The position numbers were made by a program, and so were the translations under genes. Of a stretch of 61,275 nt of DNA, positions 1 to 61,275 are shown one piece after another. The notes beneath the pieces were generated by a model. That model did not search any database. It saw only the letters and a list, made by a program, of their open reading frames with translations, and was not told the DNA's origin. This stretch comes from a virus (Duplodnaviria > Caudoviricetes). The stretch is taken from IMG/VR virus record IMGVR_UViG_3300027769_000034, positions 1 through 61,275 of that record; one strand, given 5' to 3'. The number at the start of each line of letters is the position of its first letter. Position 1 is the first letter of the stretch.

Positions 1-1157
1 ACCTGTGATACGCTAGAAGCGCTGCCATACGTTCCTGCCGTAACACCGCTGTTAGCGAGTGTCAAACCAGCCGTTACGTTGGCACTTCCGTCGAACGTCA
101 CCGTCCACGTCGCGTCTCCAGTGATGCTAATCGTGCGAGCCGCAGCAAGCTTGGTAGCGGTAGAGGCATTACCCGTAAGTTCACCCGTTACGTTAGCAAC
201 AAGGCGACCCAACGTGAGTCCAGATACCGTAGAGCTAGGCTCGGTAGTCGTGTGACCCAAAGTGAAGACAGCCTCACTTACAGAGCTTACAGACGCATCG
301 TAGAAGAACGTAGCGTACTTCGTTCCGCTGTTGACGTAGTTGCCGTAGAAACCGATATCGACACTATTCGCTACGTTAGCATTAGCATACTGCATCATAT
401 TGTCGCCAATAGATACAATCGTGCTATCAATCGTCGTCGTCGTTCCGTTTACGTCGAGGTTACCAGCAATCGTTACCGTTGACCCGTCGTCCGTAATGAT
501 TGAGTTTGCTAGTTGACCACTAGCAGTCGTCCACTTGACAACAGCATTGTTGGTAAGAGAACCCGCGTTCTTAAGGGCTACGTCGTCAGCGTTAACCGTG
601 ATACCCGTACCAGCACCAACCGTAAGCGTAGCACTTGCACCCAATGCAACAGTGCCACCACCCGTCAAACCAGCACCAGCGGTGTAGGTTACACTTGAGT
701 TCGTGAGTGAGCTATTGGGGATAGAGCCAAGCTGAAGGGTCGTTCCGCTGATGTTAATACCCGTTGCGGCAGAGACCTCAAGCCACTGAGAAGCACCAGC
801 TGAGTCGTCCCAAAAGAAGATTCGGTCAGCGTTAGGGTCAGTGAGGTTCTCAAGACCTAGGTGGTACAGCTGTACGTTATCGGGGTTAACCAAGATACCA
901 GTACCAGCGCCAACGGTGAGCGTTACCGAGCCACCTGCGCCGCCGCCAGTAAGACCATCTCCAGCGAGTACTTCTTGGATGTCACCCTTGATGTCAATCC
1001 ACGCAGTACCGTTCCAGAAGTACATCGTGTTTGCTGCGGTGTCATAGTAAATCTGTCCGCTAACTGGAGAAGTAGGGGCAGTGGCAAGGTTGTGGATTCG
1101 AGCGTTCTGGAGCTCGAGCTTACCAAGGTTTATGGATGATAGATACTGAATAGCCAT
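1..1157 (-). CDS. Tail fibre/spike protein, N-terminal part (runs off window start)
   Basis: Missing from the ORF track; manual translation from ATG 1157 gives MAIQYLSSINLGKLELQNARIHNLATAPTSPVSGQIYYDT...GNASTATKLAAARTI..., open to base 1; Gly/Thr-rich fibre-like repeats. Confidence 0.8.
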   Translation of the reverse strand, partial: MAIQYLSSINLGKLELQNARIHNLATAPTSPVSGQIYYDTAANTMYFWNGTAWIDIKGDIQEVLAGDGLTGGGAGGSVTLTVGAGTGILVNPDNVQLYHLGLENLTDPNADRIFFWDDSAGASQWLEVSAATGINISGTTLQLGSIPNSSLTNSSVTYTAGAGLTGGGTVALGASATLTVGAGTGITVNADDVALKNAGSLTNNAVVKWTTASGQLANSIITDDGSTVTIAGNLDVNGTTTTIDSTIVSIGDNMMQYANANVANSVDIGFYGNYVNSGTKYATFFYDASVSSVSEAVFTLGHTTTEPSSTVSGLTLGRLVANVTGELTGNASTATKLAAARTISITGDATWTVTFDGSANVTAGLTLANSGVTAGTYGSASSVSQ

Positions 1158-1162
1158 CTTGA

Positions 1163-1489
1163 TTAGTTAAAGTATGCCTTGCCGCTAAAGGCTCCGACAA
1201 AAGTTAAACGAACAGAGTTTGTGGTTAAATATTCAATCTCCCCCATAACAACGGTATCCGCTGAATCTACTACAACAACCGAAGGTTTCTTATTTAGGTT
1301 GTGTGTAACAGTCCATACCGCCTCGGGGGTTGATTGTGTGTGGGTGTAGTGGGCATCGCCTCCTCCTCCAGTTACTCCCTTAATAGAAACTGAGGTAGTT
1401 GGAGTTGGAATTACGACTGTTTTCTGAACAGTTGGTTGCTGAACAGTAACATTAATTTGGTCGCCAGTATTGATTGTTATATCGCTCAT
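1163..1489 (-). CDS. Small tail-associated structural protein
   Basis: WTVTHNLNKKPSVVVVD...GKAY beta-rich motif typical of phage tail accessory proteins; adjacent to fibre gene. Confidence 0.6.
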   Translation of the reverse strand: MSDITINTGDQINVTVQQPTVQKTVVIPTPTTSVSIKGVTGGGGDAHYTHTQSTPEAVWTVTHNLNKKPSVVVVDSADTVVMGEIEYLTTNSVRLTFVGAFSGKAYFN

Positions 1490-1848
1490 TCTGTTACGTC
1501 CTCATTAACCTTAAATGCTCCACGAATCCAGGTCTTTACTGAACCAGAATTAGTGCTCTGTAAATCATATACATACGTGCCTCCGGTTACTCCGGCCATA
1601 GTTGTTGCAGTAGCCGTAACAGTTAGAACACCTGATGCGTTTCCAGAGTAAGTGAAATCTGTGTCGTTCAGTATGGTAGTAGAAGCTTGGTCGTCGTTTC
1701 GGACGTCCATCTTCCAGGTGTAACCAGTCAAATCTAGAGCTGCACCCGCTTCATTCTTGAAAGTCAACTCGAGTCTAAACGAGTCTCCTCTGCGGCAAAT
1801 GATGTGGACCTTCTGAGAAGTATCTAGATTTATATAAGTGGCAGCCAT
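1486..1848 (-). CDS. Tail/baseplate adaptor-like protein (BppU-N-like)
   Basis: RGDSF...LDLTGYT...YVYDLQ...G.F.V pattern; tail module context. Confidence 0.55.
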   Translation of the reverse strand: MAATYINLDTSQKVHIICRRGDSFRLELTFKNEAGAALDLTGYTWKMDVRNDDQASTTILNDTDFTYSGNASGVLTVTATATTMAGVTGGTYVYDLQSTNSGSVKTWIRGAFKVNEDVTE

Positions 1849-1852
1849 ATTG

Positions 1853-1860
1853 CAAATTTA
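1853..1860 (-). promoter_or_regulatory. Bacteroidota -7 promoter box
   Basis: TAAATTTG followed by 4 nt then ATG 1848. Confidence 0.65.
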
Positions 1861-1866
1861 TATCTT

Positions 1867-4314
1867 TTAATCAAGCCCAGATAGCAGTGAACTTACCACG
1901 TCCTGACCTTCTTCTGCTTGTAGCTCACCACGTTGTCCTTGGCGCTGAGAAATCAATTTGCTCTGCTCAACAGCTTGCTTCTTGATTCTTTCGTCTTTGG
2001 CTTTCTCTCTATTTGACTCGAGGTCCTGCTTAACACCAGACTCAATTTCTTGCTGCTGGATATCAAACGCACCCTGCACTTTAGCAAGTTCTGTCTTCAG
2101 CTGGTATTCGAGTTTCAACAGCTCAGCTTTTACAGTAGCTTCAATCTTCATCTTCTCAATCTCGAGAGATGCCTTAATCTGTTCTTCTTGAGACTTAGCC
2201 TCACTGGTTGCCTGTGCTACAGAAGCATTAGCCTGTGCTTGGAACTGAGAGTTCTGCTGAGCCAACATCTGCTGTTGCTTGATTCTTTTCTTGCGACGAA
2301 CAATAAGAAGCTGCTCGGCCTGATTAACGTCCTTTAGTCTGCGGATAGCTATAGCGTCCTCGAGGTCAATCTCCTTCTGGAGAAGTGACTGCTGAATGTT
2401 AGCTTCAAGATAAGCCTTGTCAGCGTCTTCCATTTCAGCTACCACTCTTACGCCGAAGTTATACATCGGAAGCTCAGCGAATGACGAAATGACATCCATA
2501 TTAGAAGTACCGATGGCCTTTTCGTATGTGCGGTACAGAACACTATCCTTAGGAATAATCTGTAGGCATCTTACGATGTCGTCGCACACCTTCTTGAACA
2601 GCACCATTGATGCGTTCGTGATGTCGTACGTAGCATTATTTGAAGCCTCGATGGCCTGCTGACGTACGCCAACCAGTGCCTCACCTTTCGGAGTAGAACC
2701 GTCAACAACCTCGTTTAGACCCGTGGAGTCACGAATCATTCGAAGGTAGTGGTTGTATAGGTTAATCAGCTCGTTGATGTTACGAATCTGGTTATTGATT
2801 TCTCTAATCGGAGGGTTCTGGAATCCTCCTTCTGGATTCTTAGAGCGGTAGTAGAATACACCAGTCTGCTCGTAGATATCTTGAATCTCCAGAGGCTGAA
2901 GCTCTCCGCCACGTCCTAGTTGTACGTTCTCCAGGCCTTCGATATCAATCATAAGACCATCTGGCTTAGCCTTAGCAATAGCCTGCTGAATCTTAAGGTG
3001 AGTAATCTGTAGCTGGTCAGCAAAGCTCTTAATCATAGATACCATAGACTTAGGTATCATACGCCTGAGGTTTACTGCTACAACACTGTAGCTGAGTCTA
3101 GCGCGAGTAAGGTCGTGTACGTTTCTAGGGATATTCTTCTTTACTCCGTAATCGAACAAGAACTCAGTTCCGATAACGTATTTACCACCGTAGATAGTGG
3201 TGGTCTGCATACGGTACGGCTTTCTGTCGTAAACGCTCTCACGTGGTGGCTCGTATTTGAATCCTTTGTAGTAAAATCCAACATTTCCGAAGCGTGACTC
3301 TTTCTCCTCAAAGTAGATGTCGTCTACTGAGACGAATTCAAAATCGAGAACTTCAACAATGAACTCGTCGTATCCGTACGCAACAGACTGAAGATTCTTG
3401 TCGTAGTAAGACTGAGTTAGACGGCTAGGATTGTTGTTGAACTTGTATTGAACCATCGTAGCCAGCTTCTGGTACTGCTCCTCATTAAACTGGTCTCCAG
3501 CCATACGCTTAAGCTCCATAATGCTCATACGACGTACGTGTCCGGCGTAGATAAGGTCAGACATATTCGGGTCCTCAGTGTAGCTGTGGATGAAGTATGC
3601 CGGGTCTACATAGTTGGTGCTGATTCCGTGATTCGGGTCGTTCTCTCTCTTTACAACAGCCATACCCAAAGACACGAGGTCCTCTACGTTACGGCGGTAG
3701 ATTCTCTCACCGAACTCATTCCAGCTCAGCGTAAGTTCAGTTGCGATTTGAGTTGCAATTTCGCTAGCTACCTTGATGTTCGTGTCAAGGAAAATCTCAG
3801 CTTCTTCAACGGAATCAGGAAGGGACTCAACGTCAAAGCCAGTAGAGACTCCAACCTGCTCAAGTTCAGCGAGGATAGGCTTAAGCTCAACTCCAGCTCT
3901 AATCTCAGACTTGCGCTTCTCCTTCTCTGAAATAGAAAGCGGGTCAACAGCCTCAATGTTTGGGTAAGGGTTTCTAGATAGAATCTTGTTTACTACAATC
4001 TTAACGAACTTCGGCACAATGGGGACTGGAGACCAGTCGATATTAAGAAGCGTGCCGTCGCCGTTGTTCGGGTCTAGCGAGTTAAGAATCTGCTTGTAGA
4101 TAGCAGTATCCTGCGTTCCGTTAGCATAATCTCTATTGTTTTCAAACTCCTTGAGTCGACGACGGAAAAGACTGCCCTCATCATCCGGGCGACCCCATTG
4201 GGTCTCAATGCTTTTTGCGTACTGGAGCCCGTAATCTTTCGACTGCTTGACCTCAAACGGAGCAAGCGGGTCTGGAAAGTTATTAATCGGATTCGGATTC
4301 TTTCCGTTGTACAT
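1867..4314 (-). CDS. Portal protein
   Basis: 815 aa directly downstream of terminase; DWSPVPIVPKFV motif and coiled-coil C-terminus as in Bacteroidota podovirus portals. Confidence 0.85.
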   Translation of the reverse strand: MYNGKNPNPINNFPDPLAPFEVKQSKDYGLQYAKSIETQWGRPDDEGSLFRRRLKEFENNRDYANGTQDTAIYKQILNSLDPNNGDGTLLNIDWSPVPIVPKFVKIVVNKILSRNPYPNIEAVDPLSISEKEKRKSEIRAGVELKPILAELEQVGVSTGFDVESLPDSVEEAEIFLDTNIKVASEIATQIATELTLSWNEFGERIYRRNVEDLVSLGMAVVKRENDPNHGISTNYVDPAYFIHSYTEDPNMSDLIYAGHVRRMSIMELKRMAGDQFNEEQYQKLATMVQYKFNNNPSRLTQSYYDKNLQSVAYGYDEFIVEVLDFEFVSVDDIYFEEKESRFGNVGFYYKGFKYEPPRESVYDRKPYRMQTTTIYGGKYVIGTEFLFDYGVKKNIPRNVHDLTRARLSYSVVAVNLRRMIPKSMVSMIKSFADQLQITHLKIQQAIAKAKPDGLMIDIEGLENVQLGRGGELQPLEIQDIYEQTGVFYYRSKNPEGGFQNPPIREINNQIRNINELINLYNHYLRMIRDSTGLNEVVDGSTPKGEALVGVRQQAIEASNNATYDITNASMVLFKKVCDDIVRCLQIIPKDSVLYRTYEKAIGTSNMDVISSFAELPMYNFGVRVVAEMEDADKAYLEANIQQSLLQKEIDLEDAIAIRRLKDVNQAEQLLIVRRKKRIKQQQMLAQQNSQFQAQANASVAQATSEAKSQEEQIKASLEIEKMKIEATVKAELLKLEYQLKTELAKVQGAFDIQQQEIESGVKQDLESNREKAKDERIKKQAVEQSKLISQRQGQRGELQAEEGQDVVSSLLSGLD

Positions 4315-4367
4315 AGAATAATTACTTTATATAGCAGATTATGCTTTCAAATGCAAATATAATTCAA

Positions 4368-6491
4368 TTAGAAACGCGGCTTATATCGTCTAAAGAACAC
4401 CTTGTCAGACATATTGCTTGCCTGTTTTTGCTTCACAATTGTCTGTGCACCGAGCAGAGCAAGACCCGAACTAATGGTCAAGTCAAACTTTGTACGGTCG
4501 CTAATTTTGTATCCAATCCAGTCCTCTAGTGTCCTATCCAGATACATCTTACCGTACTCGTCAGCGTCCTGATTGTATCCAACGTGCTCGTGAATGTACG
4601 CTTCGATAGCCTGTGCGTGTGCCTGTATAAACTCCTGCGAGTTTGACGGGACACCCTTTGTCCTTACGTTACCACGCTGGTTTGGCGGAGTTAAATGCTC
4701 CGGCCTATCCATAATGTAGTTGTCGTAACCTCTTGATTCAAAGTACCTTACTATACCGTATTTGTTGTTTTCCACTAGCAGTGGGTAGCCGTAGTACACT
4801 GCCGCCATAAGAACGTCTTCATAGAATAGCCTAGCAAGCGGAGGACGCTCAGCATACTCAAGCACGAATCTGTTGCTCGGGTAGTTCATATTGAACTTGT
4901 TGAACAAATGGAACGCTCCCTTAGAGCCTCTTCCGTCTGCAGTCTCGTCAATGTCATAGGAGTCAACTCCTCCAACTCCAATGTGTAAGTTTCCTGGAGC
5001 TCGCTTACCGTTTACGATAGATTGCTTATTTGACTCCTCAAACGGCATAAGCCAGGAGACGTAGAACTTACCGTTCTTGTCTGGAGTAAAAACGACTTTA
5101 GAGTCCTGCTGACCGTTTGCCCAGATGAAGTTACCACGAACAACTGGAGACGGGAACAGATTAGAGTTATGACCAATCTGCTCGTAAATCTTGCTGATGT
5201 TGAAGTGAGACGTTTTTGTGGAGTCTCTGAATGCTTCTTCCTCTGTCCACGGGAACTGACGGATAACTTCGTTTAGTTCGTACGGGTCGCTCATCAGAGC
5301 CTTGCGCTCATTCTGAAGATACGTCTTCGCTCCAATCTTAGTGATATCACCCTCCATAGTGTTAATTGGAGTCTTCGGGTCGTTCACTATAGGTAAACCA
5401 TACTTGTCGAAGAAACCCTCCAGTGCCTCGTATGCCGGGATGAATATCTTGTATAATCCAGACTTTGTTCTTCCGTTCTCGTTTCTTTTCTTTGGGTCAG
5501 AGTCGTAGTATAGCTTTCTGAAGTTAGCGCCACCTTTATCTAGCGGGTTAACAGTAGAACCAACCAATGCCTTACCTACAACCTTCTTACCGACCAATAG
5601 ACAAGTCCTATGGATTCGCCATAGCTCGTTTACGTCAATTGGGTTTTCATACTTACCGGATTCGTCAAGAAACAGAACGTGAAGCTTCTCACCGTCGTAT
5701 GCGTTATTCACCGTGTTCTTCCAGTTGATTACGGTATCAAGCGCCGCGGTATTGATTACGGCCTTGTTGTTTTTGGTGATTCTCTTTGACGGCTCGCGGA
5801 ACGCAAGTTCCATACGTGGGTTCGTCGTACCATCCTGTACTGGCTTAAAGAAGAATGGGTAACTACGGAACATAGGGAACACCTTCTTCATAAAGACGTT
5901 TTCCTGAGCGTCCTTACCCGTCTTTGAAATTATGCCGAGCAGCTTCTCAGCCACCTGCGTGCCTTCGTCTACAAGGATAGCAGATGATACGTTGGTATAT
6001 CCAGAACGACGACACTTTACGTACACCTGCCCAACAGCTCGCGGGTCGGACTCGCAAGCAGCATAGTGTATGAATAGTTTTCGCTGGAAGTCTAAATAGC
6101 TAGCATATCCAATATCCATCTTGCTCCACTGAAGCAACATATAATGGTGTCCGGTTATGTATGTTGGTGTACCATTATTGTAGAACCAAACGCCCTTCCT
6201 TCTTCTATTGAACTCTCGCTCAATGAATGGAGTGTATCTGTCACGGAACTCTTTTGGAGTTTCCATCCATTCGTCCATCGTCTTGATTCGCTCAATCTCT
6301 TTTGGAACAGGTAGCCTAGTCCAGTGCTGTTGCTCTGTTGGCTTGTCGTGGAATAGTATGTCCTCCTTGTCCGGAAGAGCTGGAAGCTGAATGAAGAGTC
6401 CTGAAATCTCAATGATTTCTCCTTCTGTGTTATCAGCACAGATGTTGATTACGAAGTCATCGTAACCCTTTACGTCTTTAATTCCAGACAT
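4368..6491 (-). CDS. terL: Terminase large subunit
   Basis: Walker A-like KCRRSGYT, Walker B LFLDESGK, nuclease GGVDSYD and FDLTISSGLAL. Confidence 0.93.
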   Translation of the reverse strand: MSGIKDVKGYDDFVINICADNTEGEIIEISGLFIQLPALPDKEDILFHDKPTEQQHWTRLPVPKEIERIKTMDEWMETPKEFRDRYTPFIEREFNRRRKGVWFYNNGTPTYITGHHYMLLQWSKMDIGYASYLDFQRKLFIHYAACESDPRAVGQVYVKCRRSGYTNVSSAILVDEGTQVAEKLLGIISKTGKDAQENVFMKKVFPMFRSYPFFFKPVQDGTTNPRMELAFREPSKRITKNNKAVINTAALDTVINWKNTVNNAYDGEKLHVLFLDESGKYENPIDVNELWRIHRTCLLVGKKVVGKALVGSTVNPLDKGGANFRKLYYDSDPKKRNENGRTKSGLYKIFIPAYEALEGFFDKYGLPIVNDPKTPINTMEGDITKIGAKTYLQNERKALMSDPYELNEVIRQFPWTEEEAFRDSTKTSHFNISKIYEQIGHNSNLFPSPVVRGNFIWANGQQDSKVVFTPDKNGKFYVSWLMPFEESNKQSIVNGKRAPGNLHIGVGGVDSYDIDETADGRGSKGAFHLFNKFNMNYPSNRFVLEYAERPPLARLFYEDVLMAAVYYGYPLLVENNKYGIVRYFESRGYDNYIMDRPEHLTPPNQRGNVRTKGVPSNSQEFIQAHAQAIEAYIHEHVGYNQDADEYGKMYLDRTLEDWIGYKISDRTKFDLTISSGLALLGAQTIVKQKQASNMSDKVFFRRYKPRF

Positions 6492-6784
6492 TACTTCCTA
6501 AATCTTTCAGCGAATCCACCAGAGAAGTCATTCTGCTCAGAGATAGAGTCATTGTCTTCAAGGTCCTTAATCATCTGCTCCAACCGTTGTCTTTCTTGCA
6601 ATAGTTCACGAGCGTCGATGACCGACTGCTTGATACTCTGTAGCTCAGCTTTGCGCTGAGAGCCAGAGAGCTCTTCGTCGACAGGCTTCTGTACCTCTTC
6701 GATGATATTATTGATTGCCGTTTCTGTAGCTTTTAATAGTCTACGTGTGGCATCAATCGTTGTGAACAGTATCTTCTTCGACAT
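6491..6784 (-). CDS. Possible terminase small subunit
   Basis: Small helical protein translationally coupled upstream of terL; call is positional. Confidence 0.45.
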   Translation of the reverse strand: MSKKILFTTIDATRRLLKATETAINNIIEEVQKPVDEELSGSQRKAELQSIKQSVIDARELLQERQRLEQMIKDLEDNDSISEQNDFSGGFAERFRK

Positions 6785-7334
6785 ATAGAATCTCTTCAAT
6801 TAGCATACGAAGCAGTGTCTCTCCTTCAACTTCAATCTCGTAATCGGCATTTGTACCGTAACCAACCGTTGCTCCAACCTTAATGTTCTCGTCGTCTAGC
6901 TTTGGATGGCTGTAGGCGAGGGTTCCCTTTGGCTGACGCTTCTCCTCTTGAGTGATTATAAGAACGCTGGACTTAACCTCCTGCTCTTTAATCTCTCTCA
7001 AGAATACCCAGTCACCAAGCATATGGATGCCGGACTCGTTTTTGTAGGCGATTGCGTGATTTGAGTACTTACCAGCTGGGTCGTACATAACCAAGTAGTT
7101 ACCGTCCTGTATATCGAACACAGGATTCATAACGACGTGGTGATGGAAGTAGAGCGTGTCACCGACCTTGGCGCCAGTATTTACTCGCTCAGGAACAGCT
7201 ACGATGGTACCGCTAGTGATTCTATTGGCGAACTCATCAAACTTAGAGGCCAAGTACAGCGTCTTACCTCCTACTTCAATAGTGTCCTTGAACTTCTTCG
7301 GAAGCTCAATAATAAAATTATTAAGTGGTTTCAT
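6753..7334 (-). CDS. GroES-like co-chaperonin (tandem domain)
   Basis: MKPL...GTIVAVP...KVGDTLYF and a second KVGATVGY...YEIEVEGETL...EIL unit. Confidence 0.65.
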   Translation of the reverse strand: MKPLNNFIIELPKKFKDTIEVGGKTLYLASKFDEFANRITSGTIVAVPERVNTGAKVGDTLYFHHHVVMNPVFDIQDGNYLVMYDPAGKYSNHAIAYKNESGIHMLGDWVFLREIKEQEVKSSVLIITQEEKRQPKGTLAYSHPKLDDENIKVGATVGYGTNADYEIEVEGETLLRMLIEEILYVEEDTVHND

Positions 7335-7364
7335 ATTTAATTAATTAAAATTCAGAGCTTTACG

Positions 7365-7601
7365 CTATTCGAAGTGGCAGTCGTTTTCTTCGATTACCGG
7401 CATATTCCACACTCTCTTCCACAGGACAGTGCCGTTTGGAGTAGAGATGTAAATCTTGTAGCACTTGTCTCCTTTGGTTTCGTATAGCCTTTCGTCGAAC
7501 TCGATTGCAGCGATGGTTCCATTGCCTGCTTTCATATCGACTACGTATGCCATTGCATCCTTCGGGTTTTGCCCGATGATGATTTTTCTAATGATATTCA
7601 T
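7365..7601 (-). CDS. Hypothetical protein
   Basis: MNIIRKIIIG..., in co-oriented operon. Confidence 0.7.
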   Translation of the reverse strand: MNIIRKIIIGQNPKDAMAYVVDMKAGNGTIAAIEFDERLYETKGDKCYKIYISTPNGTVLWKRVWNMPVIEENDCHFE

Positions 7602-7602
7602 A

Positions 7603-7911
7603 TTAGTTCTTGTACTTATTTGGGTCTCCCCCAAACAGCTTAATCCAGAAGTCTACGCTCTTTGGTTCGTCCAGCTTTAGTTTAACTGATTCATACAACG
7701 AGCTTGAAATCTCCTCGAATTCATCGAGGTCAGAGACATTCGTAGCGAACGAGATTTCCAACTCATCGTCTAGCTCTCCCTCAATGTATCTACCTACAGC
7801 AAGAACTGAGAAGAACTCACCTTCGGCGTCATTCTCATAGATGAAGTCCTGGAGTTCTGCAAAGCGTCTGTGCACCTCGCTGTAGAACTCATTGGCTTGT
7901 TCTTCGTTCAT
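7603..7911 (-). CDS. Hypothetical acidic protein
   Basis: ORF preceded by TATCTTTG box (7945-7952, minus). Confidence 0.7.
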   Translation of the reverse strand: MNEEQANEFYSEVHRRFAELQDFIYENDAEGEFFSVLAVGRYIEGELDDELEISFATNVSDLDEFEEISSSLYESVKLKLDEPKSVDFWIKLFGGDPNKYKN

Positions 7912-7956
7912 TGTGTCGTAATTTGAGTTGTTACTAAACTACGACAAAGATACCAA

Positions 7957-8187
7957 TTACTTTTTTGAGCGATTTCTGCGTGCTGAAATCATTTTCTGCT
8001 CGTCGTGGTCGTAATCGAGGCCGTCGCCATTGCCATATGTTCCGGCTTGACGATTTTTTTTGTTTAAGTACGCCCGGTACTTCTTTCGGTCTTCCGACTT
8101 ATTGTATTCACGCTGATACTTACGACGCTTCTCAGCGGCGTCTGGGTTCTCGTCGTAGAACTTAGCGGTCTTACTTCTTGCTTTCAC
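7957..8187 (-). CDS. Small basic protein
   Basis: GTG start giving (M)KARSKTAKFY..., overlaps stop of upstream ORF. Confidence 0.6.
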   Translation of the reverse strand: MKARSKTAKFYDENPDAAEKRRKYQREYNKSEDRKKYRAYLNKKNRQAGTYGNGDGLDYDHDEQKMISARRNRSKK

Positions 8188-8323
8188 GCTTAATTTTCTT
8201 TTCTTGCTCGAGCATCTCCTTGGTCGGAGCTTTGCCAGAACCCTTATTTGCGCGGATGTTATCCCAAAGTCCTCTCTGAGAGTATGTGCCGTCAGCACGC
8301 TTAATCATCTTCTTAGCCTTCAT
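8171..8323 (-). CDS. Small basic protein, MKAKK type (50 aa)
   Basis: Manual translation MKAKKMIKRADGTYSQRGLWDNIRANKGSGKAPTKEMLEQEKKIKRESKK; TGATG coupling. Confidence 0.7.
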   Translation of the reverse strand: MKAKKMIKRADGTYSQRGLWDNIRANKGSGKAPTKEMLEQEKKIKRESKK

Positions 8324-8487
8324 CAGTGAGCGGTTTTAATGCGGAACGAAGCTTCGAGTGAAGCTCCTTCGTGAGGAACAAATTTACCTTCGTGGGCCAT
8401 AAGATAATAACGGCCCTTCTCCATCATCCAGTGGTATCCTTCTGGAGCGGTGACCATCATCTTATCGTTTTTCTTTCTGGCTTTCAT
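8323..8487 (-). CDS. Small protein, MKARKK type (54 aa)
   Basis: Manual translation MKARKKNDKMMVTAPEGYHWM...; ATGA coupling. Confidence 0.7.
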   Translation of the reverse strand: MKARKKNDKMMVTAPEGYHWMMEKGRYYLMAHEGKFVPHEGASLEASFRIKTAH

Positions 8488-8600
8488 TTTCGAACAACCT
8501 TAAGCTTTCCATCTTTCTCGTATACCTTCATACCGGCTTCCTCGGCTTGGCGCTTGATGGAGTTGTACTTCTGGGTAACGGTCATCTTCTTAGCTTTCAT
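8484..8600 (-). CDS. Small basic protein, MKAKK type (38 aa)
   Basis: Manual translation MKAKKMTVTQKYNSIKRQAEEAGMKVYEKDGKLKVVRK. Confidence 0.65.
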   Translation of the reverse strand: MKAKKMTVTQKYNSIKRQAEEAGMKVYEKDGKLKVVRK

Positions 8601-8712
8601 TGCTGAGCTTATTAAGAATTTCAAAATTCTTTACTCCGACAGCGATTCTGTCCTTGCTCACGCGCTTAATGCCGTTGTTATTAAACGCCCGCTTCTTTGC
8701 TGACTTCGCCAC
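8590..8712 (-). CDS. Small basic protein (40 aa)
   Basis: GTG start (M)AKSAKKRAFNNNGIKRVSK...; fills the gap between neighbours. Confidence 0.45.
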   Translation of the reverse strand: MAKSAKKRAFNNNGIKRVSKDRIAVGVKNFEILNKLSNES

Positions 8713-8875
8713 CTTTAGATATATAAGTGATTAGATGCTTTACGTCCTGATGGAATACTACCCTATCGTAGATTCCGTTGAAGTAGTCTAGATAGAAATC
8801 ACGGGGTATCGCAGCCCACAACTCACGATATGGGTTGTAGTGGAACACGTACCCTATGAGTTCCTCATTCTTCAT
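8681..8875 (-). CDS. Hypothetical protein
   Basis: 64 aa, YVFHYNPY...WAAIPR; overlaps neighbours. Confidence 0.65.
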   Translation of the reverse strand: MKNEELIGYVFHYNPYRELWAAIPRDFYLDYFNGIYDRVVFHQDVKHLITYISKGGEVSKEAGV

Positions 8876-9041
8876 CTTCGTAGAAGCAAGCTTTTACTTT
8901 GTAGTGCGTAGGCATCTTAGAGCCAGCCTTTACAGCTGCCTGAAGTTGCTTAACGGCCTCCATTAAGTCCATAGACTTGATTTCTACCTCGGCTCCAGAC
9001 TCTTCCATCTTACCGCCGCCGTTGTACTTTTTCGCTTTCAT
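8865..9041 (-). CDS. Small protein, MKAKK type
   Basis: MKAKKYNGGGK...; TATTTTTG box 4 nt before the ATG. Confidence 0.7.
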   Translation of the reverse strand: MKAKKYNGGGKMEESGAEVEIKSMDLMEAVKQLQAAVKAGSKMPTHYKVKACFYEDEE

Positions 9042-9072
9042 ACAACAAAAATAAAAAAATTTTGCATTGCCT

Positions 9073-9104
9073 CTTGACAAGGCCTCCACGATGTCGTATA
9101 CTTG
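9073..9104 (+). promoter_or_regulatory. Promoter for 9131 gene
   Basis: cTTG(ACA)-20 nt-TATACTTG, close to the -33/-7 consensus. Confidence 0.55.
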
Positions 9105-9130
9105 TATCAGAAACTAACGACTTACTAACA

Positions 9131-9502
9131 ATGAAGAACATCATCCTAACCATCGCAAGCGTCCTCGCCTTCACGGCACAGGCTCAAGAAAACTTCAAGT
9201 CAAACATTGAGTTCTACGGACACCAGTACAAGAGAGTAGAATACACCGGCAACTTTGCCAAGTGGGTAATCGACGAGGAAAAGAGCTGGTATCTGGCTCC
9301 TGACAGTACCACTAGTCAGCTGATGACGGTCCAAGAGTGGGAAGTGTCTCGCCGGGCGCTAAAGGCAAACGGATTCAACGAGATTGACCCGAAGTACTAC
9401 TGGAACCCAAATACTAAAACAGTAGTTATGCTGGTGGCCGGCCGCCACGAGCGAACAGGGTTACTCCACGTGTCTACTGAATACGGAACGGATATCCGAT
9501 AA
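9131..9502 (+). CDS. Secreted/periplasmic protein (moron-like)
   Basis: Signal peptide MKNIILTIASVLAFTAQA|Q; own promoter and terminator; opposite strand to neighbours. Confidence 0.75.
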   Translation: MKNIILTIASVLAFTAQAQENFKSNIEFYGHQYKRVEYTGNFAKWVIDEEKSWYLAPDSTTSQLMTVQEWEVSRRALKANGFNEIDPKYYWNPNTKTVVMLVAGRHERTGLLHVSTEYGTDIR

Positions 9503-9536
9503 AAAGAGAGAGGGGCCTGAGCCCCTCTTTTTTTTT
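9503..9536. terminator. Intrinsic terminator, probably bidirectional
   Basis: A-tract, AGAGGGGC-ctga-GCCCCTCT, T-tract between convergent genes. Confidence 0.85.
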
Positions 9537-10074
9537 ACACCTTCTTGGTTGGTTGCTCTGAGCGGTAGAGCGCTACCGCTGATTGTCTAGCAGCGTCGTA
9601 CACTCCGTACTCCTTTGCCTTCTTGATTGCCAGTTCGTAGTTGTTGTCCAATACGTTGGCATTTCCTTGTCCGAGGATTTTCTTTCCTTCGCCTTGGTCA
9701 ACCATAGAAACACCACGTTGGTCAAGAGCCTTAACAGCCTCCTGCCAGGTAAGCATCTCGAGGTACTCCTTAGGAGTCATAGCTCCTTTGGCTCCAGTCT
9801 CCTTCGGTGAACGGCCTTTGCCAACCCAGCTGTCATCCTTACCAGGAACAACTCCACCTTCGGCGTACTTCTTTCTTTGGATAACCTTGTAGCCCTTGCG
9901 CTTGAGCTCAGCATCAAACTGCTTCAAAGCGTCCGGGTCGTACTTCTTGATGGCGTTGCGCTCAGCAGTCTTCGAATCAAGGAAGTTCTGCTTGGCGATT
10001 TCCATATCGCTCATCTTCTTTCTGGGGTCCGGGGTGATGGGGCCTCCGTTCTTATAAAGCTTCTTTGCTTTCAT
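9535..10074 (-). CDS. Basic protein, MKAKK type with Y-x-x-GG motifs
   Basis: MKAKKLYKNGG and internal KKYAEGG. Confidence 0.75.
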   Translation of the reverse strand: MKAKKLYKNGGPITPDPRKKMSDMEIAKQNFLDSKTAERNAIKKYDPDALKQFDAELKRKGYKVIQRKKYAEGGVVPGKDDSWVGKGRSPKETGAKGAMTPKEYLEMLTWQEAVKALDQRGVSMVDQGEGKKILGQGNANVLDNNYELAIKKAKEYGVYDAARQSAVALYRSEQPTKKV

Positions 10075-10158
10075 CTTGTTTGTTTTGTTCAGGCTCTATT
10101 TCCTTCAACATCTGTTCGATGATGATTTGATAGTCTATCCTTTGTTTTCCAAAATTAA

Positions 10159-10623
10159 TCACTTAAACGGTACGTATTTCGTGGTGTTACCGTCTTTGAT
10201 TGCTTTGAGAATCTGTTTGCGGTTTGCACCCTTGCGGTATCCTACGTGTACCCAGTCAGGATTCTTGCTTGAACCAAACTCCCAGATGAGCTGGTCGAAC
10301 TCCAAGTTATCCTTGATGAAGTTGAATACGTCAGCATTCGTTACTCCGTTACCGTGACCGTCCTGGTCTAGGTCAAGAGCACGTCCGTTGTTATGGTCCG
10401 AAGTTGAGCTACCACCGATAGCCTTATTCAGGGCCGCAGAGCGGTAACCACTAGAGATAAAGATGGGCACACCGAAGTGCTCACGTACTTTATCAAACAC
10501 CTCAACAGCGATAACCTTAAGGTTCTCCAGATGCTCAGGGGTAGGATTGTTGTCAATTCCTCTTCTTTTGGCGGTGTCACTCCGTGTCACTTCGGCCAAC
10601 GATACGTAGTTGCTTAGTTTCAT
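10159..10623 (-). CDS. Endolysin, peptidase M15A family
   Basis: SSGYRS...IGG...SDH..GRALD...WVHV Zn-peptidase motifs; TACTTTTG box 4 nt before ATG 10623. Confidence 0.85.
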   Translation of the reverse strand: MKLSNYVSLAEVTRSDTAKRRGIDNNPTPEHLENLKVIAVEVFDKVREHFGVPIFISSGYRSAALNKAIGGSSTSDHNNGRALDLDQDGHGNGVTNADVFNFIKDNLEFDQLIWEFGSSKNPDWVHVGYRKGANRKQILKAIKDGNTTKYVPFK

Positions 10624-10665
10624 ACGGCAAAAGTAAAAAGTATCTTTGTACGCAAAATTCAATAT

Positions 10666-11181
10666 ATGCCGAGTTACAAGAAGAAGCCTACCCGTAGCGA
10701 GAAGCTACGTATGATGGAAAAAGTCCAGGCCAAGCGCATAGACGACTACAGAGTACACAAGCACCTGAAGGCTGACCCATACAACATCCTCAAGCTACTC
10801 AACCACGTTCTTATAGACGCCAAGCATAATTACAATATAGATACAAGAGAGCTGTGCTTCCTGCTGTTCATCTACGACCTAGAGATGTTCTCCCTTGAAT
10901 ACATACTGCCTACATTCGGGTACACAGGCCGACAGGACAACTTTGTAGACATAACACTGTACCCACTCATCCAAGGAGGATACGTACGCAAGTACTCCCC
11001 GGCACAGGACACGGACCTACCAATCATAATGGCTAGAAACAACAAACAGACTACTAGGTACTGCATCACCGTATCTGGACGCAAGCTAGTGAAGCGATAC
11101 CTTGACAAGCTGCACGGCAGAGAGAGCATCTTGGTCGACGAAAAGACCCACTTCAGAATGTTCCTTCTCGGAGAGGAGTGA
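10666..11181 (+). CDS. Putative winged-helix DNA-binding protein
   Basis: ELCFLLFIY...PLIQGGYV...YCITVSGRKLV MarR-like pattern; TATCTTTG box at 10641. Confidence 0.55.
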   Translation: MPSYKKKPTRSEKLRMMEKVQAKRIDDYRVHKHLKADPYNILKLLNHVLIDAKHNYNIDTRELCFLLFIYDLEMFSLEYILPTFGYTGRQDNFVDITLYPLIQGGYVRKYSPAQDTDLPIIMARNNKQTTRYCITVSGRKLVKRYLDKLHGRESILVDEKTHFRMFLLGEE

Positions 11182-11263
11182 TGTTAATAGATTCTTCCTA
11201 TCAGAATACACAGATACAGCATAGAATGAATCTGTTCACCCGTGCTATGATAGGTTTTAACTA

Positions 11264-11295
11264 TTTGACTTTGTCATTTTTTTGCCGTAACTTCG
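11264..11295 (+). promoter_or_regulatory. Promoter for candidate RNA 1
   Basis: TTTG-20 nt-TAACTTCG. Confidence 0.5.
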
Positions 11296-11296
11296 C

Positions 11297-11463
11297 AGAG
11301 AGCGAAAGCAGGGCGAGCAGAAGCTAAGCGAGCCCGTACCACTCAGGATGCTTGAAGAACGAAACGAAAGCACCGCTTCAGGGCGTCGGGAAAGCGGGCG
11401 CACAACGCCCCGCTGAAGGAGACGACCGACACTCGCTTCGGTAACGCAGAATGCTCTTCTCTC
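11297..11463 (+). ncRNA. Candidate structured RNA 1 (~165 nt)
   Basis: No ORF; nested stems (AGAGC/GCTCT, GGGC/GCCC, TGCTT/AAGCA, CTTCAG/CTGAAG, GGGCGT/ACGCCC, ACCGA/TCGGT) and several GAAA motifs. Confidence 0.5.
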
Positions 11464-12080
11464 AGTTACTCCGTGTTAACGAGGGCAACTATACCCAAAG
11501 CATAACCAGCACCCACTATTGCTAAACTCCTGCAACACAACTCAGTTGCAACAGACTTACGCTTGATTTTTGGGGTGAGTTATATAGATGGTGGGGAGAA
11601 TCGCGCTCTACAGCCGTATCCAACCCCAACCCGAAACGGAATGCCGAACCCAAGCCCCCTCGGTGCAATCGATTGGTTTCAAACGATTTGGCTTTTTGTA
11701 TCGTGTACCTAGTATGGTAACTATTCTAGCGCCGCATTAGACTCAGGACGGAATGCTAACCGGTAGGCAAAAGCATCCTATAATATATATTATGTTAATT
11801 ACAACTTTTAGGAGCCTCTACCCTACCCTGCTCCTGATTGGAATCGGACGTTGGCTCGAGTCCTAAAGACGTATCCAACAACCCCCACAAACTCCCACAT
11901 TACCCCACACTTCAGCCTCATCCCTGACACCTTCCCCAACCTTTGCTCGACAGGAGCGAAGCGACAGGTATATAATAATAATGACGCACGTAAGAGTCGT
12001 GCTGATTAAACTAGATTGAAAATTTTTCTCGGTGATTATCAACGAGTTAAGAGCCTAAATCAAAAAAAGTTTTACAAACA

Positions 12081-12113
12081 CTTGACATCGCTATCCCGAT
12101 TATCGTACGTTTG
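12081..12113 (+). promoter_or_regulatory. Early promoter
   Basis: cTTG(ACA)-21 nt-TACGTTTG with upstream A/T tracts. Confidence 0.75.
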
Positions 12114-12117
12114 CAAT

Positions 12118-12577
12118 GTCACCGACCGACAGCGCCCACCGAGATAGGGAAACGAGTCAGAGTCACCTCGAGGACGAAGCCGCAAGGCGGGCCGAGGAAG
12201 ATGGTAAGCGAGAAGCGTGCCTTGGGGCTGACCCCATAACCATAGTGACCACCGACCTTACGGCCTTTGGCTGTGGTTGCGCTGAATGACTCTTAGGTAC
12301 TTTGATACACGACGAGCGGTAGTGACCACGGCTGAGCGTCAGGGTTTCGAATGTGGTGGAGCGCCTTGGCGCATTGGTTCTGAGAACATAGACTACGCTA
12401 GACGCCTAGACGATTAGATGCTGTTTGGTTCGGTGCCTCTGCCGCCGACAACCCGCTAGAGATTGCGACCAAGGGACGCGTCTCACATTAGCCCACGATA
12501 GGATACCGGCAGAGTGATGGTTCGATTGGGGGCGGCACACTTCAGGTGTCGCGGGTTCGTGACCCACCGCCCTCTCA
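12118..12577 (+). ncRNA. Candidate large structured RNA 2 (~460 nt) with tRNA-like 3' end
   Basis: No ORF; long-range stems 12120-33/12420-35, 12159-65/12287-93, 12315-23/12392-99, 12437-44/12507-14; GNRA hairpin; acceptor stem plus T-arm at 12528-12577. Confidence 0.7.
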
Positions 12578-12608
12578 AACACTATTCATCCACTAAACAC
12601 TAAACACG

Positions 12609-12812
12609 ATGATTTTTATTCCTGCTAAACAATCAGACTACAACCGGCTTGCGTTCACATCACGTAAGTCAGTATCAAAGCGTTCTACCGGCTCGAACTT
12701 CGTTGCCCGTGAGCGTGATATCCTGCTCGGCACTACCCGTGCTGTAGTAAATGCTGTTAACCAACTCACCGCTGAGTACTCCAATACTCGTTTGGTGTAC
12801 GTCTGCAAGTAA
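12609..12812 (+). CDS. Early hypothetical protein
   Basis: ORF preceded by TAAACAC motif. Confidence 0.65.
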   Translation: MIFIPAKQSDYNRLAFTSRKSVSKRSTGSNFVARERDILLGTTRAVVNAVNQLTAEYSNTRLVYVCK

Positions 12813-12836
12813 TCAACCTTAAAACCATTAAACACT

Positions 12837-13031
12837 ATGAAAATCTATAATTTCTTTTATCGAATCCAAGAGAACGGAACGACGATAGAAAAACCATTTT
12901 GTGACGTTAGCGGTCAGTTCGAACCGACCGAAACCATCCAACACGAAGTACTAGAAGACCTCCTTAAGCAGGGCGTCATTACGGCATTCGGATGGACCAC
13001 TACGCTTCCATACTCAACTTCAAATAACTAA
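12837..13031 (+). CDS. Early hypothetical protein
   Basis: TAAACACT-ATG start context. Confidence 0.65.
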   Translation: MKIYNFFYRIQENGTTIEKPFCDVSGQFEPTETIQHEVLEDLLKQGVITAFGWTTTLPYSTSNN

Positions 13032-13035
13032 TAAT

Positions 13036-13236
13036 ATGGACCAAGTATCTCAAATCATTGCCTACGAGTCAGGAGAACTCACTGACCAAGAAATCGTGTA
13101 CCTGTTCGCTGACCTAGTTAAATCAGGTATGGCGTGGAGCCTGCAAGGGCACTACGGACGCACTGCTCACCTGTTAATCAGGGAGGGCTACATCGACTTC
13201 GAGGGCAATGTTTCTTTGGCCGCTCTAGAACTTTAA
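13036..13236 (+). CDS. Conserved small phage protein
   Basis: IIAYESGEL...LV.SG.AWSLQGHYGR motif familiar from phage early regions. Confidence 0.75.
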   Translation: MDQVSQIIAYESGELTDQEIVYLFADLVKSGMAWSLQGHYGRTAHLLIREGYIDFEGNVSLAALEL

Positions 13237-13270
13237 CCAACCACTAATTCACTTTTTAAATCTAAACATT

Positions 13271-13843
13271 ATGGAAACTGCAATCAATTACAGCAACGGA
13301 GACCGAGTAATATATAAACCCGGAGAAGGTCACCTACCGGTAAAGGGCGGCGTAGGAAAAAAGGCTACTATCGTCGATGTCGAGAACGGACTCATTCAGT
13401 TCGACAAAAATGTCGGAGGACACGAGGGCTCGGCCGGACTTCCTAGTGGAACGGGATGGTATGTCAACCTTGAGAGGGACGTGGTGCCTGTCAAGCGTGG
13501 GCGTCCAATTAAGAAAGAGGCCGATAAGTATGACGAGGTTCTCTCTGAAATTGCTAAGTCACTAAAGGCGCTTGAGCAAGTAGATATCGACGAGTTAGTT
13601 GCTGAAATCAAAGCACGTTCTGAATCTCGAAAAGTGAAATCTGAGGCTGAACAATACTTCGACTTCGGAGACTCTCACGAATTAGGGATGTCGACGTGTG
13701 AGGGTCCGCTGTACATCCGATACGGCCTTGCTGACCCGTACTTCGAGGGTCGTGAGTTAGGCTTCAATACCGCCGACTACGAGATTCGTATCAACGACCT
13801 TGTGATTCCTACAGGTGCTGTGCTCAGAGCAAAGAAGAAGTAA
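13271..13843 (+). CDS. Early hypothetical protein (SH3-like N-terminus)
   Basis: GDRVIY...ATIVDV pattern; TAAACATT-ATG start context. Confidence 0.7.
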   Translation: METAINYSNGDRVIYKPGEGHLPVKGGVGKKATIVDVENGLIQFDKNVGGHEGSAGLPSGTGWYVNLERDVVPVKRGRPIKKEADKYDEVLSEIAKSLKALEQVDIDELVAEIKARSESRKVKSEAEQYFDFGDSHELGMSTCEGPLYIRYGLADPYFEGRELGFNTADYEIRINDLVIPTGAVLRAKKK

Positions 13844-13852
13844 TCTTCGGTG

Positions 13853-13894
13853 GGTGTGAATGGTTTATGCGGGTTCGATTCCCGCCACACCGCA
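13853..13894 (+). ncRNA. tRNA-like minihelix (acceptor stem + T-arm)
   Basis: GGTGTG...GCGGG-TTCGATT-CCCGC-CACACC; no D or anticodon arm. Confidence 0.6.
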
Positions 13895-13919
13895 ATGTTC
13901 AATTAATTAACTAAACACT

Positions 13920-14321
13920 ATGAAACAGGAAATCAATAAGGTACTAGTTGCCTACGGCGAATACATTAAGGCTGTATCGGCTTTCAGGGATGCTACTGAC
14001 GAGAGCGTACGTAGCAAACTCATCGACTTCTCCATCATCGAGCAGGCCACTGCTGACCTTGGCGAGCAGATACTAGGAGCCAATAAGACCATCGAAGAGC
14101 ACGAGGTTCGTGAGAAGCGAACTAAGGAATATCAAAACTCCTACGGCGTGTTCATCATCGCCGACAGGCTTCAGTACTTCAAGAGCGACTATGACCTTGA
14201 CGAACTATGGGATGAGGCTGTTGAATTATACCTTCAGTTCCTTGACAGCGAGTTCAACGTCTCCACCAAAAGCGAGATGGACTGCATCACCGATTTTTTA
14301 GAACATAACGAATTACTCTAA
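13920..14321 (+). CDS. Early hypothetical protein
   Basis: TAAACACT-ATG start context. Confidence 0.7.
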   Translation: MKQEINKVLVAYGEYIKAVSAFRDATDESVRSKLIDFSIIEQATADLGEQILGANKTIEEHEVREKRTKEYQNSYGVFIIADRLQYFKSDYDLDELWDEAVELYLQFLDSEFNVSTKSEMDCITDFLEHNELL

Positions 14322-14890
14322 TGGAAATTACCTGCTTCGAATGCTCAGGGACTATCAACGAGTCCACTGACTTCTACACCTTTAATATTATAGGTGAGAC
14401 TATCTGCGATTCCTGCGAGCGAAGCCATTGGGAAGGCGCAGTACGTGTGATGCACTACGACCCAAAGTCAGAAGACTTAATTGGTTACCTGCACTGCTAC
14501 TCACTAGGTCAAACCCGTACGTCGGAAGACTTCGAAGAGTGCGATACTCCTGCGCCAATTGACTACGTTCAATGGAAAGCAACCGACGCGTGGCGCGGCT
14601 ACGCGGACGTTCAGTACAAAGACAACTTCGAAGTGGTAGCCAACGGGTGGGCCACAGGTAACTACGACGACGTCAAGTGGAAGTGGGACTTCAATGAGTT
14701 CTACGAAAACATTCAAGATGGAACGCTAGTCCCTCCCGTAGACGTGTGGTTTGTATTCGCTCAGACGAGTAATGTATTCTCTACTGCTGTAGACATCGTC
14801 GTTCACAATCATCAAGCGGCGACGTTCCTGAATTGGCTTGCCGATGAAGCAGGAATGACCCGCAATGAACTCTTGGATGCCTTGAGTTAA
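14321..14890 (+). CDS. Hypothetical protein with N-terminal Zn finger
   Basis: CxxC...CxxC; TDAWRGY motif. Confidence 0.75.
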   Translation: MEITCFECSGTINESTDFYTFNIIGETICDSCERSHWEGAVRVMHYDPKSEDLIGYLHCYSLGQTRTSEDFEECDTPAPIDYVQWKATDAWRGYADVQYKDNFEVVANGWATGNYDDVKWKWDFNEFYENIQDGTLVPPVDVWFVFAQTSNVFSTAVDIVVHNHQAATFLNWLADEAGMTRNELLDALS

Positions 14891-14960
14891 AGAAACCCTC
14901 CGTGCAGGGGATGTGTTTAGTGTTTGGTACTAGGGTGGCACGGCACCCTTTTCCTTTTTT
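14891..14960 (+). terminator. Terminator preceded by a hairpin and an exposed GTGTTTAGTGTTT segment (sRNA-like)
   Basis: CCCT/AGGG hairpin, single-stranded 14911-14931, AGGGTG/CACCCT stem plus T-rich tail. Confidence 0.6.
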
Positions 14961-14969
14961 CTTAAAACT

Positions 14970-15125
14970 ATGCCATACATCGTTTCATTCAACCCCGACA
15001 CACTCCGGTACGACATCTACGACGTACAAAAGTGTAGAGTAATGGCCTCCTACTTCGATAGGGACCAAGCCTTTAACGACGCCAAAAAACGTGAAACATT
15101 TAGAATCAATAAAAAACAATTATGA
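14970..15125 (+). CDS. Small hypothetical protein (51 aa)
   Basis: Manual translation MPYIVSFNPD...; ATGA-coupled to next ORF. Confidence 0.55.
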   Translation: MPYIVSFNPDTLRYDIYDVQKCRVMASYFDRDQAFNDAKKRETFRINKKQL

Positions 15126-15247
15126 AAGACGAACACATTAAGTACTTAGTACTCCGTATTCAAGCCCTTACCGACTACAATAAGAAGTTGGAGGAAAAAA
15201 TAAAACAACTAGAGTCAAATCAAGCCGATGGCAAACTATTGCAATAA
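15122..15247 (+). CDS. Small coiled-coil protein (41 aa)
   Basis: Manual translation MKDEHIKYLVLRIQAL... Confidence 0.5.
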   Translation: MKDEHIKYLVLRIQALTDYNKKLEEKIKQLESNQADGKLLQ

Positions 15248-15737
15248 CTTCGTCAAGTTCAAGTCGTCAAACAACGACGTCTTCGAGCAAATTAAAAAAG
15301 ACATCGAGCGCTACACAAAAGTTCTCTTTTGGGACGTAGAGTTTGACCAACAGGAGGACAATGTGCTGTTCGCTCAGGGCCCTACAAAATGGGTTCCACC
15401 TCACGAACTCCTGACGGAACTAAGTAAAAAGTACGATGTATCAATACACAATGAATACGATGAAATTCAAGGAAACTTTGCAGGACACACTTATTATGAA
15501 TGCGGAACTAAGTTCGACTTTAGTCTTCCATTCTACGAATACTTTTTCTACAATAACCCTGATGAGTTCCAATACCACCTTTCAAACTTTATTCTTTCGA
15601 TGCGGCACAACTCAGACTTCGACTATGCCGTAGACCTTTTAACTATGGGATGGGTTAACACCCCTGACTCAGACACCCTCAACTACATTAAGGAAGTATA
15701 CACTAAAACCCAATCACTAATCTCTAAATCAATTTAA
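15228..15737 (+). CDS. Ferredoxin-like-fold phage protein (DUF1281/YubB-like)
   Basis: MANYCNN...TKWVPP...LSKKY...YDE...FAG pattern. Confidence 0.55.
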   Translation: MANYCNNFVKFKSSNNDVFEQIKKDIERYTKVLFWDVEFDQQEDNVLFAQGPTKWVPPHELLTELSKKYDVSIHNEYDEIQGNFAGHTYYECGTKFDFSLPFYEYFFYNNPDEFQYHLSNFILSMRHNSDFDYAVDLLTMGWVNTPDSDTLNYIKEVYTKTQSLISKSI

Positions 15738-15739
15738 AA

Positions 15740-16642
15740 ATGGAAATCAATCAATTCGGTCAACTCGTTGACACCCACAACTCGCTCGTTTCTGCCAAGG
15801 CTACTGCCCAAATGCTAGACTCTTTCGGTCTCAATTGGATAGTCGAAAAGCAACCACTACTTCTCCCATCAGGGACGGAATCAGGTTATTTCGGAGTGGT
15901 ACGAAAGGACACTGAGACAGTGTTCACTACTGCCACCTCTCAGTATGAGGTCTTTCAGAACGAAGAACTGGCAGAACTAGTACAGGAGGTTGCTCAGACA
16001 CTCGGCTCAAGCATCGCTCGAGGCGGCCTGTTCAACGACGGCGGTAAGGTATACCTTCAAATCCCTATGGAAGACAAGGTTATCGGTACCGACCTAGTAA
16101 AGCGCTACGCCACAGCAATCAACAGCCACGACGGAACTACTGCTCTTCGTTGGGGTGCGTCAAGCGTTACTATCTCTTGCAAAAACTCCTTCAATGCTGC
16201 GGCAAAGGACCTAAAGGATAGCGTCCGCCACACGGCAAATATGCGCCGCGCCGTAGAAGAATCTCTTCGTGCCATCCAAGGTATCAACGACGCTGACGCT
16301 ACGCTCTACGAGGTGTTCCGACGTATGGCTGACAAGCAAGTACGACAGCCTGACATTCAGCGTGTAGTAGATGCTGTTGTAGGTGTAGATATCCTCAAGT
16401 CTGCCAAGACTGCACGTGACGAGTACTCTACTCGACGCCTGAACCAAGCGCAGGACCTGAGTGTGTCAATCGCTAAAGAGATGTCTTACAAGGGCGATAA
16501 CCTTTGGGGACTATTCTCAGGTGTGACCCACTACACTACGCACAAAGCCGGTCGCGAAGGCAGCCGCGAGGTGTCTAAGATGACGGGCTCTCTGCAGAAG
16601 ACTGACCAACGTGTGTTCAATATTCTAGCAGAACTAGTATAA
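15740..16642 (+). CDS. DUF932 family protein
   Basis: GLNWIVEK, YEVFQN, NSHDGT, CKNS, LWGLFSGVTHY motifs. Confidence 0.85.
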   Translation: MEINQFGQLVDTHNSLVSAKATAQMLDSFGLNWIVEKQPLLLPSGTESGYFGVVRKDTETVFTTATSQYEVFQNEELAELVQEVAQTLGSSIARGGLFNDGGKVYLQIPMEDKVIGTDLVKRYATAINSHDGTTALRWGASSVTISCKNSFNAAAKDLKDSVRHTANMRRAVEESLRAIQGINDADATLYEVFRRMADKQVRQPDIQRVVDAVVGVDILKSAKTARDEYSTRRLNQAQDLSVSIAKEMSYKGDNLWGLFSGVTHYTTHKAGREGSREVSKMTGSLQKTDQRVFNILAELV

Positions 16643-16670
16643 GAGGTGGGGCTTCGGCCCCATCTTTTTT
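16643..16670 (+). terminator. Intrinsic terminator
   Basis: GGTGGGGC-TTCG-GCCCCATC plus T-tract. Confidence 0.85.
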
Positions 16671-16688
16671 CTTAATTTTAAGAAAACT

Positions 16689-17030
16689 ATGTATATGATA
16701 CTTTCTGAGAATGATTTCACATCTATGGTGTTTCGGTTTGCTTTCGAGCATAACGGTGCACATAGAGAATTCGACGTACAACCTGAGGGCAGGTGGCAGG
16801 TCGAATGCGCTACTGACAATGACGGACAAGAGTACATTTTGGTCATTGAACTAGACCTAAACGACCACGTCAATGCGTACGTCGAGGCCATTACCTTGAC
16901 TGACTTTCTTATCGCCGATGAGGCAGTAGGAGAAGAAATGTTCTCAGACTATGTATTCAGTAAAGTATGTGGTCTAGAAGATGGCACGCTAAGTTTAATC
17001 TTAAGTAAACCGAATGAGAAATCTGATTAA
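16689..17030 (+). CDS. Hypothetical acidic protein
   Basis: ORF with A-rich start context. Confidence 0.65.
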   Translation: MYMILSENDFTSMVFRFAFEHNGAHREFDVQPEGRWQVECATDNDGQEYILVIELDLNDHVNAYVEAITLTDFLIADEAVGEEMFSDYVFSKVCGLEDGTLSLILSKPNEKSD

Positions 17031-17172
17031 AAAAGTGCTGTTCACAATCATCTTCATTCTAGGTTCGGTATATGTCGGCTCTATGCTTGATAATGAGCCA
17101 ATTATAGGGGTGATTACGATGCTTGCAGCAGTCGCGTTTTACGGAATTGGAGAGCGAGTCGGGATATTCTGA
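17014..17172 (+). CDS. Small membrane protein (52 aa)
   Basis: Manual translation MRNLIKKVLFTIIFILGSVYVG...; two hydrophobic segments. Confidence 0.55.
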   Translation: MRNLIKKVLFTIIFILGSVYVGSMLDNEPIIGVITMLAAVAFYGIGERVGIF

Positions 17173-17204
17173 CTTGCTTTCTAGTTCAATCTTTTGTATA
17201 TTTG
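17173..17204 (+). promoter_or_regulatory. Promoter for recombination/replication operon
   Basis: cTTG-20 nt-TATATTTG. Confidence 0.7.
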
Positions 17205-17223
17205 TATCACTAATTTATTGAAA

Positions 17224-17742
17224 ATGTCTACATATAAGTTCAAATCAACCAACATCAAGGGTAAAGAGTACGTAGAGGTAAATCAACGACTTCTTTACTT
17301 CCGCAACGAACCAACTTACGTAGGATATAGCATCGAGAACGAGATAGTCGCAGTAGACTCTGAGTCGTGTATCGTAAAGTCTACCATCCGGAATGCTGAA
17401 CATCGAGTAGTGGCTGTTGCTCACGCTCAGGAGGATAGAACCTCTTCGCATATCAATAAGACTAGTTACATCGAGAACTGCGAGACCTCTGCTGTTGGGC
17501 GAGCCCTTGCTATGCTCGGTATCGGTATCGAGACCTCGATTGCATCTGCAAACGAAGTTCAGATGGCTGTAGCCAAGCAGGAAATCGCACAAGAAAAGAA
17601 AGAGGAGACTCTATTCGAGAAGTCTGTTAACTACATCAAAGGCGCTAGCAATAAGAAAGAGGCCCTTGAGCAAGTGCTGACTAAGTACGGAACTGAGTTC
17701 TCAGACAAACAAAAAGAAGCCCTAACCAAATTTGTGAAATGA
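17224..17742 (+). CDS. Putative ssDNA-annealing recombinase (Rad52/Sak-like)
   Basis: IKGKEYVEV..R...ENCETSAVGRALAMLGIG motif. Confidence 0.6.
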   Translation: MSTYKFKSTNIKGKEYVEVNQRLLYFRNEPTYVGYSIENEIVAVDSESCIVKSTIRNAEHRVVAVAHAQEDRTSSHINKTSYIENCETSAVGRALAMLGIGIETSIASANEVQMAVAKQEIAQEKKEETLFEKSVNYIKGASNKKEALEQVLTKYGTEFSDKQKEALTKFVK

Positions 17743-18029
17743 CCCAAGAATTACCTGTGCAATTAGTCGAGCCCATCACTAAGAGCACCAAGTATTTCGG
17801 TGTCGACCCAAAGGTTAAAAGTGCTAAGAGAAGAGTAGTAAATGCTCGTATGATGGTAATCAATTACCTGATTCGCAACCTAGGTGTATCAAATGCAACT
17901 ATCTGCGACATCTTTAACATCAAGCATACGCTAGTTATTTACTACCTTAACCGGCACGAAGAACTAGTCGTGTCAGACAACGTGTACCGAGATACATATA
18001 TTGCGTACAAATCCTTTCTTTTTAATTAA
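17739..18029 (+). CDS. HTH protein, DnaA C-terminal-like
   Basis: VNARMM...TICDIFNIKHTLVIY. Confidence 0.5.
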   Translation: MTQELPVQLVEPITKSTKYFGVDPKVKSAKRRVVNARMMVINYLIRNLGVSNATICDIFNIKHTLVIYYLNRHEELVVSDNVYRDTYIAYKSFLFN

Positions 18030-18044
18030 TCAAAACCCCCTCTT

Positions 18045-18293
18045 ATGCAAGATAAGAAAGACGAGATGGTCGGCTACGTAGAGACGCCCACTCTTAACCT
18101 TCGATTCAGCCTGTCTAAACAGGATATCGAAATCATCAGTAAGAATATGACCGAAAAGGGTCGTGCCTTTCTGACTGTTCGTGCAGGCGTTGCCAAAGAA
18201 AGCAAGAAGCCTTACTCGATTCTTAGCGTATGGGACCCGGCCTCAAAGGGTAACGTATCTATTAAGCAGAGTAACGACGATATGCCGTTCTAA
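18045..18293 (+). CDS. Small SSB-like protein
   Basis: Acidic SSB-type C-terminal tail DDMPF; near annealing protein. Confidence 0.45.
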   Translation: MQDKKDEMVGYVETPTLNLRFSLSKQDIEIISKNMTEKGRAFLTVRAGVAKESKKPYSILSVWDPASKGNVSIKQSNDDMPF

Positions 18294-18622
18294 TGCTCCT
18301 CGAAATATCGAGATTGCTATGCCTTGAGTGGGGGATGATTCCGTTATCGGATAAGTCCCCCATTTTTGTCTTAGCAAAGGATGGAAAAGAATATGCTATT
18401 GGTATTGCAGTCGCAAAGCCCGATAGTTTTATCCTAAACTTCGAGCCTTTTGGAGATTCTATTATGCCAAATTTCTTGGCTGTCTTGGTAATTGGAAAGG
18501 CAAACGATAACTTTATCGTAATAAAATCAAAGGGTCACGAGGCTGCCATAAGAAGCGGCTCGCTGAACGCAAAAGAAATTGTTGAAGACATCATCTATAA
18601 AAACAGGATTGAATATGAGTAG
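18293..18622 (+). CDS. Hypothetical protein
   Basis: TAATG-coupled ORF. Confidence 0.6.
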   Translation: MLLEISRLLCLEWGMIPLSDKSPIFVLAKDGKEYAIGIAVAKPDSFILNFEPFGDSIMPNFLAVLVIGKANDNFIVIKSKGHEAAIRSGSLNAKEIVEDIIYKNRIEYE

Positions 18623-18884
18623 CGGACCAGGTTCTGATATGGTATTTGTTTGGTGGGACGACCCAGGAGACAGCCAAAACCACGTAGATAAGCAATGCTC
18701 TTGCGATGGTTGGCGTAAGGAACTCCAAGAGAAAGAACTCGGAGGGTGCTGTAACCACGCAAGGCAACAGGACGAAGACGAGAAGGCTGAAGAACTTCGT
18801 TGGAGAGCAATTATGCAAAACGGAAACGAAGGAACCCATTACCCTGAGTACAAAGATTATATGGATGACTCTGACGAAGAGTAA
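18615..18884 (+). CDS. Hypothetical protein
   Basis: ORF with IMQNGNEGTHY motif, ends just before the tRNA. Confidence 0.6.
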   Translation: MSSGPGSDMVFVWWDDPGDSQNHVDKQCSCDGWRKELQEKELGGCCNHARQQDEDEKAEELRWRAIMQNGNEGTHYPEYKDYMDDSDEE

Positions 18885-18890
18885 TCAAAT

Positions 18891-18967
18891 GCTCTCGTAG
18901 CTCAATTGGATAGAGCAACGCACTTCTAATGCGTAGGTTACAGGTTCGATTCCTGTCGGGAGTACCA
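18891..18967 (+). tRNA. tRNA-Arg (anticodon TCT)
   Basis: Full cloverleaf GCTCTCG/CGGGAGT, ACGCA-CTTCTAA-TGCGT, ACAGG-TTCGATT-CCTGT, encoded CCA. Confidence 0.96.
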
Positions 18968-18979
18968 AATAAAAATGTA

Positions 18980-19240
18980 ATGACCAAGTATACTAACCGA
19001 TACGGAGACGAGTTCACGTTTGAGAAGAACGAGAACGGCAACATTGACTGGAAGGGAGACCTGAAGTACACACGATACGGATGGAACGACGACGACAAAA
19101 TCATATTCGTTGACCCAAGCGGGGGACCATATATACCTGTCGGCACGAATATGTCGCTGTATGGGCTTGATGGAATCGTATCAGGATTCGTTGACCACGG
19201 CGACTATTGGGAGATTCTAATTGAGGATAAAACGCTATGA
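18980..19240 (+). CDS. Hypothetical protein
   Basis: NRYGD...FVDPSGGPYI motif; start moved downstream of the tRNA. Confidence 0.7.
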   Translation: MTKYTNRYGDEFTFEKNENGNIDWKGDLKYTRYGWNDDDKIIFVDPSGGPYIPVGTNMSLYGLDGIVSGFVDHGDYWEILIEDKTL

Positions 19241-19410
19241 GCAAAGACGCCATCCACAAACGAGGTAAGCAGTTCTGTCAGTACTGCAAAAAAGAGACGA
19301 TGCATACACCAAAGCTTGGCCTTGTAATGCAAGGCAGGCGGCTGTGCGAGCAGTGTAACAGGTCTAACGATTTTGCAAGTGATAACCCGCCAAAAGCAGA
19401 AATAAAATAG
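19237..19410 (+). CDS. Small Zn-ribbon protein (57 aa)
   Basis: Manual translation with CQYC...CEQC; ATGA coupling. Confidence 0.6.
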   Translation: MSKDAIHKRGKQFCQYCKKETMHTPKLGLVMQGRRLCEQCNRSNDFASDNPPKAEIK

Positions 19411-19440
19411 AGTTTTGGCATATTATAAAACCAACTAGAA

Positions 19441-19743
19441 ATGAAACGACTAACGAGAGAACAAAAGAAGGAGAAGGCAATGATTGACATCGTCAATAAG
19501 ATGTTTGAGATTGCTGGACACGATGTAACCTACGACGACATCGTAGGCGTAGACGAGTGGTGGCAGAAGTACACTATGACTATTGCTCAGGGCGAACAAC
19601 TTGAGGAGTGGGGCAAGCAGTACCTTATGCGAGAACTCAAGATGCGAGCAGTCTATGCAGAGAAGGAGATGCAGTGGTTCAGTGTAATGTGGGGGCTGAA
19701 GTATTCAGACTTTGACGAACACATCAAGAGTAAATTAAAATGA
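19441..19743 (+). CDS. Hypothetical protein
   Basis: 100-aa ORF in operon. Confidence 0.7.
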   Translation: MKRLTREQKKEKAMIDIVNKMFEIAGHDVTYDDIVGVDEWWQKYTMTIAQGEQLEEWGKQYLMRELKMRAVYAEKEMQWFSVMWGLKYSDFDEHIKSKLK

Positions 19744-19895
19744 AAATAGAACTTCAACCATACTGTCACACCTGCGGAGACGGGTGTTGCGATGAATACG
19801 GATACAACGTACTTGTAGACGGAAAGATAATTGGGTCTATTGGAGAAGATGCTCAAGAGTTAGCAGACCTCCTAAATGATACATTTATATCATAA
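19740..19895 (+). CDS. Small Cys-rich protein (51 aa)
   Basis: Manual translation MKIELQPYCHTCGDGCCDEYG... Confidence 0.6.
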   Translation: MKIELQPYCHTCGDGCCDEYGYNVLVDGKIIGSIGEDAQELADLLNDTFIS

Positions 19896-19978
19896 TTTTT
19901 TTCTGAAACCTAAATACATTTGTCAGACCGAGAAAGCCTGATGCGGTTAAATGAGGGCACACTTTAAATCTAATTCAA

Positions 19979-20167
19979 ATGAAAAAAGGAACATTAGTCT
20001 GGGTACTTGCTGAAGTAAGTGAGTACCAAGAGACCAACACTGATGAGGATACTATCATTGTAGAGCCTCAAGGAAGGAAGGCATTGCCTTACTACGCTCC
20101 TGCTGAGGTGGTCATAAGGCTCACGGATGATGAGATTTGCGACCTAGAGATGAAAGAAATTATTTAA
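19979..20167 (+). CDS. Hypothetical protein; its stop lies in the first array repeat
   Basis: Ends at TAA of TAACACCAACAAGGAA. Confidence 0.65.
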   Translation: MKKGTLVWVLAEVSEYQETNTDEDTIIVEPQGRKALPYYAPAEVVIRLTDDEICDLEMKEII

Positions 20168-20274
20168 CACCAACAAGGAATTAGAACTCCGCCCGCTTAT
20201 GGCGCATTAGGATTCAGCAAGCGGAAAGCTACCGCCCTGATTAACGGAGTCTTTTTCTTTAACACCAACGAGAA

Positions 20275-20490
20275 ATGAGAACACCAAAAGAGAAAGCAAA
20301 GGAATTATTTGAGAAATTCCTATTTTATACATTGAATGATTTTTCAGATGAAAACTTTGAACAAACAAGGCAATGTGCATTGGTTGCAGTTAATGAGATG
20401 TTAGGTCTTGGCGCAATAGTCGGTAGTGATTTATCAGACTCATTCTACATCTATTGGGAAGAAGTAAAACAAGAAATTAAAAACCTTTAA
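20275..20490 (+). CDS. Array cassette protein (TPKEKAKEL type)
   Basis: Starts and stops within junction repeats. Confidence 0.75.
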   Translation: MRTPKEKAKELFEKFLFYTLNDFSDENFEQTRQCALVAVNEMLGLGAIVGSDLSDSFYIYWEEVKQEIKNL

Positions 20491-20502
20491 AACCTACGAC
20501 AA

Positions 20503-20856
20503 ATGAAACAGACAGCAGTACAACTTGTTTACGACTTAGTTAAATCGGGACTGACCGCTAAGGAGATAGTAAACGCCCTTTTAGCAGATGAGAAGTTAAT
20601 ACTTGAGAAGGAGAAGGAGATTATCGTCGACTTCACCATAAAGCACAGCGATGACAAGGTCGAAAAGATTGACTATGATTATAAAAGAACCTTTAATATC
20701 AGCGATAAAATGAAAACACCAATCGAAATGCTGAATGCTATAATCCAAATGCAAGAAGCGCACTCTGGACGTGCATTCGATACACATATGGCATTAAATG
20801 AGCTTGCTAAAGAAGCAAAGGAAGTGGTAAAATCTTACACAGAAAACGAGAAATGA
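20503..20856 (+). CDS. Array cassette protein, MKQTAV family fused to a second cassette
   Basis: Internal degenerate junction at 20694-20713 with in-frame MKTPIE. Confidence 0.7.
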   Translation: MKQTAVQLVYDLVKSGLTAKEIVNALLADEKLILEKEKEIIVDFTIKHSDDKVEKIDYDYKRTFNISDKMKTPIEMLNAIIQMQEAHSGRAFDTHMALNELAKEAKEVVKSYTENEK

Positions 20857-21035
20857 AAAACTACTTTTCACGATTGAAGAATCACGCAGGGTTACCGCTT
20901 GCTATTGGTATTGCGTTATTCCTTTTTGCCTACTCATATCTTACCAAACCTTTAGCTGACAGTATTGCTTTGGGATTGTTTTGCAGTTCGCCAATATGGT
21001 TAACGGTATTGATTTCAAACTTTTTTAATGACTAA
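20853..21035 (+). CDS. Array cassette, two-TM membrane protein
   Basis: Two hydrophobic segments; repeat-bounded. Confidence 0.65.
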   Translation: MKNYFSRLKNHAGLPLAIGIALFLFAYSYLTKPLADSIALGLFCSSPIWLTVLISNFFND

Positions 21036-21047
21036 CACCAACGAGAA

Positions 21048-21179
21048 ATGAAACAAGAAGAACCAAGCAACGATATGTGCGAATGCAAAGTCCCACAACC
21101 ACAAATCAAAGTCAGTGAAAATGGAACATATGCTTACTGCACAAAATGTATAAGAACAATTAACAACAACAAGAAATGA
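21048..21179 (+). CDS. Array cassette, Cys-rich peptide (43 aa)
   Basis: Manual translation MKQEEPSNDMCECK...YCTKC; repeat-bounded. Confidence 0.6.
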   Translation: MKQEEPSNDMCECKVPQPQIKVSENGTYAYCTKCIRTINNNKK

Positions 21180-21340
21180 AAAGAACACTAATTATTTACA
21201 ACACAAAAGAGACTACACAAGAAGAAGCAGCACACCTTCTTGATATCCTTAACTGCGATGATTCTATGATATGGGATAATGCAGATAGATGCGGAGTAGA
21301 AATTATTGAAGTACCAACAGATAAAACAAAAGATAAATGA
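21176..21340 (+). CDS. Array cassette peptide (54 aa)
   Basis: Manual translation MKRTLIIYNTKETT...; repeat-bounded. Confidence 0.6.
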   Translation: MKRTLIIYNTKETTQEEAAHLLDILNCDDSMIWDNADRCGVEIIEVPTDKTKDK

Positions 21341-21561
21341 AACAGACAGCAGTAGATTGGTTAGTCCAAGAATTATCTAAAAAGGGGGATTACGGACTAG
21401 GTTTTTATTTAGAACACAAAGACGAAATAATCCAAGCCAAAGAAATGGAGAAGGAGCAGATGTGCGTATTTTTTCAATCGTTTGAATACGAATACTTCAA
21501 TGGCAATGTTTCAAGCATAGACGAACACTATGACAAAACCTTTAAACCCAACGAGAAATGA
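21337..21561 (+). CDS. Array cassette, MKQTAV family
   Basis: MKQTAVDWL...QAKEMEKEQ...YDKTFKPNEK. Confidence 0.8.
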   Translation: MKQTAVDWLVQELSKKGDYGLGFYLEHKDEIIQAKEMEKEQMCVFFQSFEYEYFNGNVSSIDEHYDKTFKPNEK

Positions 21562-21749
21562 AAACACAAACACATCAAGAGTTGATATCTATTGCAGACA
21601 AACTCTACCGAGAGCAAAACCCAACGGGAACTATGTGTACACCCAATAGTGTATATATAACAGTGCTTGAAAATTGGTACCCTAAATATGTAGAATCTAA
21701 AAGCGAATTAGATTTCTATGACTACTGCTATAAAACCTACGACAAATGA
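21558..21749 (+). CDS. Array cassette protein
   Basis: Repeat-bounded ORF. Confidence 0.7.
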   Translation: MKTQTHQELISIADKLYREQNPTGTMCTPNSVYITVLENWYPKYVESKSELDFYDYCYKTYDK

Positions 21750-21979
21750 AACAGACAGCAGTAGAGTGGTATGAAAATGAAATCAATGCTTTATTTGATA
21801 AATATGAGAATAAAGAAATTTCAAAAATTGAGTTTCTGATAATGAAGCACAACCTTTTCTACCCAGCCAAAGAAATGGAGCAGGAGCAAATGATTGATTG
21901 GTATGCTACGGGGCAGGCAGATACAGTAAATATGTATGAGCAACACCTCAACAAAAACTCTAACACCAACGAGAAATGA
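21746..21979 (+). CDS. Array cassette, MKQTAV family
   Basis: MKQTAVEWY...AKEMEQEQ...NTNEK. Confidence 0.8.
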   Translation: MKQTAVEWYENEINALFDKYENKEISKIEFLIMKHNLFYPAKEMEQEQMIDWYATGQADTVNMYEQHLNKNSNTNEK

Positions 21980-22407
21980 AACAGACGGCAGTAGAGTGGT
22001 TACAACAGGCGTTGGAAGACACGATATTAACGCACGAACAGATTATGCAAACAATTGGTTTATTTGAGCAAGCTAAAGATATTGATGCAGAGCGTGCTTA
22101 TGGTATTTACGAAAAGTGGTTTTGGGATAATTTACCTTCAAAATCGTCTTCTGAAGGGAAATTAAGCCAAAAAGAGTTTTATAACAGATATTTTAAAATG
22201 AAACAGACAGCAGTAGAATGGCTTGTTAATATGTGGGAGATGCAAGGTACAATCACACCACTTGATATTAGAGAAGCAAAAAGAATCGAGAAAGAGCAGA
22301 TTGAAGATGCTTTTGAAAAAAGTAGGCTAACGCACCCAATGATTGGATTTAAACACAAAACATTTAAAGACTACTACAACGAAACCTTTAACACCAACGA
22401 GAAATGA
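21976..22407 (+). CDS. Array cassette, tandem fusion of two MKQTAV units
   Basis: Second MKQTAVEWL begins in frame at 22198. Confidence 0.8.
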   Translation: MKQTAVEWLQQALEDTILTHEQIMQTIGLFEQAKDIDAERAYGIYEKWFWDNLPSKSSSEGKLSQKEFYNRYFKMKQTAVEWLVNMWEMQGTITPLDIREAKRIEKEQIEDAFEKSRLTHPMIGFKHKTFKDYYNETFNTNEK

Positions 22408-22637
22408 ATGAGGTTGACATCTTCATCAATCGTATGAGGCGTATCGGTATTGAGCTTGAGCTGATGGGTAACATCCCTTGGATATACCTTATCTCAGTAA
22501 ACGGCAATAGACTACAGGAAGAGGACTGGGATGCCAACTACGGCTTCACCATTGCTTGGTATCCAGTGCGTGTCGGAGAAACCTACAAGCTGGCTGATGT
22601 CAAGAGAACATTTGAAGTAATACGTAAGTACAAATGA
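22404..22637 (+). CDS. Hypothetical protein
   Basis: GNIPWIYL..VNG motif; starts in last repeat. Confidence 0.7.
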   Translation: MNEVDIFINRMRRIGIELELMGNIPWIYLISVNGNRLQEEDWDANYGFTIAWYPVRVGETYKLADVKRTFEVIRKYK

Positions 22638-22813
22638 AAACAGAAGAAGAAAAGTGGGAGCTGATAAAGAAGTTGGTGTATGATAAGATTCGTCATACGT
22701 TCCACTCTAGCAGCGTTCAGTTCCTAAACAAACAGCAGTGCGAGAAGGTCGCTGACTTTATCGTAGAGCTGTCAAAAAATGAAACTCAACTCGGAGAAAA
22801 TCCGAATAACTAA
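22634..22813 (+). CDS. Small hypothetical protein (59 aa)
   Basis: Manual translation MKTEEEKWEL...; ATGA coupling. Confidence 0.55.
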   Translation: MKTEEEKWELIKKLVYDKIRHTFHSSSVQFLNKQQCEKVADFIVELSKNETQLGENPNN

Positions 22814-22826
22814 ACAAAACCTGACA

Positions 22827-23015
22827 ATGAAAACATCAAACAAATACCCAAGCGTTGGATTCTCTGGATTCCTAACCATTTTATTTATTGCCCTAAAGCT
22901 TACCGGATACATCACTTGGTCTTGGTGGTGGGTATTATCTCCAATGCCAATTCAATTTGCTGCTGGGGTAGTACTTATAGCTACTGGTGTCATTCTTCAA
23001 AGACTATGGAAATGA
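22827..23015 (+). CDS. Small membrane protein
   Basis: LFIALKLTGYITWSWWWVLSP motif common in phages. Confidence 0.75.
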   Translation: MKTSNKYPSVGFSGFLTILFIALKLTGYITWSWWWVLSPMPIQFAAGVVLIATGVILQRLWK

Positions 23016-23353
23016 CAATCAAAACAGGAAAGTACTACTCCCAGTGGGGATTCGGTGTATCGTTTGTCAACTACACCAAAGGTATGTGGTCAATAGTAGT
23101 CGACCTTGGTCCGTACTACATTGACTTCTACAATATGAACGGTAACAAAGGCGACAACCTTGAGGCATTCAACGAGTTCTACAAGAACATCGACGATGAC
23201 TTCGGTCCTGCTCCGGCCTGCGACAAGTGCGGAAAGGAAAGCGAGTCGTGGGATGATATTATGTACAACATAGAGTCCGCAACAAAGTGGGAATTGTGGT
23301 GCTACAAGTGTGTTGATGAGAAAAATAAAAGCAAAAAGAATGAAAAATCCTAG
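23012..23353 (+). CDS. Hypothetical protein with C-terminal Zn finger
   Basis: CDKC...CYKC; ATGA coupling. Confidence 0.6.
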   Translation: MTIKTGKYYSQWGFGVSFVNYTKGMWSIVVDLGPYYIDFYNMNGNKGDNLEAFNEFYKNIDDDFGPAPACDKCGKESESWDDIMYNIESATKWELWCYKCVDEKNKSKKNEKS

Positions 23354-23486
23354 ACTGATTGCTGAACAATACAAAAAAGCGCAGTACTTTCGCAACGTCT
23401 GTATGTATAACAGGAAGGATGCTGAGGCTAAGTACTGGGAAGGATACATAGACGCATTAAGTTTAATTTTAGAAACAGAGAAATGA
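23340..23486 (+). CDS. Small hypothetical protein (48 aa)
   Basis: Manual translation MKNPRLIAEQY...YWEGYIDAL. Confidence 0.55.
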   Translation: MKNPRLIAEQYKKAQYFRNVCMYNRKDAEAKYWEGYIDALSLILETEK

Positions 23487-23782
23487 CAACAGGAGAGCTG
23501 TTCCTCGCAGTAGAGGACTGGGCTAGAGACCGCAATTTGCTCGAGCCAGAATACAAAAGCCGTCAGGCACTTAAGGTAATGGAAGAAGTCGGTGAGACGA
23601 TGGCCGCACTTGCTCGTGGAGACAAGGAGAAACTTGCCGATGGCATCGGAGACTCAATTGTCACAATCATCATCCTCGCCGCTCAGGCAAACCTAAGCGC
23701 TCACGACTGCCTTCAGTTGGCTTACAACGAAATCAAAGATAGAAAGGGACGTATGGTTGATGGAGTCTTCATCAAAGAATAA
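23483..23782 (+). CDS. MazG-like NTP pyrophosphohydrolase
   Basis: WA.DRNL...KVMEEVGE...DGIGD...AYNEIKDRKG...GVFIKE. Confidence 0.88.
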   Translation: MTTGELFLAVEDWARDRNLLEPEYKSRQALKVMEEVGETMAALARGDKEKLADGIGDSIVTIIILAAQANLSAHDCLQLAYNEIKDRKGRMVDGVFIKE

Positions 23783-24021
23783 TGTATCCCATATACTATC
23801 TTGAGATAGAAGTATCTATTCGCAAAGCAAAAAACACTTTTACTAAGTCTACTTGGGCCGTATCTAAGTACGACAACTCGTATGACATTATGTCTAAAGA
23901 CAAAAAGACAATGGACAGACTTGACGAGGAGTTGTATGGCTCTGCTTACAAAGGCGAAAAGCGAATAGCAATAACTAAAGTTAAATCTATTAAAAAAGTT
24001 GGAGACTCAGCATTCCTATGA
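23782..24021 (+). CDS. Hypothetical protein
   Basis: Coupled ORF. Confidence 0.65.
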   Translation: MYPIYYLEIEVSIRKAKNTFTKSTWAVSKYDNSYDIMSKDKKTMDRLDEELYGSAYKGEKRIAITKVKSIKKVGDSAFL

Positions 24022-24281
24022 ATAAACGAGAATACATTGTGAGCCTTTACTCTGGTCACGATGATGAAGGCATTTTGTTTGCGGAGGGACTTGATGAAGC
24101 AATCATCGGAATATGCCCGTCGTCTTTTCGTGTAGTATACTCAAGGTCGAAAGTCATTGACATATTGGCTAACGATATGAGTCTAGAGGAGGCTGTTGAA
24201 TTTGCAGAGTACAACACATTTAGCGCTTATGTCGGAGATAAAACTCCAATATGGGTCGAAGACTTTGAATGGAACAACTAA
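24018..24281 (+). CDS. Conserved phage hypothetical protein
   Basis: GLDEAIIG...VVYS...EAVEF.EYN...AYVG..TP. Confidence 0.75.
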   Translation: MNKREYIVSLYSGHDDEGILFAEGLDEAIIGICPSSFRVVYSRSKVIDILANDMSLEEAVEFAEYNTFSAYVGDKTPIWVEDFEWNN

Positions 24282-24679
24282 TGAAAACAACAGCAGAACA
24301 GATTGTAGAAGAGGCAAATGCCGTACGTGATTTACTACTACAAAAGAACAAAGCGTACGGAGACTCAGCGCTAAAGCCTGCAAACATCTTTGCTAGGGGC
24401 TCGGCAACTGAGAACATAGCGTGTAGAATCGATGATAAATTGATGAGAATCAAGAACAAAGGATTCAACGATGAGACTGAGGACACCATACAGGACCTCA
24501 TTGGTTATTTAATCTTACTTAAAATCGCAATAGCAAATGAGCGTTCTCAAGAACACAGTAACGATATTCAAGGACATTCTTCAAAAGGAGAATCCACATC
24601 ATATTTCAGTGGAGTTGGCACTCCAACGTATTCGAACGGGGAAGTCGTTGACTACCATATCGGAACTGAGGTCCGGTGA
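24269..24679 (+). CDS. DUF1599-like nucleotide-modification-associated protein
   Basis: KNKAYGDS...RIDDKLMRI...EDTIQDLIGY. Confidence 0.7.
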   Translation: MEQLMKTTAEQIVEEANAVRDLLLQKNKAYGDSALKPANIFARGSATENIACRIDDKLMRIKNKGFNDETEDTIQDLIGYLILLKIAIANERSQEHSNDIQGHSSKGESTSYFSGVGTPTYSNGEVVDYHIGTEVR

Positions 24680-26366
24680 TAAAACACAGAAAAAGAAACT
24701 ACCTGTAGTGCTTTGGAGCGGCGCTTTCTTAGAGCGCAAAGACTCGGCATTACACGACCACAGTGGGCTTATTGTTATCGACCTTGACCACGTCGACGTA
24801 GATAAACTAAAGCCAGTACTTGCTACTGATGAGTACGTTTTGTCTTGCTGGGTATCTCCTAGTGGTGACGGCCTAAAGGCGTTGGTTCAAGTAACAAACC
24901 CGGAGCGCCACAGAGACCACTTTAGAGCCCTTCAGGCATACTTTGACAAGCAATACGGAATCGATATTGACCCTAGTGGAATCAATGAGTCTCGCGCCTG
25001 TTTCGAATCCTACGACCCGGATATTGTAATCAAAGATGAGACTAAGGCATTCGGTCATATCTTGACCGAGCAGGCGGCTACCAATCAGGAGTCTAAGCAG
25101 GTAGAAAACTACACAGACTACCATAAGCTAAACATTGCGGCTCGTATGATTCGTAATGCTCCTGACGGAGAGAAGCACGCTACACTCTTAAAGGCTTCTA
25201 TTCTTTGTGGTGGATACGTGTCTGCAGGAAGGATGGAGGAGGATGAGGTAATCAGAGTCCTTCTGCGTGAGATTGAAAAGAGAGATATCGATTCAGTCGA
25301 GACAGCACGTCAGACCATTCGTGATGGCGTCGAACAAGGAAAGAAGCTTCCTATTCGTGAGATTGTAGAGCAAGAAGACAAGTTCCAACGTGAGATGTTA
25401 ATCAACGATGGAGATATGTCTTTTGTATCTTCTGACGATGAGGACTTCAGATGGATTAACGACCTAGCTGAAGGCAAGGTTGAGATTGGCCTGGACACTG
25501 GCAATGACCACCTTGACAATTACTTCAGGTTCAAAAAAGAGTTCTTGATTATCAACGGACACTCTAACGTGGGTAAGACCACGTTCATTCTGTTTATGAT
25601 GGTAACGTCGTCTATGCGTCACGGATGGAAGTGGATTGTTTATTCGTCAGAAAACAGAACTGCATCAATCAAGTACAAGCTTATGCAGTTTGCTACCGAT
25701 ATGCAGTTAAAGCATATGAACTATGCTCAGAGAAAAAAAGCTTTCGAGTGGGTACAAAGCCACTTCACTGTAATCTCGAACAGGCAGGTTTATAGTTACT
25801 ACGACCTTATAATCTTTGCAGAGAAGTTAATCAAGAGTCAGCCAGTAGATGGATTGTTTATTGACCCATACAACAGCTTGAAGATTGATTTGGCTCACGG
25901 TTCTGCAATCAGTACGCACGAATATCACTACGAAGCAGCGTCTGAACTTCTGACGTTCGCTAACGCTAAGTCTATTGCTGTATGGCTTAACACACACGCA
26001 GTGACTGAGGCACAGCGAAAACTTGGTGAAGACGGACACCCCGTTGCACCTACAGCGGCAGACACTGAAGGTGGCGGTAAGTTCGTGAATAGGGCTGATG
26101 GATTCTTGTCGTTACATAGAAAAATTCAGCACCAGGACGAGCCTACACGTAGGACGATTGAGTTCCACGTAAGGAAGGTACGTGAGGTAGAGACCGGAGG
26201 ACAGCCAACTGGTTTATATTCTCCGGTACTGTTTGAAATGAGCCGTCAGTTTACTTCTTTCGGCGCCCTGCAGGGGTCGAATAGTAGGCTGTTTATCCCG
26301 ATATTCGAACAGCGTCCTGTGCAGACTTTAGTGCTTCCGAGTGAAGATATATCTGATATCTTTTGA
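24537..26366 (+). CDS. Primase-helicase (BT4734/VirE-N-like primase + DnaB-like helicase)
   Basis: HSGLIVIDLD, SPSGDGLK; Walker A GHSNVGKT; FIDPYN. Confidence 0.85.
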   Translation: MSVLKNTVTIFKDILQKENPHHISVELALQRIRTGKSLTTISELRSGDKTQKKKLPVVLWSGAFLERKDSALHDHSGLIVIDLDHVDVDKLKPVLATDEYVLSCWVSPSGDGLKALVQVTNPERHRDHFRALQAYFDKQYGIDIDPSGINESRACFESYDPDIVIKDETKAFGHILTEQAATNQESKQVENYTDYHKLNIAARMIRNAPDGEKHATLLKASILCGGYVSAGRMEEDEVIRVLLREIEKRDIDSVETARQTIRDGVEQGKKLPIREIVEQEDKFQREMLINDGDMSFVSSDDEDFRWINDLAEGKVEIGLDTGNDHLDNYFRFKKEFLIINGHSNVGKTTFILFMMVTSSMRHGWKWIVYSSENRTASIKYKLMQFATDMQLKHMNYAQRKKAFEWVQSHFTVISNRQVYSYYDLIIFAEKLIKSQPVDGLFIDPYNSLKIDLAHGSAISTHEYHYEAASELLTFANAKSIAVWLNTHAVTEAQRKLGEDGHPVAPTAADTEGGGKFVNRADGFLSLHRKIQHQDEPTRRTIEFHVRKVREVETGGQPTGLYSPVLFEMSRQFTSFGALQGSNSRLFIPIFEQRPVQTLVLPSEDISDIF

Positions 26367-26395
26367 TATCTCGCTATGGGTGAGTATATTTGCTT

Positions 26396-26839
26396 ATGTA
26401 TAAACGCAATAAAAATGCAAAAGGTAAATCAAAAGCAAAGCCGAAAGGCCAATACAAGTCCAGCCTCGAAGCGTACTGCGCCGCAGCGCTCCAAGAAGCA
26501 GGAATCAGTTTTGAATACGAAAAACATAAGTATGTATTACAAGATTCTTTCAAAGGCCCAGGCTGTTATTACAAGTCTGTTCCAAAAAAAGGAGAACTTG
26601 TGGACGGTTCTAACAAAACAGTCCTCCAAATAATATACACACCTGACTTTGTTAGCTACGAGAAGAAGTTTGTAATAGAAACCAAAGGTTATGTTATGTC
26701 TGACGACTTCCCGTTGCGATGGAAAATGTTCCTTCGTCACTGCCGTGAAAACGATATGTACGACTGGAAGTTCTTCATCCCGAAGAACAAAGCACAAGTA
26801 GACGAGGCTATTAAATTGATATCAGATGAAAATAGATGA
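26396..26839 (+). CDS. Endonuclease I-like nuclease / Holliday junction resolvase
   Basis: YKSSLE...FEYE...YTPDF...IETKG. Confidence 0.8.
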   Translation: MYKRNKNAKGKSKAKPKGQYKSSLEAYCAAALQEAGISFEYEKHKYVLQDSFKGPGCYYKSVPKKGELVDGSNKTVLQIIYTPDFVSYEKKFVIETKGYVMSDDFPLRWKMFLRHCRENDMYDWKFFIPKNKAQVDEAIKLISDENR

Positions 26840-27041
26840 ACTTTCAAGAATGTACTTCATTGCTTGCGACTTTATTAGCGACGCGACAATAGAGTTATAC
26901 GAATCCTTGCACGAAAGCGATGGGACCCCTAAGCAGGACCACGATGAAGTAAAGGTTTTGGTAGACAACTATTCTAAGCAAGTTAAGATTGAGCTCGAGT
27001 TAATTCGTGCCGCAATCAAACAGCATAGCGAAGGACACTAA
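26826..27041 (+). CDS. Hypothetical protein
   Basis: Coupled ORF. Confidence 0.65.
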   Translation: MKIDELSRMYFIACDFISDATIELYESLHESDGTPKQDHDEVKVLVDNYSKQVKIELELIRAAIKQHSEGH

Positions 27042-28030
27042 TGTTCACTATAATACTTCTTGATGACCTGAATGGTGTAAATTATCATCGGGTTATGGTC
27101 CCTGTTGAAAATCTTATGAGACAGGGATTTGATAATGTTCATCTTGTATCTGACGCCACCGAGATGTCTCAGATGGATTTGACGCTAGTTGACAACGTGG
27201 TAATACCAAGATGTCTACCTGCAAAAAACCATCATATGTTCCGTAAGATTATGAAGTCATACGGGATAAAGATTATTGTAGACATAGATGACTATTGGAT
27301 TCTGAATAAAGACAACTTCAACTACAACATATGGAAAAATCATATGTCGTCGATGATTCAGAAGACAATAAAGATTGCAGACGTCATATGGACTCCATCT
27401 GAAGTCTTGGCAAAACATATCAGCAGACTCAATACAAAAGCGGAAATAGTAATAGTTCCGAATGCTATTGACCCGGCTGCTGAACAATGGGCGCTACCTA
27501 AAACAGAATCTGAATCTTTGAGATTTGGATATACTGGTGCTGGGGCCCACAATAACGATGTAGATGAGATAGGATACACTTTTGAAGATAAGATTCTCTA
27601 CTGCACCAACGTAGAAAGATACGTGTCTAAGCTTAAGGCTAGCCATCCAGTAGACTGGACTGATATGTTCCACTACGGAAGCGTTTACCAAGACATAGAC
27701 GTTGCGTTGGTTCCATTAAAGAAGAACACTTTCAATGAGTGTAAATCGGACCTGAAGCTTGTAGAGGCAGCATTTACAGGTACTGCAGTTATTGCGTCAA
27801 ATGTTTCTCCTTACAAAGAGAAAATCATTCACGGTTACAATGGTTTGTTATGCTCCACTCAGGCTGAATGGAAAGAAGCTATCGAATCTATGACCAAGGA
27901 GAAAGCTAGAGAACTAGCTGCCAACTTGGCAAAAGATTACTTAGTTCAACGAAACATAAAAACCGTAAATGAAATCAGAATTAACAGCCTCACAGGAATC
28001 AAAGCACCTATCGTTCACAAAGGAAAGTAA
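27041..28030 (+). CDS. Glycosyltransferase (GT-B fold)
   Basis: GVNYHR, DIDDYW, VPNAID, DVALVPL..N.FN.CKS.LK..EA, IASNV.PY. Confidence 0.85.
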   Translation: MFTIILLDDLNGVNYHRVMVPVENLMRQGFDNVHLVSDATEMSQMDLTLVDNVVIPRCLPAKNHHMFRKIMKSYGIKIIVDIDDYWILNKDNFNYNIWKNHMSSMIQKTIKIADVIWTPSEVLAKHISRLNTKAEIVIVPNAIDPAAEQWALPKTESESLRFGYTGAGAHNNDVDEIGYTFEDKILYCTNVERYVSKLKASHPVDWTDMFHYGSVYQDIDVALVPLKKNTFNECKSDLKLVEAAFTGTAVIASNVSPYKEKIIHGYNGLLCSTQAEWKEAIESMTKEKARELAANLAKDYLVQRNIKTVNEIRINSLTGIKAPIVHKGK

Positions 28031-28361
28031 CGGGAACTGGTATATCGATTTACCAGATTGGGAAGGTGGCCACGAAGAACTTCAAATGGTTTCCGGAGCA
28101 GACGACTTTCTTGACTTCCTTAGTAACAATGGAAAGAAGTGTCATCTCCTGGTATGCGCTAATGGATGCGACCATAAACACGACGGCAAACTTGTAAAGG
28201 TAGAAGATACGTCAGATGGTGGAGCTTGGTACGAGCTATGGAATTATGACGGAGTATTCTACGAAAACACCAAATCACGGATGTGGTTATGCTCGGTAAC
28301 GCAGTATGTATTTGGGGAACTGCCTGATACTATTGCGTTTAACTTAGTGGGATATAATTAG
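27969..28361 (+). CDS. Hypothetical protein (DUF6717-like)
   Basis: WYIDLP...MVSGAD..LD...WLC.VT.YVFG..P. Confidence 0.65.
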   Translation: MKSELTASQESKHLSFTKESNGNWYIDLPDWEGGHEELQMVSGADDFLDFLSNNGKKCHLLVCANGCDHKHDGKLVKVEDTSDGGAWYELWNYDGVFYENTKSRMWLCSVTQYVFGELPDTIAFNLVGYN

Positions 28362-28449
28362 CTGATAAGACGTCTAAAGCGTACATTCGCAATCCTAATT
28401 CGGCGGTCACCTCGGTGGCCGCTTTTCGTCTAACATAAACTCAAAAACA

Positions 28450-29445
28450 ATGGGACTCTTTGATGAGAGAATCGAATATAAGCCATTTGAATACCCGGCT
28501 TATTACAACGATGGATGGCTTAAGCAGATGCAAGCCTTCTGGCTGCACACTGAAATACCGATGCAGAATGATGTAAAAGACTTCAGAGAGAATCTAACTC
28601 CGGCCGAGAAGAACCTTGTTGGCAATATCTTGCTTGGCTTCGCTCAGACAGAGACAGCTGTTGGCGACTACTGGACCACAATGGTAACTAAATGGTTTCC
28701 AAAGCACGAGATTAAGCAGATGGCAATGGCTTTTGGTTCGCAAGAAACAATCCACGCTGCAGCATATAGTTACTTAAACGAGACGCTAGGGCTTGACGAC
28801 TTTGCTGCATTTTTGCACGAACCTGCAACAGCTGAACGATTTGAGAACCTCGTGAACACTAAGGCTGGATACGACCATAACATTTTGAAGATTAGCCCTA
28901 AGGCTAGGCAGGATGTTGCTCGTTCTATCGCTGTCTTCTCTGCCTTTGCTGAAGGTGTGGCCTTGTATTCGTCTTTTGCTGTTCTCTATTCCTTTCAGAT
29001 GAGAAATCTGTTGAAGGGCATTGGCCAACAGATGAAGTGGAGCGTACGTGACGAGAGCCTGCACAGCACGATGGGTTGCGTATTGTTCAATCATCTATGT
29101 GAAGAGCACCCTGAGATTCGATTAGCCGTAAGGCCGAAGATTGAAGAGGCTGCTCGTATGGCAGTACAGATGGAGATGAACTACATCGACAAGATGTTTG
29201 AAATGGGAGACCTCGAAAATCTAAAGGCTTCAGACCTAAAAGAGTTTATCAAAAAAAGAGCTAATGAAAAGTTGCAAGAGTTAGGTTATGATGCTATCTT
29301 TGAATATGATACCGTCGCAGCCTCAGAACTTGATTGGTTTTATCATCTCGTTGGTGGCGTTACTCATACCGATTTCTTTGCTCTTCGCCCCACGGATTAT
29401 TCGAAAGCAAACGAAGGAGAAGACTTTGAAGCAATATGGGACTAA
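28450..29445 (+). CDS. nrdB: Ribonucleotide reductase class I beta subunit
   Basis: ETIH..AY, EGVALYSSF, RDESLH di-metal motifs. Confidence 0.95.
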   Translation: MGLFDERIEYKPFEYPAYYNDGWLKQMQAFWLHTEIPMQNDVKDFRENLTPAEKNLVGNILLGFAQTETAVGDYWTTMVTKWFPKHEIKQMAMAFGSQETIHAAAYSYLNETLGLDDFAAFLHEPATAERFENLVNTKAGYDHNILKISPKARQDVARSIAVFSAFAEGVALYSSFAVLYSFQMRNLLKGIGQQMKWSVRDESLHSTMGCVLFNHLCEEHPEIRLAVRPKIEEAARMAVQMEMNYIDKMFEMGDLENLKASDLKEFIKKRANEKLQELGYDAIFEYDTVAASELDWFYHLVGGVTHTDFFALRPTDYSKANEGEDFEAIWD

Positions 29446-29771
29446 CTCCGATACAAGTAAAGATTCTTAGAGTCGTATCAAGGGAAACCGGTGTTCCCAT
29501 TAAGGATATGATGTCAAGCAGTCGAAAAGCGAATATTGTGTTCGCAAGGAACATTGCTTACAAAGAGTTCTATAATAGAACTTACATCTCACTTAGTCAG
29601 ATTGCCGACATCTTCAACAAAGGGAATCACTCAACGGTGGTCCTTGCGTTGACGTCGCTAAGCAATCTACTCAGCACGAGCAAGAAGCATCTGCTTATCT
29701 ACGAGGACATTGTTGCTAAAATTGAAAAAGAAGAAAAAGTATATGAAGAGAGAGTGGCAAGCTGGAGTTGA
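29436..29771 (+). CDS. DnaA C-terminal-like HTH protein
   Basis: SSSRKANIVFARNIA...SLSQIADIFNKGNHSTVV. Confidence 0.7.
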   Translation: MGLTPIQVKILRVVSRETGVPIKDMMSSSRKANIVFARNIAYKEFYNRTYISLSQIADIFNKGNHSTVVLALTSLSNLLSTSKKHLLIYEDIVAKIEKEEKVYEERVASWS

Positions 29772-31503
29772 TTACCCAGAGTGGGGCGATACGGAAGTAT
29801 ACCTCAAGACAATCAGCAAAGGATACCTAATTGGTGATGAGACGCCTAGAGAGGCATATCTACGTGTGGCTAACACTGTTGCGGCAAGGCTAAAAAAACC
29901 TGAGCTCGCGCCTAAGTTCTTTGAGTATATCTGGAACAACTGGCTATGTCTTGCTACGCCCGTGCTTGCTAACACGGGAACAGACCGGGGCTTACCGATT
30001 AGCTGCTTCGGTATCGACGTAGCGGACAGCGTATACGATATCGGCTCAAAGAACCTTGAGCTTATGCTGTTGGCTAAGCACGGTGGAGGCGTTGGAATTG
30101 GAATCAATATGATTCGTCCTTCTGGCTCTCCTATTGGAAACGGTGAAGGGACTACTGACGGCGTCGTTCCATTCTGTAAGATTTACGACTCTACTATCCT
30201 AGCTACTTCGCAGGGGAATGTGCGCCGAGGTGCAGCCTCAGTTAACCTAAACATTGAGCACCCAGACTTTGACGACTGGTTGGAAATCAGGGAGCCAAAG
30301 GGAGATGTGAATCGCCAAAGCCTTAACCTCCACCAGTGTGCAGTTATCGGAGATAAGTTTATGCGGAAACTAGAGGAAGGTGATGCAGATGCTAGAAGAA
30401 AGTGGAGCAAGCTTTTACAGAAGCGCAAGGCTACTGGTGAGCCGTACATTATGTACCGCGGCAATGTAAACAAACAAAATCCAGACGCATATAAGGTCAA
30501 TGGACTCAAAGTCTATATGACAAATATCTGTTCTGAGATTGTACTTCATACTGACGAAGCGCACAGCTTTGTGTGTTGTTTATCTTCTTTGAATCTTGCT
30601 AAGTATGACGATTGGTGTAACACCGACCTCGTCTACCATAGCACTATGTTCTTGGATGGTGTGCTTGAGGAGTTTATCCAAAAGGCTAAAAATCTTAAGG
30701 GCTTCGAAAATTCCGTGCGTTCTGCCGAAAAGGGTAGAGCGTTAGGCCTTGGGGTACTTGGATGGCACACCTACCTCCAACAAAAGGGAATTCCGTTTGA
30801 GGGGTTGCCTGCTCAGTTCCATACTCGTAGAATCTTCTCTCATATGAAAGACGAATCAGAGAGAGCAAGTAGAGATATGGCACGTATCTACGGAGAACCA
30901 CTATGGTGCCGTGGAACCGGTATGCGTAATACTCACCTTAGAGCAATTGCGCCAACGGTATCCAACAGCAAGCTTAGCGGAAACGTAAGTGCAGGAGTTG
31001 AACCTTGGGCTGCTAACGTATTCACCGAGCAGTCTGCTAAGGGCACGTTTATCAGAAAGAATCCTACGTTGGAGAAGGTCTTCAAGAAGATTGGAATCAA
31101 TAACAAGGACACCTGGGACCAAATCCTAATCGATGGAGGAAGTGTACAGGGCATTGAAAAACTAAATGCCTGGGGATACGTAAACGGGAAGCTTACAAAG
31201 ATTGATGATTGTGAAAGCATCGATGACTTTGTGCCTGTTAAAGACGTTTTCAAGACGTTCAAGGAGATTAATCAGCTTGAGTTGATTAAACAGGGTGGAG
31301 TTCGCCAGAGATACGTTGACCAATCGGTTAGCTTAAACCTAGCGTTCCCATCAGAGGCCACGCCTAAATGGATTAATATGGTCCATATGGAAGCCTGGAA
31401 GCAAGGAATCAAGACACTGTACTATATGCGTACGGAGTCTGTCCTTAGAGGGGACATCGCCACAAAAGCAATGGACCCTGATTGTGTGAGCTGCGACGGC
31501 TAG
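29743..31503 (+). CDS. nrdA: Ribonucleotide reductase class I alpha subunit (no ATP cone)
   Basis: PISC, RRGA, TNICSEI, AIAPT, KTLYY, C-terminal CVSCDG. Confidence 0.95.
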   Translation: MKREWQAGVDYPEWGDTEVYLKTISKGYLIGDETPREAYLRVANTVAARLKKPELAPKFFEYIWNNWLCLATPVLANTGTDRGLPISCFGIDVADSVYDIGSKNLELMLLAKHGGGVGIGINMIRPSGSPIGNGEGTTDGVVPFCKIYDSTILATSQGNVRRGAASVNLNIEHPDFDDWLEIREPKGDVNRQSLNLHQCAVIGDKFMRKLEEGDADARRKWSKLLQKRKATGEPYIMYRGNVNKQNPDAYKVNGLKVYMTNICSEIVLHTDEAHSFVCCLSSLNLAKYDDWCNTDLVYHSTMFLDGVLEEFIQKAKNLKGFENSVRSAEKGRALGLGVLGWHTYLQQKGIPFEGLPAQFHTRRIFSHMKDESERASRDMARIYGEPLWCRGTGMRNTHLRAIAPTVSNSKLSGNVSAGVEPWAANVFTEQSAKGTFIRKNPTLEKVFKKIGINNKDTWDQILIDGGSVQGIEKLNAWGYVNGKLTKIDDCESIDDFVPVKDVFKTFKEINQLELIKQGGVRQRYVDQSVSLNLAFPSEATPKWINMVHMEAWKQGIKTLYYMRTESVLRGDIATKAMDPDCVSCDG

Positions 31504-31548
31504 CACAATCGAAAAGCACGCAATTAAATAAAACCCCCAATCGAACCA

Positions 31549-32337
31549 ATGGACGAGCTTATAACCCTGCTCAACGGCGAAGAACGCCTTGCTGCAGATT
31601 TAATGGAACTGATGATGGATGACAGTTTCTATTATGGATATCTCGGCAAGCACGCGCTCTCATCTTCTGCGTGCAAGATGTTGCTGGAATCTCCGAAGAC
31701 ATACTACTATGTAACGAAGTATGGCCAGAAAGAGGACACGGCAGCGCTGTTGACAGGGAAGCTCATTCATACTATGATTCTAGAGCCTCAAGAGTTTGAA
31801 AAAAGGTTTGATGTTTCGTCTACTAAGGGAAAGACGACAAAGGCATTCAAAGAGCTTAAGGGTGCTTCAGACAAGGCGGTAATCACGTCTGCCGAATATG
31901 ATGCTGCGATGAGGATAGTAGACGCATTCAACCGAAACGAGATTATGAAAGAGTACTTGAAGGGCTCTACATTTGAGACTCCTGGAATCTCTATGCTGTT
32001 CGGGCTTCCGTTCAGGGCTAAGGCTGACATCATAAACTTTGAGCAAGGTTTTATCGCAGACATCAAGACTACGACAGACGTTCAAAGTGGCTTTAGATTC
32101 TCAGCTAGGAAGTACGGATATGATATGCAGGCCTACATCTACACTCAGATTTTTGGTATCAGAGACTTCTACTTTTTGGCAATAGATAAAAAAAGTTTAG
32201 ACCTTGGTGTGTTTACTGTGTCAGACCAGTTTATCTTTGACGGAGAACAAAAGGTCGAGCTAGCCGTAAACAGATTCAAAAAGTTCTTCATCGACGGGCA
32301 AGACCTTGACACCTATACAATCGTAGACGAGTTATAA
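31549..32337 (+). CDS. RecE/exonuclease VIII-like PD-(D/E)XK nuclease
   Basis: LSSS..K, G.LIH..ILEP, RAKAD, DIKTT, YDMQAYIY. Confidence 0.8.
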   Translation: MDELITLLNGEERLAADLMELMMDDSFYYGYLGKHALSSSACKMLLESPKTYYYVTKYGQKEDTAALLTGKLIHTMILEPQEFEKRFDVSSTKGKTTKAFKELKGASDKAVITSAEYDAAMRIVDAFNRNEIMKEYLKGSTFETPGISMLFGLPFRAKADIINFEQGFIADIKTTTDVQSGFRFSARKYGYDMQAYIYTQIFGIRDFYFLAIDKKSLDLGVFTVSDQFIFDGEQKVELAVNRFKKFFIDGQDLDTYTIVDEL

Positions 32338-32747
32338 TGGATTACAATAGTGACTTCAGGTATGACCTTAAGCTTGGTCAAGTAGGGGAGAATGCTTTAG
32401 GAAAGATGCTTTCAGACCACACAATTGAAGTTAAGTTTGACTTTGGAACTCACTGGTCTGGAAACTTCTACATAGAGTACGAATCAAGAGGAAAAGCTTC
32501 CGGACTAGCTACTACCGAAGCAAAGTTCTGGTGTTTGATTGCCGCTACAAAGACCGCAGATAAGCAAAGAATAGCTGAGGGTAATTATACGTCTGAAGAT
32601 GTAATGTATAGCATCATCATTGCTACAGCACGATTAAAAGTAATCTGCGAAAAGCACTTCTACAGAACCGGAGTTAGAGGTGGTGACAATAACACATCAT
32701 TAGGCTATCTGGTTAAGGCCTTTGACTTGCTGCACCCCCTTCCGTAG
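32337..32747 (+). CDS. PD-(D/E)XK-like protein
   Basis: IEVKFD...GNFYIEY..RGK.SG...T.A. Confidence 0.6.
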   Translation: MDYNSDFRYDLKLGQVGENALGKMLSDHTIEVKFDFGTHWSGNFYIEYESRGKASGLATTEAKFWCLIAATKTADKQRIAEGNYTSEDVMYSIIIATARLKVICEKHFYRTGVRGGDNNTSLGYLVKAFDLLHPLP

Positions 32748-32787
32748 CAATCGCATTCTACTGGTTTAGTCTCGCAATATCTGATTG

Positions 32788-32815
32788 GCTCAGTCTTCGG
32801 CTGAGCTTTTTCTTT
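32788..32815 (+). terminator. Intrinsic terminator at the convergence point
   Basis: GCTCAG..TTC..CTGAGC plus T-tract. Confidence 0.7.
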
Positions 32816-32954
32816 AGCCCTGACCAACGGAGAGCTTGCGATACAGCTTAGACGACTTTGACTTACTTGTCTTTGTCTTAGCGTGTACGCCTGGCCGGCT
32901 CACCTTAGGTTTCTTCTTAAATGTGGTAGCTGTTTGTGTTTTTAGTTTCGCCAT
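32814..32954 (-). CDS. Small very basic protein (46 aa)
   Basis: Manual translation MAKLKTQTATTFKKKPKVSRPGVHAKTKTSKSKSSKLYRKLSVGQG; TAATG coupling. Confidence 0.65.
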   Translation of the reverse strand: MAKLKTQTATTFKKKPKVSRPGVHAKTKTSKSKSSKLYRKLSVGQG

Positions 32955-33376
32955 TACTTAAATCGATATAAGAACATCATTATAACTAGAGCCGAGGCTA
33001 AAAACAAAAGTAAGTAATTCTTGACCTTACCAGTTTTGCTCTCCGGCTGAACGAGCTGCGGGGGGCATTCAACAGATACCTGCTTAGCAACCGGTCTTTC
33101 CTTCACCTCTGTCTTTACGATAAGGCGGTCCTGGAATTTAGTAATAACAATTCTTACGGTGTCATTGTCAATAACCGAGGAGTCCTCAGCAGATGGGATA
33201 GATACCGTATCAATCAGCGTTATTGGCGGAATCACTATCGTGTCCCATTTCGTAACAACCGTGGGCCTCAGGATAGATGGGTCTTTCTTGACTGCCTGAT
33301 TCAAGTGCCAGCTCGCGCTGCAGCTTGCTAAGAACCCAATTAGTGATAGGGTTGAGATGGATTTCCATATGTTCAT
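32954..33376 (-). CDS. Lipoprotein with C-terminal TM helix (spanin candidate)
   Basis: Lipobox FLASC; C-terminal YLLLFLASALVIMMFLY. Confidence 0.65.
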   Translation of the reverse strand: MNIWKSISTLSLIGFLASCSASWHLNQAVKKDPSILRPTVVTKWDTIVIPPITLIDTVSIPSAEDSSVIDNDTVRIVITKFQDRLIVKTEVKERPVAKQVSVECPPQLVQPESKTGKVKNYLLLFLASALVIMMFLYRFK

Positions 33377-36300
33377 TCTTTGATTCTGTTTTGTTGTTTT
33401 GCTACTTCTTTGTAGTTGTAAAGGAGTTGTTTCCATTCTCCGTTCTTAGAGATATCCTTGTAGAGATATTCTAACTCGTATGCCTTGTCCTCATCCGGAT
33501 AAGACTGGTACCAATCCTGAGCAATAAGCTCTTTCATACGTTTAGTGCGCTCTTCTGCCAGGGCTCTAATCATATCATTAACCTCTTCATTAGTAAATGT
33601 GTATTCGATACCAGTCTCCTCGTCTTTGAACTTGCGAGAGTCTAGCTCACGAGGGTATCCTGGAATGACTCTAGTGTCCTGTCCAAGAGTTTCGTAGAGT
33701 CTGAATACCTCTTGCTTGTGCGGTTCGTAGATTCTCTTCTGGTATTTGACCGGGTCAAACAGGTGGAACAGAACAGGGTTGGCGCCTTGCGGAGTCTGCT
33801 CGATTCCTTCACCCCAGATGTTGTAGCGGACTGGTACGTCGTCGGTAGAGAACGTACGGTCCTTGATTACGTTAGTCAAGCTATTGTACAGGCTGTTCTT
33901 GTCGTATAGGTCCGGAAGCTTAGTTCTAGTAGTTCTGTTCAGGGCGCTGAGTGAGTTAGGCAACACAGCAGCACTAGTGGTTCTGAACAAGCTAGTCAGA
34001 ATGTAGTCTGGGTTGATTTCACCTTGCGTGGTGAGCAACTCAAGAATCTGGTTCGTGTTGGCAAGGAACGACTGCTGAGCCATAAACTGGAATGAAGACA
34101 TCGTAGTTCCAAGCATCTCGCTCAGGTATAGAGTAGCCATCTCGCTGTACGCCTCGGCCTCCTCGGCTACTGATGTAGGCTTGACTTCTTTGTTTGCCCA
34201 GTAAGAAGCTCTAGCTCCGATGATTGCTCCGATAGGTCCTGCCTTAGAGTAATCAATGAATACATCTTCTTCTACGTTCAGGGTAGCGTCCTCACCTTTT
34301 AGCTTACGCATAAGGGCTGACACGTTGATGCTATTGTATGGGAACTGAGCGTAGAACAGCTCACGCTCTTTCTTCTCGTCGTCTCCAATACCGGCAGTAG
34401 CAAGTCCATTCTTAATCAAGAAGTCCGCTACAGCGTAGATAGAGAATCCTACAGCACTCTTTGCGAGAAGCGTAGAGAAGTCGTCGTATCTGCGATTTTT
34501 AGCTGCGATTACAGCTCTACCGATAGCAACAGGAGGGGCTACGTAGTTAAGCGTATCGTAGATAATGTTAGACGGAGTCTTAGAGAACGGAACGATAATG
34601 GTAGTCAAGAACGAACCTAAGCGAGTCTTCGACAGCTGAGACAGGATAGTCTGAACAGCAATTGAGAATGAAGTATCTGCCTGGTAGGTAATCTCACGAC
34701 CCGCCTCACGACCAGCCTTGATTGTAACAGGGTCCGGATGCTTTACGAAGTTGTCAAGAGCCTCACCCTTAAGACCAAGCTTCTTACCTCTTCTGTAAAT
34801 CTCAACGCCTTCTGCGAATCTAGCAAACGGTCGGTCACCAAGAGTAAGCAGTCTGAACATAACCTCGGGAGCGATTCCAAAAGTGCCCTCAGTTATCTTC
34901 TTGAGTCTGTCTGAAATAGCGATGCTTCCGTCTTGAAGTCTAGCTAGCTGGTCTCCTTTGATTACTTCTTTGCCGGCAGCCTTATTGATTGCTGCTGCAA
35001 TTTTAGTATCGCTGAATGCTGCAACAATAGCCTGAAGCGGAATGAAGCCTTGACGAGACTCGTATTGGAATGTCTCTTCGGTTGGTCTCGTACCCTTGAA
35101 GATGTACTCAACAGCCTCGGGAACGCCCATAAATGCAGCCCTCTTGACGCCGAAAATGAATGCTCCGACGCTAGGTGTAATCTCTCTGTTTTTTCCTGAC
35201 GTGAAAGCTCTCACGAAGTCGATAACAGATGCTACTGGAGCCACGAGGAATTGTCTCGTTGCTACGTTCGCAAGGTTGGCGAATACGTTTACAGATTGAG
35301 AAATTGGAGTAAGAAGGTTACCCTTTACTAGAGCTCCGAAGATATCCATCGTAGCCTTAGGGATGGCCGTCATAATAAAGTCATCAAGATTCTTTGTAGC
35401 AGCCTTGAGTTCTTTCTCTTTGTTCTTAATCTGTTGGTCAAGCTCTTTGCTCGGACTATGCATTGCCGTGTACATAAGAGTATTGGCCTCCGTCTGAAGA
35501 TTGAACAGCTTAACAGCAAGGTCATTAAGTTTAACCATCTGAGATTCCGTCAGTCTTCTTCCGGCACGCTGAGCCATAACGACTACAGTCTGAACAATTC
35601 CAAGGTGGGTCGAGTTCTTAATCTCACCGAAGTGGCGTAGCATACGGCCCACTGTCGTTCCCATCTTAGACATACGCTCAATCATATCAAGAAGCTTAGC
35701 CTCATCTCCTTCGGCTGAGTACCTCTTGATAAGTTCTGCCCCCAATAGAACAGTCACGTTATCTTCGTCGTACAAGTCTACTTTGATGCTTGCGCTGAGC
35801 TCGTTTACCTTGTCGGTAGTCATCTCGTTGAGAAGCTCAGGAACAGTCATAAGAGCTAGGCGTCCTTGAATATCCTCAAGCTTCTGTGGCGTGTAGTAGT
35901 TGTTCGGGTTCTCAATGATGTCAGCGTAAAGCTTGATGTTTGAATCAGCCATACGCTCAGCAAACTGACGAATCTTATTCTTTGGAGCTTCAAATTCTGG
36001 AGCTTCAACAGAAATTGAGAAATCTACACGCTGTTCCTCACCAGCTTTTACGCTTAGGATTCTGCGGCGGATTTCTTCTGCGCTAGCTTTTGTATTGTCT
36101 CGGCCAATGAGGCTAGCTCGCTGTCCGACAGATACTGCAATACGTTCTCCACGTTCGGTTGCTCTTCTTGCATTTTCGATTTGTTCATTATTTATTCCTC
36201 GTTTTAAAGCGAGTCCGATAGCAGCGTTCTCGTAGTCAGGCTGTTCGTTGTCGCTAGTTTCTGTTGCTCCGAAGTCCTCATCGCGTCCCTCTTGGAAGGT

Positions 36301-39300
36301 CTGGTATAGAGCCTTTTCAGGGTACCAGTTAACAGCTTGGAGGTCAGCAATAGTAATGTTGATTCCGTACTTTTCCTTGAGTTCTTTCTGAACTTCGTTG
36401 AACACATCAATGATGAATGAGCGCTGATTACCACCACTTGGTGCTTCAACTTCACCAGACAAGTTCTTTGAGTAGTTGTTTCCGGCAAGACGTACCTCGT
36501 TGAGCTCCTTGGTAGCTGAAATCTCAGCACGCTTGTCAGCGTCGATAGACGCCTTATTAATTGCGTTAGCCTTCTCCTCAAGGGTCATCTTACCGAAGCC
36601 CGGAATAACCTTACCCAAAACAGCCTTATCCTTAGTGCTAAGAGTGCTGATTGCATTCTTAAGGCGAGTCTTTCCTGCTGCTAGCTTGGCTGGGTCACGC
36701 TTGATAAGTGTTCCAGTTAGACGGCCAAACTGACGCATAAACCAACGGTCCATAGTCAGCTGGTCGAACTCTCCGTTGAGATTCATATAGAACCCGTTTC
36801 CAATCTTAGGACCGAAGATAGCAGCTCCGTATACCTCAGTGTCTACAGTGAATCCGCTGAGAAGGCTTTCAGACTTGCCATTCTTGATATACTTCAGGTC
36901 TCCGGCACGGAACTTAGAAGTCAAGAACGAAGAGAACTCATCCATCGACATACGCTCAAGGACGGTGTTAACCATCTTAAACGTAGACTTAATCCCAGCG
37001 CTCTGCGTTCCGATAGACGTGTTGCTGTCGAACTTACCGTTCTTCTTGTAGTACTCGTACTGGCGGTCAGCCTCTTCGAAGTTTGCAGCTACCTTGTTAC
37101 CGTTAGACGTGATAGCAAGAGCAATCTTAAATGCGTCAGCAGCATTCTTGTCCGTGTTAAGCTCCGGATGAATGAGAGCCATAATCTCCATTGCAGCACG
37201 AGTCTTGTAGTCGTACCATCCTAGAGCGTCAGGGTAAGCCTCGATAGCTACAAGTGTCTCGTAGGTATATGCGTCAACTAAGTAACGCTTCAGGCCTTCG
37301 TCAATAGCTTTCTTGCCGCGGCCACCTACTTCGAATGACGTGATTCCGTACTTCTTCTTAAGCTCCTTTTCGTACATCTTAAAGCGCTTCTGAAGCTCCT
37401 CTTTGAAGATGATTTTGTTTGGGAAGCTAGAAGCAGCAGCGAAGGAAACAGCATTATTAATGGTGTTGAGACCTTCAGTCACTTCAGCAGGAATGTTGTC
37501 AAAGTTGGTGATGGCAAAGCTTACATCAGCGTTGTTCACCGTCTTATTAATCATATCCTCGTAGATAGCTGTTGTCTCTGGCATACTACGGAATACGTAC
37601 GGGATAGGAATGACGTTTTCGTCATCTTGCGTTACTCCGACAGGGAAGTAGTTACCGAACAGACGCTGAGCGAACATACGGTATACTCCACGACGAAGCT
37701 CACCATCGCTACGCTTAGCAGTGTCTGCTTCAAGAGGGGTAAACGAAATTGTACGTACGTCACGCTCAGGGAACATACGACCGATGGCTTTGATTACCTC
37801 CGGCATAACAGACAGTGCTGCCCCAGGGTCTTTTAGATTATATCCAGTTGTATTTGAGTGGAATGATACATTAACATCTCCATCAAGGAACATACCGTTT
37901 ACAGTGTACGTATCATTCAGTTTTGGGATAAACACTTCTACTCTGGAGGTAGCAAGGCCCTCAGTGCCTTTGATTTTGATTCGCTCTACCCTAGTGTTAC
38001 TTCGTAAATCACTAATAAAATTAGAAGCTATCTTAGCATATGCCCTGTAATCGATGAGGTTAGAGTCGAATGCATTGTATAGCGAAGCATTTTCGACCTG
38101 TTGGAAATTAAGCTGAGACAGAGTTGTGCGAACCTTGTAGTCTGGAGATAGATTAGTACGTTTTAACGATACGGTCTTATTGCCAACAAGAAACTCTAAT
38201 TCTGACATACTTTTTGGGAGTCTGTCAAGGTTTCTCATAGATGGGTATACATTATTGACATCAAATGACTTATCGCTACTGCGTAAGATGAAGTCAGTTA
38301 TCAAAGATGATATCGCACCTAATCCCATACTTGCCTCCTCTAAGGTTGTCCTTGAATCGCGACTTTTGTCATCAAGCCTATCACTGATATACGAAACAAC
38401 AAAAAACCCGCCGCTGTCGCCTGGGTCACTCCAGTAGTCAATAAATCCATTTACTACATTTAAGAAGATATCCAGTTCCCTTTCAGCAGTGTATACCATT
38501 AAGTTGCTGGCTGTTAATCCAGTACTAGCTATATATTCCTCCGCTTCTTTCTTTGTGTTAGCTAAGATGTCCTTTAGCTCTTCTAATTTCTCGTTTACTA
38601 GTCTTTTTGATTCCTCTAAAGATTCAATATCGGAAGGGAATTCTGAAATGTCCCACGCAAGATATGGGGTACGAAGGATTCTATAGAAAGTAAACGAATC
38701 AAAATCGTCAGGGTCTACGTTGGCTCTTGCTTCTAGCGCTATGCCTATTAATGACTTATCTGGAGCGTCTAACTCAACAACAGCTGAGAGTAAATCATTA
38801 GCGAATGACTTGTTAATAGCATATGGACTATATTGTGGAGATACGTCGAGCAGAACCTCACTATCTTCATATACGGTCGAAATAAGGTCATTTAATTCAT
38901 TTAGGCCAATCTGAAGAGCTGTTGGAGTTGCGCCAAGCTGTCCGCCGCGTAAGTACTCAGACTTTATGCGCTTAGCTACTTCGGTTCCTGCGTAGATTTC
39001 ACGGGCCGGGTTGACAAGCAACTCCATAACTCCGTCCATCTTGGTGCTAGGGAAGATGTCAGTGATATCGATACCGATAGCCTCACCGATAAGCTTCTTG
39101 TTGCTATCCCAGTTCTTACGAAGAGCCTCGAAGTCTGTTTCGTTGGTCTTGAAGAACTCGACCATCTTGTTGTCAAGGACGTTGCGGATAGCCAAGCGCT
39201 TGATGAAGTCTTCATATCCTCCCAAGAACTCTTGCTTGGTCTGCCTGTCACGGAGCTCAGCTTGGTACTTGTTCGTTACTTCTTTAATCTCAGTCTCAAC

Positions 39301-42300
39301 AAGCTCAGGGAACTGCTTAGCCGTCTGGTCCAAAAGACCACGATACAGAGCCATATTCTCCTTAGCGGCAAGCGTAGAGAAAGCATTAGCGAAGTATCCG
39401 AATGCTTGATTAAGTTCTTTGTCTTTGGCTACATTGAAGATGACGTAGTCTTTTGACTCATCAAACGACGTCACTCCATTTGCAGAGAACAGAATCTCTT
39501 TGCTGTAGTTAAACTTCTCAGCAAGCAATTGAAGCATCGTAGCTTGCGAGCGCAAGTGCGGGTCATTGACTGAATCAAAGAACTCTACGTATGACTGTCC
39601 TTCGGGTGCAGTAATTGAAAAGTCAATCTGGTTAGTCAAGCCATCCTCTAGAGCCTGGTAATTCATACGAGTGCCCCAGTCGTAATCTACCTTGAACGCA
39701 GTAAGCTTACCATCTTTGGTACGCATAGCAGAGAAGTAGTCTGACTCGGTATCATTGTAGTTTACTCCGTATACGTTCCCGTTTTTATTTCTAGGAACAA
39801 ATGAGCCATCAAAGTAAATGAAGCCAGCACTATGGGCAACAGCAGCTTGGTTGAATCTCTTAGCAAACGCCACTGCATCATCGCTAGATAGTCTTGGAAC
39901 CAGGTAGCTGTTCTCTGCAATACCTTCGAACTTACCAAGAATTGGTATAACACTGTAGCCCTTCTCCTCTAGCCAGGTCTTAGCCTCACGGTTGAATCTG
40001 TCTCTTACCTCTGCAGGGAACTTGGTTCCTCTTGGGTTCTGCCCGGTAACCATACCGAACTTGCCTGTAGCGATAACTCTGCGGAGCTCTTTCTCTGTTA
40101 GGTCAGAAGCCTCTAATCCTTCCAGCATATCAGGAGAGAACAGCTCACCAACAGGCTTGTAGTCTCTCCATCCTTTGTTCGCAATCTTAACTTCTACGCC
40201 AAGCTTCATAGCCGTATTAAAGGCTCTAGCTACAGTGTATAGGTCGTCATCGGTAGATATGCTAACGTCACGAATTCCAGCTCTAACGAGGAGTTGATTC
40301 AGTAGGTCCTTTACCTTTTGAATGAATCCTTTATCAAGCTGCTTGAAGCGCTGTTCATCTCCCATACGAGCAAAGAACTCAGTGATTGCCTCTCGCTGCA
40401 TTGTGCGGCTGTCTGCGCCCATAGCGATGTACGGGTCAAGGAAGCTATCAAAGATTCTTTGTGCGTCAGGAGACGAGCTGTAAAGCTCTACAATGCTGTC
40501 GTACAGATATTGTCTGAAGCTGTTGGGAATAACCTGAGGCTGTCCTACTTCGTCAAGAACTTGATTTCCGTTCTCGTCAAGTACCGGCTTGTCTTCAAAG
40601 ATTAATGCATCAATGACAGGGTGAATCGCTTCGTGGCGAGCCTTAGTTGTAGCAAACTCAATGTACTTAGCGTCGTATGTCTGCTTAGCTTGGAATGCTG
40701 CAGTTCTGTCTTTGAACGTAGAAACTACCTGACCACCGTATTTCGGGTCAACAAGAGCATATTTACCATCCTCTGTCTTCACAACTTTAGCAGTATCTGC
40801 CGCAGTAGGAATGTAGACGTGGAACTTCTTATTGGTCTTGTCGTAGAATCCGTCAATTACAGCACGAGGATTTCTTTTCTTTTGAGCCTTCGTAGCCTCG
40901 TTTACGTTAGCGATTGACTCTTGGCTGTAGTGGAACACTACCTTACCGCCTTGAACTACCGCTCTGGTAGCGGAGAAGATATTGTTCATCACTCTCGCCA
41001 AGCCTTCGGTTACTACCTTGCCAGGTACGATTGCTCCGACGCTAAATTCCTCAGATGCACCTTTCGACGCATCCATACGAGTAGCCTCTTCAGCTTGAGT
41101 TACTTCAGGCCCTTCTTCTGTAGGTACTTGAAGAACTCCACTTGCTTCAATCGTTTCTTGGCCTGCTCCTTGCTGAGGTCCGGCTTGCTGAGGGGCTTGC
41201 CCTTGGAAGACACTACTTGATACCCCTGTTTTTTGCGTACTATCATATCTACTTTCGATTTCTAGTTTTCTGTTGAACAGATTTCTAATCTCAGCCTCAA
41301 GGACTGAGCGAACTTCGTTTGAACGAGTCTTTTTATACTGCTGTACTTTAGTGCCAATCTGTGCGTGGAGGTTCAGGATTTCGTTAGCGTCAGCATACTC
41401 CATACCAGAGTAAAACTCAAAGTCCTTACGCTCCTGGTCTGCAATTGCTGAATCAACGTCCTCGAGGGCCTTCATCAATACTTTTCTTTCAGACTGAGGA
41501 AGATTCTCGGCAGCTAGAGCTTCCGTGATTTTTCCTTTCTCTTCTGCCAACTGACGATTTCTTTCGAACTCCTTAGTCTTCGCCATCTTCCACGGGGTGG
41601 TAGCAATGGCCGACTCAATAATGGAAGGAGCGTAAGTTGCAGTAACATTCAAGCTAGGAGCGAGGAATCCAACAGCAATAGAAGTCAATGGGTCTGTAGC
41701 AGTTGGGAGCTTGCCATCAATGACATACTTAGCTAGCGCGTCAGCATAGAAGTTAATCGTCTCTTCGAAAGCCTCAGGAGTCCCAATCTGACCCATATCT
41801 TTCACGTACTGCTTGAGCGTACCAGAGAAAGACTTCAATGCTGTTTCTCTTGCAGCACCATCTAGGCCTTTAGATACCAGCTTAAGGTCGTCGATGTTGA
41901 GGGCTTCAGTAATGGTGTTAGCTGCAGTTCCTACAGAAGCGTAGAAGATTTTATCTGCAACAGAAAGGTCAGCTCTGTTCTTGACAGCGTCCCATCCTTG
42001 CTGAGCAGACAATGTGGCCATTGCTCCAAACATTACAGGGCTTTCAGCCACATTCGTAGCTACGTTATTGTAAACCTTGTTTACGATTGCTTTTGCACCT
42101 TGCTGCTCAGAAGCCAAGAATGCCTGACCAAGCTTAGTTGATGAGGCAACAGAACCAACACCGTATAGGGCTCCGATAGCTTGACTGAACATAGCAGCGT
42201 CACCTACCATAATGCCAAGTGACTTGTATCCTGCTTCAACGTCGCCTTCCGCAATGAGAGAGAATGGGTCCTTGTCTTGCTGTGCCGGAGTTAGGCCAAT

Positions 42301-43269
42301 ATTCTCAAGGTTTACGCCGCGCTGAAAACGCATAGCTTCAGACAGTGAACGAGCGCCGCTATAGATTGCTTCAGCCGTTTCAGGAATTACTCCTTCGTAT
42401 TCTCCTTCTTGTGTAGCAGCAAATGGCTCAGTAATGAATTGAGCTACGTCAGCAAGCATCGAGGTAAGACCAGACCCCACTGCAACAGCTGCATTTGCAG
42501 CCGAGCTAACCAACGGAATGTTTCCAAACTTAGAAATCTCCTTGAACTCTCCTTCGTATTGCTTTTGGATATCAATAGCACGCTGAGCCATACGCTGGTC
42601 CTGCTCCATAGCAGGAAGCACGGAGATTGCGTCCTGGATGTATTTTACCTCACTTACTGGAGTCTCTTGAGCTTCGCCCTTCTCGTTGTATTTTACAAAC
42701 GCCTCAGGAGCTAATTCTGGATGTAGCTGTTGCTTTATCTGAGCAGACTGCTCGATGAGCTCATTCTCTCTCTGCTTTTGAGCTTGGAACTCAGGGTCAA
42801 GGTATGGGTCCTTTCCTGCTTGCTTGTTTGCAATGTAAATTCCAGCAGACTTCTTTCTCTGCTCAGACAGTTGAGAAGCAATGACTTCGTTGTCTGATAC
42901 AAGTTTCTTCTTCTCCTCAATAGATACAGGAGCTACGCCAGTCGTCGCAAACTGAAGCGCACCCATTGCTGGGCCAACGCTGCCAGCCGTGATATCAACC
43001 TTGAGGCCTGGCTTAGGGACTTGCGTAGAAGGCTCCGATACGGATTTTCCAACGCGAGGACCAGCCGATACCGATACCCCAGAATCCACCTTTGGTTTCG
43101 ATTCGGACGTAGGGACCGCTTGGGATTTTTTTTTTTGATTATACAGGGCCTCGGCAGCTTTAATTTCTGCAGCGGAGAATCCTTCTTCACCAAGTACTTT
43201 AGAGATGTAATTAAAATCTCTACCTCTTTCTATTCCAAGCGATACTAGCCCGTCGAGTTCTTCGTTCAT
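33373..43269 (-). CDS. Giant polyvalent / probable ejected virion protein (3298 aa)
   Basis: HEAIH zincin motif, DUF3293-like segment, glycosylase-like segment; last of the tail/ejection block. Confidence 0.8.
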   Translation of the reverse strand: MNEELDGLVSLGIERGRDFNYISKVLGEEGFSAAEIKAAEALYNQKKKSQAVPTSESKPKVDSGVSVSAGPRVGKSVSEPSTQVPKPGLKVDITAGSVGPAMGALQFATTGVAPVSIEEKKKLVSDNEVIASQLSEQRKKSAGIYIANKQAGKDPYLDPEFQAQKQRENELIEQSAQIKQQLHPELAPEAFVKYNEKGEAQETPVSEVKYIQDAISVLPAMEQDQRMAQRAIDIQKQYEGEFKEISKFGNIPLVSSAANAAVAVGSGLTSMLADVAQFITEPFAATQEGEYEGVIPETAEAIYSGARSLSEAMRFQRGVNLENIGLTPAQQDKDPFSLIAEGDVEAGYKSLGIMVGDAAMFSQAIGALYGVGSVASSTKLGQAFLASEQQGAKAIVNKVYNNVATNVAESPVMFGAMATLSAQQGWDAVKNRADLSVADKIFYASVGTAANTITEALNIDDLKLVSKGLDGAARETALKSFSGTLKQYVKDMGQIGTPEAFEETINFYADALAKYVIDGKLPTATDPLTSIAVGFLAPSLNVTATYAPSIIESAIATTPWKMAKTKEFERNRQLAEEKGKITEALAAENLPQSERKVLMKALEDVDSAIADQERKDFEFYSGMEYADANEILNLHAQIGTKVQQYKKTRSNEVRSVLEAEIRNLFNRKLEIESRYDSTQKTGVSSSVFQGQAPQQAGPQQGAGQETIEASGVLQVPTEEGPEVTQAEEATRMDASKGASEEFSVGAIVPGKVVTEGLARVMNNIFSATRAVVQGGKVVFHYSQESIANVNEATKAQKKRNPRAVIDGFYDKTNKKFHVYIPTAADTAKVVKTEDGKYALVDPKYGGQVVSTFKDRTAAFQAKQTYDAKYIEFATTKARHEAIHPVIDALIFEDKPVLDENGNQVLDEVGQPQVIPNSFRQYLYDSIVELYSSSPDAQRIFDSFLDPYIAMGADSRTMQREAITEFFARMGDEQRFKQLDKGFIQKVKDLLNQLLVRAGIRDVSISTDDDLYTVARAFNTAMKLGVEVKIANKGWRDYKPVGELFSPDMLEGLEASDLTEKELRRVIATGKFGMVTGQNPRGTKFPAEVRDRFNREAKTWLEEKGYSVIPILGKFEGIAENSYLVPRLSSDDAVAFAKRFNQAAVAHSAGFIYFDGSFVPRNKNGNVYGVNYNDTESDYFSAMRTKDGKLTAFKVDYDWGTRMNYQALEDGLTNQIDFSITAPEGQSYVEFFDSVNDPHLRSQATMLQLLAEKFNYSKEILFSANGVTSFDESKDYVIFNVAKDKELNQAFGYFANAFSTLAAKENMALYRGLLDQTAKQFPELVETEIKEVTNKYQAELRDRQTKQEFLGGYEDFIKRLAIRNVLDNKMVEFFKTNETDFEALRKNWDSNKKLIGEAIGIDITDIFPSTKMDGVMELLVNPAREIYAGTEVAKRIKSEYLRGGQLGATPTALQIGLNELNDLISTVYEDSEVLLDVSPQYSPYAINKSFANDLLSAVVELDAPDKSLIGIALEARANVDPDDFDSFTFYRILRTPYLAWDISEFPSDIESLEESKRLVNEKLEELKDILANTKKEAEEYIASTGLTASNLMVYTAERELDIFLNVVNGFIDYWSDPGDSGGFFVVSYISDRLDDKSRDSRTTLEEASMGLGAISSLITDFILRSSDKSFDVNNVYPSMRNLDRLPKSMSELEFLVGNKTVSLKRTNLSPDYKVRTTLSQLNFQQVENASLYNAFDSNLIDYRAYAKIASNFISDLRSNTRVERIKIKGTEGLATSRVEVFIPKLNDTYTVNGMFLDGDVNVSFHSNTTGYNLKDPGAALSVMPEVIKAIGRMFPERDVRTISFTPLEADTAKRSDGELRRGVYRMFAQRLFGNYFPVGVTQDDENVIPIPYVFRSMPETTAIYEDMINKTVNNADVSFAITNFDNIPAEVTEGLNTINNAVSFAAASSFPNKIIFKEELQKRFKMYEKELKKKYGITSFEVGGRGKKAIDEGLKRYLVDAYTYETLVAIEAYPDALGWYDYKTRAAMEIMALIHPELNTDKNAADAFKIALAITSNGNKVAANFEEADRQYEYYKKNGKFDSNTSIGTQSAGIKSTFKMVNTVLERMSMDEFSSFLTSKFRAGDLKYIKNGKSESLLSGFTVDTEVYGAAIFGPKIGNGFYMNLNGEFDQLTMDRWFMRQFGRLTGTLIKRDPAKLAAGKTRLKNAISTLSTKDKAVLGKVIPGFGKMTLEEKANAINKASIDADKRAEISATKELNEVRLAGNNYSKNLSGEVEAPSGGNQRSFIIDVFNEVQKELKEKYGINITIADLQAVNWYPEKALYQTFQEGRDEDFGATETSDNEQPDYENAAIGLALKRGINNEQIENARRATERGERIAVSVGQRASLIGRDNTKASAEEIRRRILSVKAGEEQRVDFSISVEAPEFEAPKNKIRQFAERMADSNIKLYADIIENPNNYYTPQKLEDIQGRLALMTVPELLNEMTTDKVNELSASIKVDLYDEDNVTVLLGAELIKRYSAEGDEAKLLDMIERMSKMGTTVGRMLRHFGEIKNSTHLGIVQTVVVMAQRAGRRLTESQMVKLNDLAVKLFNLQTEANTLMYTAMHSPSKELDQQIKNKEKELKAATKNLDDFIMTAIPKATMDIFGALVKGNLLTPISQSVNVFANLANVATRQFLVAPVASVIDFVRAFTSGKNREITPSVGAFIFGVKRAAFMGVPEAVEYIFKGTRPTEETFQYESRQGFIPLQAIVAAFSDTKIAAAINKAAGKEVIKGDQLARLQDGSIAISDRLKKITEGTFGIAPEVMFRLLTLGDRPFARFAEGVEIYRRGKKLGLKGEALDNFVKHPDPVTIKAGREAGREITYQADTSFSIAVQTILSQLSKTRLGSFLTTIIVPFSKTPSNIIYDTLNYVAPPVAIGRAVIAAKNRRYDDFSTLLAKSAVGFSIYAVADFLIKNGLATAGIGDDEKKERELFYAQFPYNSINVSALMRKLKGEDATLNVEEDVFIDYSKAGPIGAIIGARASYWANKEVKPTSVAEEAEAYSEMATLYLSEMLGTTMSSFQFMAQQSFLANTNQILELLTTQGEINPDYILTSLFRTTSAAVLPNSLSALNRTTRTKLPDLYDKNSLYNSLTNVIKDRTFSTDDVPVRYNIWGEGIEQTPQGANPVLFHLFDPVKYQKRIYEPHKQEVFRLYETLGQDTRVIPGYPRELDSRKFKDEETGIEYTFTNEEVNDMIRALAEERTKRMKELIAQDWYQSYPDEDKAYELEYLYKDISKNGEWKQLLYNYKEVAKQQNRIKE

Positions 43270-43304
43270 TGTTGTGGCTTTACAAGTACAAATATAAGAA
43301 AACC

Positions 43305-44522
43305 TTACATTCTACCTGCGGCACGGGTAGCTCTATTGGTAGCTCCCTTTACGCCTTTCAAGCCAAGTACGCCAACAACATAGTCAGACTGCGAGCTATT
43401 GAGTTCAATGATTTCTTCTTCTACGAAACTCTTAGAACCTTGACGCTTAGTCGTTGCAGAGAATCCGTACCATTTTCCGTCCGGAGTCTTGTACGCGTTG
43501 TAGATTGTCTTAGCTCCAATTTTGATTGGAGTTGCAAGCGTGTATTGCGTAGTGTTCGCGATAGCTGTTCCGTCGTCTAGCGTAATCGTAGTAGTAGACT
43601 GAGTGAACTTAGGAGCCTTCTCTGATGATGAGCCAGCAGCCTTAGAGGCAGCCATTCTCTGACTAGCCTGCCAAGCAGCATTTGCAGCACCAATGGAGTT
43701 ATTCAGGTAGTAATTTTTAGCCTCATTGAACAGCTCCTCATCCTGCAAAATGATATCTTTTTCTTGAATGATTTTACTTTGACCAATATCGGTTGGAGTC
43801 TTGTCTTTCAACAGGTATGAAATAGCAATTTCTTCTGGAGAAACACGTCCAAGCTTGACGTCTTCATTGAACTGCTTAGTGACAAACTTACCAAGCTCGT
43901 CAGCGTTTTTAGCTGTTGCGAAGATGTTATCGTAATTACCCTGCCAAGCCTTCGGGTCAATGTTCTTTCCCCACTCAATGGCATCAGTAAAGATTAGGTA
44001 GTTCTGAGGGTTAAGGTCCCCAATGCTCAGCGGTGAAGCTAGGCCTCCATCATCAGTTTTAATCAGAGGATAACCATTTTCATTAAACGCAATGTTGTAT
44101 GGAGACTGAGTCTTTTGCTGGTAGAGCTGCTTTCCAGTTTCCTCGTCAACGCTTAGCCCCATCCATAGGCGCTTGCTTCCTTCAATCATAGCTTGGTTAG
44201 CAGACGTTGTGGCCAGCTTACCAGAATCCACGAAAGCCTTAAGCTCTTGAGCCTGGCGACGTGCCTCGTTTACCTTCTCTACGTTATTTGAGTAGAAGCC
44301 CTCAGACATATTTGACTTAATAGCGTCAATCCAAGGCTTAGCAACTTGCTGCATATTCGGAGCTAGTCCAGAGATGGACACGTCCATAATGCCAGTTGCA
44401 TCAACAGCTTTCTCAGTGTTGGCAATCTTATTCAATACACGAGCCTCACGCTCCCGGAACGGTTTAGAAGCCAATTCAGATAGACTCTCTGTCCTGATGG
44501 GCTTGTATATAGATTGTGCCAT
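43305..44522 (-). CDS. Probable internal virion/ejection protein
   Basis: Position between tail genes and giant protein. Confidence 0.55.
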   Translation of the reverse strand: MAQSIYKPIRTESLSELASKPFREREARVLNKIANTEKAVDATGIMDVSISGLAPNMQQVAKPWIDAIKSNMSEGFYSNNVEKVNEARRQAQELKAFVDSGKLATTSANQAMIEGSKRLWMGLSVDEETGKQLYQQKTQSPYNIAFNENGYPLIKTDDGGLASPLSIGDLNPQNYLIFTDAIEWGKNIDPKAWQGNYDNIFATAKNADELGKFVTKQFNEDVKLGRVSPEEIAISYLLKDKTPTDIGQSKIIQEKDIILQDEELFNEAKNYYLNNSIGAANAAWQASQRMAASKAAGSSSEKAPKFTQSTTTITLDDGTAIANTTQYTLATPIKIGAKTIYNAYKTPDGKWYGFSATTKRQGSKSFVEEEIIELNSSQSDYVVGVLGLKGVKGATNRATRAAGRM

Positions 44523-45367
44523 TACTTGCTGTTGAATTTCTTAATTAGCGACTTTACGTAGCTGTGCAGTTTGTCCTTGTCTCCGTTAGAAACAAAGTCC
44601 TTAATCTTACCCATCTGCTTAGGGTTGAAGATGTACTCTCCTCCGGTCATCTCGCCAATCTTAGCTCCACCTTTTACAATGTCAATTGGGTTCTTTTCGT
44701 GAGAAAACTTTCCAGGGGTTTTGATTACTCCACCATCCTTAATAAACATAGCTGCGGCATTTGCCGTACCGCTAACAACTTGCCCGATACCTTCTCCAAT
44801 TGCAGCTCTAGCGTCAGCATATTTCTGGCGCTCAAATCCGAGGTCTCCTTGGAATCTCGTCTCCTTAGCCATAGTTTCTCTTTCTCTTGCAGCTCCAAGT
44901 TGAGTTGTAGCAGCCATACGCTTATTAGCAGCATCAAGGCTGATTTCTTGCATTGCTCTATCGGCACCAGACTGGAGAGCTCCAACAGAACCGATAAGTG
45001 CGCGACCGCCTAGCTGACCTGCTGTCTGCAAAGACTGAGATACGTTTCTAGCTACAGTTTCTTTTTGAAGGTCAATTAGTCTCTGGTCGTATGCCATCTT
45101 CTGAGCCTCGTAGTACTGGCTAGGCGTAGTGAGAACCGGAGCAGACTTCTTAAGTCTTTCAATCTCAGCCTTAGCTTGTTTTGATTGACGAATCCCTTCG
45201 ATGATATTGTAAGCACCAACCCCAACATCTGCGATACCGCCGATTCCAGCAGAAATCTGGCTAGCCTTTTGCGCTGCCGCTAGGTCAGCAGACATACTAC
45301 TTGTACCAACTGCCGGAACGGCCGCTGCTGCAGCACCACCTTCTTGATATTTTTTAACGCTTCTCAT
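44522..45367 (-). CDS. Probable internal virion/ejection protein
   Basis: Ala/Gly/Gln-rich helical; KKYQEGG and GE.TGGEYI motifs. Confidence 0.55.
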   Translation of the reverse strand: MRSVKKYQEGGAAAAAVPAVGTSSMSADLAAAQKASQISAGIGGIADVGVGAYNIIEGIRQSKQAKAEIERLKKSAPVLTTPSQYYEAQKMAYDQRLIDLQKETVARNVSQSLQTAGQLGGRALIGSVGALQSGADRAMQEISLDAANKRMAATTQLGAARERETMAKETRFQGDLGFERQKYADARAAIGEGIGQVVSGTANAAAMFIKDGGVIKTPGKFSHEKNPIDIVKGGAKIGEMTGGEYIFNPKQMGKIKDFVSNGDKDKLHSYVKSLIKKFNSK

Positions 45368-45378
45368 ATAATACAAAA

Positions 45379-48300
45379 TTAAGCAAAGTGTGACTTAGAC
45401 TCGCTATAGTTAATGTTAACTGCGTACAGTTCGAATTTACCAGTTGTCGGGTTGGAAAACCAAACTACGCAGTGACGGTCTCTAATTGGATTTCCATTGA
45501 TGTCCGTGCTTCCATCTACTCCAAAGGTCTGTCCAATAAACGATGAATTGACCGATGTGTTAAATGCAAGTGTTTTACTATCAAATATGCTAGAGATAGT
45601 AATTCCGGCTCCAGTCCAAGACGAACCGTTGAATGCCTGAACAGTCTTATTTAGCTCGAATGGAATGTCAGAAATTTTAGAAGTAAATGTTGCTAGGTTT
45701 CCACTTACTGAAGCAACCTCTCCGATTACAATAATCGAGTTATTGTATCCTTCTCTGTCTCTAGGAATCTCAGAGTAGTAGACACCCTCTCTGAACTGTT
45801 GGTTGCCGTATCCAATAACTTGGCCTCCGTTATTCAGGATGAAGCTAGTCGAATCAGAAAGGACCGTATGAGCTATAGGATTAGTGTCCTGACTTGTATT
45901 AGTTACATAGAAACCGAATGGCTTATTAGCCTCAATCGACAGAGACTTAAATGTCTTAACCATTGAAGCATTTTCGTTTGCCACAACAGCAAAAGATGGC
46001 GTGCAGTTGTTTCCATACACAACACCAAACGTAGCATCATCTGAGTGCTTGTATAGCGTTCCATTCTTGAACGACATCAGACTGTCACCAAGAGGCAATC
46101 CCCCTTCAGCATAGAAGGAGTGCTTGCTTATCCACGTATTTGAGGTAACGTCAAAAGACATCGTAAGCGATATTCCAGAACCAGACAATGGAAAAGTAGA
46201 GAACATATAGTAATCCTTATCTGGATTATAGTATGACACCACTTTGTGAGCTGTTGCGCTGAGGTCGATATCATTAAAGTTTTTAGCGATAAAGGAGCCG
46301 ACGCCATAGTCACTTATCGGCGTGATTCCATCGCCTCCAATCCTGAGTACTTTTCCGGATACTACGTCGCAGAAGTACAGCCGACCGTCTCTCTCAATAG
46401 CTGACTCAGGATTATCGTTTACGCCGTATTCTCCAGCGTAGAAGTTCTGTATACCAAGTACGTTATTGCTGACAGTAAGGCTTGCCCCTCCGTCAGCGTA
46501 CTCAACCATATTTCTACCCACGGGAATGATTGAAGCTTTCCGCTCTTGAAGGACGAATAATGAGTCGTCATTAGAGTGAATGTACTTAATCGCTCCGTAC
46601 TTGTTGGCGTAGTCATTAAAGTTGGCTAGCGAAGTGTTGAACGAAGACAACGTGAGAACAGACGAGTCAATTGCATATGGCTCGGAGTAAGTAATGCTAG
46701 CCTTTCTGTAAACCTCGATAGCTGTGGGGGATGCTGCGTTTGGTCGACCAACTACAGAAACATTTGATACTTTAAAGTCACTAACGGAATTGTCCTCTAT
46801 GAACATTTCAGAAGTTGAGGTTGTAACATTTCCACTGCCTGGATATCCAATAGCTACAACCATTTTTCTTGGCCTGTAGTATGCATCTCCATTTGACGTT
46901 TCTATAATTGCAAAAGAAAGTCCAGAAATATTAGCTAGTGAGTAGTTATCGTTTGAAGGGATTGAGTTGCTCAATTGACCTACGATGTTTGCATTCGCTA
47001 CAGAGAATTTTTTCTGGGCCCCATATGTCTTTACGGCACCAACTCTTACTTCAAATATTTCAGGAGAACCTAGGACAGTATGACTAATAGTTATAGTATC
47101 ACCACTTCTTATGTCCAAAGAAGTAGTAGCTACACCTTCTAAAATAGTTATGTTTGATGGGCCTGAAGTCCACGTGTACGAAAAGTCTCTTTCGCCTTTG
47201 TGTTTATAAGCCCCAGAGTCATATACTACATCATAGACTTCAGATATTTCTCTGTATATAGAAACATCAGCCTGCTTTACCGGCCTATAGATTTCTACAA
47301 TCGCTTTATTATTCCATCCATCTGAACTAGACTCAATAGAGGCTTTAGAGAACGCAACAGCTTGCGCGTTGTCTCTCAACTTTAAAAACCACCCGGTTTT
47401 TCTATCGGCGCTTACAGAAGCAGATATAGGCGTATTGTTTCCGTCGAAAAACTCATAAGCCAAAATATCAAATTCGTAACTCACGTACTCTATCGAGCCA
47501 GCATTTTCGTATCTGATTAAGCGCAACTTATCTCCTTCTACAAAAGAATACTCGAGCTTCGCGCCTTTAGAGTCTTTGTATGAGTATGGCTTGCCCTCAA
47601 GAACACCTGTAGAGACATAAATAAATGGGTCTGTAGTATTACTGAATGCTTCAGTAACGCTATGCTGCAAGCTAAAGCTGTACGAAGAAAATGGAGCATA
47701 TACCAACTGCCATTTCTTAGCCCACGATGGCGGATTATGCAACAGCTTAAATTGGATAGCTGCAGCTCCTCTTACGTCGTATTCTCTATCTGACAGGAAT
47801 GTAATCTCCTTATCACCTATTTCATTTACTGCTCCACTACGATTGAACAGGTCGTAATAAACTATTCCAAACTTGTGATGCTGGCCAGACTTGAAAGTTC
47901 TTATGGATGGGTTATAGTACTGTCTAGAGTTGTAATTGTTGAAGGCTCTAAATCCAATCCAGTCAGTGATGTATGACGTGCTTAGCAATGTTGGATTTAG
48001 CGTAAAAGAAATAAACGAAGAAGGCGGGATAGGCTCACCGGTAGTTCCGCTTATGCCTGAAGCAGTTTCCAGCGTCAGAGATACAATCTTAACGATAAAT
48101 GAAACCTGAGTACTTCCATAGTTCACAGCATCAAGTGATACATTTATTACGGCGGTACCTTTGAAGCTGTGATTGTCCCCAGATACAATTAGGTCAGCGT
48201 TTGCCTCTCCAACTACTACTTCATAATTTCCAATTACGTTGTTAATAAAGTAGCTGTAAATGTCAGGGCTTGGAGATGTCAAGCTAGTGTAAGCTGGGAT

Positions 48301-49641
48301 ATTAAATCTTTTAATTATGTTAAACTCGATACTATCAAAGATTAACTCGTAAGTAGACTCATTTGGAGTCAATACAATCTGTGGTTGCGAACCAAATGAA
48401 ATAGTAGGCGTTCCAGATATTTTGAAATCAAGAAGAACCTCACTTGAATCCGGCATTGCATTTAACGTATCCCCTACTACAATATTGAACTTTGACGTTA
48501 TTGCAGGTATTACTGGATTATACGAGACAGACTGACCTGTAGTTGGAGTAACCGAAATAGGAACATTTACTCCCTCAGCCTTTGGTATCTCAGTCATAGA
48601 TACGGAAGCAGCGACGTTGTCAAAGAACTCGGTGTATCCTGCGTATAGAAGTCTGTTGCTGCTTATAGCTTGGGCGTTAGCCTTACGAGGAACGCTATCG
48701 TACATTTTGTTCTGCTCGCTCTCAGCAATGTAAGCACGAAGCTTGGAGTTCGTGAAGGCGAGAGTAGTGGTGCTAGCGGAGCGGACGTTATTCAATTCTC
48801 CAATCTGGAAGAATCCAAGTCCTGAAGACGACCTAGCCAGTACTTTAATCTTTGATACGTCAGCAAGACTGTACCTTACAGTCACGTTAATCGTATTGTA
48901 GTAAGATTTAGCCTCGTATCCTACAAAGTCTTCCAAGACGTGATACGTATTTAAAGAAAGCTCGCTGTATGGTGAGATGGCAGAGACTTCTCCATCCTCA
49001 TATACATATTGGTAAGCAAACTGAAAATACTCGTCATATACGAATCCATCTTCGTCTCCTACCCTAGCAAACGTAGCAGAAGGAGGAGTGAGTGGAGCCT
49101 GTCGCTGAGAAGTTATACTCAACAGCTTTTCGTCTGACGTGTAGCTGTATGCTCCTGCTGTCTTGTACGGGTATCCAGATACTCCGGTAGCCTTGGTGAT
49201 GTTAATCTTCTTTGGCTCATTATTGCCATCAGTAAAGTATGCGATAGTGTCGCCATTCTGCTTTACCAAGAAGTCAAACTTAACGAACGTAGTCTGCGTA
49301 AAGGCAAGAATAGAATCTCGGTACACTAGTTTGCATACGCCGGTAGAAGTAGAGTATACATATATACTATGGTCCCCATTTGAGTTCCATACAGCGTATA
49401 CAATCTCATTCTTTTCTGTGTTTAACCCAGAGCCAATAACTGTGTTTGTACCAGCTGGAAGAGCAGAACCTGCAGCGAAAGAAATAGGAGTTGTGCCCTG
49501 AATAGCCTTTAATACGTTTGCGTTACCATTCTCATCGGCGGCAACTTCAATATTAAAAGCATCAACCATTTCTGTTGGCTTGACTACAAGGTAGTCATCA
49601 TCCAGATTTAAGCTTCTAGGCGCTAACTTCTGTACTGGCAT
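45379..49641 (-). CDS. Tail tube/nozzle ('stabilisation') protein
   Basis: LNLDDD, FTDG.NEPKKIN, FAYQY.Y.DGE.S..SPYS, NRL.YAGY motifs typical of Bacteroidota podovirus tail proteins. Confidence 0.75.
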   Translation of the reverse strand: MPVQKLAPRSLNLDDDYLVVKPTEMVDAFNIEVAADENGNANVLKAIQGTTPISFAAGSALPAGTNTVIGSGLNTEKNEIVYAVWNSNGDHSIYVYSTSTGVCKLVYRDSILAFTQTTFVKFDFLVKQNGDTIAYFTDGNNEPKKINITKATGVSGYPYKTAGAYSYTSDEKLLSITSQRQAPLTPPSATFARVGDEDGFVYDEYFQFAYQYVYEDGEVSAISPYSELSLNTYHVLEDFVGYEAKSYYNTINVTVRYSLADVSKIKVLARSSSGLGFFQIGELNNVRSASTTTLAFTNSKLRAYIAESEQNKMYDSVPRKANAQAISSNRLLYAGYTEFFDNVAASVSMTEIPKAEGVNVPISVTPTTGQSVSYNPVIPAITSKFNIVVGDTLNAMPDSSEVLLDFKISGTPTISFGSQPQIVLTPNESTYELIFDSIEFNIIKRFNIPAYTSLTSPSPDIYSYFINNVIGNYEVVVGEANADLIVSGDNHSFKGTAVINVSLDAVNYGSTQVSFIVKIVSLTLETASGISGTTGEPIPPSSFISFTLNPTLLSTSYITDWIGFRAFNNYNSRQYYNPSIRTFKSGQHHKFGIVYYDLFNRSGAVNEIGDKEITFLSDREYDVRGAAAIQFKLLHNPPSWAKKWQLVYAPFSSYSFSLQHSVTEAFSNTTDPFIYVSTGVLEGKPYSYKDSKGAKLEYSFVEGDKLRLIRYENAGSIEYVSYEFDILAYEFFDGNNTPISASVSADRKTGWFLKLRDNAQAVAFSKASIESSSDGWNNKAIVEIYRPVKQADVSIYREISEVYDVVYDSGAYKHKGERDFSYTWTSGPSNITILEGVATTSLDIRSGDTITISHTVLGSPEIFEVRVGAVKTYGAQKKFSVANANIVGQLSNSIPSNDNYSLANISGLSFAIIETSNGDAYYRPRKMVVAIGYPGSGNVTTSTSEMFIEDNSVSDFKVSNVSVVGRPNAASPTAIEVYRKASITYSEPYAIDSSVLTLSSFNTSLANFNDYANKYGAIKYIHSNDDSLFVLQERKASIIPVGRNMVEYADGGASLTVSNNVLGIQNFYAGEYGVNDNPESAIERDGRLYFCDVVSGKVLRIGGDGITPISDYGVGSFIAKNFNDIDLSATAHKVVSYYNPDKDYYMFSTFPLSGSGISLTMSFDVTSNTWISKHSFYAEGGLPLGDSLMSFKNGTLYKHSDDATFGVVYGNNCTPSFAVVANENASMVKTFKSLSIEANKPFGFYVTNTSQDTNPIAHTVLSDSTSFILNNGGQVIGYGNQQFREGVYYSEIPRDREGYNNSIIVIGEVASVSGNLATFTSKISDIPFELNKTVQAFNGSSWTGAGITISSIFDSKTLAFNTSVNSSFIGQTFGVDGSTDINGNPIRDRHCVVWFSNPTTGKFELYAVNINYSESKSHFA

Positions 49642-49647
49642 AACTTA

Positions 49648-50451
49648 TTAGTACTTAGGAGATTGCTTGAAATTCTTTCTAATAGTCTTAAGTGCCTCTT
49701 CTTTGCTGAAGCTCTTGAGTCTGGAATTAGCAAGTCTCCTTTCGTTATAGTATTCTTGACGAGCACGCATCTTCTCGTTCATATTGACGTTTGACTTACG
49801 CTCAATAATCTTGTAGTAGATGTAAGAGTTTAGAGCTGGCTCTAAGTAGATATGTACACTCGGGTTTGAAGACCTAGCCTCGTCAGCGATGTATTCGATT
49901 ACAACCTCTCCGTAGGTTCCAGATGGGTATAGTTCGATTCTGTTCTGGTCAAGGTTCATTCTGTACTCTCCACTGTAATGTCCGCCACCTAAGCCATATA
50001 GTGCTCCAAACGTGTTTTCGTACAGGTAGTTACGGAACAAGAAGCTTTCCTGACCGCTAAGGATAGAACCAATAGGCGATACGTCACCCTTATCGTCCTC
50101 TCTGTCATACACTCCGTCACCGTCTGAGTCAATCATTCCGTCGACGTATGATTGTGAATAGTTTACGTTCTTATTTTCTCCAAACACATACACCAGGCCA
50201 TCCTGACCTACGTATCCAATTTTGACGATGTCAACGAAGTCATCTGGTAAGTCTACAGTGTTCAGCGCCGTGTTAACAGGAAGCTTAAGAGAGCGTACAC
50301 GCTTCATCATATCGAATCCCATTTCTCGGATTCCACGAAGAGCAAGAGCCCTGATTACGCTGTCGCTAGTGCCAGCACAGTAGTTGTCTCCTTCGTTTAA
50401 TACTTTAAAGTTGGAGATAACCTGAGATAGAGTTACTGTATTCCTTGACAT
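49648..50451 (-). CDS. Tail ring/adaptor structural protein
   Basis: LPDDFV motif; between capsid and nozzle genes. Confidence 0.6.
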   Translation of the reverse strand: MSRNTVTLSQVISNFKVLNEGDNYCAGTSDSVIRALALRGIREMGFDMMKRVRSLKLPVNTALNTVDLPDDFVDIVKIGYVGQDGLVYVFGENKNVNYSQSYVDGMIDSDGDGVYDREDDKGDVSPIGSILSGQESFLFRNYLYENTFGALYGLGGGHYSGEYRMNLDQNRIELYPSGTYGEVVIEYIADEARSSNPSVHIYLEPALNSYIYYKIIERKSNVNMNEKMRARQEYYNERRLANSRLKSFSKEEALKTIRKNFKQSPKY

Positions 50452-51179
50452 TACTTATTATCTTCTTGGATGGCGTAATTGTAAACGTCTGCACTGCTAA
50501 GGCTAACGCCAATCATTTTTGCAATCTCAGTGATGAGCTCCGGGACATAGTGGTCCGGCAATTCAAAATCAACGCTGTTGGCTGCTGAGTATACTTCTTT
50601 TGTGTTGGCCACAGTGTAACCAAATCTAGGCACACCAGCAGTCTTTGCTCCAGTGGTTGCGAGCAGACCTTGAGGCTTCTTGTAGTAATAAACCACAATG
50701 CTAGATACCGTTGCCGGGTAGATGGTGATTCCGTTGTCCAGAACAGCAAGAGGGTTGCAGTCTGTTGGGGCTAACATATCATTAGTCAGAATCTCATCTA
50801 ATTTAAATACCTCGTACAGCACATCAATAGGCTTAGAGGTCGACTCATTCAAGAAGTAAGCTCCAGAGGTGCGTACGCTAATCAGACGCATAAAGTCATC
50901 TGGAATGATAAAAGCACCGTTTGTCTTAGTGAGCTTAGATGATTTCTGAAGCACAGACAGGTCCTCTCTGATTCTCTTGTGCAGAGAGACGTCAACAGTC
51001 TGGTGAGGTACTCTATTTCCTACAGCGTTAAGTGTGTCAAACTTTGCGAAAAGGTCATTGACAATCTTCTGCTGAGCCACGGGCGCAAATGTGTTAAAGG
51101 CTTGTGGTGTTACAAACCCCTGCTCATCCTTATTTGCTAAGTTTTTGAGTGTTGTATATACTTGGTAAACACTAGCCAT
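50451..51179 (-). CDS. Head-tail adaptor structural protein
   Basis: NK.E.G..TP..FN, P.DF, YYKKP, FELP motifs. Confidence 0.6.
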   Translation of the reverse strand: MASVYQVYTTLKNLANKDEQGFVTPQAFNTFAPVAQQKIVNDLFAKFDTLNAVGNRVPHQTVDVSLHKRIREDLSVLQKSSKLTKTNGAFIIPDDFMRLISVRTSGAYFLNESTSKPIDVLYEVFKLDEILTNDMLAPTDCNPLAVLDNGITIYPATVSSIVVYYYKKPQGLLATTGAKTAGVPRFGYTVANTKEVYSAANSVDFELPDHYVPELITEIAKMIGVSLSSADVYNYAIQEDNK

Positions 51180-51205
51180 TTAGTCACAATTTAATGCAAA
51201 TCTAC

Positions 51206-51236
51206 GAAAAAGAAAGAGGTCGCAATTTGCGACCCC
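51206..51236 (-). terminator. Intrinsic terminator
   Basis: GGTCGCAA-A-TTGCGACC plus T-rich tail on minus strand, followed by a TAGATTTG promoter box. Confidence 0.8.
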
Positions 51237-51261
51237 AGTCTCGTATTGTATGTGTGAAGTC

Positions 51262-52089
51262 TTACAGTCTTGCCAGTCGGCTCGTAACTTCAGCATACAC
51301 AAGAGCTCCTTTATCTGTTAGGCAGTATCTAGCCATAACGTCAAGAGTGCTCTGTCCGGCAGGCGTAGTGATGATTACTTGGTTGTTGTCGTACCAACGC
51401 ATAGCATCAGAGCTAATCTTCAGGATTTGGAAGTCTACAGCTTGAATAATCATAGCCTTAACTTTCACCACTGGATTGTCAAACATCTCGATGAATGACT
51501 TAGGATTGGCCTTAGCGTGATTAAGAAGCTCTCTGCGAATCTCTACGCTTTTCTTCTTAGAATCGATTCCCAAGAACATAGCAACAGGAAGCAGCAAGTC
51601 TAGGTCGCTTTCACGAACCATAGCTACAGCATCGTGTACAAGGAATTCGTTTTCAAGCTCTTCCTCTGCATTCTTTTCAGTATTGATTTCGTAGAACACA
51701 TATCCGCCATTGGCTTGGTTGTCCGGGTGTGCATCTAGGAATGCTTGCAGGTTAGGTTGGTCTGCGTCTACCATCAGAGTTCCTTCTCTGAAAACAACCT
51801 GCTCTACGATAGCAAATTGAGATTGCTCATCTACGTAGATTGAAGGCTCATTAGGGCAGTATCTAATCTGTCTGATGGGGTTCTTTGTGGTTACAGTGCC
51901 ACGGAGTTTACACCAGATACCTCCTCCATTAAGGATAGAGTAAACCTTAGTCTTACCTTCTGAAGAGACAGCTTTTGTCTTCAGGCTGGTCATTGAGACT
52001 TGAGATTCTGATGTGGGGATTTCTGTTTCAGCGTGAACAGAGGGGCCGAATGAATCGGTACGGGGTTTTCTTGCAGTTGACATATTCAA
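51262..52089 (-). CDS. Conserved protein downstream of capsid
   Basis: IRYCPNEPSIYVDEQ...FLDAHP.N motif. Confidence 0.75.
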   Translation of the reverse strand: MNMSTARKPRTDSFGPSVHAETEIPTSESQVSMTSLKTKAVSSEGKTKVYSILNGGGIWCKLRGTVTTKNPIRQIRYCPNEPSIYVDEQSQFAIVEQVVFREGTLMVDADQPNLQAFLDAHPDNQANGGYVFYEINTEKNAEEELENEFLVHDAVAMVRESDLDLLLPVAMFLGIDSKKKSVEIRRELLNHAKANPKSFIEMFDNPVVKVKAMIIQAVDFQILKISSDAMRWYDNNQVIITTPAGQSTLDVMARYCLTDKGALVYAEVTSRLARL

Positions 52090-52161
52090 TGGAATTAAAA
52101 CTTTTAGGTGGGAGTCAGAGGGGGCCGAAGCCCCCTCCTACCCGATGCCTAGTTAGGCTGT

Positions 52162-53532
52162 TTACTTCTTAATCAACACGTGGCGGTTAGCAGCACGGGT
52201 GATAAGAGCGATTTCAGAACGGTAGTTGAACTGAACCAAGTCGCTCGTAGCGTTAGTAGCTCCGAGGATAGAACCGGTCAACCAGTGCTCCATTTCGCGG
52301 CTGTAGCCGTTGCTAGCCTTGTAGTTGATTTCCAGTGACGGGTTGCGGTCGCCAGTCTTGGCGTCAACAACGGTAGACAAAGGAATCATCACACCAGCGA
52401 ACGGAGACAGAGCAGCAGCACCATTCTCGATACCGAGCATAGTCGGGTCGTTCAGGAGCTTCCAGTTGTGCTTGTGGAACGTGTAACCTCCACGGCTGAG
52501 TGACTTAAAGCCAAGGGCGATAGCCATATCAGCACTGTTGTTGAAGGCACCGAACTGAGTAGCAACACCTGAGGTCAAAGAAGAACCAAGACCAGCTGCA
52601 ATCAAGTCGTCGAAGTTGAAGTCTTGCTCACGGTCAACGTATACAGCGTATTCGGGACCTGCACCTTGACGGTCAAGTTCCTTAACGATAGCGTCGAGGT
52701 CAGCCAAGGCAGCAATGCGAGAGCTAGCTACAAGACCACGGTTCTCGATGGCTTCGAAATAACCTTCAGAACCAGAGATGCCAGGAATAGCAGCTGTAGC
52801 GGTAACTTTCTGACCCAACAGCATCATAAGCTCACGCTTGTCCATAAAGCGCTGACGGGTATCCATCTCGCCCTTCATAAACCAACGGTAGTCGCCAGGA
52901 GCAACTTCAACCCATCCGATATTGGTAGCTTGTGAACCAGTCACTTTGTAAGCTTCCTTGATAATCATATAGGGGTTGGTACGCTTCAACACGTTGCTCT
53001 CGAGGTATTCCGTAGGCTGCTCAGTTCCTTGAGCGTACAGGTTACCAACGATAGGCAAAGTGAGGTTAGCAGCAGCTGAAGGCAAAGAAGCATTCTTAAG
53101 GTTGTAAACCTCCATAGCGGGGGTAGCGCCCGTAGCCGTGATAGCAGAAACGAATACGCGGTTTCCACCAGGAAGCATAAGAATGTCGTTCAGGCGAACG
53201 CTTACAGAAGCGCTAGAAGCAAGGGCGATGGTTTGAGCAGCACCAGCAGCAGCAGAAGCGGCAGTAGCACCGGTCTTCTGGGTAGCGTGCAGGCGAGCCT
53301 CTTCCCACCATTGAACCTCGTCAGCAACACCTTGTGCTTTAACAGCACCGGTCAATTGCAGGAAGCCAGTGATAGATTGAGCACCGAAAGATTTAACCAG
53401 CTTGTCGCGGTTATCGGGCTTGTTGATTTCGTCGATGTAGTCGCCGAGCGAAATGTATTTGTCAGGGGTGGCTTTGCGGTAAGCATCCACAGCGGGAGTT
53501 CCGTAAAAACCGGTACCAGTTGTAACAGACAT
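52162..53532 (-). CDS. Major capsid protein
   Basis: 456 aa after scaffold; WWEEARLH, LGFKS..RGGYTFHK; followed by a UUCG hairpin (52118-52137). Confidence 0.85.
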   Translation of the reverse strand: MSVTTGTGFYGTPAVDAYRKATPDKYISLGDYIDEINKPDNRDKLVKSFGAQSITGFLQLTGAVKAQGVADEVQWWEEARLHATQKTGATAASAAAGAAQTIALASSASVSVRLNDILMLPGGNRVFVSAITATGATPAMEVYNLKNASLPSAAANLTLPIVGNLYAQGTEQPTEYLESNVLKRTNPYMIIKEAYKVTGSQATNIGWVEVAPGDYRWFMKGEMDTRQRFMDKRELMMLLGQKVTATAAIPGISGSEGYFEAIENRGLVASSRIAALADLDAIVKELDRQGAGPEYAVYVDREQDFNFDDLIAAGLGSSLTSGVATQFGAFNNSADMAIALGFKSLSRGGYTFHKHNWKLLNDPTMLGIENGAAALSPFAGVMIPLSTVVDAKTGDRNPSLEINYKASNGYSREMEHWLTGSILGATNATSDLVQFNYRSEIALITRAANRHVLIKK

Positions 53533-53565
53533 TGTTTTTTGGTATTAGGGGGGTGATTGATTTTT

Positions 53566-54657
53566 TTATCTAACCCTCATCATATCGTCATTGTTGAAAT
53601 ACTTCAACAGCTGGTCACGAAGTGATGGAGAGTTTTGCACGTTTCCAACAGAAGGGGTTGATGCTTGGATATTAGCCGTGTTTTCGACAACTTTTCTCTG
53701 TCCATCAGAAATACCTTGCTGGTATGCTGACTTAACGATAGAGTCAATGTTGTCTACAACTGCACGGTGCAATGACAAGCGCTCAAAGTCCCAAGAGCCG
53801 TCTTGACGTACGTACTCGTCAAAGTATCGTTCAAGATTTGCGTTCTTCTCTTTGAGGGTTGGTTTATATTTCTCATCAATACCAAACGTGAAAATCTTCC
53901 CGGTGCCAAGGTCAAAGTCAATGCCCTCAAGAGAATCAACCTCAGAAGACATCGAGGCAATCCAATTTTGGTCGAACAGTGGTTCACTGTCCTGACTTTG
54001 CAAGTTAGGCATCCTGAAGGACTCTCTAATCTTGTCCAACTCTGCACGAGCTGTTTTTGCGTCCATCTTGAGCTGTAGCTTCGAGTATTTCACTTCATCT
54101 TCATCAAACGAATCTTCATCAAGCTTATACTTTCTGGAGATAAGGATGTCGATATCTTCACTGCTCAGGTCCGGGTTATCAGTCATTAACTGAGTTTTAA
54201 CAACCGACAAATCATCCATTTCAGATGGGTTGAACGATTGGTACTTAAACCAGTCTTCTGGACTTCTTCCAGTTTGAGCAACGAAATCAGCGATTACTTT
54301 GACTCGCTCATCGATAGTTGCTGCCGCGTCGCTTTTGCCGATGTAATTAGACAATTCGTCCAAGGTGCTTAGCGACAACCCTAGCCTTTCACTAAGGTGC
54401 GAAGCTAGCATAGCCTCAAACTCCTCGTCACTCACGTCGTCATTGTCGGCGGCGGGTGCGGGCTCAGACACAGCTTGTGACTGCGCTGAGTTATCAAAAG
54501 AACCTCCAGCATCTGCGGGAGCTGGCTCCGTTGTTTGTTGAGTCAGAACAGGCTCTTGAGTCTGTTGTGGCTCTGTTGCATCTTGGGGCGGCGCGTCATA
54601 AAACTTGACGCCCATATCCTTTAATGCGTTCTCGATGTTGTTTTCGAATTCACTCAT
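53566..54657 (-). CDS. Scaffolding protein (probable)
   Basis: Acidic, low-complexity N-terminus; directly upstream of capsid; TAACTTTG box at 54679-54686. Confidence 0.65.
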   Translation of the reverse strand: MSEFENNIENALKDMGVKFYDAPPQDATEPQQTQEPVLTQQTTEPAPADAGGSFDNSAQSQAVSEPAPAADNDDVSDEEFEAMLASHLSERLGLSLSTLDELSNYIGKSDAAATIDERVKVIADFVAQTGRSPEDWFKYQSFNPSEMDDLSVVKTQLMTDNPDLSSEDIDILISRKYKLDEDSFDEDEVKYSKLQLKMDAKTARAELDKIRESFRMPNLQSQDSEPLFDQNWIASMSSEVDSLEGIDFDLGTGKIFTFGIDEKYKPTLKEKNANLERYFDEYVRQDGSWDFERLSLHRAVVDNIDSIVKSAYQQGISDGQRKVVENTANIQASTPSVGNVQNSPSLRDQLLKYFNNDDMMRVR

Positions 54658-54720
54658 AATAAATTGATTTTAGTAATGCAAAGTTATACGTATCAACAAT
54701 ACGTAAATTTTAGTGTGTAA

Positions 54721-55008
54721 TTACCACTTAACGCGGTCTGCCTAATAGGCAGCGCTCATCTTTCCTTTAGCAATATTCTTTGCGTGGCGAGCCTTGAAAC
54801 TAGCTCTTTTCTTGGCTCTAGCACCAGTAGGATTACTTTCTGTAACAGTGTCAGCTCCTTGCTCTCCGAAGCGGATAAGCTTTACTTTGTCTCCGTCTTT
54901 AGCTAATACGATATGAGACTTCTTTGGGTGAGACGGAGTACCCTTAGGCTTATTGACGCCGGATAATCCATACTTCTTGAGCATATTTTTAATTCTGTTG
55001 TCCATCAC
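54721..55008 (-). CDS. Basic conserved phage protein with in-frame TAG near its C-terminus
   Basis: ...SFKARHAKNIAKGKMSAAY*ADRVKW*; first stop at 54742-54744. Confidence 0.7.
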
Positions 55009-55373
55009 TTAAAACTCATATAAAACAGAGCGGTCGAGAACAAGATGAAGTACGACGACATAAGTACGTCGGTCTGCGTCATTTTCTTGAAGGATGGCTT
55101 TGTAAGCAGCTGGCGATTGATATCAGCGATTACAGAGTCTTGCTTAGCTATTGCTTTTTTTGATTCGTTGTGTTGAAAGTACTTAAGCTTATATGCTTCG
55201 TCGTATGCTTTGATTGTAGAGTCCATAATCAAGAAGCGCTTGTTCATAGCGACAGCTTGACCTTTGGTCATCACAACTACCGTGTCGTTATTTTCTACTC
55301 GCTGTATCGGATACACCGATTGCGAGTACATCGAAAGGCTGCACAGGAGCAGACTTGATAGTAGTAATCTCAT
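55005..55373 (-). CDS. Signal-peptide/membrane protein (spanin-like pair member)
   Basis: N-terminal signal, C-terminal TM; overlaps upstream gene. Confidence 0.55.
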   Translation of the reverse strand: MRLLLSSLLLCSLSMYSQSVYPIQRVENNDTVVVMTKGQAVAMNKRFLIMDSTIKAYDEAYKLKYFQHNESKKAIAKQDSVIADINRQLLTKPSFKKMTQTDVLMSSYFILFSTALFYMSFK

Positions 55374-55629
55374 TTTGCATCACTGTTACTTGTTCAACAA
55401 GCTGTTCCTTTTCCTCTTCCAGCACCTCAATAGTTTGCTTCATCTCGGTAATCTTGCCAGCTACAACCTTATCGGCTTTTGCTGATACCGCACTTGCTTT
55501 ACGCATTGTTTGGTTAGACTTCTCGATAATTAGGTCTACCGGGTCAACAGATTTAGTTGATTCGCTTTTTTTAGCGATTAGTGTACCAACAGCAATACCT
55601 GTAGCTAGGAGGAGGATAGTGCGTGTCAT
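55288..55629 (-). CDS. N-anchored coiled-coil protein (i-spanin-like)
   Basis: N-terminal hydrophobic anchor plus coiled coil. Confidence 0.5.
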   Translation of the reverse strand: MTRTILLLATGIAVGTLIAKKSESTKSVDPVDLIIEKSNQTMRKASAVSAKADKVVAGKITEMKQTIEVLEEEKEQLVEQVTVMQNEITTIKSAPVQPFDVLAIGVSDTASRK

Positions 55630-55877
55630 TTCGTCTGAAGGAGCATTTCGTTTTTTGCGCTAGTATAGGCCAGGGCAGAATCGAGTCTACGAATATGTTC
55701 GGTGTATTTGTCCACCTTTACTTCGAGTTCTGACACTCTGGTTTGACAACGATTGTCTACTTTGCTATTCATCATTTTCTGGTCTACATAAAGATAACCT
55801 ATTGCGACGAGACCTATAAATGCGATGGCGGCAACTGGATTCTTCTGAAACTGGTCAAAAGAGACGGGCATTTTCAT
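55626..55877 (-). CDS. Single-TM coiled-coil protein (lysis-associated candidate)
   Basis: KNPVAAIAFIGLVAIGYLYVD. Confidence 0.55.
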   Translation of the reverse strand: MKMPVSFDQFQKNPVAAIAFIGLVAIGYLYVDQKMMNSKVDNRCQTRVSELEVKVDKYTEHIRRLDSALAYTSAKNEMLLQTK

Positions 55878-56128
55878 TTCTTAGCAAACTTCTCTAGTCC
55901 AGCAATTCCGAATGAGCCAAGCGTGATAATCACGAATGAGTTGTAGGTAAACTCGTTGATGACAAGGTCCTTGCCCATAAAGCCAGACACAACGTCTGCA
56001 ACCATTACCATAACCATTACAGCGAACGACATAAAGCCAATGATTGTCTTCTCATTCCAGGTATTGTCATCTTTGAAGATGGAGGCGAAGCCCATAATCT
56101 TATTCTTTACGTAGGTGAAAATATTCAT
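55874..56128 (-). CDS. Holin candidate (two TM)
   Basis: Two hydrophobic helices, basic C-terminus. Confidence 0.5.
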   Translation of the reverse strand: MNIFTYVKNKIMGFASIFKDDNTWNEKTIIGFMSFAVMVMVMVADVVSGFMGKDLVINEFTYNSFVIITLGSFGIAGLEKFAKK

Positions 56129-56168
56129 TGCTAAACTAAATGGGTTTCAACTACTGCAAATTTATGGC

Positions 56169-56194
56169 AAAAAGAAAAGCCCCTTGCGGGGCTT
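56169..56194 (-). terminator. Intrinsic terminator
   Basis: AAGCCCC-GCAA-GGGGCTT plus T-tract on minus strand. Confidence 0.85.
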
Positions 56195-56219
56195 GACTTT
56201 AGGTAAGGCTCTGCTTTAC

Positions 56220-56477
56220 TTACTCTACAACCTCTGCTTCGGGAGCAGGAGCTGGGGTGAACTCGCCGGTCTCAAGGTCTACTGACCCGTCACCGTGCTC
56301 AGCTTGGATGGCATCAGTAGCCTCCTTGCCTTTTGCCTGCTGCTCTTCGTACGCCTTAAGAAGGGCGTCCTTGCGCAGCTCAGCAAGAGCGATTGCACCT
56401 AGTTCCATTTGGATAGCCTGAAGATTCTTCTGGACTTCCTTTACTGCGTCGAGCAGCTCTTGTTTGACTTTCGCCAT
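56220..56477 (-). CDS. Small coiled-coil protein
   Basis: HGDGSVDLETGEF C-terminal motif; tail-fibre neighbourhood. Confidence 0.7.
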   Translation of the reverse strand: MAKVKQELLDAVKEVQKNLQAIQMELGAIALAELRKDALLKAYEEQQAKGKEATDAIQAEHGDGSVDLETGEFTPAPAPEAEVVE

Positions 56478-56504
56478 TTTAATTGAAGTTTGAGGTTAGT
56501 AAAG

Positions 56505-56891
56505 TTATTCAGCTACGGGAGCGGGAGGCACTGGTGCCGGCTCACCGATAACTAAGGTGATGCTGGTCGGATTGATTTGTGAAGCAATCTGGTTAGCAAC
56601 AGAGGTTTCGAGGTTAGCAACCTGCTCTTCACCCATTGCTGCGGTGCACCAGCCAGTTGCAATCTCGTTGGTAAGTTCGTCGAATGGGATGAAGGTAGCT
56701 GGGTCGATGTCGTCAGCGGTAACCATCTGCGTTCCGATAACGGTAGCAGAGTAGGTCTTGCCTCCAGACTCTTCGGTTCCGGTTAGGCGCCAGTGGATGT
56801 TGTATACAACGTCATCCAGCTCTACGCCTTGCTCATCTTTGGTGGGGTAGCAGTCAACTGTGCGGCAATCCCAAGAATAGATAATGGCCAT
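56505..56891 (-). CDS. Tail-fibre-associated protein
   Basis: DVVYNIHW...FIPFDELT...GW. Confidence 0.65.
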   Translation of the reverse strand: MAIIYSWDCRTVDCYPTKDEQGVELDDVVYNIHWRLTGTEESGGKTYSATVIGTQMVTADDIDPATFIPFDELTNEIATGWCTAAMGEEQVANLETSVANQIASQINPTSITLVIGEPAPVPPAPVAE

Positions 56892-56933
56892 TTGTGTTTT
56901 GTTTACTAATTAGTGAGACAAATATACGAAATA

Positions 56934-57362
56934 CTAACAACCCTCTGAACTCTCTACAAGTCCAGTGTTTGGAAACTTAAGTATGTAATACGACGCATTA
57001 CATTCACTCGACTTATACCACTTATCGCCTCCGTCAAACTTGTTTGTTAGTGCGGTGTCTGTGAATACGTATGTTCCTATTGACGGACAAGCCTGGGTTC
57101 CTCCACTTCCTGCAAAGTACAGGGTTAGATTGTCTGCGTCACCAAATGTACAAGCCTCTGACGAAGAGGTATATCCAACGCTATTTATCTGGAAATAGTT
57201 GTAGTTGGCATACGAGTATCCATAGAACTCAGATATAGCATCAGGAGTTGAGAATCCTGCGATATTAGACAACGACCGGAGAGAGCTGTTGGCCTGTGAC
57301 TGCTGAAGCTCTACTCTGATGTCGTTGATGCTTAAAGGGCCGGATGAGGGTAGAGGGGACAT
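56934..57362 (-). CDS. Small tail-associated protein
   Basis: LPSSGPLSINDI..EL...SL..LS...ISEFYG N-terminal motif. Confidence 0.65.
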   Translation of the reverse strand: MSPLPSSGPLSINDIRVELQQSQANSSLRSLSNIAGFSTPDAISEFYGYSYANYNYFQINSVGYTSSSEACTFGDADNLTLYFAGSGGTQACPSIGTYVFTDTALTNKFDGGDKWYKSSECNASYYILKFPNTGLVESSEGC

Positions 57363-57976
57363 ATATAAGACCATTTATAGCCGAAGGCTTGTTTGTATTT
57401 TACGAACGTCAACTTTGTTTTTCTTTCATTTCTAACCTTCCATCTTCCTCCGTCAATAAAGGTTTTTATTTCAGAAGCAGCGTTATCTTTTTTACCTATA
57501 GACCTACAAGCATCAGCCAATGAATTATGTATAGCTATTAAGTTCCAATCCATATCGTATTGGCAAACTGGTATTTGACCATTCCCTTTATGTCCCTTTA
57601 ACGATTCTGATAATGCTTTACGATGTGATTCACTTTTAGGTCTTTTTGCGGCAGCGTGGAATCTTTTTCGCCCATCTTCACTGATGCAATGATACGTGTT
57701 CCCACCCTGACCCTCTTCATTCGTTAGATTTGCAAACCTATCAGATTCAATTACACGAAGCTTTTCAGAAATCTTTTTGGCGTAAAAAGAGAATCTATCT
57801 TTATTGTCATCACTATATATAACCATAGTTGATACATCTATTGGCTTATACTCGTGTTTCTTCAAGTGTCTACGCCAAATAGTGCCGCTACCTGTGTAAT
57901 TATATGGGTCTCTAATTGTTTTTCCCAAATACATAAGCCCACCTGGAGATTCCTTGATATATAAATGAATAGACAT
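57332..57976 (-). mobile_element. Free-standing homing endonuclease (GIY-YIG/Seg-like with NUMOD3 and NUMOD1 repeats)
   Basis: LYIK...YLGKT...YTGSG..W..HLKKH; KSESHRKALSESLKG; VCQYD...HNSLADA; AT-rich. Confidence 0.75.
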
Positions 57977-60900
57977 TACTTAAGCTTCTTTTCAAGTTCT
58001 TCAACACGAGCAGCAAGTTCTTTGTTTGCCTCAATCAAGAGCGCAATCATCTTCTCGTAGCGTACCGATAGGTATCCGCTATCGTTGGTGCGGACAGCTT
58101 CTGGAAGTACAGCCTGCACGTCTTGAGCAATGATACCTACGTCGTGGCCGTGGTATCCGTGGACGTGAGCCGTCTCTTCCTTCCAGTCGAATTCTACACC
58201 AGTGAGCGTCTTCACCTTCTCGAGTGCGTTCTCGATTGGCGTTACGTTCTCCTTGAGGCGCTGGTCAGAGGTAGAGTATGCTACGATGTCATTAGATGCA
58301 TCAATACGTCCATCGGTGGCGTTGGGCGCTACGCCAACTCCTAAGGAACCAGAGGTAATTCGTGCATCTCCAACAACGTCTAGCTTGTACGATGGCCCCG
58401 TCGTCCCAATGCCGACGTTGCCGGAGTTGGTAATACGCATACGTTCAGTCTGAGAACCTATGTTTGTAGTACTAGAGTTGAATGTAATCCCACTATAACC
58501 ATCAATCCTAACTACATTACTAGGAAAACTAATACCTGCAGAATCTGCGGCGGAGCCATTGTAAAGCTTATTAGCTGAAAAAATACTAATGTTCCCGTCT
58601 ACTGCTAATTTATCAGTAGGACTCGTGGTGCCAATACCAACGTTACCACTTGAGTTGATAAACATCCGGCTGGATGTGTTGGTGATGAAGTCAAGAGAGT
58701 CTGTTGCAATGTCTCCTTTAACTCGTGCGTCGTCAGAACCCAGAACAAAACCGTTGAGGTTGGTAGCTGTTGCGTACTCAGCGTAGTTGATGATTCCGGT
58801 AGTCGGAGACACCCGAGCTAGGATAGCCTTGTTACCAATGCTGTTGATTCCTTGGAACGAGTTGTTGTAGGTTACGATTACGTTTCCATCTACGTGGAGC
58901 TTTTCGGAAGGACTCGTCGTTCCAATGCCGACGTTGCCAGCTGCGGTGATACGCATCCGTTCCGAACTATTGGTGCTTATAGCAAAAGTTCCATCCGTTG
59001 GATAATCAAGCGTAACGCTATTTGAAACACCCCAACGACCCAAACGAACAACCTCGCCATAAGAACCAACACGTTGAAACAATGCTCCAACATCGTTAAA
59101 ACTATTGTAAATTATGTTTTGACCCGAGTTTGCGCCAACACCAACGGAACCGGAAACCTCAAGTTTATACCCCGGCGCAGTCGTGCCAATGCCCACGTTG
59201 CCACCAGCGACGATACGCATATTTTCAGAGCCAAGTGTTCCAAATGAAATGTAATTCCCAGCACCATATTGAACGAATTTTGTAGGCTTTCCTGAGAATT
59301 CAAATCTATTGGTTACTGTATCCCAATGTCCAACATTGATGACTCCAGTCCCATCTGTGACCCTAAATGAATCTGCTGATGATGAAGTTGTTGTTAGAAC
59401 TGTTAGGCGTGCTCCAGGACTCGTCGTGCCAATACCGACGTTGCCGCTCGCAGCAATAATTACTTGAGTCGTATTATTTTCACGGAACTGAATTGTGGCT
59501 CCTGTTGGTCTATTTATGTATAATGTTGAATCCGTTGGCGACGACAAAATGTTGTAGTTTGACGTGCTTAGTGTTCCATTAAGAGATATTCCAGTATAGT
59601 TTCCACTGCCAAATCCAGCATCTCCAATTTTAGCAACGCCTGTTCCGCTACCAACAACAACAAGTTTTGCATCCGGACTCGTAGTGCCAATGCCGACGTT
59701 GCCTGCGCTGGTTATTGCTGCATAAGTTGTGCCTCCCCCTGCGCTTCTAAACCTATGAGCATTATTGTCGTAGTAGTTTGTCCTATCCGCACTATCTCCT
59801 AAGTAGATTGAGATAGCTCCTTCCGGATTGTGAATGTTTGTATACGTAGAAGATGCTGAAATCGTATCAAAACCGTTTATCTTATACGTATAAGAAACGC
59901 TATTTATATTGATATTACCAGCAACATCTAGCTTTTGAGTAGGACTCGTCGTGCCAATGCCGACATTGCCTGATGTGGTGATTCGAACTGCTTCTGTTGT
60001 ACCGGGAGAGAATATAAGATTGGTACTAGAGTATAAAGTAGTTCCATTAGAATCAACATTTAATGCTCCAGCTCTTGTTCCGTCACCAAAAGCTAAACCA
60101 TTTCCAACACTATATCCAGTTGAGCCTACGCTACCTATTTGCAATGCAGAAGCTGGACTCGTCGTACCAATGCCGACGTTGCCAGAGCTCGTAATGCGCA
60201 TTCGTTCTCCTCCATTGGTCTGGAATCCCATATAGTTATCACCGTGGTAATACCATATCTGACCAACATAGGTGTCAGCACCAGCCCCATCACCAAACAG
60301 AATGTATCCATATCCAGTGGTGGACGTTAGGATGTTTAATCCGTTCTGAGCGTCGGATGTGTTACCTACTTGGAGCTTTGTGCCAGAATAACCAACAGTA
60401 GTTCCGCCAACGATAAGCTGTCCACCTGTAGTGAGGCGCATCTTCTCACTTCCTGACGTAGTGAATACTGCCGTAGTATGAGCCTCAACATACATAGTAG
60501 AAGCCCCGTAGATGTAGTTCTTAACCCCTGAAGGACCAAATGCTACACCACCCGCACTAGAGCCTTGGATGTCTAACGTAGTGATTCCTGTTCCAATTGA
60601 TGCTGGAGTAGTTGTTCCAATACCGACATTGCCACCATCAGCCTTAATTGTAATTCTTGGAGTCATTGTTCCGCCAACATTTTGACGGACGTAAATATCT
60701 CCGTAAACCTGGCCACTAACAGCTTGATATGTATTGTCTATGTATGATACAGCACTATTGGCGTTATATAGCAAATGAAGACCGTGAGCATCAGAGCCAT
60801 TGTAGCTTATCTTGATTCCGTGGTCATTAGCAGAGGTATTGTTTACTCTAATAAATGGGTTGGTTCCTTCAACCTGAAGCTTGGAGCCCGGACTCGTAGT

Positions 60901-61275
60901 GCCGATACCAACGTTGCCTGCGTCTGTTACAGTAAACGTAGTGGTCATAGTTAAGTCACCACCAATAGCCGTATTAACAGCAGTAGTGCTAGACAATACG
61001 CTAAAGCTTCCAGAAGCTAGACGAAGAAGACCTCTGACCCCAGAAAAGTTTTCAAATGTCGAAACATATCCAGAAGCTCCACTTTTACCAGTAGCTCCGT
61101 ATCCAATAAGAACCGCACCACTAGAGTACTCTGAGCCTATTGAGCCTATGTAGTTGGGAGATGCGTATGATTGGTAAATAATAGGTCCACCTGCTACAGA
61201 AGATGGTCCTGCTTGAATGGCTCCGTTAACTTGAAGCTTTTGTGCTGGACTCGTCGTCCCAATGCCGACGTTGCC
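57976..61275 (-). CDS. Modular tail fibre with C-terminal intramolecular chaperone (peptidase S74-like); 5' end outside window
   Basis: Frame open to 61275; eleven GNVGIGTT repeats; SDQRLKEN...GIIAQDV..VLPEAV...V.Y...LLIEA.KEL. Confidence 0.9.
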   Translation of the reverse strand, partial: GNVGIGTTSPAQKLQVNGAIQAGPSSVAGGPIIYQSYASPNYIGSIGSEYSSGAVLIGYGATGKSGASGYVSTFENFSGVRGLLRLASGSFSVLSSTTAVNTAIGGDLTMTTTFTVTDAGNVGIGTTSPGSKLQVEGTNPFIRVNNTSANDHGIKISYNGSDAHGLHLLYNANSAVSYIDNTYQAVSGQVYGDIYVRQNVGGTMTPRITIKADGGNVGIGTTTPASIGTGITTLDIQGSSAGGVAFGPSGVKNYIYGASTMYVEAHTTAVFTTSGSEKMRLTTGGQLIVGGTTVGYSGTKLQVGNTSDAQNGLNILTSTTGYGYILFGDGAGADTYVGQIWYYHGDNYMGFQTNGGERMRITSSGNVGIGTTSPASALQIGSVGSTGYSVGNGLAFGDGTRAGALNVDSNGTTLYSSTNLIFSPGTTEAVRITTSGNVGIGTTSPTQKLDVAGNININSVSYTYKINGFDTISASSTYTNIHNPEGAISIYLGDSADRTNYYDNNAHRFRSAGGGTTYAAITSAGNVGIGTTSPDAKLVVVGSGTGVAKIGDAGFGSGNYTGISLNGTLSTSNYNILSSPTDSTLYINRPTGATIQFRENNTTQVIIAASGNVGIGTTSPGARLTVLTTTSSSADSFRVTDGTGVINVGHWDTVTNRFEFSGKPTKFVQYGAGNYISFGTLGSENMRIVAGGNVGIGTTAPGYKLEVSGSVGVGANSGQNIIYNSFNDVGALFQRVGSYGEVVRLGRWGVSNSVTLDYPTDGTFAISTNSSERMRITAAGNVGIGTTSPSEKLHVDGNVIVTYNNSFQGINSIGNKAILARVSPTTGIINYAEYATATNLNGFVLGSDDARVKGDIATDSLDFITNTSSRMFINSSGNVGIGTTSPTDKLAVDGNISIFSANKLYNGSAADSAGISFPSNVVRIDGYSGITFNSSTTNIGSQTERMRITNSGNVGIGTTGPSYKLDVVGDARITSGSLGVGVAPNATDGRIDASNDIVAYSTSDQRLKENVTPIENALEKVKTLTGVEFDWKEETAHVHGYHGHDVGIIAQDVQAVLPEAVRTNDSGYLSVRYEKMIALLIEANKELAARVEELEKKLK
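58394..61275 (-). repeat. Eleven 29-nt repeats encoding GNVGIGTTxP
   Basis: Plus-strand starts 58394, 58619, 58910, 59174, 59417, 59675, 59942, 60155, 60605, 60890, 61247. Confidence 0.9.

What the first reader, a model, noticed from the sequence alone, without database searches (positions are those of the whole stretch)
12081..12577. Large, ornate candidate ncRNA at the head of the early region, ending in a tRNA-like element
Seen: a near-consensus promoter (cTTG-21 nt-TACGTTTG) is followed by ~460 GC-rich nt with no ORF. The stems are mutually compatible and nested: closing helix 12120-33/12420-35, AGAGTCA/TGACTCT (12159/12287), CCTCG/CGAGG, GCC-GCAA-GGC, ATGGT/ACCAT, TGGGG/CCCCA, GTGACCAC/GTGGTTGC, AGCGGTAGT/ACTACGCT and GCGCC/GGCGC. 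A second domain (CTCTGCCG/CGGCAGAG) and an acceptor+T-arm element (12528-12577) follow. Known: phages carry large structured RNAs of unknown function (GOLLD, ROOL). Inference: this is a phage RNA made very early in infection, possibly of an undescribed class (decoy, anti-defence or scaffold). I could not match it to RNase P, tmRNA or an intron.
Basis: partly seen in the sequence, partly recalled or inferred. Interest (0 to 1): 0.85.

Follow-up and report, generated by a model that had tools for sequence, protein, structure and literature searches.

The report
New structured phage RNA, tRNA-like end
A freshwater phage of Flavobacteria-type hosts starts its early operon with a conserved, heavily folded non-coding RNA of about 410 bases that matches no described RNA family and appears to be cut free at a miniature tRNA look-alike.

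Summary
A Bacteroidota-type promoter (TTG-N21-TACGTTTG, 12082-12113) is followed by a conserved non-coding stretch. This stretch occurs in 7 distinct contigs, the window included, forming three clades. It holds about 410 nt of RNA body (about 12117-12527) and a 47-nt tRNA-like minihelix (TLS, 12528-12574), 34 nt before the first early ORF.

Indels break every reading frame. The consensus fold has 138 pairs, 35 of them with compensatory changes, against 18.9±2.7 in shuffles and 3-5 in slid controls.

Rfam 15 (4227 models) gives no hit, and ARAGORN finds no tRNA or tmRNA there.

Two metatranscriptome runs from two studies each hold one 395-nt contig (12127-12521 and 12130-12524). Both lie between the predicted start and the TLS.

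In related phages the same first gene is preceded either by a TLS or by a hammerhead ribozyme. I therefore read the TLS as a cleavage signal, probably for RNase P, that releases a stable leader RNA. The function of the RNA body is unknown.

The minimum free energy is no better than shuffled sequence (z = -0.36).

The parts
12082..12113 (+). Promoter of Bacteroidota type: TTG(ACA) 12082-12087, 21-nt spacer, TACGTTTG 12106-12113. Predicted start about 12116-12120.
   Evidence: All 7 homologues keep CTTGAC-N-TA[CG][GT][TA]TTG followed by xxxTGTCACC. Relatives without the RNA keep the same block and run straight into ORFs. The consensus TTTG/TAnnTTTG is recalled, not from a call.
12117..12527 (+). 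Body of the non-coding RNA, about 410 nt and three domains. The ends are inferred.
   Evidence: Seven-sequence alignment A4. 138 consensus pairs, 35 with compensatory change. 134 G-U cells against 15 A-C cells place it on the + strand. RNA-library contigs cover 12127-12521 and 12130-12524.
12118..12249 (+). 5' domain: helix GUCAC/GUGAC (12118-12122 with 12245-12249) closing four hairpins. Nearly invariant.
   Evidence: Alignment A5 has 94% mean column identity. CCTCG/CGAGG covaries to CUGCG/CGCAG, and TGGGG/CCCCA has U-A to A-U in L171. Most other pairs never vary, so the fold of this domain is only weakly tested.
12250..12435 (+). Central domain closed by the long-range helix 12250-12256 with 12429-12435. 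It holds two multi-hairpin arms, including the GCGC-CUUG-GCGC hairpin.
   Evidence: Helices 9-17. Helix 9 is 95.8% paired and reads CACCGAC/..., CACUGAG/CUCGGUG and CACUAAG/CUUAGUG in the three clades.
12437..12514 (+). Third domain: a long hairpin closed by CTCTGCCG/CGGCAGAG.
   Evidence: 7 of 8 closing pairs change on both sides.
12528..12574 (+). tRNA-like minihelix (TLS1). 8-bp acceptor-like stem 12528-12535 with 12567-12574 (G2-U wobble). 4-bp hairpin 12537-12540 with 12546-12549. 4-bp T-like stem 12552-12555 with 12563-12566 (C-A mismatch). 7-nt loop TTCGTGA. No D arm and no anticodon arm.
   Evidence: Compensatory changes: ACAC/GUGU to GCAC/GUGC to GCAA/UUGC; T-stem G-C to A-U to U-A; eighth acceptor pair G-C to U-A. 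Model R1 finds analogous elements at the same position in other leader types: L181 at 28.5 bits (E 1.5e-6) and L083 at 18.6 bits. Not called by ARAGORN or the Rfam tRNA model.
12575..12812 (+). 34-nt nearly G-free leader (12575-12608) and the first early ORF (12609-12812, 67 aa, MIFIPAKQ...).
   Evidence: Homologues of this ORF are preceded by a TLS or by a hammerhead in other contigs.
13852..13892 (+). Second tRNA-like minihelix (TLS2): GGUGUG/CACACC stem, GCGGG-UUCGAUU-CCCGC T arm. It lies between ORF 13271-13843 and ORF 13920-14321, 27 nt before the ATG at 13920.
   Evidence: It matches only the two ends of the Rfam tmRNA model: 18.9 bits, gathering score 47, E 0.0012. Kept in L172.

Best explanation
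The host RNA polymerase starts at the Bacteroidota-type promoter (12082-12113). It first transcribes a structured non-coding RNA of about 410 nt in three domains, then a 47-nt tRNA-like minihelix, then the early genes.

The minihelix is a 12-bp acceptor/T-like stack with a T-like loop. I think the host's tRNA 5'-processing enzyme RNase P cuts between 12527 and 12528. That cut would release the folded RNA as a stable, abundant molecule. A further cut at the 3' side of the minihelix would leave the early mRNA with a short, G-poor, unstructured leader.

I think the released RNA then acts in trans on a host component. The nearly invariant 5' domain would be the binding surface, serving host takeover or counter-defence.

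Shown: conservation, covariation, lack of coding, presence in RNA libraries, and positional equivalence of the minihelix with hammerhead ribozymes. Inferred: the exact ends, RNase P as the enzyme, the timing, and the trans function.
For: 1. Seven distinct contigs in three clades carry it, always between the same promoter and the first ORF.
2. Indels of 4, 3 and 1 nt and no three-base periodicity rule out coding. The 5' domain is 94% identical, while the adjacent 67-aa protein is 68% identical between the same clades.
3. Covariation: 94.1% of 952 cells are paired. 35 pairs change on both sides, against 18.9±2.7 in 500 shuffles (0 of 500 reach it) and 3-5 in six slid controls.
4. Strand: 134 G-U cells against 15 A-C cells.
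5. RNA libraries X19 (study P10) and X20 (study P11) each hold one contig whose whole length is 395 nt. The contigs are 100% identical to the window at 12127-12521 and 12130-12524. They have no loose end, while the DNA contigs of X7 and X8 continue through both places. By the tool's own standard this is a weak hint for the ends.
6. The first helix (12118) starts 5 nt after the -7 box.
7. The same first ORF is preceded by a TLS in the window, L172, L083, L086, L179/L180 and L181. It is preceded by a canonical hammerhead (GGUUAA-CUGAnGAG-...-CGAAAC-...-GUC-UUAACC, then about 20-28 nt, then AUG) in L082, L173 and L171, and by a hammerhead-type core in L084/L085.
8. Hammerhead cores number 78 on the early strand against 3 on the other strand in 588 kb of relatives. 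Cleavage between early genes is therefore the rule in this phage group.
9. Minihelices of this form: 40 strict hits in 1.27 Mb of loci against 2 after shuffling. ARAGORN of them as tRNAs.
Against: - The MFE is no better than shuffles: z = -0.36 on the + strand and +0.39 on the - strand.
- The consensus structure was derived from the same 7 sequences on which it was counted. These amount to three clades, so the covariation counts are inflated by relatedness.
- Most of the 5' domain never varies, so its fold is untested.
- Contigs cannot give exact RNA ends or the strand. Both RNA contigs have exactly the same length (395 nt) with a 3-nt offset, which I cannot explain.
- The T-like loop UUCGUGA has U where tRNAs have A58 (recalled numbering), and the stem has a C-A mismatch.
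- No RNase P cleavage has been seen.
- Nothing bears on a trans function. Most close relatives lack the RNA: nhmmer found it in 4 of 165 loci, and in 3 of the 80 endolysin-anchored loci. It is therefore dispensable.
Confidence: 0.55

Rival explanations
1. It is a purely cis-acting leader. The folded 5' segment controls or protects the early transcript, for example through 5'-end stability, pausing, or coupling of transcription to DNA entry. The 395-nt species in RNA libraries is only a stable by-product of cutting at the minihelix.
For: It always sits between the first promoter and the first ORF. Other related phages have leaders of different sequence and size, about 165 to 590 nt, at the same place, all ending in a TLS. 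Relatives do without it.
Against: A by-product would not need a 94% invariant 132-nt domain that is more conserved than the neighbouring proteins. The RNA is separated from the mRNA by a dedicated cleavage module.
Confidence: 0.25
2. It is a self-assembling RNA-only particle of the ROOL/GOLLD kind: a multimeric cage or scaffold made by phages next to tRNA-type elements.
For: It is large, multi-domain, phage-encoded, lake-derived, abundant in RNA libraries and directly joined to a tRNA-like element. ROOL and GOLLD are phage or prophage RNAs, often near tRNA islands, that form nanocages (passages of bioRxiv 10.1101/2024.12.08.627333).
Against: There is no hit to the Rfam GOLLD or ROOL models even at E up to 10 on the region or E up to 1 on the whole window. 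At about 410 nt it is smaller than the 659-nt ROOL and the GOLLD RNAs of more than 800 nt in that paper. I did not test for self-complementary loops that could make intermolecular contacts.
Confidence: 0.1
3. It is a ribozyme. Either it is a self-cleaving RNA that makes its own 3' end at about 12525, or it is an RNase-P-like catalyst for the adjacent minihelix.
For: The RNA contigs end 4-7 nt before the minihelix. Relatives use self-cleaving hammerheads at equivalent sites. A very conserved core suits catalysis.
Against: There is no match to any ribozyme or RNase P model in Rfam 15. There is no hammerhead core in the region. A minihelix is a sufficient substrate for the host enzyme (recalled).
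Confidence: 0.05
4. It is not an RNA gene at all. It could be a decayed or antisense protein gene, or a DNA-level element such as an origin, a packaging site or a genome end.
For: Minus-strand ORFs of 91-97 aa exist in 5 of 7 homologues. The region lies beside an 840-nt conserved non-coding stretch between the late and early gene blocks.
Against: The minus-strand ORF is broken in the window and in L171 and is frame-shifted in L172. Its protein identity (62% between L082 and L100) is below the 84% mean DNA identity of the alignment. tblastx against 80 relatives gives nothing better than E 0.65. G-U pairs mark the + strand. Compensatory changes and RNA-library contigs fit an RNA.
Confidence: 0.03

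Closest known systems
GOLLD and ROOL (large ornate RNAs of phages and prophages)
   Same: Large, multi-domain, phage-encoded, of unknown function, found in environmental and lake samples, abundant, and physically next to tRNA-type elements (for the known classes; here).
   Different: No similarity to either Rfam model. Smaller, at about 410 nt. It sits at the very head of the early operon behind a host-type promoter. Its partner is a 47-nt minihelix, not a true tRNA. Oligomerisation has not been examined.
MALAT1/mascRNA and MEN-beta 3'-end formation in mammals (recalled, no call)
   Same: A long non-coding RNA gets its mature 3' end when RNase P cuts at the 5' side of a downstream tRNA-like structure.
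   Different: Those are eukaryotic and nuclear. Here the cut would also free a downstream mRNA, and cleavage has not been shown.
Hammerhead ribozymes flanking genes in phage and prophage transcripts (Perreault et al. 2011, PMC3088659; passages read)
   Same: A cis RNA element between genes of a long phage transcript cuts it into gene-length mRNAs. In relatives of this phage, hammerheads stand exactly where the window has its minihelix.
   Different: The window has no hammerhead. Its element depends on a host enzyme rather than on self-cleavage.
tRNA-like domain of tmRNA
   Same: An acceptor stem plus a T arm, with no anticodon arm. TLS2 (13852-13892) aligns to both ends of the tmRNA model.
   Different: The score is 18.9 bits against a gathering score of 47. 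There is no tag reading frame, no pseudoknots and no G3-U70 pair. TLS1 gives no tmRNA hit at all.
T7 early leader and RNase III sites; T4 tRNA-cluster stable RNAs 'species 1 and 2' (recalled, no call)
   Same: A host-RNAP early transcript of a podophage is cut by a host RNase between genes. Stable phage RNAs of unknown function are co-processed with tRNAs by RNase P.
   Different: The enzyme or context differs, there is no sequence relation, and the T7 leader is not known to be a conserved folded RNA.
Bacterial Y-RNA-like YrlA, which has a tRNA-like domain (PMC4201824; search listing only)
   Same: A non-coding RNA that combines a tRNA mimic with another structured module. Some are phage-encoded.
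   Different: There is no Rfam hit and no Ro/Rsr gene seen nearby. The module order and size differ.

Membership tests
tRNA (Rfam RF00005 / ARAGORN) | Cloverleaf with D arm, anticodon arm with 7-nt loop, T arm and acceptor stem | tested here: not met
   ARAGORN finds nothing in 11901-12700, even at -ps85. cmscan gives no tRNA hit at E up to 10. The element has only an acceptor stem, one 4-bp hairpin and a T-like arm.
tmRNA | tRNA-like domain plus tag reading frame and pseudoknots, 5' and 3' ends pairing | tested here: not met
   No tmRNA from ARAGORN. There is no Rfam hit on 12117-12574. Only TLS2 matches the model's two ends, at 18.9 bits against 47.
RNase P RNA / group I or II introns / known self-cleaving ribozymes | Match to the family covariance model; for introns, an interrupted gene and joined exons | tested here: not met
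   Among 4227 Rfam models, the only hit on 11700-12900 at E up to 10 is a chance microRNA match. No joint was seen in the RNA or DNA contigs at this place (table 5). No gene is interrupted.
GOLLD / ROOL | Match to RF01998 / RF03087 consensus sequence and structure | tested here: not met
   on the window. on relatives and homologues. The accession numbers are recalled.
RNase P substrate (minihelix type) | Coaxial acceptor plus T stem of about 12 bp with a T-type loop; cleavage at the 5' side of the first acceptor pair | tested here: inconclusive
   The 8+4 bp stack and the UUCGUGA loop are present and covary. The RNA contigs end 4-7 nt upstream. Cleavage itself cannot be tested with these tools.
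Bacteroidota sigma-A promoter | TTTG/TTG near -33 and TAnnTTTG near -7 (recalled consensus) | tested here: met
   TTG-N21-TACGTTTG is present. It is kept in 7 of 7 homologues: 4 exact and 3 with TAGTATTG. The motif is not enriched in the window overall, 44 against 42.8 expected, so the sequence match alone is weak. The nearest cultured phages infect Flavobacterium, Cellulophaga, Tenacibaculum and Maribacter.
Protein-coding gene | Frame kept among homologues; protein more conserved than DNA | tested here: not met
   Frame-breaking indels. The longest + strand ORFs are 27-59 aa and are not shared. The minus-strand ORF is broken in 2 of 7.

The most novel reading that the evidence does not exclude
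This is the founding member of a new class of large structured phage RNAs. They are the first molecule made from the incoming genome of a widespread group of freshwater Flavobacteriia podophages. They are matured by host RNase P at a built-in miniature tRNA mimic and act in trans on a host machine, by takeover or counter-defence. The different leader RNAs of sister phages (types B, C and D, all ending in the same kind of mimic) would be fast-evolving versions of the same device. These phages would then punctuate their early transcripts interchangeably with tRNA mimics and hammerhead ribozymes.
Probability: 0.3. Interest if true: 0.9.

Novelty: new variant of a known kind. Interest (0 to 1): 0.78.

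Why it matters
Only a handful of large folded RNAs of phages are known, and none has a known function. This one offers a clear transcription unit, a defined release mechanism that can be tested in a test tube, and evidence of abundance in nature. It also has natural 'swap' experiments, in which sister phages carry other leader RNAs, none at all, or a hammerhead in place of the tRNA mimic.

If RNase P makes the 3' end, this would be a bacterial and phage counterpart of the MALAT1/mascRNA mechanism. It would also be a second, host-dependent way, beside ribozymes, in which phages cut early operons into single-gene messages in hosts that do not use Shine-Dalgarno sequences.

Tried and rejected
**Searches that found nothing**
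- blastn of 12081-12600 and of 9000-16900 against 50,697 phage records gave no match.
- An exact 47-nt TLS pattern found 0 in viral contigs.
- Two conserved core patterns found only the same 3 viral contigs and 0 of about 185,000 species genomes.
- The 190-aa ORF 13271-13843 has no relatives in viral contigs.
- tblastx of the region against 80 relatives gave nothing better than E 0.65.

**Links between leader types**
- Model R2 (5' domain) did not find the other leader types. The best hit was L083 2555-2658 at 9.6 bits, E 0.22. Homology between types A, B, C and D is therefore not shown.
- The only shared strings are short ones, such as an exact 20-mer between the window (12358-12377) and L179.

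**Other phages**
- The Elemovirus record NC_055854 has no leader RNA and no TLS. It does have hammerhead-type cores on its early strand.

**Weak hits set aside**
- A sub-threshold PreQ1 hit on L086 2954-3001 (29.2 bits against 39) covers the T-like hairpin plus the A-rich leader. I take it as chance.
- Reading the small TLS hairpin as an anticodon arm gives inconsistent 'anticodons' (UCA, UCC, UCG, UUA) across homologues, so I rejected it.

**RNA-library cover**
- In RNA runs X19 and X20 no contig was laid on 11900-12104 or 12556-13100.
- The equal length (395 nt) of the two RNA contigs is unexplained.

- The supplements of PMC10690425 list 8,495 candidate structured RNAs from IMG/VR. They could already contain this family. 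'Not described' therefore rests on Rfam 15 and on paper searches.
- Structure prediction, complex prediction and the protein-database searches were not used.
Full report
**Context.** The window is a complete 61,275-nt virus record.
- Late and structural genes are on the minus strand: terminase, portal, a virion protein and a 3298-aa ORF.
- A block of small early ORFs and replication genes is on the plus strand from about 12.6 kb.
- A virion protein finds only phages of Flavobacterium, Cellulophaga, Tenacibaculum and Maribacter, at 34% identity for the best record and under 60% for all 87.
- Start codons lack Shine-Dalgarno sequences and are preceded by G-poor leaders. The host is therefore very probably a member of the Flavobacteriia.
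It lies at 12082-12113.

**Nearest relatives lack the stretch.** Anchoring on the 66-aa ORF 13036-13236 gave 80 loci. In the closest ones (L002-L007) only a 68-nt block upstream of the promoter (window 12019-12084) is alike. The promoter there runs within about 35 nt into ORFs. The roughly 490-nt stretch is therefore an accessory insert between the promoter and the first gene.

**Homologues.**
- Anchoring on the endolysin and on the first ORF, followed by blastn and nhmmer, found the stretch in L082=L096, L100 and L101.
- A conserved two-block pattern found it in three more metagenome contigs, L171, L172 and L173.
- That makes seven distinct contigs, the window included, in three clades.
- It was not found in about 185,000 species genomes by two exact patterns.

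**It is not coding.**
- In the alignment the first roughly 135 nt are almost invariant, at 94% column identity, with no third-position pattern.
- Indels of 4, 3 and 1 nt break every frame.
- Plus-strand ORFs are 27-59 aa and are not shared.
- A minus-strand ORF of 91-97 aa is present in 5 of 7. It is broken in the window and in L171 and shifted in L172. Its protein identity (62%) is lower than the 84% mean DNA identity of the alignment.

**Structure.**
- RNAalifold on the seven sequences gives 138 pairs, 35 of them with compensatory change.
- Counted with controls: 94.1% of 952 cells are paired, against 87.1% in shuffles (0 of 500 reach it) and 38-41% when partners are slid.
- 35 pairs change on both sides, against 18.9±2.7 in shuffles (0 of 500) and 3-5 when slid.
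- Caveat: the structure was derived from these same sequences, which form only three clades.
- G-U pairs (134 cells) far outnumber A-C (15 cells), so the plus strand is the RNA.
- The architecture is a chain of four parts:
  - a 5' domain closed by GUCAC/GUGAC (12118-12122 with 12245-12249) holding four hairpins;
  - a central domain closed by 12250-12256 with 12429-12435;
  - a long hairpin, 12437-12514;
  - the minihelix, 12528-12574.
One (ATGGT/ACCAT) is invariant and undecided. Three fail, among them the 'closing helix'.
- The single-sequence MFE is not better than shuffles, z = -0.36.

**Not a known family.**
- cmscan against Rfam 15 (4227 models) finds only the true tRNA-Arg at 18891 at gathering scores.
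- At E up to 10 on 11700-12900 it finds one chance microRNA match. On the whole window at E up to 1 it finds nothing in the region.
- Relatives and homologues give no hit on the RNA either.
- ARAGORN finds no tRNA or tmRNA even with relaxed thresholds.
- Four paper searches found no description.
- A 2023 screen of IMG/VR that lists 8,495 candidate RNAs in its supplements (PMC10690425; passages read) may include it. I could not check.

**Expression.**
- Twenty of the 24 listed run rows, from 11 studies and mostly fresh water, hold the stretch or part of it. Six of those rows may be the source sample.
- Two of them are metatranscriptomes from different studies. Each holds one contig whose entire length is 395 nt. 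The contigs are identical to the window at 12127-12521 (word depth 53) and 12130-12524 (word depth 20), with no loose ends. DNA contigs of two other runs continue through both borders.
- The tool rates such coincident stops as a weak hint, and contigs give neither strand nor exact ends.
- The borders lie 9-12 nt inside the predicted start and 4-7 nt before the first base of the minihelix. That is what a discrete RNA running from the promoter to a cut at 12527/12528 would give.

**The minihelix is a module.**
- Its stems covary. The small hairpin reads ACAC/GUGU, GCAC/GUGC or GCAA/UUGC. One T-stem pair reads G-C, A-U or U-A. The eighth acceptor pair reads G-C or U-A.
- Homologues of the 67-aa first ORF in other contigs are preceded by leaders with little or no detectable similarity to this one: L083/L086, L084/L085, and L179/L180 with L181/L182, of about 165-590 nt.
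- Each of these leaders begins after a TAnnTTTG-like box and ends in an element of the same form with quite different acceptor sequences.
- A strict scan for such minihelices gives 40 hits in 1.27 Mb of loci against 2 after shuffling. ARAGORN of them as tRNAs.
- The window has a second one at 13852-13892, 27 nt before the ATG of ORF 13920. It is kept in L172 and aligns with the two ends of the tmRNA model at a sub-threshold score.

**Hammerheads as positional equivalents.**
- Near-threshold Rfam hammerhead hits in L171 and L173 led to a motif scan.
- The core CUGAnGA...CGAAA occurs 78 times on the early strand and 3 times on the other strand in 588 kb of relatives, in 36 of 80 loci.
- The printed examples from L006, L082 and L171 (8 of 9) share the form GGUUAA-CUGAnGAG-stem-CGAAAC-stem-GUC-UUAACC. 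About 20-28 G-poor nucleotides and an AUG follow.
- The 67-aa ORF that follows the minihelix in the window follows a hammerhead in L082, L173 and L171, and a hammerhead-type core in L084/L085.
- Hammerheads that cut long phage transcripts into gene-length mRNAs were proposed before (PMC3088659; passages read).
- The window has no hammerhead and uses minihelices at two sites instead.
- This equivalence is my main reason to read the minihelix as a cleavage signal. RNase P is the obvious enzyme for a 12-bp acceptor/T stack, from recalled knowledge of minihelix substrates.

**Function of the RNA body.** Nothing here tests it.
- Pointing towards a trans-acting molecule that binds something specific:
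  - the extreme conservation of the 5' domain, higher than that of the adjacent proteins (68% for the 67-aa ORF, 87-88% for the endolysin);
  - its release from the mRNA;
  - its abundance in RNA libraries;
  - its patchy, accessory distribution at the head of the early region.
- I favour a host-directed takeover or counter-defence role but hold it loosely.
- The rivals are a purely cis leader, a self-assembling particle like ROOL/GOLLD, or a ribozyme.

**Verdict.** This is a real, expressed, covarying large RNA of a family absent from Rfam 15, with a plausible and testable maturation mechanism. I rate the novelty as a new variant of a known kind (large structured phage RNAs; tRNA-like punctuation) and the interest as 0.78.

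Noticed in passing
L002-L081 and others (e.g. L006 2401, 2829; L082 2942, 3825, 4854; L171 969, 1435, 1812); L183 16332-16355 and 18103-18126 (minus): Hammerhead-ribozyme cores punctuate the early operons of this phage group: 78 on the early strand against 3 on the other in 588 kb. The printed examples are each followed by about 20-28 G-poor nt and an ATG. The cultured Flavobacterium Elemovirus also has two such cores on its early strand. The window itself has none.
   Followed up: partly
window 13852-13892: A second tRNA-like minihelix lies between two early ORFs. It aligns with the 5' and 3' ends of the Rfam tmRNA model as if the middle 328 positions were deleted (18.9 bits, gathering score 47). 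It is kept in L172.
   Followed up: partly
L083 2489-2973, L086 2419-2981, L084 2326-2548, L179 1887-2465, L181 1853-2447: Sister phages carry other large leader RNAs of about 165-590 nt at the same place, each ending in a minihelix. L083 and L086 are related to each other (nhmmer E about 1e-16). Types A, B and D share only short strings such as GAGAUAGGnAACGAG and an exact 20-mer GGAGCGCCTTGGCGCATTGG.
   Followed up: partly
window 11248-12019: About 800 nt of further non-coding DNA lie between the late and early blocks. It is about 71% identical in L082 and includes a C-rich run of CCCACA-like repeats (about 11880-11945) and a sigma-70-like TCGACA-18-TATAAT at 11947-11976. It may hold the genome ends or a packaging site.
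   Followed up: no
L053/L055 5613-5659 and 6276-6325; L086 5065-5105; L083 5031-5089; L021/L026/L084/L085 5496-5586 (or 5644-5734): Further miniature or odd tRNA-like elements of 41-91 nt, none called by ARAGORN, lie inside the early regions of relatives. Two of them give 17-nt matches to the 3' end of the tmRNA model.
   Followed up: no
L086 2954-3001: A sub-threshold PreQ1-I riboswitch hit (29.2 bits, gathering score 39) covers the T-like hairpin and the A-rich leader before the first ORF. It is probably chance.
   Followed up: no
window 12127-12524 (runs X19, X20): The two RNA-library contigs have exactly the same length (395 nt) but are offset by 3 nt at both ends. I have no explanation.
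   Followed up: no
window 33373-43269 (minus): The 3298-aa ORF matches no PHROG at E 1e-5. The Elemovirus record has a comparable 3694-aa 'structural protein'. Whether it contains a virion RNA polymerase like that of N4 was not tested.
   Followed up: no

Follow-up and report, generated by a model that had tools for sequence, protein, structure and literature searches.

A hypervariable slot at positions 19744-22633 of the window (the complete 61-kb virus record analyzed here, 61,275 nucleotides) carries a tandem array of very small genes joined by a recurring 19-26-nt sequence, the connector, and the same small genes occur in other phage contigs in different orders, with the boundaries of the shared segments concentrated on the connector. 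The reading that we rather favor is that the slot holds promoter-less mini-gene cassettes sharing a portable translational junction that doubles as a short-homology crossover site. Each cassette consists of one tiny ORF plus its 3′ connector, the latter carrying both the stop of its own ORF (TAA, or the TGA of ATGA in another frame) and the start codon of the next, preceded by an A/C-rich, weakly structured stretch. Since all cassettes share this 3′ terminus, each could be translated whichever cassette it follows, by termination-restart or by Shine-Dalgarno-independent initiation; and since connectors are the sole homology among unrelated cassettes, recombination between them would add, delete, permute and exchange cassettes within and between phage genomes; an annealing protein and an exonuclease encoded by the phage itself may carry this out.

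The 19-mer connector TAACACCAACGAGAAATGA is exact at 20260, 21033, 21961 and 22389, and a 33-nt variant repeat is exact at 20488 and 21731, as given in the first-pass annotation. Allowing up to 3 mismatches raises the number to 10 (starts 19426, 20165, 20260, 20488, 21033, 21161, 21543, 21731, 21961 and 22389); every one is on the + strand, within 19426-22407, and none is expected (100 shuffles gave 0); an 11th, at 21322, was found once the A-variant consensus was also permitted. The similarity reaches about 7 nt farther 5′ (AAACCTT), the extended form being AAACCTT-TAACACCAA(A/C)GAGAA-ATGA, a stretch of 19-26 nt at the 3′ end of each cassette. The sequence is A/C-rich and asymmetric, has no dyad symmetry and coincides with no inverted repeat, the sole one in 19900-22700 (21781/21888) lying elsewhere. 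None of the 153 connector-bearing loci carries it on both strands. The G+C content is 0.371 at 20001-22000 as compared with 0.41-0.49 elsewhere.

At its 3′ end the connector supplies the start codon ATG for the small ORF that follows; only the degenerate 20165 copy reads ATT there. ORFs 19979-20167, 20275-20490 and 20853-21035 terminate at the connector TAA; ORFs 20503-20856, 21337-21561, 21746-21979 and 21976-22407 end in ..NEK, their stop being the TGA of ATGA. The TAA-N12-ATGA geometry suggested at first pass is therefore borne out by the ORF table, save at 20165. A canonical connector is missing at two junctions of the window, 19740 and 22634.

Reading along the + strand, on which all these features lie, a variant with 2 mismatches (TAAAACCAACTAGAAATGA, 19426-19444) precedes the conserved left-flank gene (19441-19743), which has homologues in 12 loci. 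The first cassette ORF (19740-19895; 51 aa, Cys-rich, MKIELQPYCHTCGDGCC..) starts at an ATGA overlap without the canonical connector; its homologues in contigs L173, L160 and L154 finish ..ETFNT[KN]EK via a connector. The next ORF (19979-20167, 62 aa), whose protein is 100% identical in L108 and L191 with different right neighbors there, stops at the TAA of the degenerate connector TAACACCAACAAGGAATTA (20165-20183; 3 mismatches, ATT replacing ATG). There follows a conserved G+C-rich unit with a hairpin and T-run (20184-20259). The window copy has no ATG; in the 7 other distinct copies (9 matches in total, L204 repeating L035; identity 91-96%) an ATG opens a 27-32-aa ORF (MRTPPAYGALGFSKR..). 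The exact connector at 20260-20278, from the 19-mer scan, leads to a 71-aa ORF assigned to phrog_21441 (20275-20490, stop at TAA), and the variant at 20488-20506, which opens the first 33-nt repeat, leads to an MKQTAV-family ORF of 117 aa (20503-20856, family D2) made of two fused units, where direct reading of the sequence finds a relic connector, shifted by 1 nt, at 20694-20713.

In the central part of the array, a membrane-like ORF of 60 aa (20853-21035; start context ACAGAAAACGAGAAATGA) is 93-97% identical in DNA to copies in L164, L180, L126 and L182, and a Cys-rich ORF of 43 aa (21048-21179), behind the exact connector at 21033-21051, is about 93-97% identical in L108, L164 and L127 from its ATG to the next ATGA; the flanks are unrelated for both. 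The variants TAACAACAACAAGAAATGA (21161-21179; up to 3 mismatches) and TAAAACAAAAGATAAATGA (21322-21340; A-variant consensus) lie at the two ends of a 54-aa ORF (21176-21340) that is also present in L164, L127, L116 and L103, and the latter variant introduces an MKQTAV-family ORF of 74 aa ending KPNEK* (21337-21561). A further variant (21543-21561; up to 3 mismatches) precedes a 63-aa ORF (21558-21749) with a protein 98% identical in L108, where the homologue is placed between those of the 19979 and 21048 genes (g19979 and g21048). The second 33-nt repeat begins with the variant at 21731-21749 and is followed by an MKQTAV-family ORF of 77 aa (21746-21979, family D7) with a conserved island at 21862-21892 (AKEMEQEQM) that forms another hotspot of breakpoints, an exact connector (21961-21979), a fused double MKQTAV ORF of 143 aa (21976-22407, family D1) whose second unit runs from an internal ATG at 22198, and another exact connector (22389-22407). 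The last cassette ORF (22404-22637, 77 aa) has a protein 79% identical in L035, at another place in that genome, and the right-flank gene (22634-22813) encodes a protein conserved at 97% in L187 and L173. The ORF table thus holds the mixed cargo described previously: MKQTAV paralogues, membrane-like and Cys-rich products and a unit without a start.

Across 267 distinct contexts, the upstream ORF ends in the connector with TGA in 129 (..NT[KN]EK*) and with TAA in 59. The other 79, some of them misclassified through the ATG-only rule or a TAG within variant connectors, have no ORF of at least 20 codons terminating there, and include tRNA 3′ ends, hairpins with T-runs and repeated promoter-like motifs upstream. 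Being translated in either of two frames, and standing behind tRNAs and hairpins as well, the connector is a nucleotide element rather than a protein tail. Unrelated protein families gain a ..FNTKEK tail by reading through it. In the primase-selected loci, all 9 ORFs ending NT[KN]EK use AAC, GAG, AAA and TGA, against background usages of 0.61, 0.54, 0.39 and 0.38, a small sample (n = 9) of shared ancestry. It could be argued that the repeat is a mere relic of tandem duplication of MKQTAV...YYNETFNT[KN]EK genes, with no role of its own: the largest cargo family has precisely such ends, and synonymous variation just upstream (tactac, tattac, tactat) reflects protein-level selection on YYNETF. 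We regard this explanation as scarcely credible and largely refuted, since the same nucleotides serve a second frame in the 59 TAA contexts, up to 79 contexts have no upstream ORF at all, the connector joins 128 unrelated families and the codons within it are invariant.

Comparison with other contigs reveals exchange of cassettes between phages. Individual cassettes reappear there with 84-99% identical DNA and in different orders, with permuted arrays in L164, L108, L127, L180, L182 and L126, and alignments run at about 90-97% identity from the ATG through the next ATGA between unrelated flanks. Free ends of high-scoring segment pairs (HSPs) lie within -25 to +10 of a start codon in 55 of 69 cases, a zone that comprises 16.7% of positions (binomial 2e-30, the ends being non-independent and L204 being the same contig as L035), and 38 of the 50 distinct end positions do so (4e-20); 14 of the 69 fall away from start codons. 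Nine cassette families, in 61 contig observations, have 50 distinct right-neighbor families. L164 shares 1073 nt at 90.5% identity with the array and nothing else of the 61 kb, and in L164, L108, L180 and L182 the array proteins are 75-100% identical, as opposed to 30-51% for backbone proteins. The same two flank genes enclose 1 cassette in L187, 2 in L173 and 14 units in the window, and the presence of a connector rewrites the C-terminus of the flank gene (KSKLK* vs. KSKINTNEK*). The first-pass annotation had named constant cassette order, breakpoints unrelated to the repeat, or conservation at the protein level only as outcomes that would speak against it; what we find is that orders vary among relatives, alignment breakpoints fall on the repeat, and nucleotides are kept in two frames and in non-coding contexts.

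Such breakpoints do not by themselves impose a recombinational role. The connector could be kept purely as an expression signal, either an initiation region or a site for an RNA-binding regulator or nuclease of phage or host origin (a post-transcriptional regulon of the kind formed by the start-associated sequences, SAS, discussed below), while illegitimate recombination strikes anywhere and selection retains intact genes, so that breakpoints only appear to be placed on the connector. The position fixed at the ATG and the single orientation are consistent with this, as are the connectors that introduce the leading gene behind a tRNA, a hairpin or a promoter-like repeat. Some cassettes also move without a canonical connector (g21176 has none upstream in L116 and L103), and random recombination followed by selection for intact genes would likewise leave breakpoints at gene boundaries. 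The connector is, moreover, predicted to be accessible: the predicted unpaired probability at -18 to +2 is 0.726 for connectors, 0.628 for other starts and 0.475 for all positions, a modest edge over ordinary starts, with 3 of the 11 connectors below the 93rd percentile. This accessibility also speaks for the translational role in the favored reading, as does the absence of Shine-Dalgarno sequences before the genes. We nevertheless consider the pure expression signal unlikely on two grounds. Homology between shuffled cassettes stops inside the shared connector and not in variable spacers, and a second cluster of breakpoints (5 ends at 21865-21891) lies at another conserved nucleotide island, inside a gene, a place that selection for intact genes would not favor. 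Of the 120 listed homologues of g21746, 116 have the central motif; in these, 41 types of C half accompany its N half, and 11 types of N half accompany its C half.

The connector might instead be a phage-specific promoter, as in the PeSL (promoter-early stem-loop) elements of T4-type phages, each cassette then forming its own transcription unit, possibly with a leaderless mRNA. One strand-specific copy per small gene would suit a promoter, and so would the loci in which a connector directly follows a hairpin and T-run terminator, including the conserved hairpin unit of the window. We find this improbable: in 188 of the 267 contexts the connector contains the stop of the preceding ORF, mostly by ATGA overlap, 0 nt separate the element from the ATG, and no sigma-70-like hexamer pair or terminator-like site coincides with it (promoter-like sites number 11 vs. 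18.9 expected, terminator-like sites 3 vs. 5.8). Nor, on inspection, does it fit TAnnTTTG, the consensus of the Bacteroidota -7 box. Furthermore, phages of very different genome size have the element in common, and were it a promoter all of them would need the same polymerase specificity.

As a possible technical limitation, all comparison sequences are metagenome assemblies, and mis-joins at repeats may affect any single contig. The apparent shuffling would then be an artefact of joining different phages at a short repeat, a possibility to which we give very little weight. Every relative is indeed an assembled contig, and in the Logan contigs of four runs (X2, X5, X7 and X9), aligned to the window at likeness 90, breaks at or near connectors and short-sided joints are frequent. 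Most of these joints have sides under 30 letters and at that likeness may derive from other phages, and uncovered parts are not evidence. No contig piece listed from the four runs spans the whole array, and these public contigs contain no circle junction or long-sided joint; the sole joint that goes back (22408 to 21566) has 12 letters of other sequence, as a variant cassette would give and a circle of this genome would not. Against an artefact, the key contigs were drawn from 12 separate datasets, contigs of an independent study bridge the junctions 20260, 20853 and 21176 with zero differences, and the protein collection displays the same mosaicism. Repeats of 19-43 nt are also shorter than sequencing reads and than the large k settings of usual assemblers.

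If crossovers at connectors are driven by homology, as we infer, the phage may supply the enzymes itself. The product of 31549..32337 (+ strand) is a PD-(D/E)XK exonuclease of the RecE/exonuclease VIII type (PF12684, DUF3799, 2.4e-27; phrog_412, 7.5e-40), in agreement with its earlier assignment. The other enzyme proposed then, an annealing protein at 17224..17742 (+ strand), has fared less clearly: it belongs to no Pfam or named PHROG family, and its profile found nothing among PDB sequences. Its AF2 model (pLDDT 78.9) may represent a Rad52/Mgm101/Red-beta-like fold, with Mgm101 as the top Foldseek match (E 7.6e-4, TM 0.44), then Rad52 and Red-beta, and Sak among the top ones; this candidate single-strand annealing protein thus resembles known ones only moderately. 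Phage annealing proteins tolerate short, diverged homology, and De Paepe and colleagues reportedly described relaxed recombination by Rad52-like phage recombinases in 2014.

The proposed exchange system was also described as integrase-free, which holds for this genome: neither a tyrosine recombinase (PF00589; controls positive in 14 of 14 genomes) nor a serine recombinase (Resolvase, PF00239) was matched in the complete 61 kb. An unrecognized site-specific enzyme, whether a recombinase or a homing or nicking endonuclease, could still read the connector, making a true integron analogue; the 19-26-nt site is extremely constant across phages with 30-51% identical backbone proteins, and many proteins of the window have no known family. 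However, with both recombinase classes absent, no dyad symmetry in the site and crossovers also at the unrelated intragenic island, we hold this to be highly improbable.

The exact 19-mer is present in at least 119 IMG/VR contigs, and in 958 kb of primase-selected relatives connector matches number 30 forward vs. 2 reverse. Local clusters occur in contigs of 212, 114, 100 and 72 kb, and four of five contigs searched have no match to the terminase of the window. Among 50,697 deposited phage records a 43-nt connector query gave two chance-level matches only, and blastn of the locus against deposited phages three short ones, all to a downstream membrane gene. A scan of genome contigs returned 13 stretches, against a chance expectation that we calculate at about 9, and the lone matches in Bacilli, Ruminiclostridium and other taxa therefore carry no weight; two or more exact copies were found only in L209, L211 and L218. 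The 24 sequencing runs listed, from 20 studies, are mostly labeled freshwater, lake-water or aquatic metagenomes. The nearest cultured relatives of the window phage infect Flavobacteriaceae, and a bacterium of this type is the most likely host. The slot lies in a + strand block of non-structural, presumably early genes of a virulent phage.

Among known systems, the nearest are the PeSLs of T4-type phages (Arbiol et al. 2010, PMC2839356; Comeau et al. 2014, PMC4122927) and the SAS of cluster K mycobacteriophages (Pope et al. 2011, PMC3203893). PeSL cassettes also place a short conserved motif between small, mostly uncharacterized and non-essential genes in hyperplastic regions, and homologous exchange at the motif was proposed for sequences that have no other similarity (PMC2839356, PMC4122927). 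As with PeSLs, insertions, deletions and replacements between related phages in our small-ORF region are bounded by the motif. A PeSL combines a sigma-70-like promoter with a terminator stem-loop, each ORF being its own transcription unit, whereas the connector is a stop/start junction overlapping coding sequence, matches no promoter or hairpin and is common to phages of very different genome size; PeSL mini-circles were physically shown, while our arrays are known from assembled sequence alone. SAS resemble the connector as asymmetric short repeats directly upstream of starts, in one orientation, in the non-structural half and before varied gene families, the upstream stop codon sometimes lying within the repeat; they are described as nearly absent from host genomes, with a suspected role in translation initiation (PMC3203893). 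Unlike the 13-bp SAS, with its AGGAG Shine-Dalgarno core 3-7 bp from the start, the connector has 19-26 nt, no such core, includes the ATG and is unrelated in sequence; the excerpted text confines SAS to one cluster and does not report them as cassette-shuffling breakpoints (PMC3203893).

The term integron-like, used at first pass, is apt as an analogy only. Tandem promoter-less single-gene cassettes expressed from outside, with variable order and content and a shared pool, fit it; the lack of an IntI-type recombinase and of an attC-like imperfect palindrome, and a virulent phage as carrier, do not. In lambdoid phages, boundary or linker sequences and "morons" were reportedly described by Juhala and colleagues in 2000 and Clark and colleagues in 2001. 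The linkers are short conserved gene-boundary sequences proposed as crossover points of mosaicism, as here, but they are not known to form one highly uniform motif repeated along an array, and morons carry their own promoter and terminator, unlike the promoter-less connector cassettes.

It has long been debated whether phage mosaicism arises through short conserved linkers or through random joining followed by selection. Connector arrays are an unusually clean natural test bed for it, because they combine a uniform junction, hundreds of tiny cassettes and near-nucleotide breakpoints, including an intragenic hotspot. They would also provide a candidate Shine-Dalgarno-independent translation element in hosts with poorly understood initiation signals. 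More tentatively, and with somewhat less than even confidence, we hypothesize that uncultured freshwater and marine Bacteroidota phages share a pool of promoter-less mini-genes via a universal 26-nt stop/restart/crossover "plug". If so, virulent phages would have a functional counterpart of the integron that needs no recombinase, and phages with 30-50% identical core proteins would trade early accessory genes, perhaps for host takeover or anti-defence, at near-identity.

The arrays mark a large set of uncharacterized small, presumably early Bacteroidota phage proteins as mobile accessory genes, and our guess is that the cargo consists of accessory early proteins. Pfam and PHROGs searches of the array proteins gave nothing usable beyond phrog_21441 and a weak phrog_30424, both uncharacterized families, and Rfam had no match in 19000-24000 at E up to 1. 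The fold of the 20184 hairpin unit (-25.5 kcal/mol) is only slightly better than that of shuffles (z -2.06), and it is therefore not called an RNA gene. The pool sampled comprises 265 distinct ORFs in 128 families, with a median of 66 aa. The largest family (49 of 265) begins MKQTAV or MKTPMQE and ends YYNETFNTKEK; the MKQTAV model had no match in the PDB (best E 3.2) and is a predicted three-helix bundle (pLDDT 84.6).

The connector, a 19-nt stop/start repeat of TAA-N12-ATGA geometry, occurs at four exact places in the window and in ten copies at ≤3 mismatches; every copy lies on the + strand, within 19426-22407, and shuffled sequence contained none. A 33-nt variant has two exact copies. The coordinates and strings that the first-pass annotation had reported for the repeat array proved correct. 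According to the ORF table, the repeat is used in two frames: three ORFs end at its TAA, and four read ..NEK and end at a TGA overlapping the next ATG. One unit (20184-20259) has no start codon in the window and is flanked by an exact copy and by a degenerate one in which ATT replaces ATG. Two of the array genes each combine two fused cassettes (20694-20713 and 22180-22200), in which relic connectors, the first shifted by 1 nt (TFNISDK-MKTP) and the second decayed (YFK-MKQTAV), hold the frame open.

The connector is a nucleotide element and not a protein tail. Across 141 distinct IMG/VR contexts, conservation around the exact 19-mer continues upstream for 7 nt (AAACCTT) and downstream for 2 nt and is then gone. 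In one frame the extended element encodes (D/E)YYNETFNT(K/N)EK*, with which proteins of the most frequent cargo family end; within it, YYNETF is under protein-level selection, since variation upstream of the element is synonymous. The identical nucleotides also serve with TAA in frame (..ENL*), and the connector is found without any upstream ORF as well, directly behind tRNA 3′ ends, hairpins plus T-runs, and repeated promoter-like motifs. Among 267 distinct contexts, the upstream ORF ends at the connector's TGA in 129, at its TAA in 59 and at neither in 79, this last class including some misclassified cases. The tail ..FNTKEK is gained or lost by frame in unrelated families, e.g., MKIELEAY.., MNYIKIAKW.. 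and MRTPPAYG... In loci that are unbiased for the motif because they were chosen through the primase, codons are identical in 9 of 9 ORFs ending in NT[KN]EK, against mixed background usage, in a small sample with shared ancestry.

Several other contigs have a connector starting right after a tRNA 3′ end (L096 at 2607, L099, L198, L217, L172 and L218). In other phages, direct repeats precede the first connector of the array (L101, L117, L168, L176, L157, L067; L102, L137, L152, L167, L179, L188), either as ..AGGCGCA..N..AGGCGCAAACCTT or as ..CAAAGTGTAAA.. twice, and they resemble operator or promoter regions.

All relatives compared are metagenome assemblies, and in them single window cassettes recur at 84-99% DNA identity with differing neighbours. 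Naming genes by their start coordinates, the window order is g19979, the unit without a start codon, g20275, g20503, g20853, g21048, g21176, g21337, g21558, g21746, g21976, g22404. Contig L108 reads g19979, g21558, g21048; L127 reads g20853, g21176, g21048; L164 reads g20503, X, g20853, X, g21176, X, g21048, X, g21746; and L182 has g20853, then a g21746-like gene. Contigs of an independent study confirm three individual junctions of the window. Close relatives reveal the slot itself: g19441 and g22634, its flank genes (84-97% protein identity), enclose one cassette in L187, two in L173 and fourteen units in the window, and the two outer flank genes are adjacent in L008 and L035. The g19441 protein ends in KSKINTNEK where a connector lies behind it, and otherwise in KSKLK.

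Breakpoints fall largely at start codons. Three cassettes aligned across four or five contigs are ~90-97% identical from ATG to the next ATGA, with unrelated sequence outside. Our breakpoint test used 35 HSPs (≥80% identity, ≥90 nt) with 69 free ends, 55 of which lie at -25..+10 of a start codon, a zone comprising 16.7% of positions; counted as distinct positions, which allows for contig L204 being a duplicate of L035, 38 of 50 ends are in this zone. In the whole sample, nine cassette families have a right neighbour abutting them in at least three contigs; their 61 observations include 50 distinct neighbour families.

In L035 (14264-18305), the array and several small flank genes are located downstream of the primase-helicase, as opposed to upstream in the window, in the order g22404, g19237, g18929, g19441, g23340, g23483, g18615. 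These small genes are relocated and reordered; therefore, small-gene shuffling extends beyond the connector array.

Cassettes are also shared between phages that are otherwise distant. L164 has 1073 nt in common with the window at 90.5% identity, all within the array, and the DNA comparison found nothing else shared with the rest of the 61-kb window; its array genes show 75-95% protein identity, compared with 35-50% for the primase, exonuclease and endolysin-like proteins. The corresponding protein identities in L108, L180 and L182 are 91-100% in the array versus 30-51% in the backbone, and in L035, L107 and L128 the cassettes are 89-94% identical versus 67-72% for the backbone.

A second recombination hotspot lies within genes. 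Five HSP ends cluster at 21865-21891, at a 27-31-nt island that is conserved among genes of the MKQTAV family (named by its N-terminus) and encodes AKEMEKEQ; the island (AKEMEKEQM) occupies 21862-21892 and recurs at 21432-21462 and 22272-22302. In the homologue alignment, each half of g21746 is found with many different partners. Of the 120 homologues listed, 116 have the central motif, and in these the N half is combined with 41 types of C half and the C half with 11 of N half; this star pattern is partly built in because the search favours proteins sharing either half. The island acts as a hotspot, and public proteins show free recombination of the family's N and C halves. Selection for whole genes does not account for such an intragenic hotspot, which hints that crossovers are homology-driven.

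Relative to the flanks, summed contig depth at connector or AKEMEKEQ bins is raised 2- to 4-fold (19400-23400; sequencing runs X2, X5, X7 and X9), e.g., 2643 at 21410-21543 versus about 450-700 in X2. Such raised depth fits the presence of these islands in many other cassettes of the same communities. The window encodes neither a tyrosine nor a serine recombinase. The 31549 product is a RecE/exonuclease VIII-like PD-(D/E)XK nuclease; the 17224 product belongs to no named family, and its model (pLDDT 78.9) is structurally closest to Mgm101, Rad52, Red-beta and Sak, with modest scores. The link of both products to the array is their co-presence in the genome.

On positional and computational grounds, we infer a role for the connector in translation. 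It keeps a fixed register with the ATG, lies on one strand, contains the stop codons of the upstream gene and also stands before first genes. Bases are predicted to be unpaired with a probability of 0.726 around 11 starts led by a connector, as against 0.628 around 39 further + strand starts and 0.475 over all positions, and the corresponding predicted values for a fully open 12-mer are 0.346, 0.177 and 0.036. No Shine-Dalgarno sequences were found before start codons in the window. Work by Baez et al. in 2019 reportedly describes initiation without Shine-Dalgarno pairing in Bacteroidota, with A-rich, unstructured leaders being favoured.

A search of 50,697 deposited phage records did not find the connector, which is present in at least 119 IMG/VR contigs. 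Primase-selected relatives (958 kb) gave 30 forward and 2 reverse hits, and in no sampled locus do copies lie on both strands. Median spacing in arrays of 2-9 copies is 218 nt, and the window's array is the largest sampled. Contigs of 212, 114, 100 and 72 kb contain local clusters; of five contigs searched for the window's terminase, four gave no match. Prokaryote genomes (596 Gb) gave only 13 stretches, near our chance estimate; three contigs among them have several copies, and six of the 13 carry Bacteroidota labels.

The nearest systems described are the PeSLs of T4-type phages (PMC2839356, PMC4122927) and the start-associated sequences of cluster K mycobacteriophages (PMC3203893). A full-text literature search gave no match to a 16-nt core of the motif, and none of 11 papers from a keyword search concerns such an element, as judged by title or abstract. 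No description of the connector was thus found in the main text of openly accessible articles.

The connector-led ORFs sampled, 265 when only distinct sequences are counted, fall into 128 families, including 88 singletons; their median length is 66 aa, and 245 are ≤100 aa long. Gene position and size suggest that the cargo consists of accessory early proteins. The largest family, MKQTAV/MKTPMQE, has 49 members and corresponds to 347 clusters in the protein collection, none with a Pfam domain or a meaningful name; the predicted MKQTAV structure is a three-helix bundle, for which no structural match was found. The unit at 20184-20259 is G+C-rich, about 76 nt long, with nested stems and a T-run, and is 91-96% identical in many contigs. 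It is always directly behind a connector (L035 at 15439, L097, L107, L125, L128, L151, L159, L208, L218), and outside the window it opens with ATG and a 27-32-aa ORF, where the window has ATT. This hairpin unit may encode a peptide, act as a terminator or function as an RNA.

The window comprises an entire IMG/VR virus record of 61,275 bp, whose completeness is estimated at 100%. A + strand gene block (~10.6-32.7 kb) encodes a DUF932 protein, a BT4734-N/DnaB-C primase-helicase, both ribonucleotide reductase subunits and the PD-(D/E)XK exonuclease; the portal, large terminase, virion proteins and a tail-fibre-like protein are on the - strand, as is a 3298-aa ORF in the structural block (33373-43269), which has no PHROG match at 1e-5. 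The single tRNA, tRNA-Arg(TCT), lies at 18891-18967, just upstream of the variable region. By primase-helicase, the closest cultured phage is Maribacter phage Panino (34.6% identity), with Cellulophaga, Flavobacterium and Nonlabens phages next, and the hosts of these nearest cultured phages are Flavobacteriaceae. Most public runs with the locus carry the label of a freshwater, lake-water or aquatic metagenome. Four + strand genes in a row (12609, 12837, 13271 and 13920; window 12601-13922) are each preceded by a second start-associated motif, TAAACAYNATG, with 4 matches versus 0.25 expected.
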